Positions 1 to 62,929 of a stretch of 62,929 bases of DNA are shown piece after piece. The notes beneath the pieces are model-generated. The model was not told the origin of the DNA. It saw only the letters and a program-made list of their open reading frames with translations, and did no database searches. The translations under genes were made by a program, and so were the position numbers. Positions within the stretch are counted from its first letter, which is position 1; every line of letters starts with the position of its first letter. Location: the IMG/VR virus record IMGVR_UViG_3300034392_000002; one strand, written 5' to 3'. This stretch comes from a virus.

Positions 1-127
1 TCAACATTCCAACCTTCAAGAAAGAGAGACACCGACCATGACGCAGACCCTACAGCCTACTTTCGTACCGCTCGACCAGCTCGGCAAACATATCGTTAGT
101 CAATCAACCGCCGACGTGCTTGAGCGC
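1..127. repeat. Terminal direct repeat copy 1, identical to 62803..62929 (circular-assembly overlap)
   Basis: Read directly: tcaacattccaaccttcaag...cttgagcgc occurs at both ends, and gene 38..238 restarts at 62840. Confidence 0.95.
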
Positions 128-238
128 GCCCGCGCGTTGTACGAAGCAGAGCCAACCAGAGCGCACCTTGAGAATCTGCAAGAGGCGGAATACGAACACA
201 AGCTGGCGACCGGCGAGCGTCGGGGTCGGCGCAAGTAA
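38..238 (+). CDS. hypothetical protein, first gene of the rightward block
   Basis: ATG preceded by a purine-rich RBS (aagaaagagaga); followed by a hairpin plus T-run at 251..286. Confidence 0.6.
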   Translation: MTQTLQPTFVPLDQLGKHIVSQSTADVLERARALYEAEPTRAHLENLQEAEYEHKLATGERRGRRK

Positions 239-250
239 TCTTCTACTGAC

Positions 251-286
251 GCGGGCCGGGCCGCTACCTCGGCCCGCGTTTTTGTT
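251..286 (+). terminator. Rho-independent terminator-like hairpin with loop GGCCGCTACCT
   Basis: Stem gcgggccg/cggcccgc, 11-nt loop, then gtttttgttt. Confidence 0.7.
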
Positions 287-312
287 TCAACCACTAGAGA
301 AGGGAACTGACC

Positions 313-630
313 ATGATGGACCTGACAGATATTGAATCGAAGGCCGCGCGTGCCTTCGCGAAGGCGGCAGTCGAAAAGCCGTGGGTTACTAAAACAGCTT
401 TCCGTACTTACCGCGTCATCCCGCGCAACACCGAGCACGGCAAATATGTCGTCACCTTCGATGTCATTGACCGTCGCCGCATGGCGACCTGCGAGAGCGT
501 TGATGGCACTCCCTGTCCAGCCCACGCACAGGGCCTGATGTGCTACCACATCGCGGCTGCATATCGCCGTCACCTCAGCAACGCTGCGAAGGTTTACCAG
601 CAGCGCCAACAGCCAGCCGTCGCCGCTTAA
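313..630 (+). CDS. small SWIM-like zinc-finger protein
   Basis: RBS agagaaggga; C...CPAH...CYH cysteine/histidine pattern resembling a SWIM finger. Confidence 0.5.
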   Translation: MMDLTDIESKAARAFAKAAVEKPWVTKTAFRTYRVIPRNTEHGKYVVTFDVIDRRRMATCESVDGTPCPAHAQGLMCYHIAAAYRRHLSNAAKVYQQRQQPAVAA

Positions 631-650
631 TCAACTAACAGAGGTTAACC

Positions 651-1415
651 ATGAGTAAGCAGATTCAGGGCGAGCCACAAAAAGCTCGCCCAGTGCTTCC
701 TATCATCACCTGCAAAGAAATCATCAGCGGCCTTGAGCGCCTCGGCTACGAAGCCCGATGTATCGCTGCCGGGAAGAACGGTAAGCGCATGTGGGCCGTT
801 CATCGCCCCGACCCTTCGACCGGCACGCACTATCAGCCACGCAGTTATTTTACTGGCGAGGAATTGTTTGCTCTCTCGTCACTGACGACCAAGCAGGAAC
901 TTCGAGACGCCATCGCGGCGGCTCATCACGCAACTTCCAAAAACAAGTACATCAAAATTCGAGGAGAAGAAAACATGAAGAAGAAAAACGGAACGAAGAA
1001 AACCACCGCCGCGGCCGAGAAGGCTGCTCGCGAATCACGCTCCACCAGGAAAGCGACAACCACCAAAGTTGCTACAGCCGGCAAAAAGGATGCGGCTCAA
1101 GCACCTGCAACAAAGGCGACAAAGAAAGCTGCTGCCAACAAGAACGGCAATGGCAAGATCACAATCAAATCGAACGACCCCGACGTTATCTTGCTCGCCA
1201 GCTTTCAGGATAAAACGACGACCGAGCGCATGACCGCGAACAATATGGTCAGCCTCTTTAAGCGCATCAACGCTGCAAGCTACGACCACCCCGTCGTTAA
1301 TAAGGATTTGAATCTATACGATAAGCGGCAGGCGCGCGAGCTGGCGCGGCTCGGCATTGTGGCGAAAGACCGCATCCCTGATGTCGGCCTCGCCTACTTT
1401 GCCGCCGGCAAGTAA
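651..1415 (+). CDS. hypothetical protein with a Lys/Ala/Thr-rich histone-H1-like central tract
   Basis: 254-aa ORF with RBS gaggt; low-complexity KKTTAAAEKAA...ATKATKKAAANK segment. Confidence 0.6.
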   Translation: MSKQIQGEPQKARPVLPIITCKEIISGLERLGYEARCIAAGKNGKRMWAVHRPDPSTGTHYQPRSYFTGEELFALSSLTTKQELRDAIAAAHHATSKNKYIKIRGEENMKKKNGTKKTTAAAEKAARESRSTRKATTTKVATAGKKDAAQAPATKATKKAAANKNGNGKITIKSNDPDVILLASFQDKTTTERMTANNMVSLFKRINAASYDHPVVNKDLNLYDKRQARELARLGIVAKDRIPDVGLAYFAAGK

Positions 1416-1505
1416 TTGACAGGAATAGAAAAAGCGACGGCGGGGTGCTACCAACACCCCGCCGCGTACAGCACTCGAACCCTCCATCCAAGAAAGGTTG
1501 CAAGT

Positions 1506-1709
1506 ATGGACGATACTAACACATCGTTACCGTCAAAATCTAACACTTCGTTACCGCACAAGCATCTCTGCCCGGAGCACAACGGCGTCTTCGAATGCAC
1601 GGACGAGACGGACGCCGACCTAGAGGTCGCTGTCTGTCCTGATTGCCGCGACAGGAAGGAAAAACCAGCCAAGCGAGCAAAAAAGCGGAAGGGGCGGAAA
1701 GGCAGATGA
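1506..1709 (+). CDS. small Cys/His zinc-ribbon-like protein with a basic tail
   Basis: Start refined to ATG 1506 (RBS agaaagg); CPEH...C...CPDC pattern; KRAKKRKGRKGR tail. Confidence 0.5.
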   Translation: MDDTNTSLPSKSNTSLPHKHLCPEHNGVFECTDETDADLEVAVCPDCRDRKEKPAKRAKKRKGRKGR

Positions 1710-1918
1710 ACGCACCCGCCACCTCATTGCGCGGTCGGCCCTTCGTCAAAGGCTTTGACCCGCGCCGTCACAAACTCACACGAGAGGAATGCCAGAAAGG
1801 TTTTTGGGCTGCCATCGAATCTATCGTTGCGCGGCATCCTGACGCCGTCAACAAGCTCGGCGTTCACATAGCCAGAAACGCGCTGCCTGCACTCATCAAG
1901 AAACGCAACTTCCGATAA
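1706..1918 (+). CDS. hypothetical protein
   Basis: ATG at 1706 overlaps the previous stop (ATGA coupling); 70 aa. Confidence 0.5.
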   Translation: MNAPATSLRGRPFVKGFDPRRHKLTREECQKGFWAAIESIVARHPDAVNKLGVHIARNALPALIKKRNFR

Positions 1919-1929
1919 TAACGAAAAAC

Positions 1930-1956
1930 GAGCAGAGGGCCGCTACCTCTCTGCTC
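1930..1956 (+). promoter_or_regulatory. Hairpin with the same 11-nt loop GGCCGCTACCT as 251..277 but a different, fully compensated stem
   Basis: Stem gagcagag/ctctgctc; no T-run follows; the downstream 38 nt are homologous to the spacer before gene 313. Confidence 0.7.
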
Positions 1957-1991
1957 GCTACTTGAATCCACAACAGAGAAGGGAACTACCC

Positions 1992-4229
1992 ATGTCAACT
2001 GAGAAGGAAGTCAGCCGGGAGGAACCGGCTGATGAAGCTATCGAAACCGTGACGCTCGATGCGTGGCGGCGGTATTTCACTGAGCAACTGCTCAAGCCTG
2101 AGACGACCATCGCGGAACACAAGGCGATGTTCCTCCGCGCCGTCGCGTCGGTTGGGAGCATCGAGGCGGAACTAAAGAAACTGAAGAAGGCGGAACTGGC
2201 GCGCATCGCTCGCACCAGCAGCCGCGACTCGAAGCATGATGAGTTGGTGCGCTACGCGCTCAATCGTATCACCGAACGCTTTACGCTCGGCCTGCATGAA
2301 CGCGGCGGCCTCGGCATGGAGTTCTTTATGAACGCCGAGAAGCGGCGCGCAGTCATCGCCGGGACAGTCGAAGCGATGACCGACGCTGACCTTGCAGACC
2401 ATCGGCGCTGCATCGAAGAGAGCAAACGAGAGCGCGCCGAGGCACAGCAAGAACAGCAGAAAGCAATTACCAATCCTGAGACCGGGGACGAGTTTAATAC
2501 CTTCATCCAACATCATGGGATGCTGGCGCTGGCGGCTCTCGCCCGCGACAAGAAGCTGCCGCGCAAACATGATGAGCAACGCGCCATCATCTATCGCGAA
2601 GGCATTAAGGCGATGAACGATGAGCAGCTTGCCCGCTACGACGAGTTAGTTGCGGGTCAGGCCCAGAAGCGGCGCGCCGAAGAGATGGTCAAGCGCGCAA
2701 CCATCAAGCGCATCGAGATTGGCGAAGGCAATTACATGGAGGTCGTCAGGCATTGGCACGGCCGGCGCGAGGAATGGCAATGGATAGTCGTTCTGGCCGA
2801 GCGCGAAGACCGCTCGACCTTTGATGAGTTGTGCATCGCTGCCCACAAGCTCGGCGGCTACTACCAGCGGGCCTATGCTCCGGCGAATAGTCCTGGCGGG
2901 TTCGCCTTTGACAGCGAAGAGCAGGCCGAGAAGTTCGTCATGCTTCAAAGCAAAGACATCTTCGAGATGTCTTGCCTTGAGCGCATCGTCACCCGCCGCG
3001 AGGCCGTCAGGCAAAACGCCATCACTCACTTCACTGGTCTCTCCGGCCGGATGGAGGAACGCGCCACCGACGAGCTACATCGCGAGCGTAAGGAAAACAC
3101 CGAGCGGCGCATCATGCAGGCCGAGAACGCGAGAGACAAGGCGCACGACCAGCTTGCGATGGCCGGCACGCTCAGGTCTTACGCCGTCGCCCTTCAAGAG
3201 CGCATCACGCGTCACACCGACCGTATTCGCTGGCGCACGCACGCCGAAGCCTTCGAGCGGCTGCTGGCGCGTGCTGGCTATCGCATGTCACAGGTTGAAT
3301 ACCCGTGGCCCGTCGTCGGCAAGCATACGCTCTCTGAAGTAGCGAAGCAGATAGGCGAGCGCGACGGCTCTATCCTCATCACGAACCGCATCAAGAAATT
3401 GTGTCGCGAGACTGAGGGCGAAAGCGTGGTCTTCGTCGGCAGCTACGCCGACACGCTCAGAGACTTCTATCGTCGAGCGCGCGTGCATCGCGTCAAAGGA
3501 TGGGCGCTTGATTCTATCCGTGAAGCGCTCGGTGATTTCAAGCGCTGCCGGCTGAACAATCTTGACACGCTGCCGGAGCTGCGCGCAGCGCTCAGGGAGC
3601 ATCAGGGCATCCGGGTCGCACGCACCGAACTGACGAAAGCGGAGAAGGTCATGCAAGACCTCTACGCTGGTCAGTTTCCCCCCGACTACTTCCCCACTCC
3701 CCCGGACGTGGCCGCCATCATGCTTGACTACGCAGACATCCAGCCGGGCATGACGTGGCTCGAACCTGAGTGCGGCGCGGCGCATCTCGCCAACGCTATC
3801 CACGAGAGACACCCTGACACCGATGGTCGCCTTATCGAGTTGTCCGGCCTGCTGGTGAACGCGTGCAGGGCGCAGGACTGGTCGCCGCTGCACACAGACT
3901 TTCTCAGCTTCGGCGATTGGCAGGAGGCGTTTGATAGGGTCATCGCTAATCCACCGTTCGGCTCAGACGGCCTCGGCACGGACATTGACCACGTGCGCCA
4001 GATGTACACGAAGCTCAAACCGCTGGGCCGCATCGTGACGGCGATGTCGGATGGCGTCTTCTATCGCGGCGACGCGAAGGCTCAGGAGTTTCGCGCGTGG
4101 CTCGATGAGGAAATCGCGGAGGATACACCGCGCGGCTTCTCCGTCGAACTGCCCGAAGGCGCATTTCTCAATTCGGATAGACCGACGAGCTGGGCGGCGC
4201 GCGTCGTCGTCATCGAAAGGGGGGCGTGA
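1992..4229 (+). CDS. N6-adenine DNA methyltransferase domain fused to a ~550-aa N-terminal region of unknown function
   Basis: Start refined to ATG 1992 (RBS agagaaggga); C-terminal motif I LEPECGAAH followed by motif IV VIANPPFG. Confidence 0.75.
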   Translation: MSTEKEVSREEPADEAIETVTLDAWRRYFTEQLLKPETTIAEHKAMFLRAVASVGSIEAELKKLKKAELARIARTSSRDSKHDELVRYALNRITERFTLGLHERGGLGMEFFMNAEKRRAVIAGTVEAMTDADLADHRRCIEESKRERAEAQQEQQKAITNPETGDEFNTFIQHHGMLALAALARDKKLPRKHDEQRAIIYREGIKAMNDEQLARYDELVAGQAQKRRAEEMVKRATIKRIEIGEGNYMEVVRHWHGRREEWQWIVVLAEREDRSTFDELCIAAHKLGGYYQRAYAPANSPGGFAFDSEEQAEKFVMLQSKDIFEMSCLERIVTRREAVRQNAITHFTGLSGRMEERATDELHRERKENTERRIMQAENARDKAHDQLAMAGTLRSYAVALQERITRHTDRIRWRTHAEAFERLLARAGYRMSQVEYPWPVVGKHTLSEVAKQIGERDGSILITNRIKKLCRETEGESVVFVGSYADTLRDFYRRARVHRVKGWALDSIREALGDFKRCRLNNLDTLPELRAALREHQGIRVARTELTKAEKVMQDLYAGQFPPDYFPTPPDVAAIMLDYADIQPGMTWLEPECGAAHLANAIHERHPDTDGRLIELSGLLVNACRAQDWSPLHTDFLSFGDWQEAFDRVIANPPFGSDGLGTDIDHVRQMYTKLKPLGRIVTAMSDGVFYRGDAKAQEFRAWLDEEIAEDTPRGFSVELPEGAFLNSDRPTSWAARVVVIERGA

Positions 4230-4274
4230 CGGTGGAATCCAGAAAGCGACCTGAAAGGAGGTTGTGTCAAAGTT

Positions 4275-4538
4275 GTGAAGACCAACAGCACCCACGCCTA
4301 TCAGAAGGCATATAACAAAGGAATGCGGCTGCATGTCTTCTGGAATAAAGAAAAGCGCGCCGTTGCCGCTCTTGGTCGCGCCGCTTATCAAATGTATACA
4401 CCGCGCAACGTCGAATTGATGAATCAAGTCTTAGGACCTGACTGCAACTGGGAGTGGATAACTGATGACGAGCGGCAGCGCAGACAGGAGGCCATGCGGA
4501 AGGAAGAAAAAGATGCTGGCTCAAAAAAAAGAGTTTGA
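4275..4538 (+). CDS. hypothetical protein
   Basis: GTG start downstream of aggagg; 87 aa. Confidence 0.45.
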   Translation: MKTNSTHAYQKAYNKGMRLHVFWNKEKRAVAALGRAAYQMYTPRNVELMNQVLGPDCNWEWITDDERQRRQEAMRKEEKDAGSKKRV

Positions 4539-4749
4539 AATCAACCCTGACGCTTCAGTGCGCCACTTGTCTGAACAACTGCGGATGTGCCGCGACGCTT
4601 ACGAATTTCACAACCGCTCGGCTCGCCAGTCCCGACAATGCCAAAATGAATATCTGCGTGACCAGTACGCAAACGACAACGCTGAACTAGCAGCTTACTA
4701 CCTTAAAGAGATGGGTCGCTATGAAGCGGCCCTAGCGAAGAAGAAGTAA
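4513..4749 (+). CDS. hypothetical protein
   Basis: ATG 4513 after ggaaggaag; the longer track ORF starts upstream in the overlap. Confidence 0.45.
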   Translation: MLAQKKEFEINPDASVRHLSEQLRMCRDAYEFHNRSARQSRQCQNEYLRDQYANDNAELAAYYLKEMGRYEAALAKKK

Positions 4750-4777
4750 ATGCTTAGCTCACTCACACTAAACATAC

Positions 4778-4804
4778 GGGCTGTCAGTAATGGCAGCCCT
4801 TTTC
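4778..4804 (+). terminator. Rho-independent terminator-like hairpin
   Basis: gggctgtca/tggcagccc stem (one mismatch), loop gtaa, then ttttc. Confidence 0.6.
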
Positions 4805-4823
4805 AATTCAGAAAGGAACCATA

Positions 4824-5594
4824 ATGCAAAAAGTTGATGACATTTTGAAGCAGAACATGACGACCGCAGAGCTGCTCGAACAACTCAAACCTATTGACCC
4901 CGATAAACTTCAACACACGGGAGACGGCATCTACGAAGCCCAGTGGTCGCCACACAACACCGACCGCGATTCAGACCTCGAAGTCCTCGGCATCACGCCA
5001 GCCGTCAGGATTATCGGGACAGTTTACGAGCCTGAAGATCTACCCGGATGGCGGGCCGTGCGCTTCAGCTACACGCCACCGAACGATGAGACGAGCAACG
5101 TGGTCGCCAGTAATGTGATGAGTCTCGAAGAGAGATACACACTGCCACCGCTGCCAACGTCGGCCAGCCAATACGGCGAACAGATCGAACTCGTTAAGCT
5201 CACCATCCATGAATTGAACAGGCAGCTCTCACAGGCGAAAGAGATGGTCACCATCCGCAAGGAAGCAATCACCCGCGAGGCCGCTGATAACCCGGCCAAT
5301 ACGAACGACGCCAAGCGCAAAGCTGCGGCGGCGCAGCAACTGGCAACGGATGAGGTCTACCAACAATTTTCTCAAATCATCCTCTGGCTCAACGACCTCA
5401 TTGTTCTGTGGGACGCACGCCGCTCCCGTCTCTACCGCGACTTTGAAGTTGCTCGCATCCATGAGCTGTACAACCACTTGGAGCGGGCATCGAGTGACGA
5501 TTACCAGCGCCGCTTGCAAGCCAACGCCGACACCTATCACAAGGCCAAGCAAGCTGCCGACTACGCCGCCAACCGCGCACGACAAAGCACTTAA
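4824..5594 (+). CDS. hypothetical coiled-coil protein
   Basis: 256-aa ORF with RBS gaaaggaa. Confidence 0.6.
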   Translation: MQKVDDILKQNMTTAELLEQLKPIDPDKLQHTGDGIYEAQWSPHNTDRDSDLEVLGITPAVRIIGTVYEPEDLPGWRAVRFSYTPPNDETSNVVASNVMSLEERYTLPPLPTSASQYGEQIELVKLTIHELNRQLSQAKEMVTIRKEAITREAADNPANTNDAKRKAAAAQQLATDEVYQQFSQIILWLNDLIVLWDARRSRLYRDFEVARIHELYNHLERASSDDYQRRLQANADTYHKAKQAADYAANRARQST

Positions 5595-5610
5595 GCAGGA
5601 GGCTCGCATC

Positions 5611-5817
5611 ATGGCCTTCAACAACTGGTGGCACTGCCCGTTTTGCAGCGCCACTATTTATTACCACGGGCCGAGCGGCGAGACGCAGGGGCGTGTAGTG
5701 CGGCTGCACTTCAAGTATTGCCGCGTTATCGCCCCGCTCGTCTCGCGGGCCGCGCTCGTACACAAACAACACTATGAAAGGAAGAAACATGAAAGGAACC
5801 GCAAAGGCCGCAGATAA
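5611..5817 (+). CDS. small Cys-containing protein with a basic tail
   Basis: ATG 5611 after aggagg; WHCPFC...HFKYC pattern. Confidence 0.5.
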   Translation: MAFNNWWHCPFCSATIYYHGPSGETQGRVVRLHFKYCRVIAPLVSRAALVHKQHYERKKHERNRKGRR

Positions 5818-7852
5818 CGGCCACTCTAACAATTATGTCCCGGAGGCGGCGCTGGTAGATATTGCCGAAATCAAAGTAGCTCAACAGGCGCGTACTGATT
5901 TCGGCAACATCGAGGAGTTAGCTGCCAGCGTGCGCTCACAAGGAATCCTTCAACCGCTCTTGCTGAGGCCCAACCCAACAGGCTTTCACGCTAAACCAGC
6001 GGGCAATGGATTTCATTTTTATGAGGTGCACAACCGATATGGGAGTGTTATCAGCTCTCCCTTCTACTTTGGTAAAGATTTCCCCGGCAAGAAAACAGAA
6101 GCTCAAGCTAAGGCTGCGGCTGAGGCCGAAGCAGCACGTCTCAACGGAGGTAAATATCTACTCGTCGCTGGCGAACGGCGATTGAAGGCGGCACAGATGG
6201 CGAAGCTCAAGAAAGTGCCTGCCATCATTCGAGAGATGACAGACGAAGAGGCCAGCGCTGCACAGGTCACAGAGAACCTGCAACGCAAAGACCTCAAGCC
6301 GATGGAGGAGGCGCGCGGCTACAAGCAACTCGCAGAATTCAAGGGCCTCAAGACTCTGAAAGAGATTGCCGAGCGTGTGGGCAAGTCGGTCGAGCACGTC
6401 GCGTCCCGCTGGCCGCTTCTCAACCTGGTTGAGCCTGCGCAGCAGCTCGTAGATGAAGGACGGCTGCCACTAAAGCACGCCGCTTATCTCGCCACGCTCG
6501 GCGCAGAGACACAGCCGGCCGCGTTGACTAAGGCTTTCCAGACCCACTGGACACAAAAGGGTCAAGTCCCCAATTATGACAATCCACATAGCTTCGACAC
6601 TTTCAAGCGCGTCATCGAAATGGATGTGTTGCGCGACCTCTCAAATGCTCCGTGGCCGCTCAAACAAGTGTTTGAGCCTGCGCCGAAGGGCTGCGCTCCC
6701 AGTTGCGCTGTCTGCCCGTACAACACCGCTAACGAAGGCGCTCTTTTCGATGCCGGAAAGCAGACGCTCTGCGCCAATGCCGTCGGCTATAACAACAAGA
6801 TGGTGGCGTGGTGGACTATTCAGGCCGAAACGCTGAAGCGCTCGACTGGCCGCGAGGCCGTCTTTGTCGCCAACTCTCACAATCTGACCAAGACGGAGCG
6901 CAAACGCGGTGGATTGCCTGCAACCACTATCGGGCGCGACGAGTGCATGGTCATTCCAAGCAATGAAACCAAATGCGCCTCCTGGGAGCCGGCCGTCGTC
7001 GTGCAGGGCTACATAGACAACAAAACGCCCGGCCATGCCATTACCATCTGCCGCGACCGCAAGTGCAAAGACCACTTCGACCGCGCCGGGGCCTCGATGA
7101 GTAGCACCGTTACTGCCACCTCATCGTCGGCGTCAGACCTGCCGAACAAAGACCAATCGAAGAAGAACCGCGAGCGCAAGCAGGAGCTTTACGACTTGAA
7201 GGTTAATGAGCCGGTGCGCCGCAAGTCACTGGCCGAGGCCATTGCGACGGTCAAGTGGAAGAAGTTAGGACGCTCAGAGTGGAACACAATCGCTATTGCT
7301 CATTACTGCCGCGTGCGGTCGCACACTCAGCGGATTATCCGCGAAGTCTTCAAAGCGGCGACGCAGACAGATTTGCCGGACGCGCATATCGGTGAGACTG
7401 ATTTACTCGGCCATCAGAAACGCATCGGAGAGATTGTGGCCTCTCTGAGCGATGACCAACTCGCACAGTTCATGCTGCTCTGTGCCGTCGGTCACTTTGG
7501 CGAAAATGAGCACATGCACAAGCGTCAGAATCAGGGAGCGCTGAGAGCGTTCGTCGAACACTGGGGCGTCAACTATGCACTTCTCGACGCGACCGAGCGG
7601 GTCGCGCAGTCGTCAAAGAAATACATGGCTAAGCACACTGAGCATCTGCGGAAGGTCAGGGAAGGGAAGGCTGACGTGAAAGATGCTCCACACGTTTATG
7701 ATGAGCCGCCGCCTGAATCTGCGCAGCCCGCGCCAGCAGAACAACCTCAGCCAGTCTCAAAACAGCCAGCCGCTAAAAAGCCAACTACGAAGAAGGCCGG
7801 AGCCAAAAAGCCAGCGAAGGCAGCGGCGAAGAAAGGCGCGCGGAAGAAATGA
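5789..7852 (+). CDS. large ParB/Spo0J N-terminal-domain protein with a Cys-rich middle region and a Lys/Ala/Pro-rich tail
   Basis: ILQPLLLRP ... LLVAGERRLKAAQMA ... TENLQRKDL ParB boxes; ATG 5789 after gaaaggaag (5774 is an alternative start). Confidence 0.75.
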   Translation: MKGTAKAADNGHSNNYVPEAALVDIAEIKVAQQARTDFGNIEELAASVRSQGILQPLLLRPNPTGFHAKPAGNGFHFYEVHNRYGSVISSPFYFGKDFPGKKTEAQAKAAAEAEAARLNGGKYLLVAGERRLKAAQMAKLKKVPAIIREMTDEEASAAQVTENLQRKDLKPMEEARGYKQLAEFKGLKTLKEIAERVGKSVEHVASRWPLLNLVEPAQQLVDEGRLPLKHAAYLATLGAETQPAALTKAFQTHWTQKGQVPNYDNPHSFDTFKRVIEMDVLRDLSNAPWPLKQVFEPAPKGCAPSCAVCPYNTANEGALFDAGKQTLCANAVGYNNKMVAWWTIQAETLKRSTGREAVFVANSHNLTKTERKRGGLPATTIGRDECMVIPSNETKCASWEPAVVVQGYIDNKTPGHAITICRDRKCKDHFDRAGASMSSTVTATSSSASDLPNKDQSKKNRERKQELYDLKVNEPVRRKSLAEAIATVKWKKLGRSEWNTIAIAHYCRVRSHTQRIIREVFKAATQTDLPDAHIGETDLLGHQKRIGEIVASLSDDQLAQFMLLCAVGHFGENEHMHKRQNQGALRAFVEHWGVNYALLDATERVAQSSKKYMAKHTEHLRKVREGKADVKDAPHVYDEPPPESAQPAPAEQPQPVSKQPAAKKPTTKKAGAKKPAKAAAKKGARKK

Positions 7853-7949
7853 GCGATAGCGGGTGACTGGTAGCTAGTTACTCATCACTCATCACCTTGC
7901 GCAATTCTCCACCTCATCCGAGGTTAAAAATCACGCAACATACTCAACC

Positions 7950-7983
7950 GAGGGCCGTGCCACCAGCGCGGCCCTCTTCACTT
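7950..7983 (+). terminator. Terminator-like hairpin
   Basis: gagggccg/cggccctc stem followed by ttcacttt. Confidence 0.5.
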
Positions 7984-7999
7984 TGAAGGAGGTTCATCA

Positions 8000-8278
8000 A
8001 TGTCAGGAAGCGCTCGTTGTCGCCGGTGTCACGCGCCGATCATCTTTGCTAGACACAAGGACACCGGCAATAGCAACCCACTCGACCCACAGCCCTCACC
8101 TATCGGCAACCTGCTGGTCGCTCTCAGCAGTGACAGCATCCTCGAATATGAACAACTGACCAAGAGCGACTTAGAGCAGGCCAAACAACAAAACATTCCG
8201 CTCTACCTCACGCACATGGCGACCTGCCCGGAGAGACCGGCAAACAAGGCAAAAAAGCGCTCTCTGGTAGGGGTATAG
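8000..8278 (+). CDS. small zinc-binding phage protein (CxxC ... H..TC)
   Basis: RBS ggagg; CRRCHAPIIF ... LTHMATCPE pattern. Confidence 0.55.
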   Translation: MSGSARCRRCHAPIIFARHKDTGNSNPLDPQPSPIGNLLVALSSDSILEYEQLTKSDLEQAKQQNIPLYLTHMATCPERPANKAKKRSLVGV

Positions 8279-8360
8279 CTCCCCCACAGCGAACAATCGG
8301 CCTGAGCAGGCCGTATCAAGCGCCTTTTGGCCTCTGAGCAGCCATCCAGACCTGCTGAAA

Positions 8361-8405
8361 AGCCCTGTCACGGCTCGTTTTGAGCCGTGACAGGGCTTTT
8401 TTTTG
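8361..8405 (+). terminator. Strong rho-independent terminator
   Basis: agccctgtcacggctc / gagccgtgacagggct stem followed by T8. Confidence 0.85.
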
Positions 8406-8470
8406 CCTACAACGCTATGTTAGCATTGCTGGCCGTACAACTGACCTGACTCTCGAAAGGAAAGTTAATT

Positions 8471-8986
8471 ATGCGCTCACACTTATTTATTAATTCTCTG
8501 CTGCTATGCTGCCTGCTATCTCTGACGACGTTCGCCCAAGGCCGCAATCCGACCCGCAAGCCTGCTCCTAGTGAGCCGCCGGCGCAGCCTGCCACGGTGG
8601 CTACACCCGAACTGGCACAGGACAGCCAGACTCAGCCAGCGTTGGAAAAGCTCAGCCCAGAAGAAGTTCAGTTGCTCGTGCAAATCATGCTGGCGGAACA
8701 ACAGGCGAGGTTGGCAGGCTTGACTCAGAAGAAAGATAAAGACCAGCCTGATCCGATGGAGAATCTAGCGCGCCTGTACGCATTAGCCATTACAAAACAT
8801 CCGAAACTGCTTCCACGGCTGATCGGGCAAGCACTTACTCCATTTTACGAAGGCAAGGAGTCAGCGCGCGGTGCAGCGCAGGTCTCACAGGTGGCGGATG
8901 AAGCTGGCATTAAGTTTCAACTCATCATCATGGCGCAGAATCAGCGCATCATTGAACTTCTCGAATTGATTGCGAGGAAAAGGTGA
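8471..8986 (+). CDS. secreted protein of unknown function (moron-like)
   Basis: N-terminal signal peptide MRSHLFINSLLLCCLLSLTTFAQG; lies just downstream of a strong terminator. Confidence 0.6.
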   Translation: MRSHLFINSLLLCCLLSLTTFAQGRNPTRKPAPSEPPAQPATVATPELAQDSQTQPALEKLSPEEVQLLVQIMLAEQQARLAGLTQKKDKDQPDPMENLARLYALAITKHPKLLPRLIGQALTPFYEGKESARGAAQVSQVADEAGIKFQLIIMAQNQRIIELLELIARKR

Positions 8987-9026
8987 TCTTCAGTAAGAAA
9001 ACGGTTGAGTTGATAGGAACGGGAAT

Positions 9027-9383
9027 TTGAGCACGACCGTTTGTCCAAGGTGCGGTAGACAGGAAATATATCGCTCACGACGGCGCAACCTCTTAGAGCG
9101 CCTTCTTTCCTTTGTCGGCGTTGTCCCTTTTCGCTGCGGCGGCTGTACTCACAGGTTTTTCCGGCGCAACCTCAACGGGGGAGATATGAGATTCCCAAAA
9201 ACTAAGCCGATGCGATGGTGTGACTTCTGCAAGTGGATAACCGATGTCTCATCTAAAGATAAAACCCTCTGCGCTTTTTGCGGCAAGCCCTACGCTACTG
9301 GCTGGAAGCGATTTGCAAGCTTCGTGCAGAGAAAATATAGAGATTGGAAGATGGGCTACAAAGAGAAGAAGGGGGCGGATTGA
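9027..9383 (+). CDS. zinc-ribbon protein
   Basis: TTG start; CPRCG...RCGGC and CDFC...CAFCG pairs. Confidence 0.4.
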   Translation: MSTTVCPRCGRQEIYRSRRRNLLERLLSFVGVVPFRCGGCTHRFFRRNLNGGDMRFPKTKPMRWCDFCKWITDVSSKDKTLCAFCGKPYATGWKRFASFVQRKYRDWKMGYKEKKGAD

Positions 9384-9485
9384 AGACACCCTTGCCCCTT
9401 TTCTGTGCAGAATTTCCAGTTTAGAAAGAATCTAGCGCGCCTCTTTTTTATTTTACGGCACGAATCAACGGGTGCTCCAGCGACT

Positions 9486-10997
9486 TTACTGGCCCCGGTA
9501 TACCGCCTCACAGGCTGGACTATTCTCATAGGATGAACCAAAGCTTGCATTTAGGTTCACGACGTCAAGCGCGCCTCCACTGCTCTGATATGCAAGCAAC
9601 TCGACATAATCGCCACCTGTAAAGTTGCGCGTCACGTGGACGCGCTGTGTAAAACGGTTTGCGCCCGGCACGTTCGTCTCCTGCATGTCAACAAAGATGC
9701 CTCCTGCCCCATTCCTCCGAAGATAGAGCACGCGGTCACCAGCCCCATTCCCGGCCCATGTCACCATGCATTGGACAGTGTAATAGCCGGTGCGCGGAAA
9801 AGTGATACGCGTGTTATTGGTGGCAGTATCATGGTAGGTGGCCGTGTCATAGCCACCATTGCCCTCTGAATTAAAGGCGATAGCTGTTGCTGCGATATTG
9901 GGGATAGATTGGTTAGCAGTGGAAGTAATCTTGACGCCATCGAAGCCGACCACACCGACAGGCACTCTGCCCGTTGCCAGATTGCTCGCGTTCAGGTTTG
10001 TCAGGTTCGCCCCGCTAGCAGACGGAAGCGTAGCCGGGAAGCGACCATCCGGCACAGTACCGGAGCTAAGGTCTGAAGCCGAGCGCGTGGTTAAATCTGC
10101 CAAGCTGCTCGTGGTCTTGTTGATCTGGGCCCACGTGTAATCATTAGTAGCTGCCACAACAGCACCAGTGCGACCGAAGACGGAAGTGACTGGATAACTG
10201 ATGCGCGCATCAACGGCGCTATTGAAATCTGAGACTTGCGAAGCCGTATGAGTGTGCGCAGTCGGCGTACGTGAATCAGAAAGCCGTCCATCGTTTCCAA
10301 GTACAACCTCAGCGCTGCCGGCGTTGCCCGAAGCAGGAACATTCCGCGTCGCTGCCGTGCCGAGAGTCGGGCCGCTGGCAACGACGGTCACCCGCCCCTT
10401 TGCGTCGTAAGTCAGGCTGCACACCGTACAACTCCCGGCCGTCAGCAGATTCGGAAGGATGTCAGAGGTCAGCCCGGCCACATCCACGCTCACATTTGTT
10501 TGCCCTGCCGGACTGTCCGTGGCAATGAGGCCCGTTGTGAAGTTGAGGTCCTGCGCCGGGTTCGCCAGCGCAACCCCGTCGTCCTTCGTAATCACTCCTT
10601 CGGGAGGGATGGTGGAGGTGGGAATGAGCACACCGAGGTCAGCGGTCGGCGCGTCAGGTATCCTGAGCCTCTTGCCCACGGTTACATCAAGGCCGACGAC
10701 GGGGCCGCGCACGTAAGTGTCGGAATTACGAATCGCTACAAACGTGACGACTCCGGCGAAGTTGCTTGTCACCTTGACGGGCTCACTGGAAATGAGCGCA
10801 TCATCTTTGACGACCCGGACGATGAAGATTGAAGTGTAAGCAGCGGGCACGCTCCCGCCTCCGCCCCCGGTCGGCTTATAGATAGTGCCTGAGACGGTGC
10901 AGGTCGGGAGCTGTGCTGACGCCGAAGTGAACGGGATAGAAATGAGTGTCAACAGTGCTAGAATTCTGAGCGTCTTGCAGACGAGATTTGTTTTCAT
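9486..10997 (-). CDS. tail-fibre-like protein with an N-terminal Sec-type signal peptide
   Basis: Start refined to ATG 10997 (RBS aaggtgagagg); MKTNLVCKTLRILALLTLISIPFTSASA|Q; fibre-type repeats (SDLSSGTVPDGRFPATLPSASGANLTNLNASNLATGRVP). Confidence 0.6.
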   Translation of the reverse strand: MKTNLVCKTLRILALLTLISIPFTSASAQLPTCTVSGTIYKPTGGGGGSVPAAYTSIFIVRVVKDDALISSEPVKVTSNFAGVVTFVAIRNSDTYVRGPVVGLDVTVGKRLRIPDAPTADLGVLIPTSTIPPEGVITKDDGVALANPAQDLNFTTGLIATDSPAGQTNVSVDVAGLTSDILPNLLTAGSCTVCSLTYDAKGRVTVVASGPTLGTAATRNVPASGNAGSAEVVLGNDGRLSDSRTPTAHTHTASQVSDFNSAVDARISYPVTSVFGRTGAVVAATNDYTWAQINKTTSSLADLTTRSASDLSSGTVPDGRFPATLPSASGANLTNLNASNLATGRVPVGVVGFDGVKITSTANQSIPNIAATAIAFNSEGNGGYDTATYHDTATNNTRITFPRTGYYTVQCMVTWAGNGAGDRVLYLRRNGAGGIFVDMQETNVPGANRFTQRVHVTRNFTGGDYVELLAYQSSGGALDVVNLNASFGSSYENSPACEAVYRGQ

Positions 10998-11007
10998 GCC
11001 TCTCACC

Positions 11008-13338
11008 TTATTTTGCTGCCCACGTACTTGATTCGCACACATAAAACGTAGAACCCGCGCCGCCATTTGTTCTGTGATAGGTACTGCCTGTAATGCACGC
11101 GCCGGATGGTGCGCCCGCGCCCTTCGAAATGGTCACGCCGCCGCCAAGATCAACGACCAAAGTCTGCACCTTTGTCGAGGCGCTGATGATTTGCAGGGTG
11201 TCAGAGATGCTCGCTCCCGTACCCGTTTCGGTTGATAGTGTAAAAGCGCCAGTTCGGTCATATACACGGATTTCCGCAAAGAATGGTGTAGCTACACTAT
11301 TGAGAGTAGCGCGGCGGACTCTCAACTTCACAGAGTTGTCCGTACTGTCGGTCTTAACATCAAGCGCGAGACCAGTGTCTGCGCCAAGACCTGTCGCAGC
11401 CGTAATCGGTAATACTTCTTTCCAAACATTCTGCGTCCCGAATGTTGGCGTCAGAACATGAAACACCTTGCCGCCACCTGATGTACCTAGAGCGTGCTCA
11501 GAAATTACAACGGTAAAAGTTAGAGGTCTTTCGCTCGCGAAGTTCGGGCCAATACTACCCAGCGTCGTATAAGAGCCGGCAGCGGCGGCCAAGTTGTACC
11601 ATTGCCGGTAAAGGCCCTTTGTGCCTTCCGAGAATTTGATGTAGCTGCCATCGCCGTTACTGAATTCCCAATTCCCACTGCCGGAAACATTAAACCTCAA
11701 CTCCGGCGGCGTAGAGTCCGAGCTTGGCCCCAGCACGAATCTGTAATTAGCAGCAGGGTCTATCGTTTCATGGCCTGACATGAAGCGTACAAGTTGAGTA
11801 TCACGAGAGATTTCGGTTTCGCTTGAACTGTTGATAAAGGGATAAGCTTGCTCTCCCCTGAAGATGAGAGGCGAGCCGGAATCGGTTTCAATGCGCGGGT
11901 TGGGTGAGATTGCCGTCGTTACTAAACTTATCTTGCCTGGAGTGAAAGTCATCCACGGAGTGCGGGTTGCCCAATCCTCAAAATGAATGGCGTTGAGCGA
12001 CCATTCGAGGTGGGTTAGTTCTGGGTTATTCAACGGCGAGTAGTAAAACATGGTGCGCTGCCCGACGCCATTGTCGCCGGTGATTAAAGTCCAGCGCTCC
12101 TGCACCGGCGCATTCGGATTTCCAGAGTCCCAGTTGATTTCCCAACCGTCGAGAATCTGGCCTTTTGTCGGATACTCACGCCCCGACAGTCCGGCATTTG
12201 TGCCCATGTAATATCCCTGCATCCGTCGAGAGCCGACAGTGTTTGCAACTGACTTCTCATAGATGGAGAAATTCACAGGCGTCGGAGTAACCTCGGTGCT
12301 CCAAATCTTGAGGCCGCCGATATTCTCGTCTCCTCGGCCTTTGAGGTTCAATATCGCTTGATTGTAAAGAGTGCCCGTATCGCCGGGCATCCCAAAGCCG
12401 ATGAGTCCAGTGTTGCCGACGTTGACGCGCGAGATGTTTCTGGTTTGCATATCAACGACGCCCCCGTTCGCATCAGTGTCGGCGGCAATGGTAGTGCTCC
12501 CCGTATTACTGACGCCGCCCGTCGCGCCCGTGATGCCCGTGCAGCCTGAGCAGTTGCCGACGAAGGCATTAGCAGTAATCGTCCCTGGTGTAGTGATGTT
12601 TCCACTAAAGCTAGAGTTCCCACTGATAGAAGGCGACATTAGCGCGGAGGATACCAACGTCTTATTACTCAATTCCTGAGTGTCAGACGTGCCGACAATC
12701 GCCCCGGATGGTGCAGCCACTATCGACCAGGCATTAACACCAGTCCGTTTCGCTAATCCAACAGTCGAAAGCCCGGCGAGCGCAGTCAAATCTCCATCAG
12801 AAGCCTGTGGGGTGAAGCCGAGCGCCGTGCTGATTTGATTGGCTGTAATCGGAAGCCATGCACTGCTTCCCGCTCCTGTCCCCTGAAGAAAGATGTTCGT
12901 GCCAGTAGGCTTTGAATCGCTCGTGCCCAGCTTCTCCTGCACCCGGATGAGTTGCCCAGCCTGAGTATTAGGAATCATCGCCACAACAGCCCCTCGTACT
13001 GGCACGCCTACAGCGTGCGGTGCCGCCGCCGAGCCATCCTGCCCGTGCAGGAGTTGGTCGAACGAAGTCAGCGTCTTGGAGCGATAAACGAGCACCTCCG
13101 AGCCGATGACGATAGCGCCAGTAGAAGGACAGCTTGATGTATTACCGACCTGCGCCGACGTGTCGCTCGTCGAGAGCGTTGCCGTGAGCGTAGTCGAACA
13201 GAAATTGGACGCACGCACGAGTTCGTCGCGCGTGTCAATGCTGTTGGGAAAGCCTGGCTGGCCCGGAGTCCCTTGCCCGTAAGCGAGGCTGTAGCAAGTT
13301 AAAGTAAGCAGTAGAAACCAAAGTAAGCGCCTCATCAT
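11008..13338 (-). CDS. tail-fibre/tailspike-like protein with an N-terminal Sec-type signal peptide
   Basis: MMRRLLWFLLLTLTCYSLAYG|Q; ITANQISTALGFTPQASDGDLTALAGL fibre motif; C-terminal ACITGSTYHRTNGGAGSTFYVCESSTWAAK. Confidence 0.6.
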   Translation of the reverse strand: MMRRLLWFLLLTLTCYSLAYGQGTPGQPGFPNSIDTRDELVRASNFCSTTLTATLSTSDTSAQVGNTSSCPSTGAIVIGSEVLVYRSKTLTSFDQLLHGQDGSAAAPHAVGVPVRGAVVAMIPNTQAGQLIRVQEKLGTSDSKPTGTNIFLQGTGAGSSAWLPITANQISTALGFTPQASDGDLTALAGLSTVGLAKRTGVNAWSIVAAPSGAIVGTSDTQELSNKTLVSSALMSPSISGNSSFSGNITTPGTITANAFVGNCSGCTGITGATGGVSNTGSTTIAADTDANGGVVDMQTRNISRVNVGNTGLIGFGMPGDTGTLYNQAILNLKGRGDENIGGLKIWSTEVTPTPVNFSIYEKSVANTVGSRRMQGYYMGTNAGLSGREYPTKGQILDGWEINWDSGNPNAPVQERWTLITGDNGVGQRTMFYYSPLNNPELTHLEWSLNAIHFEDWATRTPWMTFTPGKISLVTTAISPNPRIETDSGSPLIFRGEQAYPFINSSSETEISRDTQLVRFMSGHETIDPAANYRFVLGPSSDSTPPELRFNVSGSGNWEFSNGDGSYIKFSEGTKGLYRQWYNLAAAAGSYTTLGSIGPNFASERPLTFTVVISEHALGTSGGGKVFHVLTPTFGTQNVWKEVLPITAATGLGADTGLALDVKTDSTDNSVKLRVRRATLNSVATPFFAEIRVYDRTGAFTLSTETGTGASISDTLQIISASTKVQTLVVDLGGGVTISKGAGAPSGACITGSTYHRTNGGAGSTFYVCESSTWAAK

Positions 13339-13353
13339 CTTGTCCTTTCAAAG

Positions 13354-14034
13354 TTAGAGTCCAAAGCCACCTTCACCGAAGATCGGTGGCCCATCCGGGG
13401 CGTCTGGAGCCTGCGCAGGTAGCGCCGCCGCCAGTTCCCATTTCGGCGCAAAGAGACCAAAGCTGTAGCTGACACCGTCTGAGCGGAGCGGGCTTTCGTT
13501 TAGGGGAGTGTTGAAGCGCACGCGCTGCATCTCGTAGAGGCCGGTGTCTCCGTAGTAGAAATAGCGCGACTGGTCGTGCCAAGCGTAAAAGGCCAGCACG
13601 AGGAGCGACTCGTCATACTCGCGATTAACGGAGCTGCCGCGCCATGTAGCAGTGAACGGGCCGACAAGCTGGAAGCGCTCGGAGCCATCCTCCGCTGTAG
13701 AAACGTCCACCTCGCGAGTGACTGCCCGCTCATAGCCAACGTCGAGAGGGAAGGGAAACGTGGCATACACGTTGAGCGCAAAGCTCACCTCGGCGTTATC
13801 GTCCTGTGCCGTGACCATGACAGCGTCCTCGGCATAGCGACTCTGCATTGCACCGGGGAGGAAGAGCCGCTTGAGATTATTTTCGGGATCATCGGGCAGC
13901 GGGATAAGCTGTCCCCAAGACGCGGCCCACTCAACCACGCCGACGCTATCAACGGCCTCAAACACAGGCTTGGCCTCACCGATGCGGTAGAAGGATCGGC
14001 CCGGCTCAAAGCTGGCTGTGATTCTGAATGCCAT
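13354..14034 (-). CDS. tail-tip-associated hypothetical protein
   Basis: 226-aa ORF in the tail operon between the J-like gene and the fibre genes. Confidence 0.5.
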   Translation of the reverse strand: MAFRITASFEPGRSFYRIGEAKPVFEAVDSVGVVEWAASWGQLIPLPDDPENNLKRLFLPGAMQSRYAEDAVMVTAQDDNAEVSFALNVYATFPFPLDVGYERAVTREVDVSTAEDGSERFQLVGPFTATWRGSSVNREYDESLLVLAFYAWHDQSRYFYYGDTGLYEMQRVRFNTPLNESPLRSDGVSYSFGLFAPKWELAAALPAQAPDAPDGPPIFGEGGFGL

Positions 14035-14045
14035 GCCTCATCCTC

Positions 14046-15380
14046 CTACGGCGCGACGGGCGCGTCCGGGTTCTGTTTCGGCCCATGGTACGAGTCCTTG
14101 TAATAATCGCGAGCCGGGTTCATCACGCCGACCGTGTAGCTCTTCTCGCCGCGCCGGGGTTCGAAGATTTCCCGATTGACGCGGACGAGCAGTTGGTCGT
14201 CGAGCGTAGCGTTAGCCAGCGGGTGCGAGAGCCACACGTAACTCGCTTTGCCCACGGGGTAGCTGTCGGCCTGTCCTTTCAGGTCGAACTGCGTGGTGTA
14301 GGGAGGGTCGCAGGCTAAGGTCACCATCGTCTCGCCGATGCGCTGCGCAAGACTCTCGTACATGAGGCCCAGCGGAAACGGCCCGGCCTGTATCCACTGG
14401 CCGCCAGCCGCCTTGCGTAAAGACTCGCGCTCGATGGCGATGGTCTTCTTAGCCCACGCATCGTCCTCGTAGTCGTTGTAATCAAAAAACCAGATGTTAG
14501 GCAGCAGTGAGGGATCGCGCGGCGTGCCGGAGAAGCTGCCCTTGACGATATTCGACATGACTTCAAACTGCGACGGGTCGAACACGAAGCGATGAATGCT
14601 CTCGCGGTCAGGCGTCGGGTAGATGCGGATAGCGCCCTGAAGGTCGGCGAAGCTGGCGCCAGGACAGCGCATCATCAAAGCAGAGAAGGCGGTCGTTACG
14701 TCAATCAACTCGCCGAACGGCACGTGGATGTCATAACGCGGAACCATGATCACGTTCGGTGTGCCGTCCGCGTTCTTCTTGTCCCATGCCAAGGGCTCTG
14801 CTGCCACAAGGTCGAGATCTATCCAGCTTCCGGCCCAACGGTTGATGCGCAGCTTCGAGTAGTTGCCCACCTCGAAGCAGAGGTCGAGACCAGCCCACGC
14901 CGGACTACGGTTGAATGTCGGCTCGATCTCCTTGAGATTGCCCCGGCTGTCCGTCTCGTAAGTCATCGTTCGCAGGCCGCGCATGAAGAACTCAAGCTTG
15001 CCGGGGTCCTCCTTGCCCGGAGGCAGTAGACCCTCCCAATAGGAATAACCGCTCAGCGGATAGCCAATCTCCGGGAAGTAATCTGGAAGTCCCTGCACCG
15101 GGTCACCGGGGCCGGTACTCAAAGTGCCTGGATGGAAAGTCCATTGACGCACGCCTCCAACGAACTCCGGCATCTCTCCGCCCTCGTAGAGCACCTTGTT
15201 CAGCCCGTCACAGCCCCAGCGACCGCCGAGGGCCAGCAAGCTGAGTGCCTTCTTCCGCCCGGCTACCTCACTGTCGCCCATGAGATACGGCTTGCCCCGC
15301 GTGCTGCCTTCTCCGTAGAGGCGAGCCATCGCTGGGTTCGTTGTGTCGCCAGGGCGACGGAAGAGGAACTCAAGAGCCAT
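14046..15380 (-). CDS. tail-tip / host-specificity (J-like N-terminal) protein
   Basis: Second gene after the tape measure; NRSPAWAGLDLCFE-type segment. Confidence 0.45.
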   Translation of the reverse strand: MALEFLFRRPGDTTNPAMARLYGEGSTRGKPYLMGDSEVAGRKKALSLLALGGRWGCDGLNKVLYEGGEMPEFVGGVRQWTFHPGTLSTGPGDPVQGLPDYFPEIGYPLSGYSYWEGLLPPGKEDPGKLEFFMRGLRTMTYETDSRGNLKEIEPTFNRSPAWAGLDLCFEVGNYSKLRINRWAGSWIDLDLVAAEPLAWDKKNADGTPNVIMVPRYDIHVPFGELIDVTTAFSALMMRCPGASFADLQGAIRIYPTPDRESIHRFVFDPSQFEVMSNIVKGSFSGTPRDPSLLPNIWFFDYNDYEDDAWAKKTIAIERESLRKAAGGQWIQAGPFPLGLMYESLAQRIGETMVTLACDPPYTTQFDLKGQADSYPVGKASYVWLSHPLANATLDDQLLVRVNREIFEPRRGEKSYTVGVMNPARDYYKDSYHGPKQNPDAPVAP

Positions 15381-15383
15381 AAG

Positions 15384-16535
15384 CTAAAGCGCCTGAAACG
15401 CCGCGCCCTCCTGCGCGCGGTTGACGTGCTCCCAGAGCCTCTGCCTGCGAGGGTCAATGAACACGCCATCGAAATCGGTCTCCCGGCCATCACCAGTCAG
15501 AGGCCGGGTCGAAGGAACCGCCACGTCGGGCGTGACGGCATAGAAGCGCCAGACGTTGTTCACAGCTCCAACGAGCGTTGGGTCAGGTAGCTTGGACTTG
15601 CAGCCGTTCACCTCATCGTTGAGCCGCAGCGAACACGTCGGGCTGGGGTCTGGACTATTGCAGCCCGGCCCCTTGTAGAGCCTCCCGCAGCGTTGTGGGA
15701 CCAACTCGGCCACGGTAGCTCCGCGGAGGCTCATGTCGGACGTCACGAGGAATGGGGCCTCGGTCTTGGTCACGGTGCCGAACTTAACCGTACCGATCAC
15801 GATGTCGTCGCCTCGCCAGATGCCGTCACGACAGAGGAAGGCCCGGCCCATCACGGCGCGGCTGGGGTAGATGAGCCGGTCGCTGGCCGTGAGTATCTTG
15901 CCGTAACGGTTGTTGAGGTTGTGCAGCACGCCCTCGACATTGTCGATGGCTCGCCCCTCGGAGAAAGCGACCTGCCCGAAGCTCTTGATGTCGGGGTCAA
16001 ACGCCACCGGCTGCGCGACGCCGGCAACGCGCGCGGAGAACTCCTCTGTGCCAGCGAACTCGGCGCGGACTGCCTCACGCGTGGTCCCGAGTGAGAGTTG
16101 GCCCACCCAAAAATCGTAGCCGCCAACGTCAGGGTCGCGACCCATGTAGGCCGCATAGAGGTCGCGCACATATTCCGGGTTCGTTCGTCCTCGCGCAGCG
16201 TAAGCGGCCCCGGCGAACAAAGCCTCCAGCCTGTCCTTCACCTCCTGTAGGTACGGAGCAAAGTCGCCCTGCGAGAGCGCTTCAAGCGTTTCCAACCAGT
16301 CGTCCGTCTCCTCAGGGAGAGGGAGCCGGTCCAGGACGCCGAGATAAACAAGAGCGGCAAAGACGACGAAGCTCTCACGGCTCTCCATGACGAAAGCCTG
16401 CTTGGCTGCGCGAATAACGATGGGGGCTGTCTCGCCTGCCCGTAGCGGCAGCGTGAAGATGACCCAATCGGCGTATTCGAAGCGCCGAGCGTCAACTACC
16501 TGCTGCACCAAAACTGGAAGCTCTCTCTTGCCCAT
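15384..16535 (-). CDS. distal-tail/minor-tail protein with an embedded DUF4214-like domain and a Cys-cluster C-terminus
   Basis: EYVRDLYAAYMGRDPDVGGYDFWVGQLSLGTTREAVRAEFAGTEEF matches the DUF4214 consensus; C-terminal CGRLYKGPGCNSPDPSPTCSLRLNDEVNGC. Confidence 0.5.
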   Translation of the reverse strand: MGKRELPVLVQQVVDARRFEYADWVIFTLPLRAGETAPIVIRAAKQAFVMESRESFVVFAALVYLGVLDRLPLPEETDDWLETLEALSQGDFAPYLQEVKDRLEALFAGAAYAARGRTNPEYVRDLYAAYMGRDPDVGGYDFWVGQLSLGTTREAVRAEFAGTEEFSARVAGVAQPVAFDPDIKSFGQVAFSEGRAIDNVEGVLHNLNNRYGKILTASDRLIYPSRAVMGRAFLCRDGIWRGDDIVIGTVKFGTVTKTEAPFLVTSDMSLRGATVAELVPQRCGRLYKGPGCNSPDPSPTCSLRLNDEVNGCKSKLPDPTLVGAVNNVWRFYAVTPDVAVPSTRPLTGDGRETDFDGVFIDPRRQRLWEHVNRAQEGAAFQAL

Positions 16536-16537
16536 TT

Positions 16538-19500
16538 TTATGCTTGTCGCTTGACATCCTCATGCGCCCGCATGATGCGGCTATCCTCGCGCTTGATGCG
16601 GATGTCCTTCTCAACAATCTCAAGCACGGCCTCTCTGCCTTGTTCGTCACGCAGCATGGCTGACAACACAAGCTCGGCGCGCTCTTCGCTCTCATAGACG
16701 GTGTAGCTGACATTCACCTTCTCTGCCCGAATCTTGGCCGGGCCGCTGCTTCCGCCACGGCCTCCACCACCGTCGGTCCAGGTAGCACCTCCCTCGACGA
16801 AGCCACGGCGCGGGAAACCCGGCACGCGGTGCTCGATGAGGTGATGCTCGATTGGCTCCCAGACCTCAGGACGCAAGACGACCTCGTTGCCCGTCACCCG
16901 GATGTAGCGGTCATCCTTAGCGTCGAACGCGCCCGGTACGCGACCGTGGAATGCATTGTTGCCGACTCCTAGGTAGGAGCTGTGCATGAGGCCACCATCG
17001 GCCATCTTCGTCCACGTGCCGCCGCCCGTCGCGAAGGTCGGGCTGAATTTCGCCTCAAAAGCCTTCTTCTTTGCACCGTCCCGCGCACCTTCGATAATCT
17101 TGGGCAGATAGAACGGCTTGAAGTCCTTGTAGAACCAATCGCGAGCATGGCGTTTTGTTTTGGAATCCTTGAAGGTGGCGACCTGCGCCATATAGTCGCT
17201 CTCGACCTGCGCGAATGCGGCCACAGCCTGTGTTTCAGTCATCTGGCCGTCACGCGCCGCGTTGAGTATCTGAATCGTCTTGTTATAAACATCACCACCC
17301 AGCTCAGTGCGTTTCTCCTCTTCAATGCGTCGCTGCTTATTGCGTCCGATGAAGTAAGCACCTGCCAGAAGGATTGCAGCCGGAATGGCAGTTATCGGGT
17401 TGAGCAGCCCGGCGATACCGCCTCCCATAAGCACGCCCAGCCCGGCGATACCGCCGCCAGCCATGCCGAACATTTGCCCCAGCCCGGACTGACCGCCGAG
17501 CATCGCGCCGAGACTGGCACCGATCAGCGGAGCGGCCATCAAAGCCGATCCGCCGAGGCCGGAGAGTAGTTGTCCAATCCCGCCGGTTGAGGCGGGGCCT
17601 GTCCCGGCAGCGTTAGCCAGTGTTCCTCCACCGTTGGCTAACACGTTCTTGAGATTCGACCACAAGCCGCCTCCACCACCTGTGGTAGCCGCAGGGATGG
17701 AGATATTGCTGGCCGCATCCTTCCCAAAGAGCTTTCCAATGAAGCCCGTGATGATTGAGCCGATACCGCCACCACCACCGCTCCCCCCGATGCTCCCTCC
17801 GAATATGCCTCCGCCGTTACCAGCCGTGCCTCCACCTGTAATTCCAGCGATGACGTTATCGAGCAGTCCCGAAAGAGCGCGATGGATGCCGGAACGAATA
17901 AGGTCGGAGATGATGGTCTGCCAGAGATTCCTAAAGCCTTCTTTGAGCGTGTCCCACGCACCACGGATGTCGCCCGTCAGCGCCTGCACCAGCGAATCCG
18001 AGATGGCATCGCCAGCAGCTTCGGCGTAGCCCTTGATGGTGTCGATGAGCTGCTTTGTCGCCTCCTGCTGAGCAAGCAGGGCATCTACTTCTGAGGCTCG
18101 CTGGAGCAGCGCGTCTTTCTGAACGCGCGTGAGGTCTTTGTAGCTATCTGTTTCCAACTCTCGGGCCAGCCGCGCCCGTTCCGTCTGGCTGGCATTGTCC
18201 TCCAGCTTCCCGTTGAGGTCTGCCAGCACCCGGTTATATTCAGTCGTGGACTTCGTCGCATGGTCGAGCGCGTCCTTTCTTCCGGCCGCGTCAATGGCTT
18301 TCGTGAAATTTTTATAGAATTCAATCCAACGCGGGTCGGCAGCGGGGAAAGCTCCTCCCCCCGACGTGGCTTGGACGATCTGTTGAATAGCCTGCGATAT
18401 GGCGTACAGGCGCTCCGGCTCCGGCAGGTCTCTGATTGACGCAGACAGCCCGCGCAGCGGGTCTAGCTGCTGCAAGGTCAGGCCGAGTTCCTTCACGTCT
18501 GACAAGCGCTTGAGCGTGCGCTCTAAGTGTGTGTCGTTTTCGGTGCTGACATTGCGCAGAGCAGCGCTGGTCTCATCTGCAATGTCAGCTACGCTTCGGT
18601 ATAGCTTATTGACATCTTCGAGCGCTTGCTTGGCTGCTTTATCAGCGGCGTCCTTAGACTTTCGCTGCGCCTCAGCCGCATCGACCTCTGACCAGGCTTT
18701 GCGCACGCGCTCGATCATGGTGGCGTGGCGGTCGAGAGCTGCTGAAGCTTCCGGGCTCTCGGCGCGGAGTTGTTGCAACCAGAGTGTAAACTTCTCCGTT
18801 TCGGACGCGCCTTCCTTCGCTGCGTACTTATATTCAAGGAGCTTCTTGGCAGTGGTGTTCAGTTGGTCGGTGAGAGCCGACTCGATGTCGATGTTCGCCT
18901 TCTCGGCGTCGTAATAGCGCGCCGCATCGAACAGAGCATCACGGATGGCCTGTGCGGTCTCCGCGTACTTCGTCTTGGCGAGTTCAGCGGCGACGGCCAG
19001 AGAGCGAGTCTTCTGTTCCGCTGGCGCGAGAGCGTCAATATCCCTATAAAGGTTTTCCAGCAGGTCGTAAGCCGCGCGGTTCTTCGCGTCCACCTTACGA
19101 CGGGCAGCATTCACTTTGGACGCGCCCTTGCCTGTGGCAGTCTCCGGCTTGGGCGGGATGACGAGACGGCGCAGCTCATCCTGCGCCGTCGCTTGCAGTG
19201 AAGCCACGCCGAGGACGAAGCCGAGAGCCACGTTTCGTCCAACCTCGAAGTAAAGCTTAGATGGGCTAGAGATGCCGAGCAGACTCTTGACGAGGTTGTA
19301 AGGCGACATAACGACGCCTACAATGGCATCCTTCACCAAGCTGGCCCCGGCTTTGATTCCGTCAACGAGACCTTGAATCATCCAGCCTGCCAGTTCTTTC
19401 GCTTTACTCAGCAGCCAGCCTGCTATGTCCCAGACGACGGCGAACGCTCCCTTTAATGCATTGACCAGCGCTCCACCGATTCCCTTGAGGAAGCCAACCA

Positions 19501-21433
19501 GGCCCCAGAACGCGTCGTAGACAATCTGTTTGACTGTCTCCCATGCGCCACTCCAGTCGCCCTGCAAAATCTGCATGCCGAGCTTAATCACGCCGAGGAA
19601 GACTTTGATAAAAGTCTGTACGCTGGACTTGATAGCATCGAAGATGCTACTGAGGAACGACAGCAAGTAGCCGCCATAGTTTTCCCACAGGTGAAGCAGC
19701 ACCTTAAAATAGCTGCCGACGATGGACGTGATAGTGCTGAGCGTCGCTTGGATTAGAGGTAGGTTTTCCTGTACCCATTTCCCGATGATGCCGAAGGTCT
19801 CGGTGCTGTACTGAACAATCTTCGACACTAGGAAGGCAACCACGCTGTAGACAGCGTTCCAGACTCTCTGCGCTGTGGAGACGATGAGGGCACCGCTCTT
19901 GTTCCAGTAGGCAGAGATAGCCGTCCCGGCTTGCTCTACAATTCCGCGCGCATCGAGCATGGCGTTGCCGATGGCTTCCTTAATGCCCAGCCAGACGGCA
20001 GCCGTCTTCTCCTGTATGCCACCGAGGTTCTCAGACCATGCGACGCCGATGGCGACGGCGGCTGCTGCCACCACAGCGATGACAGCCGTGGCCGTCGCGC
20101 CGATTGCGCCAACGGCTGCGACGACCGCTCCGGCCACAATCAACACCGGGCCCAGTGCCGCGACGAACATCACCGTGCCGACGATAGCGGTCTGCCACGC
20201 CGGAGAGAGACCCTGTAACCAGGTCGTCAAATTATTGACGGCATCGGATGCGCCGAAGAGGATGCGGTTGACAGCGGGGATGTCTGTCATCGCCTTGCCG
20301 ACTGAGATGAGAAAGACATCCCATGAATCAGTCAGGTTCTCCAGATTATTTTTGAGAGAGCCAGTGAGCGGTGGCAATTCTTTGAACCGCACCAAAAGAG
20401 CATCAATGAGCTTGTCCGGCGTGACGCCGCGGCTTCTGAGAGCATCGCCGTCAATCGTTCCGTAGATTTTCTTAATGGCCTCTCCGACCATCGGAGCAGC
20501 TTCAAGGATGGGGCGCAGGTCAGCCATTGTGACCTTGCCCTTCGATTGCATCTGAGCGAGTTGGACGGTGATGCGATCCAGTTCATTCTTGCCGCCTCCC
20601 GTAGTCGCAACGGCTCGACCGAACCCCGCCAATATTCTCGTCGCCCTGTCGGCTTCGTTCCCGACCGCCTGCAATCTGACTTGGCCTTCAATAGCCTCTC
20701 TGAAGCCCAAGCCGGGCAGCTTAGCCACTTCGCGCAGTTCGGCGAGTTTCTTTCTCGTCGCCTCTGCTGCGTCGGTAACTTTTCCTTGTTGCTGGTAGAG
20801 CGCTTCGAGACCTTTGACCTGCGCATCGTAGGACGCAAAACGAGAGACCGCCTCTTCAGCGAATCCGACGATGGGCCTCGTCACTGCGGCGGTTAAGACT
20901 GCGCCACCGACGCCGATGTTGCGCCCCGTACGCCGGAGTTGCTGGCTAGAGCGGCTGCGCTGCCTCTCCATTTCGCTTTCGGCCCGCTCGGCCGCGCGCA
21001 CTCTCTCTCGCTCAGCCCTCTCGAACGCTTTGACGTTCTGCTCGTAAAGGCGAAGTTGCTCGCGGTTGGCGCGCTCCTGCCACCGTACCAACTCGCGTGA
21101 TGACTGTTGCGCCGAGCGCTCTTTGTCGCGGGCAGCCTGTTGAGCGTAGCGTGCTTGGTCGCGAGCCGAGGCTTGCGCATAGCGAGTCTCGGCCATCGCC
21201 ACCCGCTGCGCATATTGTTCTTTGTCACGCGCAAGTTGCATGGCGTGGCGGCGCTCAGCTTCGGCCATGCGTTGCATTGAGTTTTGAGAGGAGAGCGCGC
21301 GTTGGTCGGCAGCTCGTGCCGCCTGAAGGGCGTAGCGGTCTATGGTCGAGACAGAACTCCGCGCACCCTTCGCCGTATCGTCTTTGGCGACGAGAGTGAT
21401 CACTACCTCGTAGTCTTTGAGGTTGCCTATCAT
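16538..21433 (-). CDS. tape measure protein (1631 aa)
   Basis: Size and position; hydrophobic and Gly-rich tracts (GGSIGGSGGGGGIGSIITGFIGKLFG); coiled-coil repeats. Confidence 0.85.
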   Translation of the reverse strand: MIGNLKDYEVVITLVAKDDTAKGARSSVSTIDRYALQAARAADQRALSSQNSMQRMAEAERRHAMQLARDKEQYAQRVAMAETRYAQASARDQARYAQQAARDKERSAQQSSRELVRWQERANREQLRLYEQNVKAFERAERERVRAAERAESEMERQRSRSSQQLRRTGRNIGVGGAVLTAAVTRPIVGFAEEAVSRFASYDAQVKGLEALYQQQGKVTDAAEATRKKLAELREVAKLPGLGFREAIEGQVRLQAVGNEADRATRILAGFGRAVATTGGGKNELDRITVQLAQMQSKGKVTMADLRPILEAAPMVGEAIKKIYGTIDGDALRSRGVTPDKLIDALLVRFKELPPLTGSLKNNLENLTDSWDVFLISVGKAMTDIPAVNRILFGASDAVNNLTTWLQGLSPAWQTAIVGTVMFVAALGPVLIVAGAVVAAVGAIGATATAVIAVVAAAAVAIGVAWSENLGGIQEKTAAVWLGIKEAIGNAMLDARGIVEQAGTAISAYWNKSGALIVSTAQRVWNAVYSVVAFLVSKIVQYSTETFGIIGKWVQENLPLIQATLSTITSIVGSYFKVLLHLWENYGGYLLSFLSSIFDAIKSSVQTFIKVFLGVIKLGMQILQGDWSGAWETVKQIVYDAFWGLVGFLKGIGGALVNALKGAFAVVWDIAGWLLSKAKELAGWMIQGLVDGIKAGASLVKDAIVGVVMSPYNLVKSLLGISSPSKLYFEVGRNVALGFVLGVASLQATAQDELRRLVIPPKPETATGKGASKVNAARRKVDAKNRAAYDLLENLYRDIDALAPAEQKTRSLAVAAELAKTKYAETAQAIRDALFDAARYYDAEKANIDIESALTDQLNTTAKKLLEYKYAAKEGASETEKFTLWLQQLRAESPEASAALDRHATMIERVRKAWSEVDAAEAQRKSKDAADKAAKQALEDVNKLYRSVADIADETSAALRNVSTENDTHLERTLKRLSDVKELGLTLQQLDPLRGLSASIRDLPEPERLYAISQAIQQIVQATSGGGAFPAADPRWIEFYKNFTKAIDAAGRKDALDHATKSTTEYNRVLADLNGKLEDNASQTERARLARELETDSYKDLTRVQKDALLQRASEVDALLAQQEATKQLIDTIKGYAEAAGDAISDSLVQALTGDIRGAWDTLKEGFRNLWQTIISDLIRSGIHRALSGLLDNVIAGITGGGTAGNGGGIFGGSIGGSGGGGGIGSIITGFIGKLFGKDAASNISIPAATTGGGGGLWSNLKNVLANGGGTLANAAGTGPASTGGIGQLLSGLGGSALMAAPLIGASLGAMLGGQSGLGQMFGMAGGGIAGLGVLMGGGIAGLLNPITAIPAAILLAGAYFIGRNKQRRIEEEKRTELGGDVYNKTIQILNAARDGQMTETQAVAAFAQVESDYMAQVATFKDSKTKRHARDWFYKDFKPFYLPKIIEGARDGAKKKAFEAKFSPTFATGGGTWTKMADGGLMHSSYLGVGNNAFHGRVPGAFDAKDDRYIRVTGNEVVLRPEVWEPIEHHLIEHRVPGFPRRGFVEGGATWTDGGGGRGGSSGPAKIRAEKVNVSYTVYESEERAELVLSAMLRDEQGREAVLEIVEKDIRIKREDSRIMRAHEDVKRQA

Positions 21434-21436
21434 CCC

Positions 21437-21724
21437 CTATCTTGCACCACCGCGTCGCTCTGCCTCTCTCCGTTCTCTCTCCGCGGCCTCTTTCGCTTCC
21501 TCGGCTAACTCGTTTTCGGCCCAGTTAAGACCCATCGAGTAGGCGTCGAGCGCCGCCAGCAAAGCTGGTGACGGCACATGGCCGAGGTCAACAAACGAGA
21601 TACCCCGCTGCTGCTTGAGCGTCCAATAAAAGACCTCATCAACCAGCGGAAGGAGGTGGGGTGGCGGAGGATCTACCTCTTCGCCTTTACCGGCGCGACG
21701 CCATCGGTAGAAGAACTCCGTCAA
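21437..21724 (-). CDS. putative tail assembly chaperone
   Basis: 95-aa ORF immediately upstream of the tape measure; assigned by position only. Confidence 0.35.
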   Translation of the reverse strand: MTEFFYRWRRAGKGEEVDPPPPHLLPLVDEVFYWTLKQQRGISFVDLGHVPSPALLAALDAYSMGLNWAENELAEEAKEAAERERREAERRGGAR

Positions 21725-21732
21725 CCCCTCAG

Positions 21733-22815
21733 TTATTCCCGGTTTGCACTCTGGAAGGACGCGACGGCTGTAGCTGCCATCTCAACCTTAAACATTGGGT
21801 GAAGAGCGTCAAGGAACCGCTGCCGCAAGCTGTCGTCGTAATCCAGCAGGTGGATGACCTCATCTTGCTCAGTGGTCCCGTCGTGACCAGTCTTGCCGTC
21901 TTCGGCTACATCATCCACTTCCACCGCACTTGTCGGACGAGGCTGCTCTCCGGCCTCTATGCGTTCTTCAACTGTGCGGGTGTCTGTAAGGACGACCTTG
22001 CTGTACTCGATGAGCTTGCCGTGCTTGTCTGTGTCGGGCTCCGTGCTGATGCCGATAAAGTGCTCGTTCGTGAAGGCGATGCCCTGCTCAAGATTGATAA
22101 CCGTCTCGATTTTTCCCTGCTCGCCTACCGTATGATCAATGTTGTAGGCAAACTCTTGCTTGAAGTCGAAGCGCTTATGTTGCTCCGGCTTACGGAAATG
22201 GGCCTTGATTCGATATGCAGGGTTTTCGGGGTCGCCGATGTTGAGGCGCACTTTGATGATGCCGCCTTTGGCTTGCATGAAGCGGATATCTTTGAGTCCT
22301 CGCCCAGAAGACACGACCTCGCCGTTGCACTTGAACCAGCGGTCGATAGCTCGCTCCATACGCTCAACGTCGAACTCCTTCATCTCCTCGACGGTAAGCG
22401 GGAAGAACCCGGCGCGGTAAATGTCGCCACTCTTCGTGTATATCTCGTGGGCCTCAGCCGGCACAGTGCCGAGGTCAATCACGCTGGGCGGAAGCTCCAT
22501 CGGTCGGAAGCCTCCGCCTCGAATTAAGGCGCGATAGAAGGTTTTGTTGGCCTCGTCCTCTTTCGGCAGGCGCGGGCGGAATCGCCCCTTGGTCATCTTG
22601 AGTACCGCTCGCTCCGTGGCAGCTTCGCGGTCGTGAAGTAGGCGCTCGTTTCCTGCATTTAGGGCAGCGAAGTGGTGCACAAACTTAACCTCGCGGTCAC
22701 CATCTTTTTCGAGCGTTTCTACTTTGTGGATAGGTTGGTCAACCCAGAACGGTCTGGGGTGGTTAGTAACGACCACTATTTCGCCGTCTCTCTTCTCTAA
22801 TGATGCTGTTGCCAT
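21733..22815 (-). CDS. tail-module hypothetical protein
   Basis: 360-aa ORF with RBS ggagat; assigned by position. Confidence 0.5.
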   Translation of the reverse strand: MATASLEKRDGEIVVVTNHPRPFWVDQPIHKVETLEKDGDREVKFVHHFAALNAGNERLLHDREAATERAVLKMTKGRFRPRLPKEDEANKTFYRALIRGGGFRPMELPPSVIDLGTVPAEAHEIYTKSGDIYRAGFFPLTVEEMKEFDVERMERAIDRWFKCNGEVVSSGRGLKDIRFMQAKGGIIKVRLNIGDPENPAYRIKAHFRKPEQHKRFDFKQEFAYNIDHTVGEQGKIETVINLEQGIAFTNEHFIGISTEPDTDKHGKLIEYSKVVLTDTRTVEERIEAGEQPRPTSAVEVDDVAEDGKTGHDGTTEQDEVIHLLDYDDSLRQRFLDALHPMFKVEMAATAVASFQSANRE

Positions 22816-22844
22816 CGTTCATATCTCCAAAGGTGAAGGCTCAT

Positions 22845-22895
22845 CCCGAAAACGCACGTAGCCCGCAAAGAACAAAAAGTCCTCATGCGGGCTAC
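22845..22895 (-). terminator. Terminator-like hairpin on the minus strand
   Basis: gtagcccgca/tgcgggctac 10-bp stem; the minus strand continues gtgcgttttc. Confidence 0.6.
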
Positions 22896-22940
22896 CTACT
22901 CGGCAGAGCCGTGATGTAAATAAGTGAAGTGTTGCGTCTC

Positions 22941-23522
22941 CTAATTATTCTGGTCAGCCGTCGTCTTCGGTGTGGCCGTGCTTGCCAGCGCGTCCATCTG
23001 CGCTTTCTGCGCGGCCCCAACCGGCATTACGTTCGGAGTGCTGCCCGCGGTTGTGGTTGGGGTGCCAGTCGTAGTCGTGCTTGTCTGCGTTCCGCCTCCA
23101 CCACTACCCTGCTGCTGATCGCTCTGACTCTCAGGCTCTCCGGGCGGTGCGTGCTCTTCGACAAGACGGAGGCTGGCACTACCCTTATCGGCCAGAACGG
23201 CTACGCCGGTCTTCTGTGTCGCCGTGGTCTCGTTCATCCCGTACTGCTCACGGACACGATTCCAGACTGCATCCTCGGTCACCCTGCGCTCCTTCTCGTC
23301 CTTCTCGCGGAGCGCGCGGCGCGCTTCCTCAACCGTCTCCCCGGAGGGCAGCTTGGTGCCTGCCGGGTCAGTAATCGCGCCGAGCTGTATCTCGCGCTCG
23401 ATCCTGTTGGCCGTCTCCAACCCCGTCTCCGTTTCCGGCGACTCTATCTTGGTCGGCTCCGGCGCGGCTGTCGCTTTTTCTTTCGTCTCCGGCGTGCCGC
23501 CGGGCTTGTCATCTTGTCCCAT
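22941..23522 (-). CDS. low-complexity acidic/Thr-rich hypothetical protein
   Basis: Start refined to ATG 23522 after gaggagg. Confidence 0.5.
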   Translation of the reverse strand: MGQDDKPGGTPETKEKATAAPEPTKIESPETETGLETANRIEREIQLGAITDPAGTKLPSGETVEEARRALREKDEKERRVTEDAVWNRVREQYGMNETTATQKTGVAVLADKGSASLRLVEEHAPPGEPESQSDQQQGSGGGGTQTSTTTTGTPTTTAGSTPNVMPVGAAQKAQMDALASTATPKTTADQNN

Positions 23523-23548
23523 GTGTGGCCTCCTCAAAACGTTTTGGG

Positions 23549-24676
23549 CTACTGGAGCGTGTTGTCGTGGGTGCGGATGCGCTGCTCCCAATAAGCGCCC
23601 GTCACGGCCTCCGGGTTCGGGTAGAAGTTAATGGTGGCCGCAGCCTTCTTACCCTTCGGGTTGCTCTTGACTGACATGATCTGAGAGACTGCGCACTTCC
23701 ATGAGAACTCGTACCAGTAGTTCGAATTGCCGATGTGGTCGTCACTCTGGAAAAGGTATTCAAGGCTGGTGATCTCCTTGCCGTTCATGCCGAGCGAGAA
23801 CGCGTGCAAGTCAGATTGCCAGTTCACGTCAAGGCTAGCCGAGGGTTCTCGATCACCCCGGTGCAGAACACGGGCATAGCAGCCGAGCTTACGGTTGTTC
23901 GGGACGAAGAACACGTCGCCCGCTCCCTGCTCGATGTCTATCTCCTGCGTCATACCGCATTGCCCTCCGAGCAGATCGGCCTCGGCTGCGTAATCAACCG
24001 TGCCGGTCGAGTCGGCAAAGGTCACACGGACTGCTGCCGGGTGCATCGTGTGGTGAACTGGGGCCACAGGCGGCACAATGACAGGCTCGATAGCTATGGC
24101 CGCAGCGAACGCCGCATCAAAGCCGAGCGCCTCCAACTCTTCTGCCGTCGCGTTGTAGAGCCAGTAGCCGGTGTTCCGCATGTTGGCCGTGAACTTGGGC
24201 TTCTCTTTCCCGGCCCAGCTAATGTTGAACGCCTGCACCGCGAGGCTGGGATAGACGTACTTAAAGCTGCCGAAGTCGAAGCCAATCGTGCTCATCTTCG
24301 GCGTACGCCCCTGCCCTTTGCGCTGCTGCTTAGTGGTGATGTCGTAGGCACCAGCACCAACGGCCAGCTCTGCCGAGACGGTGCGGTCACCGCCGAGGTG
24401 GCGACCTCCTAGACTTGCTCCTGTCTCAGTGTTCAGGTCGCCGCTAATCGGGAACTCAATCAGCTCGCTCCAGCCGCGACCGAGCCTCTGCGGGCGTTCG
24501 GAGCCTGCGCCGACCATTTGACTCACAATGGTTTCGACGCCCGGCATTGGCGGCATGAACTCGTCGTACAGGATGCCCTTGAGGTTCGCCACGGCCACGA
24601 TGCCCGTGTTCACACCCGGGTCTGCCGTCTTGCCCATGAACGCCTCGGCGTCTTTCAGAAGAATCCGCTCACTCAT
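23549..24676 (-). CDS. putative major tail protein
   Basis: 375-aa ORF between the neck genes and the tape-measure region; assigned by position only. Confidence 0.4.
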   Translation of the reverse strand: MSERILLKDAEAFMGKTADPGVNTGIVAVANLKGILYDEFMPPMPGVETIVSQMVGAGSERPQRLGRGWSELIEFPISGDLNTETGASLGGRHLGGDRTVSAELAVGAGAYDITTKQQRKGQGRTPKMSTIGFDFGSFKYVYPSLAVQAFNISWAGKEKPKFTANMRNTGYWLYNATAEELEALGFDAAFAAAIAIEPVIVPPVAPVHHTMHPAAVRVTFADSTGTVDYAAEADLLGGQCGMTQEIDIEQGAGDVFFVPNNRKLGCYARVLHRGDREPSASLDVNWQSDLHAFSLGMNGKEITSLEYLFQSDDHIGNSNYWYEFSWKCAVSQIMSVKSNPKGKKAAATINFYPNPEAVTGAYWEQRIRTHDNTLQ

Positions 24677-24688
24677 CGTGTTAGCTCC

Positions 24689-25273
24689 TTATGGTGCCGG
24701 TGTCCGTTTCAACGTGACCGGCTGCAAATCTACCCAGACTTCACCGAGCGACTGTCTTACCCTTCGCTCTCCCATCCTGCGCACCCCGCGCCGCTCGCGA
24801 AACGCATATACCTGAAGAACGATGCCCGGCTTTCCGAGTGTGCGACTGGAGAGGAGCGACCACGCCAGCATCGCTATCTCCCGCGCCTGCCATTTCTCCG
24901 GGTTATCGGCGTTCGTACCGATCTCGTCTTCGTAGTACGCATCAAGGACAAAGCGGAGACGGAACCCTGCTTGGTTCGTGGATGGCTCGTCATAAGTCTC
25001 AAGACCACCCCACCCAACCATCAGGGCGTGTACCTTCTGCACCGGCTCACCGCCACCGGGTGGAACCTCGACGTGGCGTTCGGATGTCAGGGCTGCTGCC
25101 CACAAGTCCCCATCGGGGTCAACGATGAGGCGGTCAAAAACTTCCGGCAACTTCTCGCCCTCTACAGGCTCGCCCGGCGGGATGACAGTGTCTTTGATGA
25201 CCTTAACGAGTCCTTGCCGCGCTTCTTCGCAAAGATCAGCAAATCCTTCTGGAGTCTGCGTCCCACCCGGCAT
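24689..25273 (-). CDS. neck/tail-terminator-region hypothetical protein
   Basis: 194-aa ORF in the head-tail joining block. Confidence 0.45.
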   Translation of the reverse strand: MPGGTQTPEGFADLCEEARQGLVKVIKDTVIPPGEPVEGEKLPEVFDRLIVDPDGDLWAAALTSERHVEVPPGGGEPVQKVHALMVGWGGLETYDEPSTNQAGFRLRFVLDAYYEDEIGTNADNPEKWQAREIAMLAWSLLSSRTLGKPGIVLQVYAFRERRGVRRMGERRVRQSLGEVWVDLQPVTLKRTPAP

Positions 25274-25274
25274 C

Positions 25275-25670
25275 TCAGAACCTCGCTAATACTTGAGAGA
25301 AGGCATCCTCTATCTCCGGCTCAATGCGCCCGATGGCGCGCGCCGCGGGGAAGCGGCCGGGATAACTCTCCTGTCCTCTGGCCCGGTACACCCATCCCTG
25401 CTCAACGACGCCGCTGTAGGCCGCTGCGCTCTTCACGATGCGCTCGTGTGGGCGATGAGGCTCCTGCACCGCCACGGTGTCGAGGAAAAAGCGAGTGTCG
25501 ATGGCATCCACGGCTGTGATCTCCTCTTTGTAGAGCCGCACCATCTGTCCGCCGAGGATGTCAAGAGCTTTCTCCATGGCCTGAGCGAGATCGAAGCCGA
25601 GGCTCTTCAGACCCTCACCATACGTTGGCGGGTAGAGCACTTCGAGAATGCCGGAATAAGCTGTTGACAT
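25275..25670 (-). CDS. HK97 gp10-like neck protein
   Basis: AIDTRFFLDTVAVQ ... AAYSGVVEQG pattern typical of the gp10 family; position. Confidence 0.4.
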   Translation of the reverse strand: MSTAYSGILEVLYPPTYGEGLKSLGFDLAQAMEKALDILGGQMVRLYKEEITAVDAIDTRFFLDTVAVQEPHRPHERIVKSAAAYSGVVEQGWVYRARGQESYPGRFPAARAIGRIEPEIEDAFSQVLARF

Positions 25671-26066
25671 CTAGACCTCTTGCTGCTCAGCAGGGAAGTA
25701 CTGTTCCTTCCGACTTGTCGCCGTGTAGCTCCAGTAAGGATTCTCACCCAGTGGCGGTTGTGCCTTCCCATCGCCTTCAAAGACAACGTTGTTGAGGGCA
25801 GGTAATTTTGATGAGTCTATGACCATCACGTGTGACGCGTTCCGAATCTTGCTTGCCGTTGGTGCCGTGATGTCGGCGATTTGGAACACCGAGACGCTGA
25901 AGAACTCCTTAAACTTTGCAGTCCATCCTGTGGTGATAGTCTCCACGATGTCGAAGGGTCGGGTTTTACCGTTGACCTTCAGCAACACTAATTTCGCAGC
26001 AGCCCCTAAATACACTCGGCGCTCAGCGTCAAATCCTCGCCCATAAGCTTTTGACAAATCTGCCAC
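25671..26066 (-). CDS. head-tail joining hypothetical protein
   Basis: GTG start after gaggg; 131 aa. Confidence 0.45.
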   Translation of the reverse strand: MADLSKAYGRGFDAERRVYLGAAAKLVLLKVNGKTRPFDIVETITTGWTAKFKEFFSVSVFQIADITAPTASKIRNASHVMVIDSSKLPALNNVVFEGDGKAQPPLGENPYWSYTATSRKEQYFPAEQQEV

Positions 26067-26068
26067 GC

Positions 26069-26446
26069 CTAACCCTCAACGACTGTAAATGGCGGCACCG
26101 AACTACTTATCACTACCGAGTCGTACAACACTGCCAAGCCATAGCCAATCAGTTCATTGCGGTCACGTACTTGGTCATAATCAAGGCCTTTGCTTCCACC
26201 ACTCAAACGAACGGTGCCGTCTCCGATAGCCTCAATCTTTCGCAGGGCTGCCAGCAACTGTTGGGCAGTAACACCCGCGGCAGATGCCAACTGCTGGACG
26301 AGGTTCGGATATGTTTCGGCGGCATAACTAGGGTGACTGCGGAAGAGGGTAAGCCAGAGAGCTCGCTCTTGCGTCGACAGAACGTTGTTCTCGGCGGCAA
26401 TCTCTGCGCGGGTAATCATTCGCTCTATCGCTCGGTAAGAATTCAA
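26069..26446 (-). CDS. head-tail connector-region hypothetical protein
   Basis: The track start is TTG right after a hairpin; ATG 26419 is an alternative start. Confidence 0.4.
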   Translation of the reverse strand: MNSYRAIERMITRAEIAAENNVLSTQERALWLTLFRSHPSYAAETYPNLVQQLASAAGVTAQQLLAALRKIEAIGDGTVRLSGGSKGLDYDQVRDRNELIGYGLAVLYDSVVISSSVPPFTVVEG

Positions 26447-26448
26447 TC

Positions 26449-26504
26449 GGGCGGGGATCTACTTACGCTGCTCGATAAACTGGCTTCGTAGCAGATCCCC
26501 GCCC
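26449..26504 (-). terminator. Long hairpin downstream of gene 26522..26902
   Basis: gggcggggatct / agatccccgccc 12-bp stem with a 32-nt loop. Confidence 0.45.
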
Positions 26505-26521
26505 CGCTATCATTTTCAACG

Positions 26522-26902
26522 CTATGCCTTCAGCGCTTCGCGGATTTTCTCTGCTGTCGCTTTGCCAACAACACTCTGCAACTGGTCGTCTGTGAGAGCC
26601 CTAATAGAGGCGCGAGTCTTATGACCGGCAGCTTCGAGCTTTAACTTTCCGGGCAAGTCAGCGGGCAATGCATCTTCATTCTCAGAATCTGCCTTGCCTG
26701 CGCCGGTTGGAGGCTGCGGCTCGCCTGTGACCTCGATAAGACCACCCTTCGCAATCATCTGCGTGGTCTTCTTGCCTGCGCCGGGGCCGATTTCCACCCT
26801 CTGGTCGCGCGTGATTTCTAGCCGCGTCTCATCATCGAAAAAGCTGGTGTTCTTGTCCTTCAGTTCGTACGTCTTTTTTCCCTCAGCCATCGCTTCCTCC
26901 AC
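26522..26902 (-). CDS. hypothetical protein downstream of the major capsid gene
   Basis: 126-aa ORF with RBS ggaggaagc. Confidence 0.5.
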   Translation of the reverse strand: MEEAMAEGKKTYELKDKNTSFFDDETRLEITRDQRVEIGPGAGKKTTQMIAKGGLIEVTGEPQPPTGAGKADSENEDALPADLPGKLKLEAAGHKTRASIRALTDDQLQSVVGKATAEKIREALKA

Positions 26903-26970
26903 AGTGATTCAAGTATGAAAAGAGCGCGTCCGCGCATTGCTACGCGCCACCTCAGTCGGCGCTACGTCCT

Positions 26971-28209
26971 TTAAGCCGCGTAAGCCTGCATCCACGTCGG
27001 GAATCCGGCGGCGGAGAACAGCACCGCGCCGTCAACGACCACGCGCGCATTACGCTGCACGTTGGCAAACCCGGTGATGATTGAGGCAAACGTGCCGCTG
27101 ATCTGCTTGGAGACGATGCGTTCCGACTCAACGAGGAGCGGTCGGGCCGTGAGCTGCACGAGCGCAGAAGATGGGTCTGCAAACACCATCTTCTGGCCGG
27201 GCACTTTCAAGCTGAGATACAAGTCCTGCATCGTCGGCAGCGGCGACCGCAGGCGTGTCGGGGCGAGCGCGGCCGCGCCGGGGAACTGCGTCCTCAACAC
27301 TTCGGGGAGCATCAGGTAATCGAGCGCGGTTGTGGCGTTGCCGATAATCGCCGTCGAACTGCGACCGAGCAATCCCATTTGAATCCAGACGCGCACCACA
27401 TCTCGGTATGTGATGCCATCGTCCGTGTCTTCGACGCCGATGACTGCCGCCGCCTCGCTGCCGTCGGCCTGGTCGCCGTTGATGAGCGCGAGCACCGCGT
27501 CGCCGTTGAGGATATGACCAAGGATTCTCCCAAAGTCTTCGAAGAAGAGAGCGACCATGTCGAGGCTGTTGAATTCAATGGCCTCGTAGGTAATCTCGAT
27601 TCCCTTAGCGCGCTTCCTGACGGCGACTTCTTTGGAGCCGTACTTGACGGTGCCGACTTCGATGGTCGCGCCCTCTTCACTCTCGGCCAGCGCGGCCTCG
27701 GACAAATCGAGGTGCGGCATCGTGACGGTCATGTTGCCGACCGTGATTTCACGAATGACTAGGTCAGGATAGAAGACCGACTGCACAGCGCCGCGCATAA
27801 TCGGGTCCATGATGACTTCCGGCGAGATCCAGCGCGTGCCGCCAGCGCCGCCTTCGCTCGTGACCGTAAAGGAACTGACGGACTGCTGCATCTTCTTGAA
27901 AGCAGCTTGCATCTGCTCGCGCTGCGCGATGCCCATCCCGCGCAGGATGGCCTCGCGCATAATCTCCGGCAGCAGCCACGCCGTATCATCGTCGCTCATT
28001 AGGGAGCGGACGGTCGTAAAGCTCGGATTGATGCCAAGCTCCGCGAACAACATCTCCGGCGTCGCGCCCGGATGGCTCTCCGCGAGGTATTCGCGCAGGC
28101 CGATGTTGCGTGGCTCATTCACGTTCTGGCGCATTGCTTCCATCGCCTTGACAATCGAGCGGACTTTTCCCTTCAGTCCATGAGTCGCAGTCTTCTTCTG
28201 GACGGTCAT
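26971..28209 (-). CDS. major capsid protein
   Basis: 412 aa; lies after the protease/scaffold and decoration genes; N-terminal LFAELGINPSFTTVRSLM...LLPEIMREAILRG resembles capsid families. Confidence 0.7.
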   Translation of the reverse strand: MTVQKKTATHGLKGKVRSIVKAMEAMRQNVNEPRNIGLREYLAESHPGATPEMLFAELGINPSFTTVRSLMSDDDTAWLLPEIMREAILRGMGIAQREQMQAAFKKMQQSVSSFTVTSEGGAGGTRWISPEVIMDPIMRGAVQSVFYPDLVIREITVGNMTVTMPHLDLSEAALAESEEGATIEVGTVKYGSKEVAVRKRAKGIEITYEAIEFNSLDMVALFFEDFGRILGHILNGDAVLALINGDQADGSEAAAVIGVEDTDDGITYRDVVRVWIQMGLLGRSSTAIIGNATTALDYLMLPEVLRTQFPGAAALAPTRLRSPLPTMQDLYLSLKVPGQKMVFADPSSALVQLTARPLLVESERIVSKQISGTFASIITGFANVQRNARVVVDGAVLFSAAGFPTWMQAYAA

Positions 28210-28278
28210 CTTCTTATACTCCTTTGCGGTGTGTAGTCCTCCCAGCCGGGTCAGGCCCTCTGGACTGAAAAATAGAAA

Positions 28279-28686
28279 TTAGTATTCCAACACTTCGAGA
28301 GTTGCCCCGTCAGCGCCGCCCTTCCAGCAGATGCCGTAGCGCGTTTCCGGCTTATCGCCGGCGACGGCATCGGTCTGCCCTGTCCATTTCGCGGCCCGGT
28401 TTTCTCCCGTGCCAGGATCAACAGCGGCCAACTTGACAATCTCACCGGCGGCGACCGCACCGCTCGCCTTAATTTCGACCAAAGCGTTGAAGCGCGTCTC
28501 AAGTGTGCCGCTGCCGTTTGCCGCACGCGCTGTCTTGAAGACACGCCCAACAGGGATAGCATTGGCTCCGGCCTTATCCACCGTCTTATCGCCGGTGATA
28601 GACACGATGGTGTCTATCGGCAAGTTGGCGGTCACGATTGTCGCGGGAATGTTCAGGGTCGAACGGTGCGCTCTGAGTTTAGTCAT
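28279..28686 (-). CDS. head decoration protein (DUF2190-like)
   Basis: 135 aa, Gly/Ala/Val-rich beta protein (AVAAGEIVKLAAVDPGTG) directly upstream of the capsid gene. Confidence 0.55.
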   Translation of the reverse strand: MTKLRAHRSTLNIPATIVTANLPIDTIVSITGDKTVDKAGANAIPVGRVFKTARAANGSGTLETRFNALVEIKASGAVAAGEIVKLAAVDPGTGENRAAKWTGQTDAVAGDKPETRYGICWKGGADGATLEVLEY

Positions 28687-28733
28687 GTGCTTCTTCTCCT
28701 ACACTGATGAGCAGAGAAAACTGCCCGGGGAAA

Positions 28734-30026
28734 TTAGTTAAAGAGCGATTTGCCGGCAGGCGCAGCAGGCGCGCGGTTTTCCAACGTCTCGTCCGAAGGA
28801 GTCTCAACAGACGAGCGGCCACTCACGTTGGTCGAGCCGCAATCCTGACAGGTAGACTTGAACTTCGCCGCTGCCTTCTCGGTGTACAACTTGGTCAGGT
28901 CTACGAGCTGCGACGCCGATGCTTTGTTGATGATGTCAGCAAGAGCAACCGGCAGAGTGCCTTCGGCGTCCGCTTCGGCCAGAGTGGCGACGCGCAGGCA
29001 TTCGGCGCGTGCTTCACCCATCAGCGTTTCGCCGGCTTCGGCCGCGGCTGCAAGTTCCTCGAGCTTGGACAGCACGATTGAATCCGGCACGTCCTCGCCC
29101 TCATGGGCTTCAAGGCCCAACTTCTTTTTCTGTTCGGCACTAAGTTTCACGGTCGGATTCTCCTTTACAGTTTGGGCAGCGGCGCTGGCCTCAGATGGTT
29201 GAGTCGGGCTGGAAGCTGGCGGAGCGGGCGGCGCTGAATTTTGAGATGTGGCGGAAGCTGCAAAGTCGTCATCGTCTCTCTCTCTGTCTGAGCCGCGCTT
29301 GGCCAGCCTGTCCGCTCCCTGCGTGACGAGAGAAATTTCGTGATAAGCCTCAATCTTGGTGGCTATCAGGCGAACGATTGAGCCTTCTACTTCCTCGCCG
29401 AGCAGGTCACGGAATTTGCCGTCCTTCTCAAGCTCAGGGTGTGAATACTCGTAAGTGAAGACAACAGTGACGGAGACGCTGTGAATCGCAGGCGGCTTCA
29501 TCAAGAGGCCGCGCGCTATCCTGGGGCTAATCTTCCAGTCAATCTTTAGTTCGGCGTTGATGCCCGGAGTGCCTTCCGAGAATTGCCCGGCCTGATCCCA
29601 CAGCGATTGATTAACAGCGCCGAGCCATCCCTCGACTTTCTTGTTGTCGTGGTTCGGATACACCGTCTGTCCGGCCAGCAAAGGCACGCTGGCATTGAGC
29701 ACGTCAACAGGGAACTCGACCCAGTGGCCGGGAATGATGACAGCGGAAAGAGCGCGAAAGAGCGGATAGATATAATCCGTATCCTTCGGCATGATGTCTT
29801 CGACGGTCTCGAACTTCGGCCCGCGCTCTGGCTCGATATTGATATTCGTGTCGAAGAAAAAGGAACGGCGCGCAGTCTCGTCGGCGAAACTCTCAGCGGC
29901 CGCCGCCGTCATAATGTCGGGAGCAACCGGCGAAGCGTTGACGCCGAAAGTCCCGCCGAACGGCAACAAAAGGTCAACGCTCGCGAGACGTTTCTTCAGA
30001 TTGAGAATGCGGATGTTTGTGTCCAT
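28734..30026 (-). CDS. prohead protease / scaffold fusion
   Basis: QTVYPNHDNKKVEGWLGAV (HK97-type protease His region), Ala/Glu-rich coiled C-terminal half; lies between the portal and capsid genes. Confidence 0.55.
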   Translation of the reverse strand: MDTNIRILNLKKRLASVDLLLPFGGTFGVNASPVAPDIMTAAAAESFADETARRSFFFDTNINIEPERGPKFETVEDIMPKDTDYIYPLFRALSAVIIPGHWVEFPVDVLNASVPLLAGQTVYPNHDNKKVEGWLGAVNQSLWDQAGQFSEGTPGINAELKIDWKISPRIARGLLMKPPAIHSVSVTVVFTYEYSHPELEKDGKFRDLLGEEVEGSIVRLIATKIEAYHEISLVTQGADRLAKRGSDRERDDDDFAASATSQNSAPPAPPASSPTQPSEASAAAQTVKENPTVKLSAEQKKKLGLEAHEGEDVPDSIVLSKLEELAAAAEAGETLMGEARAECLRVATLAEADAEGTLPVALADIINKASASQLVDLTKLYTEKAAAKFKSTCQDCGSTNVSGRSSVETPSDETLENRAPAAPAGKSLFN

Positions 30027-30274
30027 TAAGCTGATGCGTCATCGGGCTTCGCCGCAAGGCAACCAGGGCAGGTCACATCCTGCCAGCGTTGCGAATAACT
30101 GTTGCCGCGCGGCCAAGTGGTCGGCGCTCCGTAATCCTTCGACATCGGGCAGTCCGTCTGGCCAAATTTCAGATGATGGACAACAATTGTCTCCGGCTGT
30201 TTCAAATCTGAGAGGTCGTCTTTCGTGCTACTCATGTTTCCCCTTATGTGAGCTGTAGTCTCTTCACATCTCAT
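30026..30274 (-). CDS. small hypothetical protein
   Basis: ATGA overlap with the upstream gene; an alternative duplicated start with its own RBS at 30235. Confidence 0.45.
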   Translation of the reverse strand: MRCEETTAHIRGNMSSTKDDLSDLKQPETIVVHHLKFGQTDCPMSKDYGAPTTWPRGNSYSQRWQDVTCPGCLAAKPDDASA

Positions 30275-30310
30275 GTTTCCTCTTGTGTGCGCTGTGCTGT
30301 CTTAACATCT
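30233..30310 (-). repeat. Tandem 39-bp duplication (2 units, 32/39 identical) containing RBS plus ATG
   Basis: catgtttccccttatgtgagctgtagtctcttcacatct / catgtttcctcttgtgtgcgctgtgctgtcttaacatct. Confidence 0.85.
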
Positions 30311-30474
30311 AGTAAGTTGCCGGTCGTCTCCATGCTGAGAGTGCGCGGAGCAGTCGCAGCCTGTTCAAAACTCTTGCCACATTGAGGACAGACGCGCCGC
30401 TCGACAGCGGGTTTATCCAGCGGCGCGCTGCACTGCGGGCAGAAGTTTTGGCTGGCTTGACCGAATTGACTCAT
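30271..30474 (-). CDS. small zinc-ribbon protein
   Basis: CPQC ... CPQCG pairs; 67 aa. Confidence 0.5.
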   Translation of the reverse strand: MSQFGQASQNFCPQCSAPLDKPAVERRVCPQCGKSFEQAATAPRTLSMETTGNLLDVKTAQRTQEET

Positions 30475-30510
30475 GTGGGTCGAAGTTAAGGTTAAGAATT
30501 AAGCAGGGTG

Positions 30511-30569
30511 AAAATAAATCCGCCCCGCTAAAGTTTGAAGGCGCGATGCCTTCTTCGTTCAACGGGGCG
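30511..30569 (-). terminator. Compound hairpin followed by a U-rich tract (minus strand)
   Basis: Outer stem cgccccg/cggggcg, inner stem gaaggc/gccttc; the minus strand continues gatttatttt. Confidence 0.5.
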
Positions 30570-30570
30570 T

Positions 30571-30625
30571 ATTATGCGTGCAGAAAGGTTGTTTTCGGTG
30601 TGAGTAACACCGTGAGTAACACCGC
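30571..30625 (-). promoter_or_regulatory. Candidate late promoter module B: 2 x GGTGTTACTCAC - 23 nt - CATAAT (minus-strand reading)
   Basis: 27-bp string tgtgagtaacaccgtgagtaacaccgc is identical to 39213..39239; spacing to the attatg hexamer is identical. Confidence 0.55.
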
Positions 30626-30634
30626 GACGGCTCA

Positions 30635-32257
30635 TTAGGCCGCTACTTCCAGCACCTCCGGCAAAGCGCGATAGCTCTGCGAATCTTTGTCAAATCTCAG
30701 CGTGATAAGAGACGATGCGCTGCCTTTGCGCATTGCGGAAAGCGCACGCAATGCCTTCGCCGCCTCCGGGTCTTTGACCATCAAAGCAGGATCGTAGGCT
30801 GATTCATAACCACATTCCTGAGCGGCCTTATCAGGTGAAATCATGCCTTTCTGAGCTTTGAAGACAGCAGTCTCTGTTCTGACCTGTTCAGCGGTAGCTT
30901 CATTAACGGCATTGCTGGCAGGTGGGCGATTAAACCCGATGGAGATACCGTCAACCTCGATTCCCCCGAGACGCAAATCCAGCATGTATGTTCTCTCCTG
31001 CCTGCGCTTGGGTAAGCGCTGCATATTGCCGGACTGAGCCTTCATAAAGTTGTACACCACGCCGGCGTACGTTTCGGTTGTAGAATCCGTGCGGCCATGA
31101 AAAGCAGGAAAGGTACCCATCCCGGAAAAGACTTGCTGTTCTGACTTCTCATACCATTCGACTCCACCATGAGAATCTGCCGTGAGATTGTCGTGTTTAA
31201 CTGTCTGGTCCTCGTATGTCACAATGATGCCCTTGTTGCTGAGCTTCTCGGCGGCAGCGCCGACTTGGGATTGATAAACCCTCAGGCGAGTTCGATAGGC
31301 AGTTTCTGTTTCATCAGCCTCTTTATCCGGCTTCTTAATCTGAATCGAAATCACACCCAGCAGGCCAAACTTCTTAGCGATAAATTTAATGTTATCCAAC
31401 ATGTCCTTCTGCGATCCTGTAATCGGCTCGATGGCAGCTGTCGCAGGCGGCTTGGCGTAAGGGCTGTTTTCGACTGTTTCCAGAGCGTAGTAACGATATG
31501 TCTCATCGCTTAAGCGGATCAGACCAAGAGGCGAGCGGGCCAGACCTGCTGCCACTCCAGGTTGCTGGTGCGGTATATACTCGCCTTCGATGTGGCGAAA
31601 GCGAATCTGCTCAACAGGGACAATGACTACCTTCTCGACCCGTCGCTTGCTGAAATTCACCACATCTTCGGAAGAGAGAGCGCCCGACCATGCTATCTGC
31701 CGTAAATAAGCATTGATGAGTCCGTCAATGCCTGCACCATTTTTGTAGAGCCTTGCCGCTGACTCATTGAGGCGCTTAATAGCCTGCTGCGTGCGTCGCG
31801 CAGACGAGGCCTCGACGACGATGTTATGACCCGTGTTGCCGAGGTTGACGACGTTGGCGACATACTGGCTCATATCAGGATTGAAAATCATCAGATGCTT
31901 TAGTAGAGCCAGCATCTCAAAATCAATCACAGGGCTTACGCTGCCGTAGAAGGCGAGTGAAGAACCGAAGCGGTCGGCCAGCGTACCTTCCACCGACGAG
32001 CGGCCTGATTCGGGCAACTCCATGCCATTGACGCGCCTCGTGGCGCGCTCTCTAAGAACAGGTGCGAGGAAGCGGAGCTGCTCTGGTGTAGCGTTATTGA
32101 TGAGCGATGTCAGCGGTTCAGCAAGTGAGCCGTGAGCGGTGGAGTCGGCAAGCGTGGCCAGATATAAACATTCCGCCCTGACAGCGAGAGCAGCGTCTCT
32201 CCTATCTAAGCCAAACGCAGAGCGGAACCATTTCTTAAGGTCATTCCAGTAGTCCAT
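30635..32257 (-). CDS. portal protein
   Basis: 540 aa immediately after TerL (TAATG overlap); size and position. Confidence 0.7.
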   Translation of the reverse strand: MDYWNDLKKWFRSAFGLDRRDAALAVRAECLYLATLADSTAHGSLAEPLTSLINNATPEQLRFLAPVLRERATRRVNGMELPESGRSSVEGTLADRFGSSLAFYGSVSPVIDFEMLALLKHLMIFNPDMSQYVANVVNLGNTGHNIVVEASSARRTQQAIKRLNESAARLYKNGAGIDGLINAYLRQIAWSGALSSEDVVNFSKRRVEKVVIVPVEQIRFRHIEGEYIPHQQPGVAAGLARSPLGLIRLSDETYRYYALETVENSPYAKPPATAAIEPITGSQKDMLDNIKFIAKKFGLLGVISIQIKKPDKEADETETAYRTRLRVYQSQVGAAAEKLSNKGIIVTYEDQTVKHDNLTADSHGGVEWYEKSEQQVFSGMGTFPAFHGRTDSTTETYAGVVYNFMKAQSGNMQRLPKRRQERTYMLDLRLGGIEVDGISIGFNRPPASNAVNEATAEQVRTETAVFKAQKGMISPDKAAQECGYESAYDPALMVKDPEAAKALRALSAMRKGSASSLITLRFDKDSQSYRALPEVLEVAA

Positions 32258-34080
32258 TAGTCATCGTCTCCTGTCCACGGCAACGTGCCAGTGTAGGTTG
32301 AGCGCGGTAAAGTCACCCGCGCAATATGATCGTAAACGCAGGCATGGAAGTAATCGTCCGGCTTGCTGTGTACCCACTTAGGCAGGTCTTTGCCCTCTTT
32401 GTTTTTAACAATCACCCGGATGGGAGCTTTCATCTGCGCGGAAATCTCAGCATCGTTGTGTATAGGAGATGGCCATCGCTCTTTCGCCATCGCAATCTGA
32501 TTAAAGACAGCATCCATCGCCATCGTCCGATTGACGTTGATAATGTCCTCTACCTTCTGCGGGTCAACCTCCTTGACTTCGACGCCGTGCATCTTCTTTT
32601 CTTCTTTCGCTGGCAGCCGGAACAATTCGCCATTGAAATCAGTGTTCGGGTAAAACGCGCGTCTGACTCTGCCCTTATGCGCGTTAGCGAACTCTTTTAT
32701 CGCAGTCGGGTCGTACGCGCCGTCTACTACTGCTTGCCGGACGCGGTAGGTCGTCATCAATTCGGCGAGCTGCTGGTTTATGGAGCGGCCTGGTTCAGGA
32801 ACGAGGAAACCCATCTTGCGCACGTACACCACGTTATCCGGCCCAACTGAAGTGATGCGGTAGTAATAGCGAGCGCCTCCGTCTACACCCATCGTCGTAT
32901 CGCGCCATGGGCCAGTGTCCATCAGCCCGGGCGGGATTTCGACGCTCAACTGCTTGAGCATCTCGTCTGTGATGCCGCTGTCTTTCGGCGTGTAGGCGCG
33001 GCCCAAGAACGAGCGATGCAGCTCGGCGATGACTTCAGGGTCGGTGCTGACGGCCATCACGGCCAGCTTGTTGAGATTGAGCTTGCCGCAGGAAAGTGCA
33101 GGTACATCATAGCCGCTGTAAATCTTATTCTCGGGGTGGCGCGCAGTCCATCGCCCCGGCCCGAAAGTATCTATGGGCTGCTGGCACGAAGGGCAGGCAA
33201 CGTACATCTTCGCGGCTGCTACCTGCTCCTTGTCCCATTTCTTCCAGACTTCGTACCCTTCGCCGTCTGCCCGCGCGTCGCGAAAGAAATCAAGCTCATT
33301 CCACTCTTTGCACGAGCCGCACTCGACCTCCCAGACTTTCTGGTCTGATTCCAGATAGAGGGCATCAATACCCATGTTCGGATAGGTAGGCGTGGAGAGC
33401 GTGAATTTATATTCGAGGTCTGAGTTGGCTAGTCGCGCTTCAGCGAGCGCGACAATGTTTGGCTGGATGCGGTCGAATTCATCGAGCACCAGCAAGTCGG
33501 CGTCAAAGGAAAGCATGTCAGGAATTGACTTGCCTCCCGCCAGATGCATGCTGCTCGGGCCGGCCTTCTTAAAAAATACGGAATCGTATTCTGTGAACAG
33601 GTCTCTGAGGTGTTCAGATTCCGCAATCAGGTTAGAGAAGCGCTGCTTGGAAAAGGAACTCAGCGCCTTGCTGGTGGAGAAGAGATAGCCGACGTTCAGG
33701 CCCTCCTTATCGGTATCAAAATACTTGGCACCGACATCGAGCATGTGACACGACCGGGTGACAGCTAAGGTTGACAAACCTTTCTGTGAAGGTTTTTTGA
33801 CGACGATATTAGGATGAGGGTCGTTATAGATTTGGATGAGTGGGATGAAGCTTCGACGGCGCTTCGGGTCATACTCTAGCGAAAATGGCTTGTTATCAAA
33901 GCGGCGGTAGAGGTACGCCCACTCGAGCTGAGATGGCGGGGGCAACTCTTCATCGTCTTGCCCCGCGGCCGGTGCAGGCTCAGCCGTCTGTTCGTCGGGC
34001 AGAAATGTCAATAACATTTCCGCCAGCAAGGCGACGGAGATCGGTTTTGACTCGCTGCTTTGATTCCGGGTCTGTGACAT
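32257..34080 (-). CDS. terL: terminase large subunit
   Basis: Walker-B-like LLVLDEFD; ~600 aa upstream of the portal; start uncertain (34113, 34080 or 34017) because it overlaps the upstream gene. Confidence 0.75.
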   Translation of the reverse strand: MSQTRNQSSESKPISVALLAEMLLTFLPDEQTAEPAPAAGQDDEELPPPSQLEWAYLYRRFDNKPFSLEYDPKRRRSFIPLIQIYNDPHPNIVVKKPSQKGLSTLAVTRSCHMLDVGAKYFDTDKEGLNVGYLFSTSKALSSFSKQRFSNLIAESEHLRDLFTEYDSVFFKKAGPSSMHLAGGKSIPDMLSFDADLLVLDEFDRIQPNIVALAEARLANSDLEYKFTLSTPTYPNMGIDALYLESDQKVWEVECGSCKEWNELDFFRDARADGEGYEVWKKWDKEQVAAAKMYVACPSCQQPIDTFGPGRWTARHPENKIYSGYDVPALSCGKLNLNKLAVMAVSTDPEVIAELHRSFLGRAYTPKDSGITDEMLKQLSVEIPPGLMDTGPWRDTTMGVDGGARYYYRITSVGPDNVVYVRKMGFLVPEPGRSINQQLAELMTTYRVRQAVVDGAYDPTAIKEFANAHKGRVRRAFYPNTDFNGELFRLPAKEEKKMHGVEVKEVDPQKVEDIINVNRTMAMDAVFNQIAMAKERWPSPIHNDAEISAQMKAPIRVIVKNKEGKDLPKWVHSKPDDYFHACVYDHIARVTLPRSTYTGTLPWTGDDD

Positions 34081-34735
34081 TACGTTCGATTGAAGCGGCC
34101 AGCAGTTGAACAAACCGCATCACCTGCTCCTGCAAATCCACCTTTGATTGAGCGACAAGCCGTTTGGATTCTGCCTCGACGAGGCGTGCGCGCTTTGTCC
34201 ACGCCAGTTCTTCGATCTTCTCCCAGTCCTTATCTTCGCTGACACCTTTGCGCAGGATGCTGAGAAGGCGCTGCAAGGCTTCTATGGCTTTGTCGCGATC
34301 CTTGGCTGCCTGTGCGGCGATGAATTCCTCGCAGGCTTCGAGCGCCGAGGCGACTGTGGCAATGCCAGCTCCTATCTTGCTGCGTGCGTGGAGTATTTCG
34401 ACGCGCATGTCCAGCAGCGAGATGTCGGGTCGCAGGGAGAGCAACTCCGTATCTTCTTTGCGTTGCTGAAAGATGGCCAGCAAGTCGGGATCGAGCACAC
34501 CCTCGTAACGTCGTGCGTGCGTACCATCCTTGAATTTGTGGTGCTCGAGACCTTTGACAGAGTTGCCACCGTGTTTGTGGCAGCGCAGGCCGTCTTTCTT
34601 GTGATGGCGCTTGCAGGGCCCGCGCTCGGTCTTGGCGCGACAGTGGACGGTGCAATATAGCCCTTTCCGCCCTTTGATTTTGACCAGCTCCTGCGCGCAT
34701 TCCGGCTTGCCTTTCTCCTTGATTCCGCATTGCAT
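33980..34735 (-). CDS. putative terminase small subunit
   Basis: Cys/His-rich basic N-terminus (HKHGGNSVKGLEHHKFKDG), then LLSLRPDISLLDMRVEIL; lies upstream of TerL. Confidence 0.45.
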   Translation of the reverse strand: MQCGIKEKGKPECAQELVKIKGRKGLYCTVHCRAKTERGPCKRHHKKDGLRCHKHGGNSVKGLEHHKFKDGTHARRYEGVLDPDLLAIFQQRKEDTELLSLRPDISLLDMRVEILHARSKIGAGIATVASALEACEEFIAAQAAKDRDKAIEALQRLLSILRKGVSEDKDWEKIEELAWTKRARLVEAESKRLVAQSKVDLQEQVMRFVQLLAASIERNVTDPESKQRVKTDLRRLAGGNVIDISARRTDG

Positions 34736-34753
34736 GACGATTCCTGACCGCGT

Positions 34754-35014
34754 TCATTTCGCTTTCAAATTAGCATCGCCGCGTTCGTTTTCTTTTCTCT
34801 TTTTTTCATTGGTGACTACTAATTGGGTTAACAGCGCGAGATAGATAGCTTCCAAGCTCACCCAAGTGGTCAATATCAAGAGCACACGATTGACATCCAT
34901 CACCAGCATCAAGAGCAGGTTAAGAATAAAAAAAATGGTATGAATCAATATCGAAAGCGGCGAGCCGACCTTATCAGCTATCCACTCGGCTAATTTGTTG
35001 AAGTTTTCGCCCAT
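34754..35014 (-). CDS. small two-TM membrane protein
   Basis: 86 aa; hydrophobic SILIHTIFFILNLLLMLVM and LLILTTWVSLEAIYLALL; basic tail. Confidence 0.55.
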   Translation of the reverse strand: MGENFNKLAEWIADKVGSPLSILIHTIFFILNLLLMLVMDVNRVLLILTTWVSLEAIYLALLTQLVVTNEKKRKENERGDANLKAK

Positions 35015-35066
35015 CAGGAACGTTCCTCAGATTTTGCGTTCATGGGGTTACTCAGCGTTCATGGGG

Positions 35067-35486
35067 TTACTTTTTGTCCGTAACGAGGCTCATAAATTCT
35101 GCCCGCATCGCGATGTCGAACTTAAACTGACCGTGAATGGCCGAGCAGATCATCTCGCCCTCGCTCTTGATACCTCGCATCGTCATGCAGGAATGCTCTC
35201 CGATGGCGACGACCGCCACGTCAGACGAGCCGGTCTGCTTCAGCACTTCGGAGGCTATCTGGTCAACGAGTTGCTCCTGAATCTGGAGCTGGTGCGCGTA
35301 GAGATGCGCGACGGCCAGATTCGCCGCGACGATAGCGCCGAGGTAGAGCGCGATGAGCAATACTTCAAGCTTCCACGATTGCGCCGTTCTCTCCGTCCTC
35401 TGAGACTTCGCATTTTGAGAGGCCACAGATTTCGATAAGATGGATGGCCCACTGCTCGCATGACCATGTCTCGACATCAACATCAT
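35067..35486 (-). pseudogene. GTP cyclohydrolase I (FolE)-like C-terminal fragment lacking the CEHH zinc motif
   Basis: LQIQEQLVDQIASEVL...VAVVAIGEHSCMTMRGIKSEG...RAEFMSLV aligns with the FolE C-terminal half; the first ~38 aa are unrelated. Confidence 0.55.
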
Positions 35487-35781
35487 TCGCCTTTCGGTAC
35501 ACCTCCGATTGCGTAAGTGAGATAACCTGTGCGACCTCGCGCTTAAAGAGGATGAATTCGATGTATTCAGAGAGAGAGATTTCCGCTCCGGCGTTCATGG
35601 CAGTGAACGCGCCGCAATCGAGCAGCAATTCGATGAGCGGGTTTGTCAGGATGCGCTCAATAGTCTCCGGCTTCTCCTCGCGCAGGTAAGCGTAAGAAAT
35701 CAGGAGCGGCAGTTTGGCAGTCACTGACAGACGATCGGATCGCGGTGTGACAGGTTTTTGGTTAATAGGCGCGCGCCTCAT
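35365..35781 (-). pseudogene. DpdA/TGT-like transglycosylase N-terminal fragment
   Basis: LLISYAYL ... LLLDCGAFTAMNAGAEISLSEYIEFI resembles the D-S-G-[AG]-F-[ST] region of the TGT/DpdA family. The ORF is only 138 aa and ends where FolE similarity begins in another frame. Confidence 0.4.
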
Positions 35782-36394
35782 AACTGGTTCCTTTGAGCGC
35801 GCGGCTTAAGCGCTGGAGGACAGAATCTTTGTCAGCCGCGAGGACGTTTTCTATTTTAATAAGGAAGGTTTCCTGCTCCGGGTCGTAGTCACCGATGGCT
35901 GTGGGGTCTACAGACCTGCCCTTCCAGTTGTGGCCGTCAAGGATGGCTTGCCACTCGGCCGGCTCGAGGCCCAGCCAGGAGGGCTCGAACTCTTTGCCCA
36001 TCTGTTTTGAAATCTGGCGGGCATTCTTTTCGAGCAGTCGAGGGTCGAAGTGCGAGAGTCGAGCGAGCTGGTTAGCGGCGATGCGGTAGGCCGCACGCTT
36101 TGCGCCTTTCAAATCAGAGTACTTGCAGGAAATCGTCTTGCAGCCTTCAAGCTGCATGGCGCGCTTGATACCGTGCCCGGCGATGCAGACGTTATTACGG
36201 TCAATCAAAATATCTTCTTCCTGACCGTAGAGGCGAATGCTGGCGCGCAGGAGCACTATCTGCTCGTCGGTGTGGACGTTCTCATTTCGGGGATCGTCCT
36301 TGACCTCATCAATCGGGAGTTCGATGTATCTTTGGCCGCGCTCAGTATGCGCTCCGGCCGCACTCCTTTTTTTCTTTGACGTTCTAGTTGTCAT
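35762..36394 (-). CDS. ParB-like nuclease-domain (ParB/Srx fold) protein
   Basis: IELPIDEVKDDPRNENVHTDEQIVLLRASIRLYGQEEDILIDRNNVCIAGHGIKRAM. Confidence 0.65.
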   Translation of the reverse strand: MTTRTSKKKRSAAGAHTERGQRYIELPIDEVKDDPRNENVHTDEQIVLLRASIRLYGQEEDILIDRNNVCIAGHGIKRAMQLEGCKTISCKYSDLKGAKRAAYRIAANQLARLSHFDPRLLEKNARQISKQMGKEFEPSWLGLEPAEWQAILDGHNWKGRSVDPTAIGDYDPEQETFLIKIENVLAADKDSVLQRLSRALKGTSYEARAY

Positions 36395-36471
36395 TGCTAC
36401 TAACTGAGCTTAAAAGCTACATAGATGAAGTAAGCGAACCCGGCTGCCAATGTGTCCAGAGCGCAGTTTCA

Positions 36472-36954
36472 TCAGAAGAAAACGCTGCTGGTAATCTTTC
36501 TCAAAACCTCCGGCATGGAAACAGGGCTTTTCGAAAAGCCGTTCGACGATTTAAGCTCGTTGCAATCCGTCTTTCGATGGCTGAGCAGGCAATAGATAGA
36601 GCTGATGAGTTGCGGCATGGTGATGGGCTTGGTTAAGACTTCCATCCCGAACTCTTCAGCGTTCTCATGCGTCACGCTGCGGTCATAGGCTGTCAGGAAC
36701 GCTTTGACGATGTGCGGGTAATGTTCGTGGAGCACCGCTGCGACCGTCGCCCCTGATTCTCCCAGCAGATTGACATCGAGGATGGCGGCGGCAACCGGCT
36801 GGCTGGCGATGATGTTCAGCGCTTCATCCGCCGTCTCCGCGAAAACGGTGCGGAACGCAGGTTGGTAAACCTTCATGCCATGCTCGACCATGGCGCGGAT
36901 GTCATCCACATCGTCAACGAATAAGACCAGAGGCAGAGATGTTGTCTCGCTCAT
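36472..36954 (-). CDS. stand-alone response-regulator receiver (CheY-like REC) domain protein
   Basis: LFVDDVDD, phospho-acceptor-like ILDVNL, FLTAY and LTKPI in canonical order. Confidence 0.7.
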   Translation of the reverse strand: MSETTSLPLVLFVDDVDDIRAMVEHGMKVYQPAFRTVFAETADEALNIIASQPVAAAILDVNLLGESGATVAAVLHEHYPHIVKAFLTAYDRSVTHENAEEFGMEVLTKPITMPQLISSIYCLLSHRKTDCNELKSSNGFSKSPVSMPEVLRKITSSVFF

Positions 36955-36958
36955 AGTT

Positions 36959-37345
36959 TTAAGTTAAATCGAAATCATCCATTTCCGTCGTGGCCGAAGA
37001 TTGATGAATGCCGTGCTGCGCTGCCAGCCGCCGCGCTTTCATCTCCTGTTCGGCCTCGACTGAGAGGGTCAGCAAAATATCCACCTCAGGCAAATTAAGT
37101 TGCTTTCGTAAATGGCCGACCATCAGGCCCAATTGCCTGATGGTGTACCGATCCTGAAAGTTAAACTCCAGCACCTGCGTGTAATCGCGCTGAAGCATTT
37201 TGTTGCGCGCGGTCAGCTTGCGGCAGTTTTCACGACACTCCTTAAGCTGGCGGTCGCGTCGCCGGTTGACTCCAATCCAACCGCCGGCAAAAGCGGTACA
37301 GATGGCGAAGATTAATTCCCAATGGGAAGCCAGCCATGCTTGCAT
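36959..37345 (-). CDS. i-spanin-like protein (N-terminal TM plus coiled coil)
   Basis: WELIFAICTAFAGGWIGV TM followed by a charged helical region; lies in the lysis cassette. Confidence 0.45.
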   Translation of the reverse strand: MQAWLASHWELIFAICTAFAGGWIGVNRRRDRQLKECRENCRKLTARNKMLQRDYTQVLEFNFQDRYTIRQLGLMVGHLRKQLNLPEVDILLTLSVEAEQEMKARRLAAQHGIHQSSATTEMDDFDLT

Positions 37346-37477
37346 GTTCCAGTTGCAACTTTCACCAGCGAGGAAACCCGACTCTAATCTCGCATCGCCC
37401 CATTAGCGACCGAAGGGATTAGTGAGAGCACCAAGAGTGAAGCCGAAGCCGACGCCCTTGATGAAAAGCAGCGCTCC

Positions 37478-37966
37478 TTAGTCGCGCTGCCTGGTGCGAC
37501 GTTCGAGTTCGCGGAGGTTCTCCTCCAGCTCTCTGCGGGCCGCTTTGCCATCCTCAGAATTGGCGCTCATCTCGGCCAGCGTGGCCGGGGCAAAGGCAGC
37601 ATAGACCGTGCGAGCCAGTTGAATTGCTTGTCGGGCCAACAAGGGCAGCTTGATGACTCCGCTATTCAACAAAGCATCGAACGCGCCCAGCGCCTTGTTG
37701 AACAATTCCTCGCTTGGCGAGTCCCGATAGGCATATATGGCCGCAACGATGCCCTCGACTTTAGCTTTCGCCTCGCCAGTCAGGTTGAAGGTGGTCGGGA
37801 CTGACTGCAAAGCCTTTGCGGCCCGCGACAGACCTTTATTAAAAGTGACCTTTTGCTCTTCCGTGCAGCCCAGCGGGCTAGCCGGACCAAAGGCGAGGCA
37901 ACTCAGGAGTACCGAAAGGGCTAACAGTGTGCTGAGGGCAATATTGCCCCGTTGAGCGTATACCAT
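37478..37966 (-). CDS. signal-anchored or lipoprotein-like lysis-cassette protein (spanin candidate)
   Basis: ALSTLLALSVLLSC possible lipobox; lies after the endolysin. Confidence 0.4.
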   Translation of the reverse strand: MVYAQRGNIALSTLLALSVLLSCLAFGPASPLGCTEEQKVTFNKGLSRAAKALQSVPTTFNLTGEAKAKVEGIVAAIYAYRDSPSEELFNKALGAFDALLNSGVIKLPLLARQAIQLARTVYAAFAPATLAEMSANSEDGKAARRELEENLRELERRTRQRD

Positions 37967-37989
37967 GATGACTCCTCAAAAGCGCCGGG

Positions 37990-38643
37990 CTAGGGCGCAG
38001 GAAGCAGCTTTTGGGCTGCCGCAACTACTTCTGCGAAGCGCATTGCTCCGCAGTCATAGTGCGAATTTGCAGGGACTTCGAGATGGGAGAACCATCCGTC
38101 GTTTCGGTTATAAGCTCCGCTACGCCTACGCGAGTTGTTCTGCGTGGCCCAGACCTGCCCCTTCATATCCGAGCAGTCGTCGGGCCACGGGTAGCCGCGC
38201 TTGAGCGGAATAAGGCCGAGCATTGCGAGATGGGCCATGAGGGCGGCCAGAGGGCAGAGAGTGCTTTCGACAGGCAGCCAGCTCGCCCGCGCCTGGTCTT
38301 CAACCTTGAGGTCAGGCATGCCGCCGGTAAAGCCGACCATCTCGATTTGAACGAAGGCCCGGCGGTTGCCGGGGTCAACGAGAGCAGCTCCCTGCACGCC
38401 GAGCGGACGACAAGCAATAATCTTGTTCTCGCCGACGATGAAGTGAGGAGCAGAATACCTGGCCGAGAGAGCAGCGAAGGCCGAGGCTACAGTTTGCCCC
38501 TCGGTCGTATGCAGCACACCTACGCCGGTCATCTCCATCGGGATATATGACTTGCCAGCCGGTCGCCGTATCTCGTTCTTGATGATGGGTACGCCGAAGA
38601 GCGGGGCAAGCAGCCATTCGCTGTGACCGTTAGCCCATGCCAT
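37990..38643 (-). CDS. endolysin, N-acetylmuramoyl-L-alanine amidase (Amidase_2/PGRP-like)
   Basis: GVLHTTEG ... APHFIVGENKII ... RAFVQIEMVGF ... SHYDCG. Confidence 0.65.
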   Translation of the reverse strand: MAWANGHSEWLLAPLFGVPIIKNEIRRPAGKSYIPMEMTGVGVLHTTEGQTVASAFAALSARYSAPHFIVGENKIIACRPLGVQGAALVDPGNRRAFVQIEMVGFTGGMPDLKVEDQARASWLPVESTLCPLAALMAHLAMLGLIPLKRGYPWPDDCSDMKGQVWATQNNSRRRSGAYNRNDGWFSHLEVPANSHYDCGAMRFAEVVAAAQKLLPAP

Positions 38644-39074
38644 TATGTGCCCCCCGTGGTTGGACTGTTGCCTGCCCCTTGATTCGGCGGTTTGGTGAAG
38701 CTGGAGACGGCTTCAGGGGCCGCGCGGGTGAAGCCGTAGACGCCGGCCGCGCCAAGCAGGATGTTTGCAAAGACAGCCGCATAGTCAAGCACCGTCTGGC
38801 GTCCGAAGTTGCCCTGCGACCAAGCGAGGAGCGCCGTGAAAATAAGCGAAATGGCGAACACCGCTATCGGCCCGCGCCTGTCCGGGAGGCCCGTCCATTT
38901 CACGAACTGCGTCAGGAAGACGGTGATGGTGCTGGCCGTCACTACGGCAGCCTGCGGCACACCTGAAGGCTCGCCAAGGCCGATGGCAGATTGAATCATC
39001 ATCAACAGCACGTATGCCGAGAAAATCTCCAGTCTGGTTCGACCCATGATGAATGCTCTAAATTGCAGCAGCAT
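38643..39074 (-). CDS. holin-like membrane protein
   Basis: Three hydrophobic segments; TAATG overlap with the endolysin; RBS agaaagga. Confidence 0.6.
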   Translation of the reverse strand: MLLQFRAFIMGRTRLEIFSAYVLLMMIQSAIGLGEPSGVPQAAVVTASTITVFLTQFVKWTGLPDRRGPIAVFAISLIFTALLAWSQGNFGRQTVLDYAAVFANILLGAAGVYGFTRAAPEAVSSFTKPPNQGAGNSPTTGGT

Positions 39075-39104
39075 TTGCTTGTCCTTTCTCTTGACTCAAG
39101 TGTT

Positions 39105-39147
39105 GAATCCACCGGCACGTAAAGTTGAAAAGCGTGCCGGTGGATTC
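39105..39147 (-). promoter_or_regulatory. Perfect 15-bp-stem hairpin in the lysis-operon leader
   Basis: gaatccaccggcacg (13-nt loop) cgtgccggtggattc; a second 7-bp hairpin lies at 39157..39175. Confidence 0.8.
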
Positions 39148-39184
39148 ATGGGTGGTGTTCAGAAATGCTCTGAACTGGGATGGC

Positions 39185-39239
39185 ATTATGACGGCAGCAG
39201 TGGCGGTCAGGCTGTGAGTAACACCGTGAGTAACACCGC
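39185..39239 (-). promoter_or_regulatory. Candidate late promoter module A: 2 x GGTGTTACTCAC - 23 nt - CATAAT (minus-strand reading)
   Basis: 27-bp identity with 30599..30625 and identical 23-nt spacing to attatg (39185..39190). Confidence 0.6.
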
Positions 39240-39249
39240 AGAAACATCC

Positions 39250-39555
39250 TTATGTAGTGAATCCAGAGCGCCGTTCGATGATGCGCCTATCCCTTTCTTC
39301 CTCTCTTCGCATTTTCAGGCAGTTGTCGCACCGTCGCTTTTTTTTTCCGCGTTTCTTCTCTACTGGTCTTCCGCAGTCCCAGCACAGCCCTCGTTTTTTC
39401 AGACGCCTACGATAAGCAGCCATACCTTTTTTCGCTCTTGCGTTCTTTTCATCGGCGTGCGTTCGACAGAAGCTCGATGTGCCGTCAGTCCCGCGCGGAC
39501 ATCCACATTTGCCGCACAGTCCCTGAGCTATTCGCTGGTCGAAGAGTCGAGCCAC
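39250..39555 (-). CDS. basic zinc-finger protein in the Q/Ogr position (candidate late regulator)
   Basis: CGKCGC...CRTH and CWDCG...CDNC; last gene before the late promoter candidate. Confidence 0.4.
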   Translation of the reverse strand: MARLFDQRIAQGLCGKCGCPRGTDGTSSFCRTHADEKNARAKKGMAAYRRRLKKRGLCWDCGRPVEKKRGKKKRRCDNCLKMRREEERDRRIIERRSGFTT

Positions 39556-39574
39556 TGATTAGTCTTTGCCTCTT

Positions 39575-39901
39575 TCAGTTAATCGAATTGCTCGGTCGTT
39601 GTTCGGCTTGTTCGGCCGGAGCATCGCCGCGGGTGAAGCACAGGGTTTTGCCGTACAGTTCACCTTTAAGTACCAGCACGCGCCAGCCTACCTGCCGGTA
39701 ACGGCGCAGCAACTCTCGCTGTGCGCAGAGGCGCAAATCATCTCCCAGTGTATAAGTGGCGTATGAATCAGGTACGTCCTCGTGATAGTTGTCTTGAAGA
39801 TGCTGGTCAATCTTGGCTTCAAGCTCAGTTAACAATTTTTCTTCGTCGTCATTGAGCGGCATGTCTCCCAGGGCGAGAAGATTTGTTGGTGAGATGGCCA
39901 T
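39575..39901 (-). CDS. hypothetical protein
   Basis: 108-aa ORF. Confidence 0.5.
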   Translation of the reverse strand: MAISPTNLLALGDMPLNDDEEKLLTELEAKIDQHLQDNYHEDVPDSYATYTLGDDLRLCAQRELLRRYRQVGWRVLVLKGELYGKTLCFTRGDAPAEQAEQRPSNSIN

Positions 39902-39990
39902 ATCAGATAGTTAGCTATCAGGAGTCAGCAGGTCGTTATCATGTACCGATATATCAGACGAGTCCGATAAAGAACGATATATCGGTACAA

Positions 39991-40779
39991 TTACGTCTCA
40001 TTAAATTGCAATGTGCGCTGTGCCGGTGCACAGATTTGTCCCGATGCTTCTGCACACAGACCAAGCACTTCGAGTTCTACTTTGAGTCCTTCACCATAGC
40101 CGGCGAAATATCCATCAGGGACAGGCGGCGGGACTGAAAGAGATCGCGCCTGCTTCATCTGTGCGCGGCTCAAAAATTCATTGAGCGCGACTTCCTTACC
40201 GGGCAGTGCCAACGCGTCTACGGGCACCTCAACAGCGCGGTTGTCCTTCTGTTTCGCGCGCTGCTGATAGCGAAACCCGATTGCAGCAGAGAAGCCGATA
40301 TAAAAGGAAAAGAGAAAAGCCTTATCGCCGGGCCATTCAGGATAGACAAGTTGCTCATAAAACTTCTTCGCACGGCGCGTGTTGTCCTTCGCTCTCTCCT
40401 GCGCAAGGCGGGCCAAACGGCAAAAGGCAAAGATGGATAGTTCCACCTCCTCACGTCGGCCGAAGAACAAGAGCACATTCGATGCGGGCTGAATGCCTGT
40501 GCGGCAGTCGTGGGCACAGGCGATCACCTGCGCCAACTGCTCGGCCCAAGCGACACGTCGCTTGCTCTTAGATTGTCCCCATGCGGCAGGGTTAAGAGCG
40601 TAACCTCCGATTTCCGACGGCGTGACTTCCGAGGCATCAATATCTTCCTGCGTCAGGTTGTTTTCAGCCATCAACCGGCGGGCGCGCTCGCTGAAAGCAT
40701 CTGCCTCCGCAGTATTGCCGAGGCCCGCGGCGCTCTTTGCATGGCGCTGTAACTTCCGAATGGTATCAATAATCTTCAT
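39991..40779 (-). CDS. DUF2786-like protein
   Basis: Start refined to ATG 40779 after ggagg; IRKLQRHAKSAAGLGNTAEADAFSERARRLMAENNL. Confidence 0.5.
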   Translation of the reverse strand: MKIIDTIRKLQRHAKSAAGLGNTAEADAFSERARRLMAENNLTQEDIDASEVTPSEIGGYALNPAAWGQSKSKRRVAWAEQLAQVIACAHDCRTGIQPASNVLLFFGRREEVELSIFAFCRLARLAQERAKDNTRRAKKFYEQLVYPEWPGDKAFLFSFYIGFSAAIGFRYQQRAKQKDNRAVEVPVDALALPGKEVALNEFLSRAQMKQARSLSVPPPVPDGYFAGYGEGLKVELEVLGLCAEASGQICAPAQRTLQFNET

Positions 40780-40849
40780 CGTTTCCACAACCTCCAGAGC
40801 ACGCCACAGACAATCACAATCAGCACTATGCAGAGAGGAATCAGAGGGT

Positions 40850-41041
40850 TCACGAGCCGGTCTCCGCCTGCACATCCCCGGCATGCTGCGCTTCATACAC
40901 AGGCTTGCAGGCGCAGAGCAATTCATCTGTATAGCCAAGCTGCTCTGCGTCTTTGACGATTTCGAGCAGCTCCTTCAGTCGAGCGTCTGTGGCCAACTGA
41001 GTCAAGCTGCCGATGATGTTAGTCACGGCTGCATCAGCCAT
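40850..41041 (-). CDS. small hypothetical protein
   Basis: ATG 41041 after gggagg; the longer track ORF overlaps the upstream gene. Confidence 0.45.
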   Translation of the reverse strand: MADAAVTNIIGSLTQLATDARLKELLEIVKDAEQLGYTDELLCACKPVYEAQHAGDVQAETGS

Positions 41042-41079
41042 CTTGTGTGATACCTCCCAATAGAAACCATCTTTGCACC

Positions 41080-41634
41080 TCAACTCTCTGCGCGTGGCAG
41101 AATAATGAAAGGCTCTCGCACGCCTCCGCTCCAGCGCTGGGCGGTACGCAGCGCATCCTCTAAAACCTCCTCTGGCGAGAGAGTTGTTCGTCGCGTCAAA
41201 GCATCCAGCGAGCCAAGCGCCACTTGAGCACCGCAACCGAGGGCGTTAAAGTCAATGGCGACTCTCTCGACCTGAAAATCGCCATACACCGAAAAGAGTT
41301 CGCCGCGATAGCCGACCATGAACGCGCCGCCTGAATCTTCGCGTCCATGTTCTTTGGTGGCCCAGCCACTTTGTTTGAGACAATCGCGGACAGCATCAAC
41401 GAAAGTTGTCACCATGAATTTTTCCGTGGAACATTCCTCGGGATGCTGCGGCGGCGAGAAAGAGTATCGGAGGAGTTGCCCCATGCGGTATGAAGCGGAG
41501 AACCCCATCACGAAAGGGCCATTGATGAAGACCTTTTCGTCGGCGCGTACAGTGAGTTCAAGGCCGCTCATGGCAGCGCTATCGCCACCGATCCAAACTC
41601 TTCCTTGAGATTTGATTCCGACGATGCAGGTCAC
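41080..41634 (-). CDS. HslV/proteasome beta-type Ntn-hydrolase (threonine peptidase-like)
   Basis: M-TCIVGI start; counting from Thr as residue 1 gives D17 (GGDS) and K33 (EKVF); GCGAQVALGSL corresponds to the GSG region. Confidence 0.6.
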   Translation of the reverse strand: MTCIVGIKSQGRVWIGGDSAAMSGLELTVRADEKVFINGPFVMGFSASYRMGQLLRYSFSPPQHPEECSTEKFMVTTFVDAVRDCLKQSGWATKEHGREDSGGAFMVGYRGELFSVYGDFQVERVAIDFNALGCGAQVALGSLDALTRRTTLSPEEVLEDALRTAQRWSGGVREPFIILPRAES

Positions 41635-41638
41635 TATC

Positions 41639-41878
41639 TCAACCTCCGTGCTGACAGTTGTGCATTGGACACGGCATCAAGGTGAAGGTGATCGACTTGT
41701 CATCGTTCATAACCTTTTGAGCCATTTGAGGGCCACTGAGAGCAAAGAATGATTCGACCTGTTCAGCCGTGACAGTCAATTCACCACCCAGCGAATGCAA
41801 AATCAGACATAGTGCAGCGAACGCCAGGTTCGGATCGCCCTGGTTCGGTTCATGTTGTTCAACTTCAGCTTCAGCCAT
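41639..41878 (-). CDS. hypothetical protein
   Basis: 79-aa ORF. Confidence 0.45.
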   Translation of the reverse strand: MAEAEVEQHEPNQGDPNLAFAALCLILHSLGGELTVTAEQVESFFALSGPQMAQKVMNDDKSITFTLMPCPMHNCQHGG

Positions 41879-41937
41879 GATGAAACCCTTTCACACATAA
41901 CAATGATTATCAGACCCCAACTATTTGCTTCGCCTGA

Positions 41938-42342
41938 CTATCCGATAAAGACGATTTCTTCGATCTCTTCGACCTCATAGTCGCCTGTCCCTTCGGCGGT
42001 CGAGACGGTCACGAAGTCGCCTTCACCCGTAAACTCTATCTTGCGCGGGATACCTTTCTCGCCGCTCTTGAGCCTCACGCAGCCCTGCTCATGCACAGTT
42101 TCAATGAGTCTGTTAATCGTGACAGCGCGCTTCATCTCTTCGCCTTCAGGGTTCTCGGCATCTGTATCTTCAAAGCGAAACGGATACCGCCCTTCGCGCA
42201 GAGCGACCAGCCAGCGCTCGAATAACGAGATCAGTTCCAGACGGCATCGCTCAAGCGTGACGGCATGCTTGACAGGGATGCTGAAGTCGAGGCCCTGCTC
42301 GCGCGTCGAATAAACGATTTCGATTAGTTTAGTTTCACTCAT
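41938..42342 (-). CDS. hypothetical protein
   Basis: 134-aa ORF. Confidence 0.5.
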   Translation of the reverse strand: MSETKLIEIVYSTREQGLDFSIPVKHAVTLERCRLELISLFERWLVALREGRYPFRFEDTDAENPEGEEMKRAVTINRLIETVHEQGCVRLKSGEKGIPRKIEFTGEGDFVTVSTAEGTGDYEVEEIEEIVFIG

Positions 42343-42363
42343 TCATCAAAACTCACTGGTGGA

Positions 42364-44007
42364 TTATTCAATAACATTGACCTTCATGCTCGGAATGGAT
42401 TTGAACCCTGCGCGCGGCTCAATGGTGAGAAAGCCCATCTCAGCCAGCGCTTTGAGGGCTTTATCCACATTACGAGAGTCGTGCCGCCAGTGACGTTTCG
42501 CCATCTCGGTAGCCACTGCGTTTGCCGACTTAGGTTGGTCGAAGAATCCTTCTGCGATGAACAGCGCGCACCGCCCGCGTAAGCTGCTCGTATCACATTT
42601 GACTGTCTCACGCGGATGTCTGACTTCCATCTCAGCGATGGGCTGTGTAAGCACCATCTTGATGCCCTCTTCGCCGCCGAGACGCGCCAAGACCTCCTGC
42701 GTTAACTGCTTGAGATTGACTGAACCGTCGTTGCCACCAGCAGGCATGGACGCCTTGACCTCTTCAATCACCTGCGGCAACACCAGCTCGGCAACTTGTC
42801 GCGGGTCGATCTCTGCACCGGCGCTCGTCACTACTGCGCCCGGCTGGTTTCTAATCGCATCTGCTAGATTATTGATGGCAGCAGTCAGTGCTGTTGCGTC
42901 GAACATCTCCTCATCATCCTCTCTGCGCGTCAGGGCCACCGGCTTCGGCCGCGCGCTCTGTGCCGGGCGGGGCACGTCCGCGATTGCACGTTCGCCTGTT
43001 GCAATCATTCTGGCGTCCTCAACTTTCATCCACGCTGGCTGCACGTAGACCTGCTTGACAGCTTTCCCGTAACAGGCGAAGAACTCCCCGCGGCCCAATG
43101 TCATTACGTCCGAGGCTTTAGGCTTCTGTGTTCCCGCGGGGATGTTGTCAAGCGTGCGTCGCACCTCGTTAGCTTCGCGCTGCACGCCGACAATCCAGAC
43201 GGTCGCGGCGCGCAACATCAGTTTCCAGATGCCTGCGATGTCCTGACTATCCATCCAGACATAATTCCCTAACCCTGCGCCTTCGCGAATCAGCTTTTCG
43301 GCAGACGGCTTAACGACCGTCATGCGCGCTTCAGGGATAAACTTCCACGCTTCAGGCATGATGATGATGACATTGCGCTCGCGCTGGTGAACCCACTCGA
43401 CGACAGAGCGCACGACGAGCATCTGCATCTCTTCGGTGTAGGCGCTTAAATCCATGACGTTGAGGCCCGGAGAGAGCGTGACGCGAGATGCCGCAGGCAG
43501 GCGCTTAATCTGCGGCAGCACGATGTCGAGATATTCGCCGAGCAGCATGAAGAGGTCTTTATCCATCTGCCGGCGTGCCTCGCGCTGAAGCTCCGTGATG
43601 TTGGCGCGCACGTCTGTGAGCGAGTGTGCACCCTGTGCGGCCTTCACAATCCATGCCCGCTCGAACTTCATCTTGTGCTTCATTACTGACGCCATTAAGG
43701 ATTCCACCAGCTCCCAGTAGGGTCGCCCCTCGGACGCCGCTTCGTGAAAGTAGGGCGGGCACTCACGCGCCGCGGCGAAACTCGTCTCGCCGCGCTTGGT
43801 CTTAAAGGCAATGGCGCGCACGTCCGCGCCAGCGCGCGAGATTAAGGCTTCGAGCGTCGTCGTCTTCCCGGACTCCTGCGTCTGGCCGGTCACGGCCAAG
43901 TGGCGCAGTGGGACGGATACAGGCGCACCCGTTTGTATCTCAAAGCCCAGCAGAATTGTTTTCTCTGTTCGATTCATCATCAGGGTTGGGTCGGAGCTAA
44001 AGACCAT
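42364..44007 (-). CDS. HerA/FtsK-like P-loop ATPase with a winged-helix-like C-terminus
   Basis: RHLAVTGQTQESGKTT Walker A; VIIIMPEAWKFIP Walker-B-like; start uncertain. Confidence 0.55.
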   Translation of the reverse strand: MVFSSDPTLMMNRTEKTILLGFEIQTGAPVSVPLRHLAVTGQTQESGKTTTLEALISRAGADVRAIAFKTKRGETSFAAARECPPYFHEAASEGRPYWELVESLMASVMKHKMKFERAWIVKAAQGAHSLTDVRANITELQREARRQMDKDLFMLLGEYLDIVLPQIKRLPAASRVTLSPGLNVMDLSAYTEEMQMLVVRSVVEWVHQRERNVIIIMPEAWKFIPEARMTVVKPSAEKLIREGAGLGNYVWMDSQDIAGIWKLMLRAATVWIVGVQREANEVRRTLDNIPAGTQKPKASDVMTLGRGEFFACYGKAVKQVYVQPAWMKVEDARMIATGERAIADVPRPAQSARPKPVALTRREDDEEMFDATALTAAINNLADAIRNQPGAVVTSAGAEIDPRQVAELVLPQVIEEVKASMPAGGNDGSVNLKQLTQEVLARLGGEEGIKMVLTQPIAEMEVRHPRETVKCDTSSLRGRCALFIAEGFFDQPKSANAVATEMAKRHWRHDSRNVDKALKALAEMGFLTIEPRAGFKSIPSMKVNVIE

Positions 44008-44180
44008 CTGTCAGCCGAGCTGATAGGTCATCCGTTTGGAGCGCATGTCATCGGGAGGCCGCATGGTTTAGACCTCACTCGCAGAGAATCCCCTCGCAGA
44101 ATTCCCTCTCTTGAACGACTCGATGCGTTACGGTCCCAGCGAAGGCCGCTCGGCTTCGGATGCTCCCTTGACCCATAAAT

Positions 44181-44384
44181 TCATTTCCTCTTCGGAGATT
44201 CGCCAATCACTTCATCAGGCTGCCGCCGGTAAATACGCACCTCGTAATAGTCTGGCTCTTTCCTTGAGTAGCTGCTCTCGTGCAGGTCTACACTGAGACC
44301 CGCAGCGTGAGCATGTTTCAACTGCTGGTTAAGCACCTGTGTAAGTTGAACGATGTTGTCGGCAATCTCTTTATCGGTTGGCAT
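44181..44384 (-). CDS. hypothetical protein
   Basis: 67-aa ORF. Confidence 0.4.
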   Translation of the reverse strand: MPTDKEIADNIVQLTQVLNQQLKHAHAAGLSVDLHESSYSRKEPDYYEVRIYRRQPDEVIGESPKRK

Positions 44385-44847
44385 AAGCCCTCTCCAGTTT
44401 CAATAATTGAGTAATGGCCGCTTCCAGCTTGCCCAGCGTCGAATGTTGTTTGCCGTCCCACGGCTTCGTGTAATCAGGCATGTCTTCCGAATCAAGCTCG
44501 GTATGAAAGCTAATCTGCTCACAGCCCGGAATCTCGAAGTAGACGATGAAGCGCGGATAGCCGCCCTCGCTTCCCTGCTTCCCGTAGGTCCAGCCCTGCT
44601 CCTTGAAATGGCCGATGAGCTGGTAAATCAAATCCTGCTTCTTCTGGTAGTAGGTGTAGCGCCATTCGCCGCCGTACTTTTTAGCGACGCTTGAAGCGTC
44701 TTCGATTTCCAGCGCGAGGCGAAAAGCCCGGGCGACGGCGCATGAACGTGCGTGCGTGTTTAAGAGCAGCTTGACCTTGCGCGTGCCGAGGCCGCAGAAC
44801 CTCTCGCGCGCGGTGGTTAATTGTCTGACGGCTTCAGATCTGCCCAT
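44371..44847 (-). CDS. hypothetical phage protein (YFEIPGCEQISFH family-like)
   Basis: 158-aa ORF. Confidence 0.5.
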   Translation of the reverse strand: MGRSEAVRQLTTARERFCGLGTRKVKLLLNTHARSCAVARAFRLALEIEDASSVAKKYGGEWRYTYYQKKQDLIYQLIGHFKEQGWTYGKQGSEGGYPRFIVYFEIPGCEQISFHTELDSEDMPDYTKPWDGKQHSTLGKLEAAITQLLKLERAYANR

Positions 44848-44851
44848 AACG

Positions 44852-45232
44852 TTAGGTACTGCTTGGAAGCGGAGTTGTAATCAAGCCCGGCTCAACTAGC
44901 CCGCTGGTCACATCTTCCATGTCGTATAATTCGCGGTTCTGTAGCGCAAGTTGTCCAGCCGCTGTTAGCTTGAGCGGCGCAGCGTATCTACCATCGTCCC
45001 ACTCGCCCATCTCAAACCAATCAGGATGCGCGTTAATCCATTCCAGTTTTTCCATTCCATCCAACAACCCGCAACGCATTTCGTCCGTCCCTTCTTCGCG
45101 CCCGATTTTGTTCCAGACGCAAAACCACAATGTTCCATGTTCTTGTATTCGTTCCATCATGCGCCATTGGGAATTTCGAATGTTGCGTGCAATTTGGCGG
45201 TCATGCGTTGATGTCAAGCGCTTAGGCTTCAT
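44852..45232 (-). CDS. hypothetical protein
   Basis: 126-aa ORF. Confidence 0.5.
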   Translation of the reverse strand: MKPKRLTSTHDRQIARNIRNSQWRMMERIQEHGTLWFCVWNKIGREEGTDEMRCGLLDGMEKLEWINAHPDWFEMGEWDDGRYAAPLKLTAAGQLALQNRELYDMEDVTSGLVEPGLITTPLPSST

Positions 45233-45253
45233 ATCTTCCTCACGTCGTAATAG

Positions 45254-45595
45254 CTAGATGTATTCCCACTCGATGCGAGTCACAATGGTGTCAGGCGTAC
45301 AGCCCTTGTGGGTCCGGCAAAACATCTTGATGAACCACTGCGGGCTTTTATCCGGGAAACCTTCGCGGCGCACCTCGTCTTTCGTAATTGCTGACAAAGG
45401 CTCAGGCCGCACGCTCAGGACACGGACCGTTTTGTATTTCACCGGATGCTCGCCCTTCTTGAATCCCATCGTCTTATTGACGAGATTCAAAATGTCGCCG
45501 GGCTTGAGAAAGAGCCAGCCGAGCCGACGAGTGACATCTTTCAACTCGGCCAGTACTTGCTCGGACGTTAAGGCACAGCTCATGTTTCGAGGCAC
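45254..45595 (-). CDS. ASCH-like domain protein
   Basis: KDVTRR...LKPGDIL...VRVLSVRPEPLSAITKDEVRREGF. Confidence 0.4.
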   Translation of the reverse strand: MPRNMSCALTSEQVLAELKDVTRRLGWLFLKPGDILNLVNKTMGFKKGEHPVKYKTVRVLSVRPEPLSAITKDEVRREGFPDKSPQWFIKMFCRTHKGCTPDTIVTRIEWEYI

Positions 45596-46050
45596 GACTG
45601 GTTGACACTCTCCTTCCCTGCCGTCTCATCTGCGAGAGGCACATAACCTCGTTCTTTGTAGAGCGCCAGCAGGATGTCTTCCAGAGTTTCGGCCGCCCAC
45701 TCTTTCCGCTCTCCGTCTTCAGTCGTCGTGAAGATTTGCAGAGCGCCTAAGCCCAGCTCCGCGTACACGCGCTTGGACTTCGCAGACCGGGCGTAATAGC
45801 CTGACCTGGCTAATGAGTTGACCTCGCGCCGCCAGCCCTGGCAGATGACCATGAAGCCGGTTTGCACGGCCACGCGCTGCTCGGCCCGCGTCACGCTCCC
45901 CAAATCGCGGAGAGTGCCGTCGGCCCCGTGGTGGCAATAGAACGGGATTGCGCCGAGCAGACAGAGTTGCGCGCGGATAAAATTGTGCGGCTCAAGATTG
46001 GCTTCAGCGCCGGTAGTGAAAGCGCAGCTGGCGCATGCTGGTTTAGCCAT
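45580..46050 (-). CDS. Cys-rich hypothetical protein
   Basis: ATG 46050 after ggagag. Confidence 0.45.
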   Translation of the reverse strand: MAKPACASCAFTTGAEANLEPHNFIRAQLCLLGAIPFYCHHGADGTLRDLGSVTRAEQRVAVQTGFMVICQGWRREVNSLARSGYYARSAKSKRVYAELGLGALQIFTTTEDGERKEWAAETLEDILLALYKERGYVPLADETAGKESVNQSCLET

Positions 46051-47047
46051 CGTTCTGTTCTCTCCCGTATTGCCTGATGGCGTCGATTTCAGCGTTGTGT
46101 TCTTCACACATCTTTGCAAAGCAGTCCTGGCTACAGATGATGTCTCCACCTGCACCTTCACACCAGCAGTCAATAAGTCCTGCCCCCTGACATAACTCAC
46201 AATCAATCCACATCGCCGGCGCGCCGCAATCAGGGCACGTCACTGGGGGCCCACTCTCGCCGCCGACGATGACCCAATCAATAAACGCACGCTCGCCACT
46301 CCGGGCGATGAGTTTGCCATTGATCTTCATGCCGGCAGCGCACAAGTCCAGCGGCCCAAGCAGCGGCTCGGCAGAAACAAAACGCACGGCAGCGGGAAGT
46401 TGTAAAAGGAAGGGCAAGCGCTTGTCGGCCTCCGGCTGGTTCTCCGCCGACGTGCCGATCCAGACGTTGGGCAGCGGCCAGATTTGATGCGAGTCAATCA
46501 AGCCGACACGTGCCATCCATTCATCATATTCAGGACGCAAGTCCTTGTGCGGGCTGTAACAGTAATCAGCGATGATGTTGGCTTGCTCACAAGAGATGTC
46601 GTTCCAGACTCCCGGCCCGATGCCAAGCCGCGATGCCTTGGTCAGGTAAGCGAGCGCGCGGTCAGGATGTTTGGTGAGTATTTGAAAGACATGCCAGTGG
46701 CAAATCGCCATCACGCCGAAGATTTTATCGAGCCATTCATCTTTGACGTTCGGGTGGAAGAGATCGGACTCGGAGTTGACGAAGATTTTAAGCGGCCGGC
46801 GCAGGTTGAGAACCGATAATAAGACCTCTTCATCGAAGTTGATCCGGCCAGTCCAGTTCAGATTACCCTTGCTGTCTTTAGTGACCGTGCCCTCATAGCG
46901 CTTAGCGATCTTCGGATTCGGGTTGTGCATAAGCCGCCAAGCGACGCGAATCGCATAGCAGTTCATACAGCCCAAAGATTTCTTCGAGCAGCCGATCAAG
47001 CAATTCAGCGTCATGCCCGTCCACTCGATAATTGAGTTGAGAGACAT
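46043..47047 (-). CDS. phage Gp37/Gp68 (DUF5131) family protein with a Cys-rich C-terminal extension
   Basis: IIEWTGMTLNCLIGCSKKSLGCMNCYA signature. Confidence 0.7.
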   Translation of the reverse strand: MSLNSIIEWTGMTLNCLIGCSKKSLGCMNCYAIRVAWRLMHNPNPKIAKRYEGTVTKDSKGNLNWTGRINFDEEVLLSVLNLRRPLKIFVNSESDLFHPNVKDEWLDKIFGVMAICHWHVFQILTKHPDRALAYLTKASRLGIGPGVWNDISCEQANIIADYCYSPHKDLRPEYDEWMARVGLIDSHQIWPLPNVWIGTSAENQPEADKRLPFLLQLPAAVRFVSAEPLLGPLDLCAAGMKINGKLIARSGERAFIDWVIVGGESGPPVTCPDCGAPAMWIDCELCQGAGLIDCWCEGAGGDIICSQDCFAKMCEEHNAEIDAIRQYGREQNDG

Positions 47048-47431
47048 CTACTCGACCTCTTTCATCTTCTTAGTCTTGATCTTGTAGAGCTTTTCCAGCT
47101 CCACCGTTTTGCCCTGCACGATGCACTTCCGGCAGTTGTGTTTCTTCATCATCTCGATCAAGTAATCCCGTTTGTCAGGCTCAAGCTGCTGTAAAGCGAT
47201 GCGCTGGTCGAGCGTTTCGACGTAGTCTTCGGCGGCGGCCTGCACCGCCGGATGCACTTCCGGCGCTACATCAATCAACGGCTCTTGTTTCGGACGGCGA
47301 ATGTTCGGATTGACCGAACCAGCGGTGAAGCCCGGATCATCTGGCCCAGTGGAGTCTTTAGGCGCGCGAGTGGCACGAGACTTGCCCCCCCCCGAACGCT
47401 TGCGCGGTTTGTCTGTGGATGGTGATGACAT
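47048..47431 (-). CDS. hypothetical basic protein
   Basis: ATG 47431 after aaggaaggga. Confidence 0.5.
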   Translation of the reverse strand: MSSPSTDKPRKRSGGGKSRATRAPKDSTGPDDPGFTAGSVNPNIRRPKQEPLIDVAPEVHPAVQAAAEDYVETLDQRIALQQLEPDKRDYLIEMMKKHNCRKCIVQGKTVELEKLYKIKTKKMKEVE

Positions 47432-47597
47432 CGTTCCCTTCCTTTCGTTAGCGTGAATATTGTCAACTTGTGGCGAGCCGGGCGGTGTGCCGTTCAACAA
47501 CGCTAGTCCGCCGAACAAGCGTCCCCGCAAAGCCTTGCGCCCCCCGCACGGCTTTGGTTGATGTGTCCGGCTGTTGAAACCGCCCGGCCCATAAAAC

Positions 47598-48080
47598 TCA
47601 CCTCGCAGAGTGGGCCAGTGCCCTCACATCCAAATCTGCTTTTGTCAACTGCGCAATCCATCTCCAGTTTGGAGATTCGTTGCGACTCTGCCAGCGCTCG
47701 AGATAAGCGCGGATGACTTTCTCCGGCAGCTCGCTCAGCCACTCGGCGACCGCAAACGGGTGCAGGTCAGAGATGTCAATGTTCAGGCGAGGGCCGGCGT
47801 CTACATGCCTGGCGACGTGCGCCATGAAGCCCCAGAACTCTTCAGCGCCACCCGCGTACCAGGTCTTATCCTTTTCCTTGCGGTAGACCCATACCTCGCG
47901 CTGGTGCTCGCCCCACTCATCCGACCATTCGAGAGAAACGGTCTCGCCGCCGCGGCCGAAGGCTTTGGCGTAGACGAAGACAGCCTCACCTGTAGTGTGC
48001 CCGCACGGCAGATTCGTCTTGCAGGCGTGCCTGACATATTTCACGCGGCACTCGTCGCACCAGTAACCGATGGTTTGCAT
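47598..48080 (-). CDS. hypothetical protein
   Basis: 160-aa ORF. Confidence 0.5.
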   Translation of the reverse strand: MQTIGYWCDECRVKYVRHACKTNLPCGHTTGEAVFVYAKAFGRGGETVSLEWSDEWGEHQREVWVYRKEKDKTWYAGGAEEFWGFMAHVARHVDAGPRLNIDISDLHPFAVAEWLSELPEKVIRAYLERWQSRNESPNWRWIAQLTKADLDVRALAHSAR

Positions 48081-48116
48081 ATAACGCCCTCTTCCGCATC
48101 ACAGGATGAATGCTTA

Positions 48117-49268
48117 CTACTCTTTTCTTCTCCGGCGTCGGCCTCTGCGCTTCGCTTTGCGCGGTCGCAGTTTGCGCCGGCGCTTAAAGGGCAACACCAC
48201 GAGGCGCATCGCGCGGCGCTGGCCCTTCTCTTTTCGGTGGTCGTAAATCTGTGTGGTCTCGACGCGCGCGTGGCCGAGGAGCTGCTGCACGTCCGTAATC
48301 TCTGCGCCCTGGTCCAACAGGTGTGTAGCGAAGGTGTGGCGCAGGCCGTGCGGCGTGCAGGTGCTCTCGAGGCGCGCCTCGCAGGAACGCCGGAGCACGA
48401 TCTTGTAGGGAGCATCCTGACTTAACGGTTTGAGCGAGACTTCTCCCTGCCGCGTGATAGAGCAAAGGAAGGGACCGGGCTTTCCGCCTCGCAGCACAAT
48501 CCAATCGGTAAGTGCGCGCAAGGTTCCTTTGTCTTCGAGGAAGATGCGCCGCTCCTTATTGCCCTTACCAATGACCGTCAGTGTGCGCTCGCGGTGATTG
48601 AAGTTTGAGAGTTGTAATTCGATAGCCTCGGACTTTCGCAGGCCTGCGCCGGCGAGTAATGCAAGGAGCGCCGCGTCCCGCGCGGCGACCAGACTTCGGC
48701 CACGCCCTTGCGCGCACGCTGTAAAGAGAGCCGCCAACTCTTCGAGAGAAAGAGCGCGGGCGCGTTGGAGCCGCACGCCTTCGGCTGGCTTGACTTCGAG
48801 AATGCGGTCGAGTTGTTCCTGACTGATGAGTTTGCTTCTTCTGGCCTGCCGCATCACGCCCCTGATGGCCGAGAGCGTGGCGTTGACGGTCGCGGGTGCA
48901 AGCCCGTCGAAGAGCATCCGGGAGCGCAGGCGCTCGACCTCGACAAAGGTGATTTGCTTCCAGTTGATTTCTCCGACCGTGGTGCGCAAGTACCTGGCGA
49001 CGCGCCGGAGGTTTCTGAACATGGACTCGCGCGAACACTGGCTTGAGAGCGTGATGATGTAGTGGACGGCCGGGCTGATTTCCGCGACGGCGCTCTCTGT
49101 GAGAGCGCGTCGTTCCTCCTGCTCGATGAAGGCCGCGAGCGAGAGCCGGAGCGAGCGCTGGCGTAGCGTGGCAGCCTCCGGGCCGCCCTCGATCACGCGC
49201 AGGGGCCGAGGCTGTGCGGCCGCGCTCTCGCTCTCTGTGGAGTGATTCGTGATAATAGGCGTTTTCAC
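48117..49268 (-). CDS. int: tyrosine recombinase (integrase/XerC-D-like) with an Arg/Lys-rich tail
   Basis: HGLRHTFATHLLDQGAEITDVQQLLGHARVETTQIYDH. Confidence 0.85.
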   Translation of the reverse strand: MKTPIITNHSTESESAAAQPRPLRVIEGGPEAATLRQRSLRLSLAAFIEQEERRALTESAVAEISPAVHYIITLSSQCSRESMFRNLRRVARYLRTTVGEINWKQITFVEVERLRSRMLFDGLAPATVNATLSAIRGVMRQARRSKLISQEQLDRILEVKPAEGVRLQRARALSLEELAALFTACAQGRGRSLVAARDAALLALLAGAGLRKSEAIELQLSNFNHRERTLTVIGKGNKERRIFLEDKGTLRALTDWIVLRGGKPGPFLCSITRQGEVSLKPLSQDAPYKIVLRRSCEARLESTCTPHGLRHTFATHLLDQGAEITDVQQLLGHARVETTQIYDHRKEKGQRRAMRLVVLPFKRRRKLRPRKAKRRGRRRRRKE

Positions 49269-49355
49269 TACCTACTCGCTTCCCTCAAAAGAAAACTAAA
49301 GATTGCTGGCTCTTTAACTTGCATCGCTTTTCCAGCGTCATAAAGTTGCGCGTTT

Positions 49356-49949
49356 TCAAGCGTGCGCCTCAACTATCGCAATAGCCGTATCCCAACTACA
49401 CCCTCGCTCACTGACTACCCGCTTAGCGACTTCGATAACTGCTTCATTTTGGATAAGCCTTTCGAGCGGATTCACCGCAGAATTGTCAGCAATACAGTCA
49501 ATCAAAGTGCCCTTGCTGCCATAAGGTGCGTCCAGAGAGACCAAGCCGGTAAAGATGGCGTCTGGATGCCGGGCCAGCCACTTGAGCCTCGCTCGTTGGC
49601 ATGAGGTTCTACCTTTCTCAGTCTGAACCCACCGCCTTCTGTATTGCCGCACTTTTTCAAGATTTCTCTCTCGATAGTGTCTGTAGCTGGCTCGGTTAGA
49701 GGCTTTACCTCTCTCCGTTTGCAGCCAACATCTTTTGTTTTCGCGCGCCCGTTCAAGATTCCTCTTGTTCCATGCTCTGGTGTTCGCTGCATAACAGGAC
49801 TTGCACCAAGAGCGCGGCTTGCCGTGATTGCTCACGCTAAAAGACGTTAGTGGTTTTACCTCACCACATTTTGTGCAACGCTTATGACTCACTTTTTCAG
49901 GTGCGCGAAAGTGATTCGTTTTCCGCTGCTGGCGCATTAACTTCATCAA
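49356..49949 (-). CDS. zinc-ribbon protein with repeated W-x3-N/E-x-E-K/R motifs
   Basis: CTKCGEVK...CKSCY; RAWNKRNLERAREN / RRWVQTEKGR repeats. Confidence 0.5.
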   Translation of the reverse strand: MMKLMRQQRKTNHFRAPEKVSHKRCTKCGEVKPLTSFSVSNHGKPRSWCKSCYAANTRAWNKRNLERARENKRCWLQTERGKASNRASYRHYRERNLEKVRQYRRRWVQTEKGRTSCQRARLKWLARHPDAIFTGLVSLDAPYGSKGTLIDCIADNSAVNPLERLIQNEAVIEVAKRVVSERGCSWDTAIAIVEAHA

Positions 49950-50355
49950 GTATTTCTTCAGGCCGGTGTGCAGCCTTATCCTTGCCCGGTATCCAGCCTT
50001 CTTCTGTCAACACCATGTGCTCGCCTGTGAGCGCAAAGTATTCTTGAAACCACTTCTCATCCGGCGCTGGCATTTCCGTTGCGATGGCGCGCTCCAACAG
50101 CCTCATGGCTGTGCCGAATCGGTTACAACCTTGATGCAGAACCTCCAAGCCAGCCGTGCGCACAACGATTTGCCCGTCGCGCTTTAACTCTATCCAGCCC
50201 TGCTCGGTCATTTCCTTCAGTTCGCTGTGGTAGAGTTTGATGGAGCCGTTCAGATGCGCTGTGGCCGTGTCGCCATAGCTGTCACACTCGACATAGATTC
50301 GCGTCGTGTCATGGGCGATAAGGATTTGGAGTAATGCGAATTGAGTCCAGTTCAT
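49897..50355 (-). CDS. hypothetical protein
   Basis: 152-aa ORF. Confidence 0.5.
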   Translation of the reverse strand: MNWTQFALLQILIAHDTTRIYVECDSYGDTATAHLNGSIKLYHSELKEMTEQGWIELKRDGQIVVRTAGLEVLHQGCNRFGTAMRLLERAIATEMPAPDEKWFQEYFALTGEHMVLTEEGWIPGKDKAAHRPEEILDEVNAPAAENESLSRT

Positions 50356-50546
50356 TTTGTGTTTTCCTTAATGCTCCACTCGTAATAGAGCGCTTCGAGC
50401 ACGCCCAGCGGGAGTGATTTAATCTCCCCGCGTGAGTAGCCCTGAGCAGCGATGTAGTTTGTAAATGCTTCCTCTTCCTCGATGTCGAGGCTGTTGTCAT
50501 TCACAACAGCTTCCCAACTGGACTCGCCGGTGAATATAGTTGTCAT
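50352..50546 (-). CDS. hypothetical protein
   Basis: 64-aa ORF, coupled to neighbouring genes. Confidence 0.4.
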   Translation of the reverse strand: MTTIFTGESSWEAVVNDNSLDIEEEEAFTNYIAAQGYSRGEIKSLPLGVLEALYYEWSIKENTK

Positions 50547-50562
50547 CTCTTACCTTCCTCTC

Positions 50563-50751
50563 TCAACGGATGTCGTAATCCATCTCCGCCTTGACCCGGT
50601 ACGGACAATCAGGAGCGTGCTCGTCCAGCCGCGCGCCGCTCCTGCCGGGCTGCGGGCCTGCGCAGTCGCAATGTCGTTGCCAGAGCAGAGATAAACGCGC
50701 GGCCATCTGCTCTGATTCCTGCTGGCTCACTGTTGACGGCGTGTCATTCAT
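50563..50751 (-). CDS. hypothetical protein
   Basis: 62-aa ORF. Confidence 0.4.
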   Translation of the reverse strand: MNDTPSTVSQQESEQMAARLSLLWQRHCDCAGPQPGRSGARLDEHAPDCPYRVKAEMDYDIR

Positions 50752-51008
50752 CTCTTTTCCCTTACTCTAATCCGCACGTCGCCCGTCATTCCTTTCGGCT
50801 TGTCTTCAATACCGCCGGAAAGAAATTCGATAAACGACGCGTCGGCTGTATCGCCTATAACCACGTCGCAAAACGCCCAGCAATCCCGGTATTGAGGTTC
50901 GTCGGCCTCACGCATCATCTTCAAATACTCACGCGCCAGAGCCTCTAAGGCGAGCACAAAGCCGGTCGTGGCTTCAAACTGTCTGTCTTGGTCATAGGTA
51001 AGTTTCAT
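50748..51008 (-). CDS. hypothetical protein
   Basis: 86-aa ORF. Confidence 0.45.
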   Translation of the reverse strand: MKLTYDQDRQFEATTGFVLALEALAREYLKMMREADEPQYRDCWAFCDVVIGDTADASFIEFLSGGIEDKPKGMTGDVRIRVREKR

Positions 51009-51034
51009 CAGAACCTCGTTGGAGACTGCGTGCT

Positions 51035-51370
51035 TTAAGCCGCAGAGGAAAACGCAGCCTTGTCAGGCGCGCTTTCAAGCGCCGTCTCAGGCTCGGCAAA
51101 TTGAGTAAGATAGATTGAATAAGCCTGCTCGGTTGTCTGCGCCGCAGTGGGGAAGCAAACGTCAGGTAATAACTGATGCGTATAGAAGAACTCTCCGGGA
51201 GCGTGGCGCTGGCGATGCCCTAAACGGTGCGATGCTGCGCGGTCTGCTCTAGACAAATGGTCATAAGCCTGATAGTGCCTCACTGCCGGAAACAGTTTGC
51301 GAAACTGTTTGTAGCTCAGCGGGCCACCGTATAATGCTTTCAAATCTACGTCGTCCATAGCACCTCTCAA
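51035..51370 (-). CDS. hypothetical protein
   Basis: 111-aa ORF. Confidence 0.45.
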   Translation of the reverse strand: MRGAMDDVDLKALYGGPLSYKQFRKLFPAVRHYQAYDHLSRADRAASHRLGHRQRHAPGEFFYTHQLLPDVCFPTAAQTTEQAYSIYLTQFAEPETALESAPDKAAFSSAA

Positions 51371-51555
51371 GATTCGGTTAATTCTGTAGAAGCCCCGCTG
51401 CTTTTTGAGAAGGCGGGGAGCGGTTCACGTGAAAGTTCCCCTCACGTTCGTGCCCCGGTCTTTCTCTTCAGCCCTTACGAACAGCAACACGACGATGCAG
51501 ACGAAAACTGTGTAAGCGACCCAACCGAGCAGAGATAAACTTGATTTCAAACGCT

Positions 51556-51744
51556 TCATTTTTCTTTTGTTGCTGTTCTGGCCATTTGATTCAGCCGACG
51601 CTGCCGCACGTAATAAGTTTCAGGGTCGCGCTCCGCCTGCCTGCGTTGCTGCTGCATAAAAGGAGTTTGCGAAGGATCTTTCTGTTTGGCTTTAGCAACT
51701 GCACCTCTATCCAGTTGCCTGCGTAGTGAACTCAGTGAACTCAT
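51556..51744 (-). CDS. small basic hypothetical protein
   Basis: 62-aa ORF. Confidence 0.35.
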   Translation of the reverse strand: MSSLSSLRRQLDRGAVAKAKQKDPSQTPFMQQQRRQAERDPETYYVRQRRLNQMARTATKEK

Positions 51745-51757
51745 GTGTTAATTCCTT

Positions 51758-52051
51758 TCATTTCGACTTCTCTCTCTTCTCGCGAGCTTTGCTCACGGCC
51801 TGCACCGCCTCCACCAGCTTGACCTGAAGCTCCATCACCTGCGGCTCATTGACGATTCGCTCGAACACGTCCTCGCGGCATTGCAACTCGTCGCTGCCAG
51901 TCAGGTTGTATTCATGGCCAGCCGCAAGGTAGAGGCATTGATGCTCCGGGATGAGCGGGTTGATGACGATAGGTACGCCTTTCACCTGCACGTCGGTCAG
52001 CAGACGCTCGGCCAGCTTCGCTGCCCTCCATGCTGCACAGAAAGCGCTCAT
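51758..52051 (-). CDS. hypothetical protein
   Basis: ATGA overlap with the upstream gene at 52048..52051. Confidence 0.45.
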   Translation of the reverse strand: MSAFCAAWRAAKLAERLLTDVQVKGVPIVINPLIPEHQCLYLAAGHEYNLTGSDELQCREDVFERIVNEPQVMELQVKLVEAVQAVSKAREKREKSK

Positions 52052-52371
52052 GCGGCTTTCCTCACTCCGAACTGACGGCATACTGAAATGAAGTAGGAAT
52101 CCTTCATCCGATACAGCGTGTCTAAGGCTTCGTTGAACGACAGGCCTCGGTCGTGCGCGTAGCAGCCAACGACTGTGATGACCGTCTGCTCTGTGACAAT
52201 CGGCATCCACGCTTTGAGCATCGCGACGAACTTGGCGCAATCACGAGCGACAACGTCCATGCGCGCCTCATAAGCCTGATGCCAGTGGTCGCGTTTCTCT
52301 TTACTGCCGTGAATGGCCCGCGAGCGCACCATCTCGCCGGTCTGCTCATTTCTGACGATTGCCGACATCAA
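52048..52371 (-). CDS. hypothetical protein
   Basis: 107-aa ORF. Confidence 0.45.
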   Translation of the reverse strand: MMSAIVRNEQTGEMVRSRAIHGSKEKRDHWHQAYEARMDVVARDCAKFVAMLKAWMPIVTEQTVITVVGCYAHDRGLSFNEALDTLYRMKDSYFISVCRQFGVRKAA

Positions 52372-52784
52372 TCCGACTCCTTCTCGGCCTGCCTTACTTT
52401 CAAAGCCCGCTCGATGAGCTGTAACGCTTCACCAGACCTGACCATGTCTGCCGTAATCAAAATCAACATCCAGCCTCTAATCGCCGCTTCGGAGAATTTC
52501 AAACAATCGCGGCTGAAGCCGCGCACGGTCGTATGCCCTGACTTCCCTTCGTCATAGACGCCGCCCTGATATTCCACGGCGACCGACTCGCCAACCCATG
52601 CGAAGTCCAGCCGCCATTGCCGTTGCGGTCTGGCGAAACGAAACTCCGTGCGCGGGGCTGGCAGGCCCGCGAGTTGAAGCTGTTGGATAAAATCTGCTTT
52701 GTAATCATGCTTCGCCTTTCGAGACCGCGCGGGCTGTTGGTTGAGCGCCCGGAATTCAGCGCTTGACATCCTTTCCTGTGGCAT
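52368..52784 (-). CDS. Vsr/DUF559-like PD-(D/E)XK endonuclease
   Basis: TEFRFARPQRQWRLDFAWVGESVAVEYQGG ... GWMLILIT. Confidence 0.5.
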   Translation of the reverse strand: MPQERMSSAEFRALNQQPARSRKAKHDYKADFIQQLQLAGLPAPRTEFRFARPQRQWRLDFAWVGESVAVEYQGGVYDEGKSGHTTVRGFSRDCLKFSEAAIRGWMLILITADMVRSGEALQLIERALKVRQAEKESD

Positions 52785-52787
52785 CGC

Positions 52788-53096
52788 TCAGGCATTTCCT
52801 CGGGACAATCCGAAGACACGCTCGACCGCCTCCTCTAACTCGCCTTTGTGCGTCGTGCAGACGCCGGGCCGCAGCCACGCGCAACCGCGCAAGCACGCAC
52901 GATTCATCGTGCAGCCGCAGATGAAACAAATCAGGACGAAGCAGTGAGGGCAGCGATAGTGAGAGATGACAATCTCTTCGGCGGTAGACAATGCACAGCA
53001 GTCGGCGCATTGCACCTTCCCGAAGACTAGGGAGCGCTCGTCCACCACAAACGTCTGTTGTGTTTTATCTATCTGCATTGGCTTTAACTGTTGCAC
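52788..53096 (-). CDS. Cys-rich small protein
   Basis: CADCC...CPHC...CFICGC...C..C. Confidence 0.4.
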   Translation of the reverse strand: MQQLKPMQIDKTQQTFVVDERSLVFGKVQCADCCALSTAEEIVISHYRCPHCFVLICFICGCTMNRACLRGCAWLRPGVCTTHKGELEEAVERVFGLSRGNA

Positions 53097-53910
53097 TGAG
53101 CAATGCTTCGTTCAGTAGATTGCGTACACTTGAGAAATGCGGACTCGGCTCGCCCCAGCACTGTTGATAAGCGAACTCTACGTGCGCTGCTTCGAGTGCT
53201 ATGACTATCTCTCGCGGCACAGCGGGTGCAGGGGGGGGGCTGGAATTTTGTTGAAGAGTGGCAGCGGCCTGCTGGCCTTTGTTGTCTTCGGCGACACCCC
53301 TGTGCGCTACCCGCTTTTTGCCAGCGCCCTTTTTGCTGGCTGCTTTCTTCGACGTAGATAGCGCGCGGGCTCTCTTCTTCACTGCGGCTGTCTTCTTTGT
53401 TGAGCGACGCGTGGCCTTAGCTGGCGACGGTGCAGGGATATGGTCATCTGCCGGAGCTGGCGGCGATGGAACATCAACTACTTCAGGCAGAGGCTTAAGG
53501 GCCTCCTTGAACTCGGGGCGCAGGTCAAGATGCTCAACGCCCATGGGATCCTCGTTCGCGTTGAGGATGCGCGTCTCGTTGACCAGGTCATATAGCTCGC
53601 GCTCCAACTGCACGCTAGTGAGGCCGGTTTCTTTCAGCAGTCTGCCGCGCGTATCAACGCCGCGCATGACGGCTTCGATGACAAGCGCTGTGGGAGATTT
53701 CTCTTGACCGTCGTTCGCGTTAATGATGCGGTTCAATCGCAGCCGCGTCTTGCCACGCTGAAAGGCTGCCTGAACGTCATTGTCCAACTTGATGCGATTG
53801 CTCAGAGTGACTTCGCTGATGCCTAATTCGTCCGCTGCCGCGCTCTTACTCTTGCCGTCGGCTATCAGGTTGGCTAGGAGGTTGAGATCGATTATGGCTT
53901 TTGTAGTCAC
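53065..53910 (-). CDS. HTH protein with a Lys/Ala-rich tract, in the lambda-P position
   Basis: KSKSAAADELGISEVTLSNRIK HTH; AKATRRSTKKTAAVKKRARALSTSKKAASKKGAGKK. Confidence 0.5.
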   Translation of the reverse strand: MTTKAIIDLNLLANLIADGKSKSAAADELGISEVTLSNRIKLDNDVQAAFQRGKTRLRLNRIINANDGQEKSPTALVIEAVMRGVDTRGRLLKETGLTSVQLERELYDLVNETRILNANEDPMGVEHLDLRPEFKEALKPLPEVVDVPSPPAPADDHIPAPSPAKATRRSTKKTAAVKKRARALSTSKKAASKKGAGKKRVAHRGVAEDNKGQQAAATLQQNSSPPPAPAVPREIVIALEAAHVEFAYQQCWGEPSPHFSSVRNLLNEALLSATVKANADR

Positions 53911-53928
53911 GGTTAGTTCCTTTCGTTA

Positions 53929-54819
53929 TCAAACAGCTTTCGCTGTGCTAGTGACTGGCAGGCGGCAGAAGCAGTCGCGCTTCCCTTCTCCATGTGGCAC
54001 TTCGCCGGAGCCGCCGCACTCAGCGCAGTGTGGATCGGGCGGACTCAGTAAAACTGTCGGTTGTTTGTGATGGCCGTTATTTGATTGAGAGAGAAAGGCC
54101 GCAATAGACTCGTCGGCCTCGCCTGAACGGAAAATGGTGGTCGCGTAGCCACCCGGGTTAGAGATGCCGTCAGACTTCAGATGTTCGGCGTAGGCCCGGC
54201 ATTCGGTTAAAGAAAATCTTGACCCTACACACACGGCGGGCTGTTTTTTGCCCGCCTGCTTTGTGTGTGTTTTTTTTCTATTTCTTTTAAGATTTTCTTT
54301 ATCCTTATATGGTACTAAAGATTCTTTAGTGTTTTTTGTGTTTAACTCTAAAGAATCTTTAGTAGTTAATCCTAAAGAATCTTTAGTAGTTAAAGACTTG
54401 TCAGCTACTAAAGAATCTTTAGTAGCTGAATCGAGCATCATGCGCACATGCGGGCCGCTCTTATTTACTTTCAACGCGGTGATTTGAGCTTCAAGAGTGG
54501 CCTCATCTTCATCCTCGATGCTGATGCGATAACCGTACGTCGAGCCACGACGAACCCGGTAGATATAACCGTGCTCGGTCGCGCGCTTAATGCCTTCGGT
54601 GACACTGGGCATCGAGAGACCGCTGAGGCTGACAATGTCCGTGAGACTCAAGAGTACTTCCTTTACGTGGTAGCCGAAGGTGTAGCGGATGGACAGCTCA
54701 ACGACCTTCAGTTCTGCGAGAGAGGTAATCTCTGGCAACCACTCGTCGTAAAAGACATTCGGACTCTGCGTGTATTTCAGAGCCGGTGCCTGTCGCATTC
54801 TGGATGGCTGTTTTGCCAC
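53929..54819 (-). CDS. replication initiator, lambda O-like winged-helix N-terminus, C-terminal CxxCGGSG zinc knuckle
   Basis: NVFYDEWLPEITSLAELKVVELSIRYTFGYH...LSLTDIVSLSGLSMPSVTEGIKRATEHGYI; internal iterons. Confidence 0.65.
   Translation of the reverse strand: MAKQPSRMRQAPALKYTQSPNVFYDEWLPEITSLAELKVVELSIRYTFGYHVKEVLLSLTDIVSLSGLSMPSVTEGIKRATEHGYIYRVRRGSTYGYRISIEDEDEATLEAQITALKVNKSGPHVRMMLDSATKDSLVADKSLTTKDSLGLTTKDSLELNTKNTKESLVPYKDKENLKRNRKKTHTKQAGKKQPAVCVGSRFSLTECRAYAEHLKSDGISNPGGYATTIFRSGEADESIAAFLSQSNNGHHKQPTVLLSPPDPHCAECGGSGEVPHGEGKRDCFCRLPVTSTAKAV
54268..54312. promoter_or_regulatory. AT-rich tract adjacent to the iterons (candidate DNA-unwinding element)
   Basis: gtgttttttttctatttcttttaagattttctttatccttatatgg in an otherwise GC-rich genome. 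Confidence 0.6.
54314..54425. repeat. Four palindromic iterons CTAAAGA(A/T)TCTTTAG (candidate origin)
   Basis: Copies at 54314..54330, 54348..54362, 54372..54386 and 54405..54425. Confidence 0.8.
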
Positions 54820-54843
54820 GATACTCTTCTCAACTCCTGCTCT

Positions 54844-56157
54844 CTAGGAAGCGGTAGCCGTCGCTGCTTCGGCCTTCTGTTGACAGAGCCGGGTCAGATG
54901 TTCTGTGAAAAGCGTGGCCGAGTGCTTAGAGAGTTCGTCAACCTTGCATTTCGTCAGGCGCATGCATTCAGCATCCGCGTCAACACCTGCGTCCTGGGCC
55001 AACTGCTTGATGATGTTCTCCTGCGCTCGCGTAATGAGGTCGCTTTTCGTCTTCGCCTGCGGGTTGGCAGGAAATTTAACGTGCGATGTGAGTTGGGAGG
55101 TCGAGATTGAACCTGCTGGCGCTACTGGCGTCTGGCCTGCGCTCACGGTCGCTTGTGACGGTTGCTGAGCTTCAAGCCAGAACTTTACGATGAGGATATG
55201 CTCACAGCGGTACTGTGGATTCTCTTTGACTAGCTCAACAAACTCGGCGCAGGTGCAATGCACCTTTTTCTTCTCGTCTTTCCATATCTCGTATCTCTCC
55301 GTCGGCGTCGTCAGGCTCGGCATTGTGACGGCGTAACGGTCTTCATCACGTTCGACCGTTCCCGGCATTGCGGCGATGGCCCGCGCTCGCCTCTCCATCT
55401 GGCTTGTGTCATCACTGTGCGCGTCAATTTGCGCTGTGGCAGCGGGGATGTAAGTGGTCCGTTCAGGTGCGGGTGCGCCAGCGGCAAGCCACCCCATGAT
55501 TTCTCTCGCGAGAGAACCGTCGGGCTTGGCAATAATTCTGCCTGAGAGAGAAACCATGCGCGTCTTCTCAATGGTCAGGGTGTTATCAATTGAGAGCTGA
55601 CCGATGATGTCAAATTCATATTCGACGCCGTCGCGCTGGATGGCGGCGAGTCCGATGCGTCGGGGTACAGACTTGTTGCGGTCATCTCGCTCGACGACGT
55701 AATCAGTCTTGACGCGCATTGTCGCAATGACGTGCATCGGAGCTTCGAGGATGGCGGCGATCAGCTTGTTCTGAAGCGGCGTGCCGACTCTGCCCCACTC
55801 AGCAAACGAGTTGCCGCCGCGTGAGTTGACTTGGTCGAGCACGCCGCCCTCTGCATTCCACGCGTGCGAAAGACTATCAATCACGATGACACTGTAGCCA
55901 GCTTCGGCCGCGGCGTTGATGGCGGCGATATAATGATTAGGGTTGAAATTGGATAGAGCGCAGGAGTCGAACTCGAAGATGTCGCTGTACAGCGAAGCCG
56001 AATTGCGCTCGGTGTCGAGCACGGCGATCCGACCCTCGGCAGCCAGTTCCTTTGCCAGCACCAGCGCCGTGTATGTTTTGCCGCTCCCTGATGGCCCCAT
56101 CAATGCCATGCGCAGTCTGCGTTGTACTTTTGTAGCCTTGATAAATTGAAAGGTCAT
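54844..56157 (-). CDS. AAA_24 (Sak4-like RecA-fold) ATPase with a C-terminal SWIM zinc finger
   Basis: LMGPSGSGKTYTA, VIVIDSLSHAW; CTC...(14)...CEH. Confidence 0.65.
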   Translation of the reverse strand: MTFQFIKATKVQRRLRMALMGPSGSGKTYTALVLAKELAAEGRIAVLDTERNSASLYSDIFEFDSCALSNFNPNHYIAAINAAAEAGYSVIVIDSLSHAWNAEGGVLDQVNSRGGNSFAEWGRVGTPLQNKLIAAILEAPMHVIATMRVKTDYVVERDDRNKSVPRRIGLAAIQRDGVEYEFDIIGQLSIDNTLTIEKTRMVSLSGRIIAKPDGSLAREIMGWLAAGAPAPERTTYIPAATAQIDAHSDDTSQMERRARAIAAMPGTVERDEDRYAVTMPSLTTPTERYEIWKDEKKKVHCTCAEFVELVKENPQYRCEHILIVKFWLEAQQPSQATVSAGQTPVAPAGSISTSQLTSHVKFPANPQAKTKSDLITRAQENIIKQLAQDAGVDADAECMRLTKCKVDELSKHSATLFTEHLTRLCQQKAEAATATAS

Positions 56158-56162
56158 GGCCG

Positions 56163-56513
56163 TTATTTCCTTTCGGTTGGAGGATGGAGTAACGGCGCGG
56201 GAGCCAGCGCTGGTGATTCGGCAGCGGTGGAGGCAACACGGGCATGACTCTTATCAATCGCGCGCTGATGGCGTTCGGCCTGCCGACGTGTGAGTCCGCT
56301 CTCCATCTCGCGACCGTTTTTTACAACCCGATAGCGAGTGTATGTATGGCCGCGCCCAGTCCCGCGACCGCGCGAGCAGGCGTCGTAAGTGATCTGATAC
56401 GGCTCAACCACGATGACATCTCCGGCCGGCGGTTGATGAAAATCTTGCTTTGCGTCTGAATTTGTGTTAGGTTCACTCATGTTCAATTTCCCTTCTCTAG
56501 TGAATGCGAACAA
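56163..56513 (-). CDS. hypothetical protein
   Basis: 116-aa ORF. Confidence 0.5.
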   Translation of the reverse strand: MFAFTREGKLNMSEPNTNSDAKQDFHQPPAGDVIVVEPYQITYDACSRGRGTGRGHTYTRYRVVKNGREMESGLTRRQAERHQRAIDKSHARVASTAAESPALAPAPLLHPPTERK

Positions 56514-56563
56514 ATGAAGTACTGAGTCGGCGGTCTCTTAGCGGAGAGCCGCCGATTCGCTTT

Positions 56564-56845
56564 TTAGGACGCTGGCATAACTCGCCGTCGTCCGCGCCTC
56601 GGAGTTCTCACATGATCAGACAGCAGCGGCAATTCATAATCGTTGTCTAGTAACGCTCTCTGCGGAAGATTTATGGCTTCCATGATTTCCAACAAGATTC
56701 CAATCGCTATGCCTAGTTCGCCTCGACACGCGCGCTGGATGGTATCTTTTGAGCGCCCAGTTTTATCCCGCAACATTTTGATGGTGATACCCTCGCGTTC
56801 CATCTGTGCAGTTATGAGATCGTGTCTGTATGTGTAATTGCTCAT
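56564..56845 (-). CDS. Cro-like HTH regulator
   Basis: Start refined to ATG 56845 (RBS gaggaa); ITIKMLRDKTGRSKDTIQRACRG HTH; divergent from the cI-like gene. Confidence 0.55.
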   Translation of the reverse strand: MSNYTYRHDLITAQMEREGITIKMLRDKTGRSKDTIQRACRGELGIAIGILLEIMEAINLPQRALLDNDYELPLLSDHVRTPRRGRRRVMPAS

Positions 56846-56848
56846 TTC

Positions 56849-56875
56849 GCGATTCCTCATTTTTGAGGAATTCGC
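56849..56875. promoter_or_regulatory. Operator-like inverted repeat between the divergent HTH genes
   Basis: ttcctca-tttt-tgaggaa (56853..56870), extended by gcga/ttcgc flanks. Confidence 0.55.
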
Positions 56876-56897
56876 ATCATAAATGAGGTCTAAAGAT

Positions 56898-57332
56898 ATG
56901 TCAACCGAAATTTCAGGACAAATTAAAGGCGCAAGTGTTATATTGCTGGCGATGCCTGCCAAGAGAGAAACCCTGGGTGCATACCTGACTCGGTATATGG
57001 ATGAGCGAGGTATTAAACCTATGGATATTCAACGGCTCAGCGCTGAGCGCGGAGAAAAAATCTGGAATGGCTACATTTACAAAGTGCTGAGGGATGAAGT
57101 TGATCCTGGCGTAAAGACACTTCAGAAATTATGTCGCTACATAGGTTGCCCTGAGGAGGAAGCGTTCGCCGCCGCCAGAGGGTTTGAGTTAGCGGCATCA
57201 GTGAAATACAGCAATAAGTTTTTCGCAGATATCGAAAAGGGATTTCGATCTTTGTCCCCTGAGGACCAACAGGCATTGGCAGGAACTATTGATTTGCTAC
57301 AACGAGACATCCTGCGGCGTTTACAGAAGTAG
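56898..57332 (+). CDS. CI-like XRE-family HTH repressor
   Basis: ATG 56898 after gagg; LGAYLTRYMDERGIKPMDIQRLSAERGEKIWNGYIYKV. Confidence 0.55.
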   Translation: MSTEISGQIKGASVILLAMPAKRETLGAYLTRYMDERGIKPMDIQRLSAERGEKIWNGYIYKVLRDEVDPGVKTLQKLCRYIGCPEEEAFAAARGFELAASVKYSNKFFADIEKGFRSLSPEDQQALAGTIDLLQRDILRRLQK

Positions 57333-57334
57333 GT

Positions 57335-57643
57335 TTAGTTGATGCTCTCTTCCTCTGTTTCCCCAGATGGCTGACCTACTTCATGGTCGGATTGCTCTTC
57401 TATCATCGGTGCTACGGTCTTGTTCAAATACTCTTCCAAATAAGGCTCGAAATCATCTGTCGCAATCGCTGCTTGACTAAGCGCCAACCGCGCTAATCCA
57501 TATCGTTCTTGATTGCCATTCGGGTCTGAGACAATCGAGACCAATTCAATTAATAATTTAGCTAAAGCACATGATTCATCATCTTTGTTGAGAATGAGGT
57601 CAATAATTTCCTTGACTCGTTTGGAAGCGCGCGGCATGGTCAT
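57335..57643 (-). CDS. acidic hypothetical protein
   Basis: 102-aa ORF with RBS ggagt. Confidence 0.45.
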   Translation of the reverse strand: MTMPRASKRVKEIIDLILNKDDESCALAKLLIELVSIVSDPNGNQERYGLARLALSQAAIATDDFEPYLEEYLNKTVAPMIEEQSDHEVGQPSGETEEESIN

Positions 57644-57774
57644 TTGGGTTGGGACTCCTTCGACCTATCTTCACCTTTTTGACAGTATAACCGCAACTTA
57701 TCTTACATTTTGCAATTAGCAACCGGGCTTTCTAATATAGCCATTTTCTTTATTCAAACAATTTAATAACATCA

Positions 57775-57809
57775 AGAAAGGGTGATGGATAATATCCATC
57801 ACCCTTTCT
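57775..57809 (-). terminator. Strong hairpin terminator after the TPR regulator gene
   Basis: gaaagggtgatggata / tatccatcaccctttc; the minus strand continues ttgatgttatt. Confidence 0.75.
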
Positions 57810-57833
57810 ACATCGAGCGTCTTGTTCAAATGC

Positions 57834-59363
57834 TTAACTAGGTGGTCGAAAGCACCTGCCCTTTGGCCCAGTGTCTTTGTTGATAATCGAGCGACGGCGT
57901 TGTCGCGGCGGCAGACGCTGCGTTAAGAGATTGCTATGCCGTCTCTGGATAATTTTAATCAGATGTTGGTGTTTGACACCTAAACTCCGTGCGGCACGAG
58001 TCACTTGCCCATCGGTTTCGCGGAGAGCTTGATTAATCAGGTAAGCTTCGTAACGCTGGATTTTTTGCTTTAACGTTATGCCGTTCCCATTTTCACTGAG
58101 ATCCATCTCAAGCCCAAATGTCGCTAACACCTTTTCTGCACAATTCAGCAGGCGTGGTGTGAGCGTCTGTTTCTCTGACGCACCGAGATTGTTGCTCGCT
58201 GCCGTATACAAAGCCAGAGACTCGGGAGCGCTGAACGTTTCTCCCAATTCTTCAATCAGCGTCAGCGCGATGGTCGCCGCTGTGGTGACATCGCCGATCT
58301 GCAAGGCCATCTCCCTCGCGTCTTCCAGAATTTCATGCGCTTGCTGCTTCTGCTCTTGTCTGGCGAGGGCAATGCCGTAGGTGGTCTGGATACGGACGTA
58401 TAACAACTGCTCGCCTCCGCTTTCAAGAGACTCAAGCGCGGCCCGCGCGACTTGCGCGGCGGCAGCGGGTTGTTGTTCGGCTAGATAGACGTGGGCCAGC
58501 GTGTCGTCAAACTCAGCTATGTTGTAATGGTCATTTAAGGTGATGGCTATCGCTCGCGCACGCATCAGGTGCCGTCGGGCATCTTCGTGGCGTCCTAATG
58601 CCAGGTACAGTTCGCCGAGATTATTTTGTACGGACGCAATGAAGCGTGGTGTGCCAGCCTGCTCAAAATGAAAACTTGCGGCCTCCATTTCGATCAATGC
58701 CCGGTCGAGATAGTCTGGCCGCTGTTCTGCGAATCCGACATTTCTCAGTGCCAGCGCTAGCTCGCTGCGAAATTTACCCCGCAAGACATCTCCACCTACA
58801 CTATCGAGCAACGTTTCGCCGCCCAACAGATACTGCAAAGCATCGTGATGCCGGCCCCGCCGACCTAAGACCATTGCGAGATTGTAGATGGCGCGTGCGC
58901 GTTGTAGGCTCTGACTCCGCTCTCCAAGCAACGACAACACGCTCTCCAATATGACGTGGGCTTCATCTAATTCCCCGCCCCGCCAATAACAGATCGCTAG
59001 CTCGATCATCGCGGCGGCCTGTTCCTCTCGTGCTCCGAGAGATTCACACAGCGACTGCGCTTCACTGAGCAGGTCTTTTGCCAGCGGCCCAGCTCCGGGA
59101 AATTGCTGCGCGCTTCCTAAGCGTTCGGTGAGCGTGCCGGCGCATAACAGCAGCTCGGCGCGCGCGATGTCACTCAGGCCTGCGATCCGCACTTCTACGC
59201 CAATACCATCCCAAAACGGTTCAAGCATCGCCAGAGCGCCGTCATATTGCCCTAACTCCATTAACTCACGGGCGGCCGTGCAGCACGATCTGACATGGTT
59301 TTCAATCCCATTATCAGAAGTGTTAATCCCTATTGTTCGCATGTTCTTTCTTGCCCGGCTCAT
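57834..59363 (-). CDS. TPR-repeat regulator with a C-terminal Fis-type HTH
   Basis: Repeated helical TPR-like units (ARAIYNLAMVLGRRGRHHDALQYL, NNLGELYLALGRHEDARRHL ...); C-terminal YEAYLINQALRETDGQVTRAARSLGVKHQHLIKII. Confidence 0.65.
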   Translation of the reverse strand: MSRARKNMRTIGINTSDNGIENHVRSCCTAARELMELGQYDGALAMLEPFWDGIGVEVRIAGLSDIARAELLLCAGTLTERLGSAQQFPGAGPLAKDLLSEAQSLCESLGAREEQAAAMIELAICYWRGGELDEAHVILESVLSLLGERSQSLQRARAIYNLAMVLGRRGRHHDALQYLLGGETLLDSVGGDVLRGKFRSELALALRNVGFAEQRPDYLDRALIEMEAASFHFEQAGTPRFIASVQNNLGELYLALGRHEDARRHLMRARAIAITLNDHYNIAEFDDTLAHVYLAEQQPAAAAQVARAALESLESGGEQLLYVRIQTTYGIALARQEQKQQAHEILEDAREMALQIGDVTTAATIALTLIEELGETFSAPESLALYTAASNNLGASEKQTLTPRLLNCAEKVLATFGLEMDLSENGNGITLKQKIQRYEAYLINQALRETDGQVTRAARSLGVKHQHLIKIIQRRHSNLLTQRLPPRQRRRSIINKDTGPKGRCFRPPS

Positions 59364-59518
59364 AATTCGGTCACTTCCTCTTTTAGAAATCCTTAACTCC
59401 GTTAGTCGCTGTGGTTGCTAATGGTGATATGATGTGCGCGTGCAACGACTTCCCGACGCTTTCTGCCACCAATTCCACGGCGGAGATTAATACCCCGCCA
59501 ACTATTAAGGAAAACCCA

Positions 59519-59725
59519 ATGCAAAAAATGAAAATGATGTGTGCGTCCTTGATTTTAGTTTTCACCCTGAGCATGTCCATCCAAGCACAATCACCGTTAC
59601 CAGAGTGTGACGGACAATCGCAAATGCCCGGCGTAGTGTGCCGAAACAATAGCGAAGTGCAGCCACCAGATGATGCGCTGACGGCTATCTATCTCGGTCT
59701 GATGGGACTCTTATCAGGCATCTAA
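59519..59725 (+). CDS. small secreted Cys-containing peptide with a hydrophobic C-terminus
   Basis: ATG 59519 after aaggaaaa; signal peptide MQKMKMMCASLILVFTLSMSIQA|QS; 68 aa. Confidence 0.45.
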   Translation: MQKMKMMCASLILVFTLSMSIQAQSPLPECDGQSQMPGVVCRNNSEVQPPDDALTAIYLGLMGLLSGI

Positions 59726-59822
59726 CTTACGGTCTTCAGACAATCTATCGCTAGAACTGACCTGGGCGAAAACAAGACAAACGCGCGGGGTAGGAGACGT
59801 CTGCTCACTGTTAAGTCCTGTG

Positions 59823-61031
59823 TTAGTTGGTCGTTAGTCGTTTATGGTTGCATCTAGCAACGCCCTTCTCATAGCCCTCAGGATAATACAGGCCACTCCC
59901 ACCGCAGTCAGGACATTTACGAACATCGCCCTGCGGGGTGGGAGTCGGCTCGCGGCTGGCCTCGGCCTTCCCTTCCTCAGTGAGTTGCCGCTGGTCTTTC
60001 TTCCAGAGCCGTCGCCGCAGGTGTTCGGCGAGGAACGAAGGCACAGATGAGATGGTAGTGCGAGCGGCAGCAATCTTCAACTCAGCGACGAGGACCTCGG
60101 CCAGCTCCGTCCAACGCTCTGCATCAGCGTGAGACGGAGCGACTCCCGTTAGCTCTGTGGTTGTCGTTTTCAGCCGTTCGACCATGCCAGCCAGCGCAGC
60201 GTCATCATCAATCGTTCGCTGGTCTTTAAGAAAAGTCTTAGCTTCGCCGGAAGCAGTTGATTCTGTAAGAGATGAACTCTGGTCACTCTGAGCAGATTCT
60301 GCACTGGGTGGTCTGAGCAGATTCGACTCTGTGTGGTCTGAGTGGTCTGTGCTGTTCACCTGCACAGGGTTGCCGTCCAAATCGAAAGGAAGGCGCGCTT
60401 CTTCCGGGAGATGAACAGAATAGAGATTGCCGTCCTGCTCGCCATGAATTGACTGCCATGAAACTAGCCCGACCGCGCGCAGGTGCAGCAGATTATCTCT
60501 GAGCGTATGAGTCGAACCGATGTCTGAGCCTTTCATCAATTCCATTCGGCGCAACCTGACAGTCACTACCGGGACTATCGCGCCGCGGGTTTTCGAATAC
60601 AGGTAATCGTAAAGCTGTTTTGATTTTCCTCTAAAGAGGCCGTGGCGGATGGCATCCCGAACGATGGAGTTTGCGGCCTTCATATAATCGCGAGCTGGCG
60701 CGATTGCGGTCTGTGCAGTTGTCCTGCTCAGAGTAGAACGACTGCCCTGTGCAGCCTTCCTGCTCTGAGTAGTTTGTCTGCTCGGAGTTGATGGCCTGCT
60801 CTGTGCAGGACTGATGATCTGAGTGGCCTGTGCTGAAGAGGTGCTCTGAGTAGGTGAACTGCTCTGAGCATCCGAAGTGCCTAGAGTACGCTCTGCTTCG
60901 GGTTGAGCTTCAGCTCTCCCCATGAGACGGTTCATTACACTTTTAACGGTCGCATTCTCGGCAGGGGTAATTGATACAGACTCAATACTATACTTCCTGC
61001 GCCTGCGCGACTGCGTTTGGTCTTTCGACAC
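59823..61031 (-). CDS. second O-like winged-helix initiator / partition-adaptor candidate with a Ser/Thr/Gln-rich N-terminus and a CxxCGGSG zinc knuckle
   Basis: GTG start after aggaga; LYDYLYSKTRGAIVPVVTVRLRRMELMKGSDIGSTHTLRDNLLHLRAVGLV; C-terminal KCPDCGGSGLYYPEG. Confidence 0.5.
   Translation of the reverse strand: MSKDQTQSRRRRKYSIESVSITPAENATVKSVMNRLMGRAEAQPEAERTLGTSDAQSSSPTQSTSSAQATQIISPAQSRPSTPSRQTTQSRKAAQGSRSTLSRTTAQTAIAPARDYMKAANSIVRDAIRHGLFRGKSKQLYDYLYSKTRGAIVPVVTVRLRRMELMKGSDIGSTHTLRDNLLHLRAVGLVSWQSIHGEQDGNLYSVHLPEEARLPFDLDGNPVQVNSTDHSDHTESNLLRPPSAESAQSDQSSSLTESTASGEAKTFLKDQRTIDDDAALAGMVERLKTTTTELTGVAPSHADAERWTELAEVLVAELKIAAARTTISSVPSFLAEHLRRRLWKKDQRQLTEEGKAEASREPTPTPQGDVRKCPDCGGSGLYYPEGYEKGVARCNHKRLTTN
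60285..60351. repeat. Dyad-containing repeats TCTGAGCAGATTC (2 exact copies plus degenerate copies) inside the initiator-like gene
   Basis: 60287..60299 and 60312..60324 are identical but read in different codon phases (SNLLR vs ESAQS). Confidence 0.8.
60722..60871. repeat. Degenerate ~18-bp periodic repeats with core CTGCTC(A/T)GAG
   Basis: cctgctcagagtag, cctgctctgagtag, cctgctctgtgcag, gtgctctgagtag, tgctctgagca; the core is the reverse complement of the 60285 motif. Confidence 0.65.
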
Positions 61032-61794
61032 GGCTGATAATCTCCTGAGTTAGTTGCTCGTAGTCTTGATGTGCACGGCTCCCGTGAGCGTAATCAACGA
61101 TCGGCATACGCGCGGCAGAGGATTCCACTAAAGTCGCCGTGTGCCTGATGATGGTATCTAGGGCCAAGCCCTCAAAATCCTCTTTAATCTTCTCCAGCAC
61201 GTCTTTATTGACATTCACGTTGCTGCGATGAATGGTCGCCAGCGCATAGATTTGCAGCGCCGGATTAGATTCTTCCATGACATCGTTAACGATGGCCATC
61301 AAGCGCTTTAACGCAGCGTAAGCAAACCAGTTCGTTTGAATCGCTACAATCAGGTGTGTGGCGGCACAGAAGGCGTTAACAGTAGAAATCCCAAGCGTCG
61401 GCGCACAATCAACGACCGTGTAATCGAAATCGCTCTCGAGCTGCGCCAGTGCACGCGCCAGCCGCATCTCGCGATTGATAACGGAAACGAGCTTCAGGTC
61501 AATCTCAGCCAGCGCCAGATGGCCGGGCGCAAGTTGGAGGTTAGGGCCGACGGGCTTGATGATCGCTTGCATGCCAGGAGTCTTTTCCGACATCAGAGCA
61601 TAGGAACTCAGCATCTCGTCTTGCGGTGTCTCCTGACCTAAGTGGTCAGTAGCATTAGCCTGTGGGTCCAAGTCCACCAGCAGCACGCGCCGGTTGGAAC
61701 GCGCCAGACAGGTTGCCAGATTAACCGCTGTCGTTGTCTTTCCGACGCCGCCCTTTTGATTTGCGATGACGATAGTTTTCATCTGACTGCTCAT
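60988..61794 (-). CDS. parA: ParA/Soj-type partition ATPase
   Basis: KTIVIANQKGGVGKTTTAVNLA deviant Walker A. Confidence 0.85.
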   Translation of the reverse strand: MSSQMKTIVIANQKGGVGKTTTAVNLATCLARSNRRVLLVDLDPQANATDHLGQETPQDEMLSSYALMSEKTPGMQAIIKPVGPNLQLAPGHLALAEIDLKLVSVINREMRLARALAQLESDFDYTVVDCAPTLGISTVNAFCAATHLIVAIQTNWFAYAALKRLMAIVNDVMEESNPALQIYALATIHRSNVNVNKDVLEKIKEDFEGLALDTIIRHTATLVESSAARMPIVDYAHGSRAHQDYEQLTQEIISRVERPNAVAQAQEV

Positions 61795-61820
61795 CTTCCT
61801 CGCACAGTCACATGCGCGGA

Positions 61821-62072
61821 TTACTTTGAATAGTCCGACTCAGAGGAACTGTTCTGACAGATAATGTTACCAGCTACTTCAATGCGAAACTCTTTACTAT
61901 CAAACTCGCCGCCTATCAAAACAGGCTCGCGGCTAGGTGCGCCGATTGGGTTGCGCCATAATCGCCAGCCCGCAACCCGCACACAAGTCAACTCTAATTC
62001 ATAGTCGTCGGCTATGCGGAATCTCTGACCATCTACAATGACCACAACCGCGTGGTAGCTAGGGTTGCTCAT
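61821..62072 (-). CDS. hypothetical protein
   Basis: 83-aa ORF. Confidence 0.45.
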   Translation of the reverse strand: MSNPSYHAVVVIVDGQRFRIADDYELELTCVRVAGWRLWRNPIGAPSREPVLIGGEFDSKEFRIEVAGNIICQNSSSESDYSK

Positions 62073-62140
62073 CTATATGCTCTCGTTGCTTTCAAGGCTT
62101 TACCTGTTCATCTCAGCAGGGAAGGGAAGTGGTCACAGTG

Positions 62141-62389
62141 TTACTTGCGCTTCTTCGTCGCCGATGTCTTCGATGGTTGTTTCTTGCTGTTGCCATTTTC
62201 GGCGTGAACAGCCGGAGGCTTACCGCGCGGCTTGTGCTCGAAGTTGTCCACATCAGCCGCTCGAATCATATAGAGAGGCCCGAACTTCTGTGCTGGCAGC
62301 CGGTCTGCTGTAATCAGATAGCGGACCCACTTCACACTCCGACCCATCCTTTTCGCAGCTTCTTGCGTTGTTAATAGTTCGTCGCTCAT
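62141..62389 (-). CDS. excisionase/MerR-type HTH protein with a basic tail, probably leaderless
   Basis: LLTTQEAAKRMGRSVKWVRYLITADRLPAQKFG; no SD; the ATG lies ~10 nt from a -10-like hexamer. Confidence 0.6.
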   Translation of the reverse strand: MSDELLTTQEAAKRMGRSVKWVRYLITADRLPAQKFGPLYMIRAADVDNFEHKPRGKPPAVHAENGNSKKQPSKTSATKKRK

Positions 62390-62397
62390 GGCGAACG

Positions 62398-62427
62398 ATA
62401 ATATAGCCTCGCGGCTAGTTTTTGCAA
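62398..62427 (-). promoter_or_regulatory. Leftward promoter candidate (TTGCAA - 16 nt - TATATT) overlapping operator copy 1
   Basis: Read on the minus strand; operator TATAGCC-TCGC-GGCTA at 62402..62417. Confidence 0.5.
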
Positions 62428-62519
62428 TATTTATTTTTCGTGTTGAAGAAAACCATACAAAAACCCAGCAAATTCACACCTTTTTATTCCTCAAATAAAA
62501 AGACATTTCCTTAAATATG

Positions 62520-62548
62520 TTGACTAATTATAGCCGCGAGGCTATAAT
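62520..62548 (+). promoter_or_regulatory. Near-consensus sigma70-type rightward promoter TTGACT - 17 nt - TATAAT overlapping operator copy 2
   Basis: ttgact (62520..62525), tataat (62543..62548); palindrome TATAGCC-GCGA-GGCTATA at 62529..62546. Confidence 0.7.
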
Positions 62549-62802
62549 TCTCAGTGTTAGGACGGTTGTTTGACAAGAGGACGGCGAGAGGCGCTGAAGG
62601 CGAACGAGGAAAAGGGCGTGAGAGTCACCCGCAGCCACAGCACAAACCGTTATGGGGTCGCACCCCACCGAACAGCGCAGGCCGCAAGGCTTGGAAGTCG
62701 TCGCAGAGTAAGCCTCGTCTAATTCACGAGCATTGATCTGACCACAGATTAAGACGCGGATAAGTCCAACCATCAGGTTCCACACTAACAACTCGCACTC
62801 AT

Positions 62803-62929
62803 TCAACATTCCAACCTTCAAGAAAGAGAGACACCGACCATGACGCAGACCCTACAGCCTACTTTCGTACCGCTCGACCAGCTCGGCAAACATATCGTTA
62901 GTCAATCAACCGCCGACGTGCTTGAGCGC
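62803..62929. repeat. Terminal direct repeat copy 2, identical to 1..127
   Basis: Exact 127-bp identity with the window start. Confidence 0.95.

What the first reader, a model, noticed from the sequence alone, without database searches (positions are those of the whole stretch)
35067..36394. Decayed 7-deazaguanine-type DNA-modification module: ParB-fold gene, truncated DpdA-like ORF, FolE C-terminal fragment
- Three consecutive minus-strand ORFs lie between the lysis genes and the terminase.
- The first is a ParB-like nuclease-domain protein (CIAGHGIKRAM box).
- The second overlaps it by 20 nt. It is a 138-aa ORF whose N-terminal ~100 aa carry a TGT/DpdA-like LLLDCGAFT...ISLSEYIEFI region.
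- The third overlaps the second out of frame by 122 nt. Its last ~100 aa align with the C-terminal half of GTP cyclohydrolase I, including EHSCMTMRG, but it lacks the upstream CEHH zinc motif.
- FolE similarity starts at about 35372, almost exactly where the DpdA-like frame stops (35365). That is the pattern expected from a deletion joining the 5' part of dpdA to the 3' part of folE.
- From memory of the dpd-island literature, the TGT-like DpdA works with a ParB-fold partner DpdB, and phage deazaguanine clusters include FolE.
- The module could be a relic, or a minimal version that uses host preQ0.
Basis: partly seen in the sequence, partly recalled or inferred. Interest (0 to 1): 0.65.

Follow-up and report, generated by a model that had tools for sequence, protein, structure and literature searches.

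The report
Deletion-wrecked phage 7-deazaguanine DNA-modification module
A circular 62.8-kb phage-like element carries the non-functional remains of a seven-gene cluster that once replaced guanine in its DNA with a 7-deazaguanine base. Two in-frame deletions removed about 3 kb and left two chimeric ORFs beside an intact ParB-like gene.

Summary
Eight other contigs from JGI, ENA and Logan assemblies match this stretch at 100% identity.

The anatomy is different.
- **ORF2** is DpdA residues 1-77 fused in frame to the C-terminal 64 residues of DpdL. DpdL is the QueD paralogue proposed as the 7-carboxy-7-deazaguanine decarboxylase.
- **ORF3** is the first transmembrane helix of a Vut_1/YhhQ-like precursor transporter fused in frame to the last 80 residues of FolE.
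- **Lost genes:** queD and queE are gone, and no queC exists anywhere in the window.

Intact relatives (L045, L024 and about ten others) show the ancestral order: ParB-like, dpdA, dpdL, vut1, queD, queE, folE, terminase.

Both junctions sit in short patches shared by the two parent genes: ACATCGAATT at the first and GTCGCGCAT at the second. The deletions measure about 0.86 kb and 1.9-2.2 kb.

DpdA keeps one of its three invariant catalytic aspartates, so a minimal module running on host preQ0 is excluded.

Two sister phages carry different dpdA lesions: an in-frame dpdA::queD fusion, and two frameshifts.

This is an ordinary relic of a known system with a tidy deletion history. Interest is low to moderate.

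The parts
35762..36394 (-). Intact ParB-like gene (210 aa). It has a ParB/Srx-type N-terminal domain with the motif AGHGIKRA, plus a conserved C-terminal domain (IGDYDP...ETF.IK...Y.A.AY). Its stop codon overlaps the ORF2 start by 20 nt.
   Evidence: - phrog_620 at E=1.5e-22 and phrog_498 at E=4.8e-23.
- PDB 4umk ParB at E=0.005.
- Matches only the ParB-like N-terminal domain of PADLOC MTase_II.
- No hit in Pfam at E<=1 or NCBIfam at E<=0.01.
- Orthologues at 53-67% identity lie directly upstream of dpdA in L009 and L013. More distant homologues hold the same position in L024, L045 and L010.
35365..35781 (-). ORF2 (138 aa): an in-frame chimera of the DpdA N-terminus and the DpdL C-terminus.
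   Evidence: In the alignment, homologues cover either residues 1-77 or residues 74-138, never both.
35551..35781 (-). DpdA fragment, residues 1-77 of about 300. It keeps KLPLLISYAYLR and the DCGAF motif. It lacks the ALD, LGG and SxDxSSW regions.
   Evidence: - tblastn with L013 DpdA: residues 1-82, 63% identity, E=1.9e-27.
- Alignment A4.
- phrog_887 profile positions 37-87 of 509.
35555..35564 (-). Junction 1: the microhomology ACATCGAATT (codons for Y-IEF), where dpdA joins dpdL.
   Evidence: - In relative L009 the same 10 nt occur in dpdA (TAC ATC GAA TTT) and in dpdL (GAC ATC GAA TTC), 855 nt apart.
- The equivalent sites in L045 are 856 nt apart.
35368..35562 (-). DpdL fragment: the C-terminal 64-65 residues of a protein of about 106 aa. 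It keeps WSCEQWA and EVSEDGENGA. It lacks the LxxxHRHxF metal-binding signature.
   Evidence: - tblastn with L009 DpdL: residues 50-105, E=2.6e-19.
- 81% identical to P0002.
- The family includes phiST CGPG_00067, which PMC10516641 names DpdL.
- phrog_17812.
35067..35426 (-). ORF3 (119 aa from GTG 35426, 139 aa from ATG 35486, 97 aa from TTG 35360): an in-frame chimera of the Vut_1/YhhQ-like N-terminus and the FolE C-terminus.
35301..35408 (-). Vut_1/YhhQ-like fragment: about the first 35 residues, including the first transmembrane helix (LIALYLGAIVAANLAVA).
   Evidence: - tblastn with L009 Vut1: residues 2-37, 50% identity, E=4e-8.
- Pairwise alignment.
- Full-length relatives pass the Pfam Vut_1 cut-off at 29-36 bits against 27.2.
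- NCBIfam queuosine precursor transporter at E=1.8e-4.
35304..35312 (-). Junction 2: GTC GCG CAT (V-A-H), where vut1 joins folE.
   Evidence: - Vut1 of L045 reads ...GCA GTC GCC CAC TTC (AVAHF).
- FolE of L009 reads ...ATC GCG CAC AAG (IAHK), and P0018 reads RIAHLYAH.
- The window reads AVAHLYAH.
35070..35312 (-). FolE fragment: the C-terminal 80 residues, equivalent to residues 101-179 of a 179-aa FolE. It keeps QLQIQEQL and GEHSCMTMRG. It lacks the N-terminal half with the CEHH zinc motif.
   Evidence: - Pfam PF01227 at E=1.9e-18, profile positions 101-178 of 179.
- NCBIfam FolE models at 59-69 bits, far below their full-length cut-offs of 162-202 bits.
- Full-length relatives P0018 and P0019 (191-194 aa) are 74-77% identical over this part.
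36472..36954 (-). Upstream operon neighbour: a stand-alone response-regulator receiver protein. It marks the synteny and is not part of the module.
   Evidence: - Pfam Response_reg at E=1.1e-11.
- Present just upstream of the ParB-like gene in L009, L013 and L045.
32257..34735 (-). Downstream operon neighbours: a Cys-rich 251-aa protein (33980..34735) and the terminase large subunit (32257..34113). They mark the distal boundary of the former module.
   Evidence: - GpA_ATPase at E=4e-21 and phrog_675 at E=1e-75.
- The 251-aa protein is homologous to the L009 270-aa protein that follows folE (E=8e-36).

Best explanation
The region is the inactive remnant of a late-operon 7-deazaguanine DNA-modification module. 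The ancestral order was ParB-like, dpdA, dpdL, vut1 (YhhQ-like), queD, queE, folE, followed by the terminase genes.

**Predicted ancestral function**
- FolE, QueD and QueE make 7-carboxy-7-deazaguanine from GTP.
- DpdL is proposed to decarboxylate it to 7-deazaguanine.
- DpdA swaps that base for guanine in phage DNA, which protects the DNA from restriction.
- This pathway is taken from the literature on related phages. The DpdL step has not been validated experimentally.

**What happened here**
- Deletion 1 (about 0.86 kb) joined dpdA codon 77 to dpdL codon 50, within a shared ACATCGAATT.
- Deletion 2 (about 1.9-2.2 kb) joined vut1 codon 35 to folE codon 101, within a shared (G/A)TCGCNCA. It removed queD and queE entirely.
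- Both junctions lie between short direct repeats and both fusions are in frame.

**Consequences**
- None of the four surviving fragments can be catalytic.
  - DpdA keeps one of three invariant aspartates.
  - DpdL lacks its HRH metal site.
  - FolE lacks its CEHH half.
  - Vut1 keeps one helix.
- The phage therefore no longer makes or inserts deazaguanine.
- The ParB-like gene is intact and presumably still functional.

**Inferences**
- The in-frame state probably reflects selection to keep translation running through this tightly overlapping operon into the packaging genes.
- The loss is evolutionarily recent, because every family-invariant residue in the DpdL fragment is still present.
For: **Fragment mapping**
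- Every homologue of ORF2 covers only its N-terminal part (DpdA) or only its C-terminal part (DpdL).
- ORF3 residues 29-60 align to the Vut1 N-terminus and residues 59-139 to FolE residues 101 to the end.
- A six-frame search of the whole 62.9-kb window finds only these four fragments. It finds no QueC, QueD or QueE.

**Intact synteny in relatives**
- L045: terminase large subunit 62% identical to L009's, against 53% for the window.
- L024: DpdA 66% identical to L013's.
- Also L025, L051, L057, L058, L060, L088 and L010.
- The contig carrying P0002 has DpdL, QueD and QueE in order.

**DpdL identity**
- The family carries LxxxHRHxF and includes phiST CGPG_00067 and an Acidovorax phage ACP17 homologue.
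- Profile-profile comparison with QueD gives E=1.5e-4.

**Junctions and deletion size**
- Junction sequences and microhomologies are shown.
- The span from the ParB stop to the FolE stop is 695 nt here, against 3375 nt in L009 and about 3758 nt in L045.

**Not an artefact**
- Eight other contigs are 100% identical across the region.

**Loss of function**
- Asp95, Asp130 and Asp256 are invariant in bacterial DpdA and TGT. D95A and D256A abolish activity (PMC10164549).
- The window fragment aligns only to the DxGAF aspartate.

**Operon continuity**
- No terminator-like site, and only one weak plus-strand promoter-like match (no more than chance), lies between 34600 and 37100.
- No Rfam family matches between 34000 and 37200.
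- The opposite-strand ORFs have no homologues.
Against: - No parent genome close enough at the nucleotide level was found. The junctions are therefore located to within a few nucleotides by comparison with relatives that are 50-80% identical at the protein level.
- The fragments show no stop codons, frameshifts or loss of invariant residues. That also fits continued selection on the chimeras.
- Two of two fusions here being in frame, plus one in L013, has a chance probability of about 1 in 27. This could hint at function rather than only avoidance of polarity.
- Reads could not be inspected.
- The product of the ancestral pathway (dDG) is a literature prediction. Cui et al. could not reconstitute it in E. 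coli.
Confidence: 0.87

Rival explanations
1. One reading: one deletion joined the 5' part of dpdA directly to the 3' part of folE, leaving a truncated DpdA ORF and a FolE fragment.
For: The DpdA N-terminus and the FolE C-terminus are both present, and they lie within 250 nt of each other.
Against: - Between them lie a 64-residue DpdL C-terminal half (E=2.6e-19) and a 35-residue Vut1 N-terminus (E=4e-8), in the same order as in intact relatives.
- FolE similarity starts at 35312, not at the ORF2 stop.
Confidence: 0.02
2. A minimal but functional module: the short DpdA-like protein, with the ParB-fold partner, still inserts host-made preQ0 or another deazapurine into DNA.
For: - Some phages carry DpdA alone, or DpdA with a Vut1-like gene, and may rely on host precursors (PMC6884629; PEAT2 and AB3P2).
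- The ParB-like gene is intact.
Against: - Only 77 of about 300 DpdA residues remain.
- The regions aligned to the other two invariant aspartates, including the nucleophile, and to the histidine and the SxDxSSW motif are deleted.
- The remainder of the ORF is a DpdL fragment without its metal site.
Confidence: 0.02
3. The chimeric ORFs are retained because they have a use. They might act as small neo-functional proteins, for example a membrane-anchored T-fold fragment. Alternatively, translating them may be needed to couple expression from the ParB-like gene to the downstream packaging genes.
For: - Both fusions are in frame.
- No later disabling mutations are seen, and all DpdL-invariant residues in the fragment are retained.
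- ORF2 has a Shine-Dalgarno-like AAGGA 8-12 nt upstream of its start codon and keeps the conserved 20-nt overlap with the ParB-like gene.
- No terminator or promoter lies inside the stretch.
Against: - No diverged genome carries either chimera. Searches of 5.8 billion proteins returned only identical copies.
- All copies are 100% identical at the nucleotide level, so selection cannot be measured.
- Half-domains of TIM-barrel and T-fold proteins rarely fold on their own.
Confidence: 0.08
4. Assembly or sequencing artefact: the genes are intact in the real genome, and the contig has collapsed or carries frameshift errors.
For: - The contig comes from a metagenome.
- Reads were not available.
Against: - The sequence is identical in eight other contigs, from JGI, ENA (k141 contig names) and Logan.
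- About 2.7-3.1 kb of coding sequence is missing, not a few bases.
- The deleted sequence appears nowhere else in the circular 62.8-kb genome.
Confidence: 0.01

Closest known systems
[quoted passage not shown]
   Same: - The inferred ancestral gene set is the same: DpdA, FolE, QueD, QueE and DpdL, with no QueC.
- The DpdL family here carries the published LxxxHRHxF signature.
- It is 39-41% identical to phiST CGPG_00067 and to the ACP17 homologue.
   Different: - Only fragments survive in the window.
- The intact relatives of this lineage have a different gene order, a ParB-like gene upstream and a Vut_1/YhhQ-like gene after dpdL. Neither was found in phiST.
- The DpdA here is closest to mycobacteriophage and Seuratvirus-type DpdA at about 30% identity. 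The phiST DpdA (CGPG_00065) does not cross-match it.
Mycobacterium phage Quesadilla/Rosebush-type cluster: ParB-like, DpdA, QueC, QueD, QueE, FolE, TerS, TerL (dPreQ0 shown for Rosebush, PMC6884629)
   Same: - The architecture and genome position are the same: a ParB-like gene overlapping dpdA, then the biosynthesis genes, then the terminase.
- This is the nearest cultured layout to the ancestral module.
   Different: - QueC occupies the slot that DpdL plus Vut1 occupy in this lineage.
- All genes are intact there. Here two deletions remain.
Bacterial Dpd system DpdA-DpdB (Salmonella Montevideo; PMC10164549)
   Same: A TGT-like DNA transglycosylase is encoded next to a ParB-superfamily protein.
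   Different: - DpdB has a DGQQR motif and an SspE-like C-terminal domain, and by mass it is roughly twice the size of the protein here.
- The protein here is 210 aa, has AGHGIKRA instead, and has a different C-terminal domain.
- It hits no DpdB model.
- Whether it assists the phage DpdA is untested.
GTP cyclohydrolase I, FolE (PF01227)
   Same: The last 80 residues of ORF3 are clearly homologous, at 67 bits, and include the EHxCMxMRG region.
   Different: The N-terminal 100 residues, including the CEHH zinc and substrate site, are replaced by a foreign transmembrane helix.

Membership tests
Functional phage 7-deazaguanine (DpdA/DpdL, dDG-type) modification module | Full-length DpdA transglycosylase with the three invariant active-site aspartates | tested here: not met
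   - Only residues 1-77 of about 300 remain.
- Only the DxGAF aspartate is present.
- The ALD, LGG and SxDxSSW regions are deleted (residue roles from PMC10164549).
Functional phage 7-deazaguanine (DpdA/DpdL, dDG-type) modification module | DpdL with the LxxxHRHxF metal-binding signature | tested here: not met
   Only DpdL residues 50-106 remain. The signature lies at residues 27-35 and is deleted.
Functional phage 7-deazaguanine (DpdA/DpdL, dDG-type) modification module | QueD and QueE present | tested here: not met
   tblastn with two QueD and three QueE references finds nothing in six frames of the whole window beyond one chance-level 18-residue match (E=0.35).
Functional phage 7-deazaguanine (DpdA/DpdL, dDG-type) modification module | Full-length FolE | tested here: not met
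   - Pfam profile positions 101-178 of 179 only.
- NCBIfam FolE scores of 59-69 bits against cut-offs of 162-202 bits.
Descent from a DpdA/DpdL module (ancestry, not function) | Fragments of dpdA, dpdL, vut1 and folE in the same order, on the same strand and with the same flanking genes as in intact relatives | tested here: met
   The order ParB-like, DpdA(N), DpdL(C), Vut1(N), FolE(C), Cys-rich protein, TerL matches L009, L045 and L024 gene for gene.
Descent from a DpdA/DpdL module (ancestry, not function) | Modified base (dDG) in virion DNA of intact relatives | not testable with these tools
   This needs LC-MS/MS. The DpdL function is itself only predicted.
DpdB (ParB-like ATPase partner of bacterial DpdA) | DGQQR/DGQHR NTPase motif, an SspE-like C-terminal domain and a match to DpdB profiles | tested here: not met
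   - The motif here is AGHGIKRA, and the protein is 210 aa.
- No hit in NCBIfam at E<=0.01 or in PADLOC at E<=0.1, other than the ParB-like N-domain of an MTase model.
- PADLOC also failed to hit the intact phage DpdAs, so this negative result is weak.
DpdB (ParB-like ATPase partner of bacterial DpdA) | Encoded next to dpdA | tested here: met
   - It overlaps the dpdA start by 20 nt here, in L009 and in L013.
- A ParB-like gene directly precedes dpdA in about half of roughly 95 loci.
ParB/Srx N-terminal domain superfamily | Sequence match to ParB N-terminal domain profiles | tested here: met
   - phrog_620 at E=1.5e-22 and phrog_15396 at E=3e-14.
- PDB 4umk at E=0.005.
- Pfam ParB_N itself gives no hit at E<=1.
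Vut_1 / YhhQ queuosine-precursor transporter | Multi-helix membrane domain matching PF02592 | tested here: not met
   - Only about 35 N-terminal residues (one helix) remain.
- Full-length relatives score 29-36 bits against a 27.2-bit cut-off.

The most novel reading that the evidence does not exclude
Loss of the deazaguanine module may be adaptive and recurrent in this temperate, plasmid-like phage lineage.

- Three of four sister genomes disabled dpdA by different routes:
  - the window, by two in-frame deletions;
  - L013, by an in-frame dpdA::queD fusion;
  - L009, by two +1 frameshifts.
- L045 is intact.
- All three kept the overlapping ParB-like gene and the reading continuity of the operon.
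- This would imply counter-selection against 7-deazaguanine DNA. Possible causes are a modification-dependent host defence, or the cost of modifying host DNA during lysogeny.
- It would also imply a role for the ParB-like protein that does not depend on DpdA.
Probability: 0.2. Interest if true: 0.5.

Novelty: new member of a known kind. Interest (0 to 1): 0.3.

Why it matters
This is a cautionary example for annotation. Domain hits to TGT/DpdA and GTP cyclohydrolase I would suggest that this phage modifies its DNA, yet no working enzyme is left.

It also documents how such a module dies. Short in-frame microhomology deletions fuse neighbouring genes while the late operon stays translatable.

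Two further points could interest people working on deazaguanine DNA:
- **Repeated loss:** sister phages carry independent dpdA lesions. This hints that carrying the modification is not always an advantage.
- **Possible partners:** the intact relatives have a conserved ParB-like, DpdA, DpdL, Vut_1 arrangement. It offers candidate partners for the DpdL pathway, which has not been reconstituted in E. coli.

Tried and rejected
- **blastn against phage genomes:** the region gave no match, so no nucleotide-level relative is available.
- **Metagenome scan with the ParB-like alignment:** no confirmed relative, and the window's own contig was not recovered either.
- **P0002 contig:** this is the closest DpdL relative at 81% identity, but no DNA is held for it. 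P0003 is not on record.
- **Viral scan with the terminase:** only three lineage relatives came back. L018 has too little upstream sequence to be useful.
- **Degenerate FolE in L013 (GTHSCACSRG), withdrawn:** the glutamate is variable across this phage clade, including in intact clusters.
- **Vut_1 as a universal DpdL partner, rejected:** cultured DpdL phages lack this Vut_1, and phiST CGPG_00066 is an AAA-like protein instead. Cultured Vut_1 phages lack DpdL.
- **Opposite strand and non-coding features:** opposite-strand ORFs, Rfam families, promoters and terminators in the region gave nothing.
- **Structure prediction, not run:** no DpdB crystal structure was reported in the paper read (SAXS only), and the PDB sequence search returned only ParB. 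A ParB-fold match would therefore not separate the hypotheses.
Full report
**1. Observation**

The three minus-strand ORFs exist exactly as described: 35762..36394 (210 aa), 35365..35781 (138 aa) and 35067..35486 (139 aa). They overlap by 20 nt and 122 nt, and the quoted motifs are in the sequence.

- ORF3 matches Pfam GTP_cyclohydroI at E=1.9e-18, over profile positions 101-178 of 179 only.
- ORF2 residues 26-77 match the DpdA/TGT family phrog_887 at E=8e-7.
- The 210-aa protein matches ParB-like PHROG families at E about 1e-22. It has no Pfam or NCBIfam hit.

The terminase large subunit and the portal follow downstream. The upstream 'lysis genes' rest on a single weak holin hit.

The stretch is 100% identical in eight other contigs, three each from JGI and Logan and two from ENA. 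Two further ENA contigs carry the same ORF layout. An assembly artefact is therefore very unlikely.

**2. What ORF2 and ORF3 really are**

A search of 5.8 billion proteins with ORF2 returned hits of two kinds. Some cover only its first 77 or so residues. The others cover only its last 64 or so residues.

The first kind are DpdA N-termini (P0003, P0004).

The second kind are proteins of about 110 aa with the pattern FEGFHxWP...FLRxxHRHxFHV...DRDVEFILLKR...WSCEQWA...EVSEDGENGAIVE. This is DpdL. Cui, Hutinet et al. described DpdL as a QueD paralogue whose CxxxHGH signature is changed to LxxxHRHxF. They found it in phages that have DpdA, FolE, QueD and QueE but no QueC, and proposed it as the 7-carboxy-7-deazaguanine decarboxylase that leads to dDG (PMC10516641).

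Three results tie this family to their DpdL:
- The full-length relative from L009 hits phiST CGPG_00067, their DpdL, at 41% identity. It hits Acidovorax phage ACP17 at 39%.
- The signature is near-invariant in my alignment.
- A profile-profile comparison with QueD aligns HRH with HGH at E=1.5e-4.

ORF3 is also a chimera.
- Residues 29-60 (…SWKLEVLLIALYLGAIVAANLAVA) align to the N-terminus and first transmembrane helix of a Vut_1/YhhQ-like protein in relatives.
- Residues 59-139 align to FolE from residue 101 to the end.
- Full-length Vut_1 relatives pass the Pfam cut-off.

A six-frame tblastn of the whole window used reference ParB-like, DpdA, DpdL, Vut1, QueD, QueE, FolE and QueC proteins. 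Besides the intact ParB-like gene, it found only these four fragments:

| Fragment | Residues matched | Window coordinates |
|---|---|---|
| DpdA | 1-82 | 35781..35536 |
| DpdL | 50-105 | 35562..35371 |
| Vut1 | 2-37 | 35408..35301 |
| FolE | 101-end | 35312..35070 |

**3. The ancestral module**

Relatives were retrieved through the ParB-like protein, the terminase and a DpdA alignment. They show the intact arrangement: ParB-like, dpdA, dpdL, vut1, queD, queE, folE, then terminase.

This order is seen in:
- L045, a 65-kb viral contig. Its terminase large subunit is 62% identical to L009's, against 53% for the window.
- L024, a contig binned with a Pyrinomonadaceae MAG. Its DpdA is 66% identical to L013's.
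- L025, L051, L057, L058, L060, L088 and L010.

In other members of the same DpdA clade, QueC occupies the slot that DpdL plus Vut1 occupy here. That layout is the one in Mycobacterium phage Quesadilla: ParB-like, DpdA, QueC, QueD, QueE, FolE, TerS, TerL. The overlap between the end of dpdL and the start of vut1 is ancestral, so the ORF2/ORF3 overlap is inherited rather than new.

**4. The two deletions**

*Junction 1.*
- The window reads CTC TCT GAA TAC ATC GAA TTC ATC CTC TTT AAG.
- In L009, dpdA reads ...GAT TAC ATC GAA TTT CTC... and dpdL reads ...CGC GAC ATC GAA TTC ATC CTC TTC AAG...
- The two L009 sites share ACATCGAATT and lie 855 nt apart. The equivalent sites in L045 are 856 nt apart.

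*Junction 2.*
- The window reads GCC GTC GCG CAT CTC TAC GCG CAC (AVAHLYAH).
- Vut1 of L045 reads GCA GTC GCC CAC TTC (AVAHF).
- FolE of L009 reads ATC GCG CAC AAG (IAHK), and the close FolE P0018 reads RIAHLYAH.
- The equivalent sites are 1888 nt apart in L009 and 2241 nt apart in L045.

*Size check.* The span from the ParB stop to the FolE stop is 695 nt here. It is 3375 nt in L009 and about 3758 nt in L045. This fits a total loss of 2.7-3.1 kb.

Both events look like deletions between short direct repeats, and both produced in-frame fusions. The exact breakpoints are inferred from relatives at 50-80% protein identity, not from a true parent sequence.

**5. Function**

None of the fragments can be active.
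- **DpdA:** bacterial DpdA needs Asp95 (general acid/base, in a D-x-x-x-F context) and Asp256 (nucleophile). Asp130 is also invariant (PMC10164549). By alignment, the window fragment has only the DCGAF aspartate.
- **DpdL:** the HRH site is gone.
- **FolE:** the CEHH half is gone.
- **Vut1:** one helix is left.

The 'minimal module on host preQ0' idea is therefore excluded.

The fragments still carry every DpdL family-invariant residue and have no secondary lesions. All sampled copies are identical. I read this as a recent event in a clonal population, which is an inference.

The region has no terminator-like site, and only one weak plus-strand promoter-like match, no more than chance. It has no Rfam match, and the opposite-strand ORFs have no homologues. 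It is a continuous stretch of a late operon. Selection against polar effects on the downstream packaging genes is a reasonable explanation for the in-frame outcome, but it is untested.

**6. The ParB-like gene**

The gene is intact here and in the two sister phages whose dpdA is also broken.
- It has a ParB/Srx-type N-domain and a conserved C-terminal domain that ends at the dpdA start.
- It is not a DpdB by sequence. It has no DGQQR motif, no profile hit and half the size.
- A ParB-like gene directly upstream of dpdA is very common in phage clusters, so a helper role remains possible.
- Its survival after dpdA loss argues for some additional function.

**7. Sister lineages**

- **L013:** ParB-like protein 66-67% identical to the window's. 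It has a different in-frame fusion, DpdA residues 1-222 joined to QueD from residue 16. DpdL and Vut1 are lost.
- **L009:** the biosynthesis genes are intact, but dpdA is interrupted by two +1 insertions, TTT to TTTT and an extra C.
- **L048:** dpdA appears frameshifted near its C-terminus.
- **L045:** intact.

Repeated independent inactivation is suggestive. It rests on four genomes, and the single-base lesions could in principle be assembly errors.

**8. Comparison and verdict**

The ancestral system belongs to the published DpdA/DpdL class and has a Quesadilla-like layout. What sits in the window is a dead remnant of it.

The proposed junction, the host-preQ0 alternative and the DpdB label are not supported.

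I rate novelty as a new, degenerate member of a known kind, and interest at about 0.3.

Noticed in passing
window 1-127 and 62803-62929; ParA 60988..61794 (-); ParB+HTH 5774..7852 (+); integrase 48117..49268 (-): The contig ends repeat exactly over 127 bp, so the element is a complete 62,802-bp circle. It encodes a ParA/ParB partition pair and a tyrosine integrase alongside a full tailed-phage structural module. That fits a temperate phage-plasmid lifestyle.
   Followed up: partly
window 36472..36954 (-): A stand-alone response-regulator receiver-domain protein (160 aa) sits just upstream of the ParB-like gene. It is conserved at that position in L009, L013 and, weakly, L045. Its role in a phage late operon is unexplained.
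   Followed up: no
window 35036..35070 (-): A perfect 16-nt direct repeat, GTAACCCCATGAACGC, occurs twice with a 3-nt spacer (19-nt period). It begins one base before the stop codon of ORF3, in the 52-nt gap before the next gene. It could be a duplication footprint or a binding site.
   Followed up: no
loci L009-L012, L024, L025, L045-L048, L051, L057, L058, L060, L088 versus L049, L050, L052-L056 and others: Within one DpdA clade, the slot after dpdA holds either QueC or a DpdL plus Vut_1 (YhhQ-like) pair. It never holds QueC with Vut_1. Cultured DpdL phages such as phiST and ACP17 lack this Vut_1. Cultured phages with it, such as PEAT2 and the mEp021-like phages, lack DpdL. The pairing is therefore specific to this clade.
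   Followed up: partly
L046 7114-10559; L047 687-2392; L052-L056: Some relatives carry two or three tandem dpdA paralogues. In L052-L056 the second copy is frameshifted at about residue 80.
   Followed up: no
L013 7711..8703: A sister phage has an independent in-frame dpdA(1-222)::queD(16-end) fusion ORF of 330 aa. The QueD part matches NCBIfam QueD positions 17-91.
   Followed up: yes
window 34754..35014 (-): An 86-aa predicted membrane protein with no family hit lies between the FolE fragment and the Cys-rich 251-aa protein. L009 has no gene here, and L013 has an unrelated 124-aa ORF. It looks like a variable insertion slot.
   Followed up: no
FolE alignment A7 (window 35190-35200 region): The glutamate of the FolE G-E-H-x-C-M motif is replaced by S, V, A or T in several full-length FolE proteins of this phage clade, including in the intact cluster L045. 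The window fragment keeps the glutamate.
   Followed up: no

Follow-up and report, generated by a model that had tools for sequence, protein, structure and literature searches.

The window analysed here, a stretch of 62,929 nt of viral DNA, carries two intergenic modules, A and B, that share an arrangement of tandem direct repeats; all features described below are read on the minus strand. Module A lies between an ORF for a 101-aa zinc-finger protein (39250..39555) and a holin-type gene, flanking genes that the sequence-only reading had already named. The zinc-finger gene has a GTG start and ends with a TAA stop (39250-39252) 12 nt ahead of the repeats. No terminator was found between this gene and module A, so early read-through into the lysis genes must be blocked otherwise. 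The module consists of a distal 12-mer GGTGTTACTCAC (39226..39237), the same 12-mer again as proximal copy (39214..39225), a spacer of 23 nt (39191..39213) and the hexamer CATAAT (39185..39190). All coordinates given earlier for the tandem pair (39214-39237), the spacer and the hexamer were borne out. CATAAT matches the sigma-70 -10 sequence TATAAT at 5/6 positions, and the hexamer at the -35 position, AGCCTG, is as poor as had been claimed, without likeness to TTGACA. With CATAAT taken as -12..-7, the distal 12-mer would occupy -59..-48 and the proximal one -47..-36, with its centre at -41.5; this -36..-59 numbering is assumed, since the start site itself is assumed from CATAAT.

Module B, 8,614 nt from module A, begins 11 nt past the portal stop codon (30635-30637). 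It contains two tandem copies of GGTGTTACTCAC (30600..30623), a 23-nt spacer (30577..30599) in which direct reading of the sequence places ACCGAA at the -35 position, and CATAAT (30571..30576). The two modules have the 27-nt string GCGGTGTTACTCACGGTGTTACTCACA in common and, as had been reported, keep the same 23-nt spacing behind it.

Both modules point into late-type genes. The first gene past module A encodes a probable holin (38643..39074; a weak match to phrog_1299, E = 3e-4), 61% identical to the product of the ORF that follows a module in a related contig, L001. It is succeeded by a probable endolysin gene (37990-38643; a marginal match to phrog_17214, E = 0.008), a REC gene, a ParB-like gene, queuosine-like genes, the terminase gene and the portal gene. 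Past module B, a 67-aa ORF (30271..30474) encodes a small zinc-ribbon protein whose homologues also follow module B in L001 and L004; then come an 82-aa ORF, a head protease/scaffold gene, the major capsid gene and tail genes.

An exact search across the window found the 12-mer at four positions only, all within modules A and B. Exact tandem 12-mer pairs occur nowhere else in the window, and none appeared in 200 simulated windows. In a position-weight scan each module scored 31.1 bits, compared with 2.9 for the next best site and a maximum of 10.5 over 30 shuffles. These three results exclude chance, which had been called unlikely from the recurrence, and the same scan found no third, weaker module anywhere in the window. 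A sigma-70 consensus scan did not call the modules, in which a hexamer near TTGACA is absent 16-18 nt upstream, and it detected no consensus promoter above chance in the late region.

The two hairpins noticed earlier past module A are both present. Hairpin 1 (39157..39175) has the 7-bp stem GTTCAGA/TCTGAAC. Hairpin 2 (39104..39148), described before as a perfect 15-bp stem, reaches 16 bp with a closing U-A pair; it has a 13-nt loop, no U-tract and a dG of -30.2 kcal/mol (z = -9.8). Past module B, a hairpin CGCCCCG...CGGGGCG (30569..30521; core dG -21.5) is followed by TTTATTTT (30518..30511), so that the whole element spans 30511..30569. It opens 2 nt past CATAAT, its 5′ arm overlaps the expected start site and, together with its U-run, it looks like a terminator.

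Comparison with related phages showed that these leaders vary. Strong leader hairpins are found only in the window, L001 and L042, and the hairpin 2 stem core TCCACCGG/CCGGTGGA is common to the window and L001. L002, L029 and L009 have no significant hairpin and keep neither hairpin 1 nor the hairpin 2 core. At module B, the base of the hairpin is kept in L001, L007, L004 and L005 while its interior varies; a U-run is seen in the window, L001 and L005 alone, L004 and L007 having none. As to an intrinsic terminator between promoter and late genes, a hairpin with a U-run follows module B in the window and L001, and a canonical terminator follows a triple module in L011 and L023; the module A hairpin lacks a U-tract. 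The two-hairpin leader of the window is not conserved among relatives. An Rfam scan of both leaders at gathering and permissive thresholds gave no match in a collection that may not hold a put model. Both module A hairpins appear accessory, and hairpin 2 could be a stop for the early operon or a stabiliser of the mRNA 5′ end.

The arrangement itself is widely kept. Two 12-mers, 23 nt and CATAAT were observed in eleven further Acidobacteriota-type phage contigs. Modules were retrieved by portal homology in L001 (A and B), L002 and L004, by DNA pattern in L007, L009, L011, L023 and L029, and by homology to the zinc-finger protein alone in L042, L043, L045, L046 and L048. CATAAT was invariant in every module found, including those whose retrieval did not require it (L001, L002, L004, L042, L043, L045, L046, L048), and CATAATACGCCCCGT was invariant in all four B-type modules. 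Over at least 12 modules the spacer is constant in length, free in sequence and devoid of any TTGACA-like element, and the hexamers at the -35 position (AGCCTG, ACCGAA, GCCAAT, ACCATA, CCTCCC and others) are unconserved. The modules of the related contigs are intergenic and aimed into lysis or head genes, except in L011 and L023, where a replication-type gene follows.

The 12-mer, by contrast with the constant frame around it, is phage-specific: GGTGTTACTCAC, GGTGTTGCTCAC, GATGATACGCAC, CATGTTGCCCAC, GATGTTGCCCAC, TATGTTGTGCGC, C/TATGATGCGCAC and others were read. The two copies of a tandem pair agree with each other, and wherever one contig showed both modules (the window and L001), the 12-mer was identical at the two. 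Variation between phages together with agreement within a phage is the pattern expected of the site of a phage-encoded specificity factor. A megablast of 14 kb against GenBank phages gave no match, the exact 24-mer was absent from IMG/VR, and viral and genome contigs gave no match in portal searches with a single sequence. Matches to a relaxed DNA pattern in metagenomes were mostly unrelated ACTGCAACACAC satellite arrays and were discarded. L002 and L007 share a sample of origin and a 12-mer, and the gene content of one complements that of the other; that they are one phage could not be proven from contigs that do not overlap.

The zinc-finger gene largely co-occurs with the modules. A homologue lies directly upstream of the A-type module in 9 of 10 contigs (the window, L002, L009, L029, L042, L043, L045, L046 and L048); in the tenth, L001, it lies 1.5 kb upstream, with an inserted minus-strand PadR cassette between. 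The repeats lie as near to the zinc-finger stop codon as in the window, or overlap it, in L002, L009, L029, L042, L043, L045 and L046 and begin ~100 nt past it in L048, and the arrangement of regulator gene, module and lysis gene is kept in L002, L029, L042 and L043. Both the zinc-finger gene and the repeats are missing from L005, a related phage whose portal is 67% identical. The correspondence has exceptions on both sides: L041, L044 and L047 contain a zinc-finger homologue and no module, and L011 and L023 contain three modules each, with no zinc-finger gene on the 10-12 kb examined; their modules precede a replication-type gene, not late genes, with ParA nearby. Protein-DNA covariation, sought with 7 and then 10 cognate pairs, an underpowered set, gave no convincing column. 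Synteny and co-occurrence in ten contigs support the earlier choice of this protein as positional candidate regulator.

The 101-aa protein is highly basic and Cys-rich, and contains two zinc-ribbon units, CX2C-X12-CX2H and CX2C-X14-CX2C, with a long basic helix after each. Its AF2 model (pLDDT 88.9) predicts a helix (2-10), a zinc knuckle, a helix (31-55), a second zinc knuckle and a last helix (77-98). No match was obtained in Pfam at E <= 0.01 or in PHROG, a PDB sequence profile search and Foldseek against PDB gave nothing significant, and Ogr_Delta was not among the weak Pfam matches of 5 homologues at E <= 10. A word-indexed protein search was likewise empty, since gene callers miss the ORF in related records. 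The ORF is indeed routinely missed or called on the wrong strand, and the family is therefore largely absent from protein databases. The unit of zinc knuckle plus long helix also occurs in arrays of 2 to 8 within larger proteins, one of which bears a C-terminal HNH nuclease domain. Such arrays, the basic charge and the confident fold fit a DNA-binding module, and the protein most likely represents an undescribed zinc-ribbon family that would bind DNA.

Taken together, these observations lead us to propose, with a probability of about 0.6, that modules A and B act as late promoters and need the 101-aa zinc-ribbon protein as their activator. What we observe is the architecture together with its conservation, 12-mers specific to each phage, and a zinc-finger gene that co-occurs and is syntenic with the modules; promoter activity, start site, protein binding, stoichiometry and polymerase contacts we infer from sequence. 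The proposal of an activator-dependent late promoter with an upstream zinc-finger regulator made in the sequence-only reading is thus well supported, as architecture and gene co-occur in ten contigs, the 12-mers vary and the -35 position is unconserved; its Ogr-type label holds as an analogy only.

The two modules would be the late promoters of a temperate phage of Acidobacteriota (Pyrinomonadaceae-type). Each would combine a sigma-70-type -10 element (CATAAT) with two head-to-tail 12-bp sites at about -59 to -36 that replace the -35 element. The 101-aa protein, encoded by the last gene ahead of module A, would accumulate from early or middle transcription and then bind the tandem 12-mers, two molecules in head-to-tail order being the most likely mode; a single molecule, with one zinc-ribbon unit per 12-mer, is the less likely one. 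The two zinc-ribbon units differ from each other and the two DNA copies are identical, which argues against one unit per repeat. Once bound, the protein would recruit or stabilise the host RNA polymerase. A phage-encoded sigma factor or RNA polymerase was also considered as the reader of the modules and rejected, as a Pfam scan of the early region found neither. The centre of the proximal site near -41.5, the classic class II activator position, would put the protein beside sigma region 4 and the alpha subunits. Transcription of the lysis, REC, packaging and portal genes would then be driven from module A, and that of the head and tail genes from module B. Transcripts that reach module B from module A may be halted by its hairpin and U-run, and those starting inside the 5′ arm would escape; the leader hairpins would play an accessory part. 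Precedents exist: the late activators RinA, ArpU and LtrC have their sites in direct repeats just past the genes that encode them (PMC3753634), and Q21 occupies a direct repeat as a head-to-tail pair of protomers (10.1101/651190; PMC6606751).

Could the zinc-finger protein instead be a Q-like antiterminator, loading via the repeats and permitting read-through of leader hairpins or terminators as in lambda Q-PR′-tR′? The order of regulator, promoter module, leader hairpin, holin, endolysin and terminase matches a lambdoid Q cassette, and Q21, too, places two protomers on a direct repeat (10.1101/651190; PMC6606751). Module B of the window and of L001 is followed by terminator-like hairpins, a canonical terminator follows the triple module of L011 and L023, and the 16-bp hairpin past module A is the sole obvious barrier between early transcription and the holin gene. 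Placement argues the other way: Q-binding elements sit between -35 and -10 (PMC6606751), whereas the repeats found here precede the -35 position and are over 30 bp away from where a polymerase paused near the promoter would end. Q also requires a -10-like pause element in the initially transcribed region (PMC6606751), but no -10-like hexamer (at least 4/6 matches with A2 and T6 required, positions 6-40 past CATAAT) occurs in the first ~35 nt of 11 of 12 modules. Moreover, strong leader hairpins are missing from L002, L029 and L009, the U-run is missing from L004 and L007, and the protein shows no similarity to any Q family in Pfam or in PDB sequence and fold comparisons. PR′-type promoters are constitutive and have a -35 element, which the modules lack. 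We consider antitermination by the zinc-finger protein unlikely, and the lambda PR′/tR′ or HK022 put-type leader that had been offered as a second match finds no support as a core property, its hairpins being unconserved, its pause element lacking in 11/12 modules and its repeats misplaced. It is similarly doubtful that the 12-mers are read by another phage protein (for instance the REC protein together with a partner, or a TPR-HTH protein) or by a host regulator, with the zinc-finger gene a mere neighbour. Modules without a zinc-finger gene on the stretch examined (three each in L011 and L023), three homologues without a module, the lack of covariation in the underpowered set of 10 cognate pairs, and a receiver-domain gene kept in the same operon in many of these phages all speak for such a factor. 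A host factor, though, would not account for the variation of the 12-mer from one related phage to the next. L005, which has no repeats, also encodes the REC-domain, replication-type and TPR proteins, and these were rejected for that reason; the REC protein in addition has no DNA-binding domain and is encoded downstream of module A. The zinc-finger gene alone is found in each of the ten contigs with an A-type module and missing from the related, module-less L005.

Functions outside transcription activation are far less probable still. Direct repeats are typical of iterons, and those of L011 and L023 lie near ParA and a replication-type gene, so the 12-mers might be iterons, recombination or packaging sites, or operators at which the zinc-finger protein represses. 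Against this, the invariant 23 nt to a -10-like hexamer, the late-gene orientation and the two copies per site are features of a promoter, not of an origin or a pac site, and an operator at -36 to -59 on a promoter without a -35 element would be poorly placed and would leave that promoter without means of activation. A further, speculative reading, to which we give a low probability, has two mutually compatible parts, one on the protein arrays and one on the L011 and L023 modules. The unit of zinc knuckle plus basic helix (GLCxxCGxPRGxDGTxxxCRxCA...) would be a DNA reader that can be arrayed in tandem, each unit covering a register of ~12 bp, and L011 and L023 would be satellites sensing the late switch of a helper phage. 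One molecule of the two-unit phage protein would then read the whole 2 x 12-bp site, and arrays of 4 to 8 units with a fused HNH nuclease or HTH domain would read targets longer in proportion. If this were true, prokaryotes would have in the modular zinc-knuckle unit an equivalent of zinc-finger or TALE arrays.

Returning to the late-promoter reading, the Acidobacteriota are among the most abundant soil phyla, and we know of no report on the timing of gene expression in their phages. With a protein of ~100 aa, a site of 24 bp, a spacing held at 23 nt and a -10 element that never varies, the system provides a precise candidate switch, and related phages offer natural specificity variants of it. 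The module could be used as a signature of late-operon starts in metagenomic phage contigs of this group and, if the protein works in heterologous hosts, cognate pairs of protein and site could supply orthogonal promoter parts. What the sequences suggest is most likely a version of the phage late-gene activator switch not described before, within a class of switch that is already familiar.

Close parallels in logic are found in the Ltr superfamily (RinA, ArpU, LtrA/B/C; PMC3753634). There, as proposed here, a small phage activator gene ends the early or replication region; the activator binds repeats just past its own coding sequence, the late operon (terS, morphogenesis, lysis) needs them, and they differ from phage to phage, in that family matched to the phage's own activator (PMC3753634). 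The trait of repeats immediately distal to the regulator gene recurs in the window, 12 nt past the stop codon. Ltr sites, however, are three 7-nt repeats (PMC3753634), whereas each module has two 12-mers whose distance of 23 nt to the invariant CATAAT is fixed. The Ltr proteins do not belong to the zinc-ribbon type and are unrelated to the 101-aa protein, which has no Pfam or PHROG match to RinA, ArpU or LtrC. The window phage also has two such candidate promoters and a host in the phylum Acidobacteriota, as opposed to the Gram-positive hosts of the Ltr phages.

P2 Ogr, P4 Delta and 186 B are small zinc-binding phage activators of several late promoters that lack a usable -35 element, and they bind upstream of the -35 position. 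Ogr, with its single C-X2-C-X22-C-X4-C finger, recognises the dyad TGT-N12-ACA centred near -55; P4 Delta resembles two tandem Ogr-like units. By analogy, the candidate system would share with them a small zinc protein, several -35-less late promoters, a site upstream of -35 and, with P4 Delta, two units. It differs from the Ogr/Delta family (PF04606) in lacking any sequence or profile similarity to it, in having two CX2C-X12-14-CX2(C/H) knuckles in place of the single finger, and in its site, a head-to-tail direct repeat of 12 bp spanning -59 to -36 and not a dyad.

With lambdoid Q and Q21, the system shares a regulator gene directly upstream of the late promoter and lysis cassette, a direct repeat, bound cooperatively by two protomers in the case of Q21 (10.1101/651190; PMC6606751), and hairpins or terminators in some leaders. 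The Q21 QBE, by contrast, lies between -35 and -10, with subsites near -21 and -13, and is accompanied by a sigma-dependent pause element (PMC6606751), neither of which is present here; with 23 nt between their end and the -10 hexamer, the repeats are placed upstream of the -35 position. A -35 element is part of Q promoters and missing from the modules, and the protein folds are unrelated. HK022 put is a conserved leader RNA of two stem-loops that acts on the polymerase without a protein, unlike the window leader, which is not conserved in relatives. Lambda cII (TTGC-N6-TTGC) and regulators of the PhoB/OmpR type bind tandem direct repeats that abut or replace the -35 element; cII straddles -35, and pho boxes lie nearer -10. 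The likeness consists of head-to-tail direct repeats beside a promoter with a good -10 and no -35, the difference of HTH or winged-helix folds, other repeat lengths and positions, and no homology. TP901-1 Alt is a phage-specific activator with a narrow phylogenetic distribution that binds the promoter region upstream of terS (PMC3753634). It resembles the present candidate in its role as activator, site architecture aside, and is an unrelated protein of a phage with a lactococcal host. On the best reading, the activator logic suggested by the modules resembles that of RinA/ArpU/LtrC and of Ogr, with a zinc-finger protein that belongs to neither family.

Module A, ahead of the lysis genes, consists of two tandem copies of GGTGTTACTCAC (39237..39214, minus strand) followed after exactly 23 nt by CATAAT (39190..39185, minus). 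Module B, on the head side, carries the same pair (30623..30600, minus), starting 11 nt past the portal stop codon, and again CATAAT 23 nt after the repeats (30576..30571, minus); a 27-nt string is common to both modules. The coordinates thus bear out the arrangement described for module A in the sequence-only reading, and its recurrence about 8.6 kb away. The window-wide motif search proposed there found exact GGTGTTACTCAC at four positions only, namely the two tandem pairs. Since, in addition, exact tandem 12-mers were confined to modules A and B in the window and absent from all 200 simulated windows, and since a weight-matrix scan gave 31.1 bits for each module compared to 2.9 for the next best site (shuffle maximum, 10.5), a chance origin of the module pair is excluded. 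Two lone 12-mers inside coding regions, GATGTTGCGCGC (43208-43219, minus) and GATGTTGTTCGC (28043-28054, minus), obtained good scores with the family matrix; lacking both a partner copy and a suitably spaced CATAAT, they probably match by chance.

The main result of the analysis is comparative conservation. Related metagenome contigs (L numbers) were gathered by three independent routes and then scanned for tandem repeats, and each route recovered the same module architecture. Portal homology yielded L001 (GATGATACGCAC twice, on both lysis and head sides), L002 (GGTGTTGCTCAC twice) and L004 (CATGTTGCCCAC twice, head side). A degenerate DNA pattern yielded L007 (head side; GGTGTTGCTCAC twice, a 12-mer shared with L002, which comes from the same sample), L009 (GATGTTGCCCAC twice), L029 (GGTGTTGCCCAC and GGTGTTGCTCAC), and L011 and L023, each with three consecutive modules of degenerate 12-mers. 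Homology to the zinc-finger protein was the only route to L042 (TATGTTGCCTAC and TATGTTGCTCAC), L043 (an 11-mer pair), L045 (TATGTTGTGCGC twice), L046 (C/TATGATGCGCAC) and L048 (TTATGTTGCCCC/G). CATAAT follows after 23 nt, or after 25 nt in L043, where the 47-nt total is the same. The head-to-tail pair, its distance from the hexamer and CATAAT itself are therefore constant, CATAAT being also invariant in eight modules retrieved without requiring it. The 12-mer varies between phages, but not between the two copies nor, in the window and L001, between the two modules. No TTGACA-like hexamer was present in the 23-nt spacer of any module. Such a pattern would be expected for a promoter at which a phage-specific DNA-binding protein replaces -35 recognition. 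Long tandem arrays of the 12-mer ACTGCAACACAC and its variants were also seen on many short metagenomic contigs (L010, L012, L013, L015, L018, L024-L028, L031, L033-L039; Ga01050xx, Ga0209284, Ga0335396 and others); they fit the pattern through their composition and do not appear to be related to the phage modules.

Taking CATAAT as -12 to -7 places the spacer at -35 to -13, the proximal 12-mer at -47 to -36 (centre -41.5) and the distal one at -59 to -48. At positions -59 to -36, activators of class II and class I make contact with sigma region 4 and the alpha subunits. Because the repeats sit at these contact positions, modules A and B are best explained as activator-dependent late promoters, with the zinc-finger protein encoded just upstream of module A (39250-39555, minus), by the gene that closes the preceding transcription unit, as the putative activator; we give this explanation a probability of about 0.6. 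This part of the sequence-only reading is supported by the conserved architecture and gene. Binding of two molecules head to tail seems more likely than that of one molecule with one unit per copy, since the DNA copies are identical but the two units of the protein differ.

All late genes lie on the minus strand. Downstream of module A are a probable holin (ATG at 39074, minus) and a probable endolysin, whose PHROG matches are weak and marginal, then two small ORFs and a stand-alone receiver-domain gene; the unit continues with a ParB-like gene, queuosine-pathway-like genes, the large terminase and the portal. Two small ORFs also come first after module B, ahead of the head protease/scaffold, major capsid, tape measure and tail genes. 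No sigma-70 consensus promoter above chance was found in the 30-kb late stretch, and Pfam revealed neither a sigma factor nor an RNA polymerase gene in the early region.

The zinc-finger ORF encodes a very basic protein of 101 aa with two Cys4/Cys3His knuckles. A word-indexed protein search returned no match. This result, and the under-representation of the family in protein databases, arise because gene callers miss the ORF: in the source metagenomes, L001:2846-3175 is called on the opposite strand and L002:478-804 in a different frame. Homologues were detected by tblastn and by profile search of six-frame ORFs. They lie immediately ahead of the lysis-side module in L002, L009, L029, L042, L043, L045, L046 and L048, and 1.5 kb upstream in L001, across an inserted minus-strand PadR cassette; no module was present at the homologue loci L041, L044 and L047. 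The related phage L005 (67% portal identity) has neither the zinc-finger gene nor the repeats. It keeps the receiver-domain, replication-type and TPR genes, which argues against any of their products as reader of the sites. An exhaustive HMMER search gave 86 distant relatives. Two-unit proteins of ~100 aa make up one group of them, and other relatives carry up to eight copies of the unit, GLCxxCGxPRGxDGTxxxCRxCA with a basic helix; one such multi-unit protein ends in an HNH nuclease domain. These arrays would fit a DNA-binding module. A confident AlphaFold2 model (pLDDT 88.9) shows an N-terminal helix and two zinc-knuckle-plus-long-helix units. No Pfam family, PDB sequence match or PDB fold match was found (best fold DksA2, E = 9.7), the only resemblance being to uncharacterised viral double-zinc-ribbon proteins. 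An underpowered comparison of ten cognate pairs revealed no convincing protein residues tracking base differences.

The gene order is also that of a lambdoid Q cassette, and head-to-tail binding has a precedent in Q21 (10.1101/651190), so that the modules might be read as a Q-type antitermination cassette with the zinc-finger protein as a Q-like factor. However, the elements bound by Q are located between -35 and -10, and Q depends on a -10-like pause element (PMC6606751), whereas here the repeats are upstream of -35, the pause element is absent from 11 of 12 modules, the modules have no -35 element and the protein shows no relationship to any Q family; on these grounds we consider this reading improbable. 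The leader hairpins noticed earlier at module A are real: one of 7 bp (39175..39157, minus) and a perfect one of 16 bp without U-tract (39148..39104, minus; dG -30.2 kcal/mol, z -9.8). The window, L001 and L042 have significant structure in the leader; its absence from L002, L029 and L009 argues that the hairpins are not a core part of the module, and the antitermination leader also suggested by the sequence-only reading lacks support as a core property. No terminator separates the zinc-finger gene from module A, so that early transcripts would have to be kept out of the lysis genes by other means, perhaps by the U-less 16-bp hairpin.

An invariant CATAATACGCCCCGT is common to the head-side modules; its CGCCCCG forms the base of a hairpin with a variable interior, followed by a U-run in the window and L001 but not in L004 and L007. 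In module B the hairpin with its U-run (30511-30569, minus) begins 2 nt after the -10 hexamer, which places the expected start site within the 5′ arm. The same hairpin and U-run are duplicated in the repeat-less L005, at both equivalent positions, which points to an element separate from the module. Since most of the 5′ arm would be missing from a transcript begun at module B, we infer that the hairpin may terminate only transcripts arriving from upstream and spare those initiated at module B. Rfam contains no family matching either leader. In place of the zinc-finger gene, L005 has an 87-aa CxxC protein followed by a 78-nt element (ACATCTAGCGGCGTGAAAT plus a ACGCCCCG...CGGGGCGT hairpin and a T-run), which occurs ahead of the lysis region and again after the portal gene (L005 loci 4583-4945 and 11740-11815). 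This may be an alternative late-control cassette at the same two positions.

The window is a temperate phage or phage-plasmid and contains integrase, ParA and ParB-like genes, an AAA_24 ATPase and an HslV-like peptidase. The combination of ParA (60988-61794, minus), two ParB-like genes (5774-7852, plus; 35762-36394, minus) and a tyrosine integrase (48117-49268, minus) means that the element could be maintained as a plasmid-prophage or chromosomally integrated; neither tRNA genes nor clear host flanks were seen in the window. GenBank phages gave no similar sequence, and portal relatives in Pyrinomonadaceae and Blastocatellales metagenome bins indicate an acidobacterium as host. Just upstream of the zinc-finger gene are a DUF2786/DUF7168 protein (39991-40938, minus) and the HslV/proteasome-like peptidase (41080-41634, minus); in L029 an HslV-like gene is likewise directly upstream. 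The receiver-domain gene (PF00072, no output domain), just after the lysis genes in the late operon, is conserved in many phages of the group (window 36472-36954, minus; L001 6483-6899; L002 3263-3748; L043 5347-5841; L045 1074-1487), including L005 (5709-6152), which has no repeats; its product might interfere with host two-component signalling.

The triple modules (L011:2031-2340 and L023:1159-1480) repeat with a 59-nt period, and all have the 23-nt spacing to CATAAT. Downstream, a conserved leader of ~125 nt ends in a canonical intrinsic terminator, in whose stem a G:C pair of one contig is C:G in the other, a compensatory change; a replication-initiator-like gene comes next. ParA, iteron-like TTTAGACG repeats and a TerS-like gene are also part of the element, but the 10-12 kb of contig contain no zinc-finger gene. 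Action of the protein in trans or incompleteness of the contigs would account for this; the element may be a satellite or phage-plasmid sensing a helper's activator, or simply an incomplete genome.

The closest functional precedent for activator-dependent control of this kind is the Ltr superfamily of Gram-positive phages (RinA, ArpU, LtrC). P2 Ogr and P4 Delta offer an analogy, being likewise small zinc-binding activators of late promoters without a -35 element. The likeness to Ogr-type activators drawn in the sequence-only reading does not extend to membership: the zinc-finger protein has no homology to Ogr or Delta and departs from both in every membership feature tested. It differs from Ogr in finger type, and its site is a direct repeat whereas that of Ogr is a dyad. 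The system would therefore pair a protein family and a site architecture that are both new with a kind of job that is already known.

Follow-up and report, generated by a model that had tools for sequence, protein, structure and literature searches.

In 2021, Fuchs, Alva and Lupas described the phage-borne proteasome homologues PPH, AAH and CPH (PMC8665760). All three radiate from BPH, and AAH is present in many phage genomes; the wider proteasome-like family also includes connectase, a monomeric ligase (PMC8665760). BPH itself assembles into a tetradecameric double ring and binds epoxomicin covalently, apparently without a partner unfoldase (PMC5777263). Among the relatives on mobile elements, only Rrp (SP_1145) from Streptococcus pneumoniae TIGR4 has an activity shown by experiment: this proteasome-like Ntn hydrolase, encoded on a phage-like element, clips the N-terminal extension of bL27 and is active without a dedicated ATPase (bioRxiv 10.64898/2026.08.10.744006). 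For phage HslV-like proteins, our literature search returned mentions in genome annotations and no experimental work.

Here we analyzed a 184-amino acid ORF in a 62,929-nucleotide stretch of viral DNA (IMG/VR record IMGVR_UViG_3300034392_000002; hereafter, the window), which an initial annotation had described as an HslV- or proteasome-type threonine peptidase starting with Met-Thr. The ORF is a real gene: it begins with a GTG codon (41632..41634, minus strand) behind a GGAGG ribosome-binding site, and the JGI gene calls in near-identical contigs contain the identical 184-amino acid gene. Its product has the N-terminus MTCIVGIKSQGRVWIGGDSAAMSGLELTVRADEKVF, opening with M-T-C-I-V-G. Because the stop codon of the upstream 79-amino acid ORF (41639..41641) falls between the Shine-Dalgarno sequence and the GTG, the two genes are tightly packed. 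A scan for promoters and terminators over 40600..44500 gave no convincing candidate. The peptidase gene is part of an early/middle operon and is separate from the head protease gene. Residues that are T2, D18 and K34 when Met is counted as residue 1 become Thr1, Asp17 and Lys33 after Met removal (Table 1).

Table 1. Window positions of the peptidase gene, its predicted catalytic elements and its upstream neighbors.
Feature	Coordinates	Strand	Basis or remark
Gene for the predicted proteasome-family (group I, AAH/BPH-like) Ntn threonine peptidase, 184 aa	41080..41634	-	ORF list, PHROG 1040, AF2, Foldseek
Shine-Dalgarno sequence GGAGG of the peptidase gene	41643..41647	-	Direct reading of the sequence; 8-nt spacer to GTG
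Thr1 codon ACC, predicted nucleophile, exposed once the initiator Met is removed	41629..41631	-	Codon read in the sequence
Asp17 codon GAT	41581..41583	-	Opposite the Asp of GGD/GAD in HslV and BPH
Lys33 codon AAG	41533..41535	-	Aligns with Lys33 of HslV and BPH
G-C-G loop, residues 133-135	41230..41238	-	Counterpart of the G-S-G (Ser129) loop in proteasome beta, HslV and BPH
ORFs of 79 aa and 134 aa, upstream of the peptidase gene	41639..41878; 41938..42342	-	Local context only
HerA/FtsK-superfamily P-loop ATPase, 547 aa, with C-terminal helical/winged-helix-like domain	42364..44007	-	Profile and Foldseek

The AF2 model of the peptidase (pLDDT 93.4, pTM 0.89) displays a full beta-sandwich with helices H1-H4, of which H2 spans residues 70-88, and contains neither insertions nor a C-terminal H5. 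Compared with the PDB in Foldseek, the model gave 1,138 matches at E<=1e-3, and the best 50 of these 1,138 are all BPH, HslV or 20S subunits. BPH (5ovt/5ovs) is the best match, with an E-value of about 1e-12 (1.4e-12) and a TM of 0.80-0.81; HslV comes next (TM 0.68-0.78, about 0.7), and 20S beta subunits score lower. A profile search against the PDB likewise placed BPH (5ovu) at the top with a full-length alignment, followed by HslV, at about 20% identity to the solved relatives and E-values of 0.004-0.008. PHROG 1040 ('peptidase HslV family') matches the protein with E=2.3e-17. The Pfam Proteasome model PF00227 reaches 21.6 bits, below its gathering threshold of 22.4, in a match confined to the N-terminal 45 residues, and at E<=0.01 it matches 5 of 108 peptidase relatives. 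Because the family lies essentially outside the PF00227 model, its membership in the superfamily rests on structure and catalytic residues. The profile and structure searches, which the initial annotation had proposed as a check, both place the protein inside the alpha-beta-beta-alpha sandwich of the Ntn/proteasome fold (BPH, HslV, 20S), and by its model this phage gene is predicted to encode a small proteasome-like threonine peptidase.

The alignments of the active site are in line with this placement. Thr1, Asp17 and Lys33, which the initial annotation had named as the catalytic positions, occupy the columns of the HslV and BPH catalytic residues in both profile and HMMER alignments, and the segment GCGAQVALGSL, taken there to occupy the place of the GSG loop, indeed brings its G-C-G opposite the G-S-G of HslV and BPH in HMMER alignments. 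G44 aligns with the oxyanion-hole Gly45 of HslV (Gly47 in 20S) and with its BPH equivalent. Six residues (T2, D18, K34, G44, G133 and G135) are invariant among 108 peptidase relatives and are 98-100% conserved in a set of 271 relatives that takes in 50%-identity cluster representatives. Column by column in the latter set, Thr1 is a threonine in 265/271 and a serine in 3/271, Asp17 and Lys33 are each retained in 270/271, and G44 is found in all 271. The central position of the G-C-G loop (134) is filled by cysteine in 222, serine in 29 and alanine in 10 of the 271. Exactly one residue, the initiator, precedes the threonine in 247/271 relatives, and there is therefore no propeptide. Two further features recur across the family: a second, near-invariant cysteine after Thr1 and a very strongly conserved, family-specific motif, S-F-R-M-G-Q-L-L-R-Y, at the start of helix H1.

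[quoted passage not shown] A cysteine replacing Ser129, together with the second cysteine after Thr1, points in this direction, and the H1 motif hints at a specific binding surface. However, the AF2 model has a compact core with H1-H4 only and shows no helical insertion at S3/S4, the defining feature of connectase, and the nearest relatives, BPH and HslV, are peptidases (PMC5777263). We consider a non-peptidase function of this kind unlikely.

The peptidase family is large, already catalogued, and carried by many phages and bacteria; it is spread by phages. Searches at E<=1e-3 returned 3,614 homologues and, with sequences grouped at 50% identity, 8,054 clusters. Of the deposited phage genomes, 83 contain homologues, annotated there as HslV-family, Ntn-hydrolase or proteasome subunit, and relatives lie on 339 IMG/VR stretches; cultured phages that carry them include Geobacillus virus E3 (gp65), Moorella phage MTATph1 (CDS0188) and Psychrobacter phage D'Alembert (DAL_45). 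The earlier view that such a peptidase is not a standard phage function is contradicted by these 83 genomes, by PHROG 1040 and by the families in PMC8665760. Genomic loci were found in Frankia, Streptomyces, Actinoplanes, Rhizobiales, Rhodospirillales, Paenibacillus/Bacillaceae and Dehalococcoidia, and the family is common and chromosomally conserved in the first three of these. The phage in the window is itself distant from deposited ones: its TerL shares no more than about 25% identity with that of any deposited phage, and a megablast of 20 kb of the window for annotated phage relatives found nothing. Among the loci inspected, one (L001) holds the sole true tandem pair of peptidase genes. 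A 210-amino acid upstream gene in ~10 large contigs had been considered as a second peptidase copy and was rejected, as Pfam and inspection identify an HD_4 domain protein.

Weighing fold, active site and distribution together, we favor, with moderate confidence, a stand-alone proteasome-type Ntn peptidase of the HslV/BPH-related group I, with features that fit AAH. The AAH assignment, made by length, secondary structure, taxonomic spread and phage association against the published description of AAH, appears to hold on each count: a compact chain of ~180 amino acids with H1-H4, no insertions and no S12/H5 (AF2 model versus published description); Thr1, Asp17 and Lys33 in place; BPH as the nearest relative; an uncharacterized function; and occurrence in Actinobacteria (Frankia, Streptomyces), alpha-proteobacteria, Firmicutes prophages and many phage genomes. 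By contrast, the reported family size differs, with 240 nr90 sequences in 2021 against the 8,054 50%-identity clusters found here. The AAH representative WP_035979212 was absent from the accessions of the seven peptidase clusters looked up. PPH, another group I proteasome homologue carried by phages, shares the catalytic residues but measures about 140 amino acids and lacks helix H2, which is present in the 184-amino acid peptidase of the window.

The closest solved relative, BPH (5ovs/5ovt/5ovu; PMC5777263), shares the M-T-C start, the aligned Thr1, Asp17 and Lys33, the G-x-G loop and the lack of a known partner unfoldase. The two proteins differ in that identity is about 20%, that G-C-G replaces G-S-G, and that BPH is cellular and encoded in stress-regulated operons, whereas the peptidase family is phage-spread. 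BPH also bears an elongated, highly acidic pore loop (EDEDDpyess...), in place of which the peptidase family has a short loop of mixed charge, ATKEHGREDSGG. Because this long acidic loop is missing, the analogy to BPH is incomplete. Rrp, compared here by description, is Anbu/beta-subunit-like and carries additional extended domains, so it probably belongs to a different (group II/Firmicute) subfamily.

The label 'HslV', given in the initial annotation, also appears in the name of PHROG 1040 and in the automatic names from JGI and UniRef ('ATP-dependent protease HslVU peptidase subunit'). A true HslV (ClpQ) orthologue would dock on host HslU, either forming an ATP-dependent protease with altered specificity or titrating HslU. 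HslV, a dodecamer of two hexameric rings, shares several traits with the peptidase: its structures are strong Foldseek matches of the same fold (TM about 0.7), length is similar, the catalytic residues align, and both lack a propeptide; HslV, too, matures by removal of its Met, which counts in favor of orthology. Yet the NCBIfam HslV equivalogs NF003964 and TIGR03692 give 19.3 bits (cut-off 137) and 18.5 bits (cut-off 157.75), respectively, and BPH surpasses HslV structurally (TM 0.81 versus about 0.70-0.75), so the protein is not HslV proper. The family is moreover plentiful, and conserved on the chromosome, in Frankia, Streptomyces and Actinoplanes, although HslV is absent from Actinobacteria (PMC8665760, Table 1), as is HslVU, and an hslU-like gene lies beside the peptidase gene in 0/160 loci examined. 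Orthology to HslV with docking on a host HslU is, in our estimate, improbable.

In the window, an ATPase gene is close to the peptidase gene. Its 547-amino acid product was correctly recognized from the start as HerA/FtsK-like: its profile matches are HerA (7f6d) and DptH, and Foldseek returns HerA, DndH-C and VirB4 at E-values of 1e-14 to 1e-9. The distance of about 0.7 kb given initially also agrees with our reading, the ATPase ORF ending 730 bp upstream of the peptidase start, and so does the lack of an HslU-like gene, as the window ORFs scanned contain no HslU/ClpX-type AAA+ protein; their P-loop proteins are the HerA-like ATPase, an AAA_24 protein and ParA. Proteins of the HerA family translocate DNA rather than unfold proteins.

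The arrangement raises the idea that the peptidase, the ATPase and the 134- and 79-amino acid ORFs form a new phage ATPase-protease machine. The genes for the ATPase, the 134- and 79-amino acid proteins and the peptidase all point the same way and lie close together, separated by 21, 59 and 4 nt, and the four-gene block recurs in near-identical contigs. Moreover, HerA hexamers scaffold effector enzymes in defense systems, and the ATPase has Foldseek matches to SIR2-HerA and DUF4297-HerA. Outside this block, however, the association dissolves. The co-occurrence check suggested in the initial annotation, run by tblastn within +/-10 kb, found homologues of the ATPase and of the 79- and 134-amino acid ORFs at 0/80 viral and 0/80 genomic peptidase loci; an HMM of the ATPase over the peptidase loci gave one weak match (L106, E=1e-5). 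In the reverse direction, the peptidase is present in 0/80 ATPase-bearing viral loci by both tblastn and HMM, and other genes surround the closest ATPase relatives (49-55% identity). A 179-amino acid gene downstream of the closest ATPase homologue, similar in position, proved unrelated to the peptidase (E=25) and was rejected.

Wider searches of the neighborhood gave the same picture. No conserved ATPase is common to the 80 viral and 80 genomic peptidase loci, tblastn found the 315-amino acid ORF and the other window neighbors at none of them, and tblastn of the ATPase against the phage collection returned no match. The 79- and 134-amino acid ORFs have no family match in Pfam, PHROG, NCBIfam or PADLOC; PADLOC also gave no match for the peptidase and a weak mad8 match alone for the ATPase. 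The adjacency of the two genes is a local coincidence, and the ATPase is a neighbor, not a partner. This largely refutes the pairing implied initially, and a joint machine is very hard to credit. Neighborhood clustering in high-GC actinobacterial loci is distorted by antisense ORFs; in a GC3-filtered reading of the ORFs at three Frankia-group loci, we saw no ATPase beside the peptidase gene. This reading suggests that the Frankia peptidase is a stand-alone chromosomal gene among ORFs that do not look phage-derived.

In part of the viral loci, the peptidase gene lies near packaging and head genes. It is within 1.5 kb of TerL or portal in 25/80 related viral loci and within 5 kb of TerL, portal or the major head protein in 36/80, with the recurring orders TerL-peptidase-(membrane protein)-portal and HNH-peptidase-x-TerL. 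Such positions would suit a morphogenetic protease with head or packaging proteins as its substrates, or some other enzyme that is expressed late and processes phage proteins. Against this role, the window encodes its own head-maturation protease at 28734..30026 (phrog_8158), adjoining the portal and the major head protein, in agreement with the initial view that the peptidase is not the prohead protease. The peptidase gene instead sits ~7 kb upstream of TerL amid early and middle genes, not between portal and major head protein, and the fold of its product differs from that of S78/S80-type prohead proteases. Relatives with the order TerL-peptidase-portal still encode a canonical S78 prohead protease, other phages carry the peptidase gene amid nucleotide-metabolism or hypothetical early genes, and in Frankia it appears, from the reading of ORFs, to stand alone in the chromosome. 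A dedicated role in head maturation or late processing is accordingly a slim prospect, slimmer than HslV orthology.

Returning to the stand-alone peptidase, we propose the following mechanism. The protein would be synthesized without a propeptide, and host methionine aminopeptidase would cut off the initiator Met, exposing Thr1. The Thr1 hydroxyl would then act as the nucleophile, with the Thr1 alpha-amino group and Lys33/Asp17 serving as the proton-relay system, while the invariant glycine equivalent to Gly45/47 would form the oxyanion hole and the G-C-G loop would support the N-terminus. By analogy with the nearest solved relatives, the subunits probably form stacked rings that enclose the active sites. 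Like BPH, the assembly probably works without a dedicated unfoldase, independently of ATP, and would cut peptides or unstructured protein segments. It may nonetheless use a host unfoldase such as HslU, ClpX or Mpa. The recurrent placement next to TerL and portal in relatives and the conserved motif S-F-R-M-G-Q-L-L-R-Y on the surface might point to a particular partner or substrate.

The window contributes no element of a new kind. Phages commonly carry peptidases of the proteasome family, and the present family comprises thousands of sequence clusters and is found in dozens of cultured phages. Its function, if known, would tell whether phages bring their own compartmentalized protease, whether a host unfoldase is needed, and what is cut. 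That host factors or defense proteins are its targets, as raised in the initial annotation, is speculative. As a tentative idea, less secure than the assignment of the peptidase itself, the phage AAH-type homologues might be unfoldase-independent peptidases, in ring or non-ring form, which cut host or phage proteins at particular unstructured termini or loops, much as Rrp acts on bL27. If this is true, clipping peptidases would be a widespread phage tool for host takeover, anti-defense or late-stage protein processing.

The peptidase gene starts with a GTG codon preceded by a GGAGG ribosome-binding site, with the stop codon of a 79-aa ORF falling between the two, and in three other samples, near-identical contigs carry the same 184-aa gene and neighbours according to JGI calls. 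Residues T2, D18 and K34 (Met = 1) become T1, D17 and K33 upon loss of the Met, and direct reading of the three codons confirmed the catalytic spacing proposed in the initial annotation. Taken singly, the protein sequence gives weak indications of proteasome kinship, the phage family library excepted: Pfam Proteasome (PF00227) aligns to the N-terminal 45 residues only, at 21.6 bits (threshold 22.4), and phmmer against PDB sequences retrieves HslV at E=0.003-0.007, whereas the PHROGs search returns phrog_1040, 'peptidase HslV family', at E=2.3e-17.

In an alignment of 108 homologues, T2, D18, K34, G44, S48, R50, M51, G52, Q53, G133 and G135 are invariant, and C3 and C134 are kept in at least 90% of the sequences. 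When 271 sequences (150 of them 50%-identity cluster representatives) were aligned to the family profile, the nucleophile was Thr in 265 and Ser in 3, the Asp17 and Lys33 positions were each conserved in 270, and the oxyanion Gly was present in all. AlphaFold2, run on the 108-sequence alignment, yielded a confident model (pLDDT 93.4, pTM 0.89) of a full beta-sandwich with helices H1 (49-57), H2 (70-88), H3 (136-146) and H4 (154-168), free of insertions and of a C-terminal helix. Its top Foldseek match in the PDB is the bacterial proteasome homologue BPH of Thiobacillus denitrificans (5ovt_A, E=1.4e-12, TM 0.81), followed by HslV (TM 0.68-0.78) and then 20S beta subunits. Likewise, the family profile aligns best, and over its full length, to BPH 5ovu, pairing T with T, D with D, K with K, and GCG with GSG, which places the GCG segment where the GSG loop had been expected. 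Because the fold matches and the catalytic residues align, neither of the outcomes named in the initial annotation as speaking against its reading (a fold outside the Ntn/proteasome class, or catalytic residues that do not superimpose) was found. The protein has the fold of a proteasome subunit, and its active-site residues Thr1, Asp17, Lys33 and Gly are all in place and strongly conserved. That it is an Ntn enzyme other than a peptidase, for instance a connectase-like ligase, is unlikely, as the connectase insertion is absent and the closest relatives are peptidases.

Several features of the family stand out. The Cys directly after the catalytic Thr (residue 3; T-C-I-V, as in BPH) is near-invariant, and an almost invariant, family-specific S-F-R-M-G-Q-L-L-R-Y marks the start of H1. 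A second near-invariant Cys stands at the centre of the G-x-G loop (residue 134), where it takes the place of the Ser129 equivalent in most members (222 of 271; Ser in 29, Ala in 10).

Features of the window and of loci around peptidase homologues
Feature	Coordinates	Strand	Remark
Peptidase ORF	41080..41634	-	184 aa, N-terminus MTCIVGIKSQGRVWIGGDSAAMSGLELTVRADEKVF
GTG start codon of peptidase	41632..41634	-	read from sequence
GGAGG ribosome-binding site	41643..41647	- (coding strand)	8 nt upstream of GTG
Thr1 codon ACC	41629..41631	-	read from sequence
Asp17 codon GAT	41581..41583	-	read from sequence
Lys33 codon AAG	41533..41535	-	read from sequence
G-C-G of GCGAQVALGSL	41230..41238	-	residues 133-135
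HerA-like ATPase	42364..44007	-	547 aa
DUF2786/DUF7168 ORF	39991..40938	-	315 aa, TTG start
Cys-rich ORF	39250..39555	-	101 aa
TerL	32257..34113		late gene
Portal	30635..32257		late gene
Head-maturation protease	28734..30026		phrog_8158
Major head protein	26971..28209		late gene
Tyrosine integrase	48117..49268	-	
DUF5131	46043..47047		
AAA_24 ATPase	54844..56157		
ParA-type ATPase	60988..61794	-	
Response-regulator receiver domain protein	36472..36954	-	stand-alone
TPR protein	57834..59363	-	509 aa, Fis-type HTH
Tandem peptidase paralogues	9441..10001, 10001..10552		locus L001
Thg1-to-DNA-ligase block	~8000..12600 of each locus		L024, L032, L035, L036, L042, L045, L047, L055, L057, L062

To which branch does the protein belong? 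HslV proper was rejected by the NCBIfam equivalog models, whose cut-offs (137 and 157.75 bits) lie more than 100 bits above the scores obtained (19.3 and 18.5). A true HslV acting with host HslU is accordingly improbable, since the structure also lies nearer to BPH and the actinobacterial distribution argues against it. PF00227 matches just 5 of the 108 family members at E<=0.01, explaining why databases show no domain for these proteins. Phage-borne proteasome homologues were described by Fuchs, Alva and Lupas (2021; PMC8665760), who report PPH, proteins of ~140 aa lacking H2, alongside AAH and, as a third family, CPH, all three radiating from BPH in their cluster map. In contrast to PPH, the peptidase has 184 aa and retains H2; in contrast to BPH, it lacks the long acidic pore loop. 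Genomic relatives were found in Frankia, Parafrankia, Streptomyces, Actinoplanes, Actinomadura, Rhizobiales, Rhodospirillales, Paenibacillus/Bacillaceae and Dehalococcoidia. This taxonomic spread, together with the compact architecture and the nearness to BPH, fits AAH and excludes PPH. Matched on architecture, taxonomy and BPH proximity, the peptidase is thus most probably an AAH member; the AAH representative WP_035979212 was absent from the accessions of the seven clusters looked up.

The family is large. At E<=1e-3, we found 3,614 homologues in a 90%-identity protein collection and 8,054 clusters at 50% identity, 2,771 of the latter at E<=1e-30, and BFVD contains 39 matching predicted structures of viral proteins (E<=1e-3, TM up to 0.93). 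Homologues occur in 83 deposited phage genomes, including Moorella phage MTATph1 (50% identity), Psychrobacter phage D'Alembert, Geobacillus virus E3, many Vibrio and Aeromonas phages, and jumbo coliphages, annotated as 'peptidase HslV family', 'Ntn_hydrolase-like protein', 'proteasome subunit' or 'nucleophile aminohydrolase'. The initial impression of a non-standard phage function therefore did not hold, given PHROG 1040, these annotated genomes and the published description (PMC8665760).

The window represents a metagenomic phage contig that is complete or nearly so (G+C 56%), and no close relative was found among deposited phages. The response regulator, TPR protein, ParA and integrase suggest a temperate or plasmid-like lifestyle. 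The peptidase lies in a co-oriented block comprising the HerA-like ATPase, 134-aa and 79-aa ORFs, the peptidase itself, a 63-aa ORF and the DUF2786/DUF7168 protein. The 315-aa ORF of the latter is probably over-extended: the JGI version has 262 aa, and the DUF2786 domain starts at residue 55. With this shorter start, a separate 63-aa gene fits just downstream of the peptidase. A highly basic, Cys-rich ORF, which carries repeated CxxC-like motifs and matched no family, separates the DUF2786/DUF7168 gene from presumed lysis genes.

In agreement with the initial annotation, the peptidase is not the prohead protease: it lies upstream of TerL at a distance of ~7 kb, and the phage has its own phrog_8158 head-maturation protease. 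In 80 IMG/VR loci, no conserved partner gene surrounds its relatives. A recurrent order is TerL-peptidase-(small phrog_502 membrane protein)-portal-S78 prohead protease-major head protein (for example L015, L019-L023, L033, L038 and L066), with HNH-peptidase-x-TerL as the alternative on the packaging side. In 25 of the 80 loci, no more than 1.5 kb separates the peptidase from TerL or portal; with a radius of 5 kb and any packaging or head gene counted, the number is 36. This link to TerL and portal, seen in about 30% of loci, would favor a morphogenetic or late processing protease. Nevertheless, that role is quite unlikely: the S78 prohead protease is still present where the peptidase sits between TerL and portal, so that a role in head maturation need not be invoked, and gene contexts vary. 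Indeed, about ten large contigs (up to 480 kb) share a block of Thg1-like tRNA-His guanylyltransferase, PheRS-alpha-like protein, small kinase, HD_4, peptidase and NAD-dependent DNA ligase, and in cultured phages the gene lies amid hypothetical early or nucleotide-metabolism genes. In Frankia, it is conserved across all four genera and, with ORFs judged by eye, appears to be chromosomal and stand-alone. One locus carries the sole true tandem paralogues among the 80; both start MTCI and retain Lys33 and GGDSAG, the very next genes encode thymidine kinase and dCMP deaminase, and a hetero-oligomer is possible.

The neighboring ATPase was correctly recognized as HerA/FtsK-like: its profile matches HerA (7f6d) and DptH, and structural hits of its AlphaFold2 model (pLDDT 85.7) include HerA, VirB4 and the C-domain of DndH, with E-values of 1e-14 to 1e-9. 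The implied link to the peptidase, by contrast, found no support in either direction. Within 10 kb to either side of the peptidase gene in 160 loci (80 viral, 80 genomic), tblastn detected no homologue of the ATPase, the 79-aa, the 134-aa or the DUF2786 protein; the ATPase HMM gave one weak match there (L106, E=1e-5). Conversely, tblastn and HMM searches placed the peptidase in 0 of 80 ATPase-bearing viral loci, and the closest ATPase relatives (49-55% identity) have other neighbors. HerA-family proteins are DNA translocases, not protein unfoldases. A partnership of the two proteins is thus highly improbable, and their adjacency is a peculiarity of this phage lineage. The ATPase family itself has at least 1,302 homologues, all 'hypothetical' and lacking a Pfam domain, which reside in the early regions of viral contigs 40-65 kb long. 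Its C-terminal helical/winged-helix-like domain is modeled confidently, a PADLOC match to mad8 is weak, and one 842-aa homologue (P0291) bears an intein-type PF14528 domain.

As first noted, the P-loop ORFs scanned in the window include no HslU/ClpX-type gene. In the 160 related loci compared there is no conserved ATPase neighbor, and family members occur in hosts without HslU. Exactly one residue precedes the Thr in 247 of 271 relatives; the family thus has no propeptide and must depend on removal of the initiator Met. Methionine aminopeptidase tolerates Thr as the next residue, as in E. coli HslV. The host enzyme would strip the Met and expose Thr1, and the subunits, by analogy, probably form rings like those of BPH or HslV that would cut peptides or unstructured segments without an ATPase of their own; the peptidase may also work with a host unfoldase. 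BPH forms tetradecamers to which epoxomicin binds, and no unfoldase is known to work with it (PMC5777263). A supporting precedent is SP_1145/Rrp, a proteasome-like Ntn hydrolase on an S. pneumoniae phage-like element that clips the N-terminal extension of bL27 (bioRxiv 10.64898/2026.08.10.744006), although Rrp is Anbu-like and probably of a different subfamily. The window contributes no new kind of element: the peptidase is an unremarkable representative of a large family of proteasome homologues that phages disseminate and that has already been catalogued, and the family's function is experimentally tractable.
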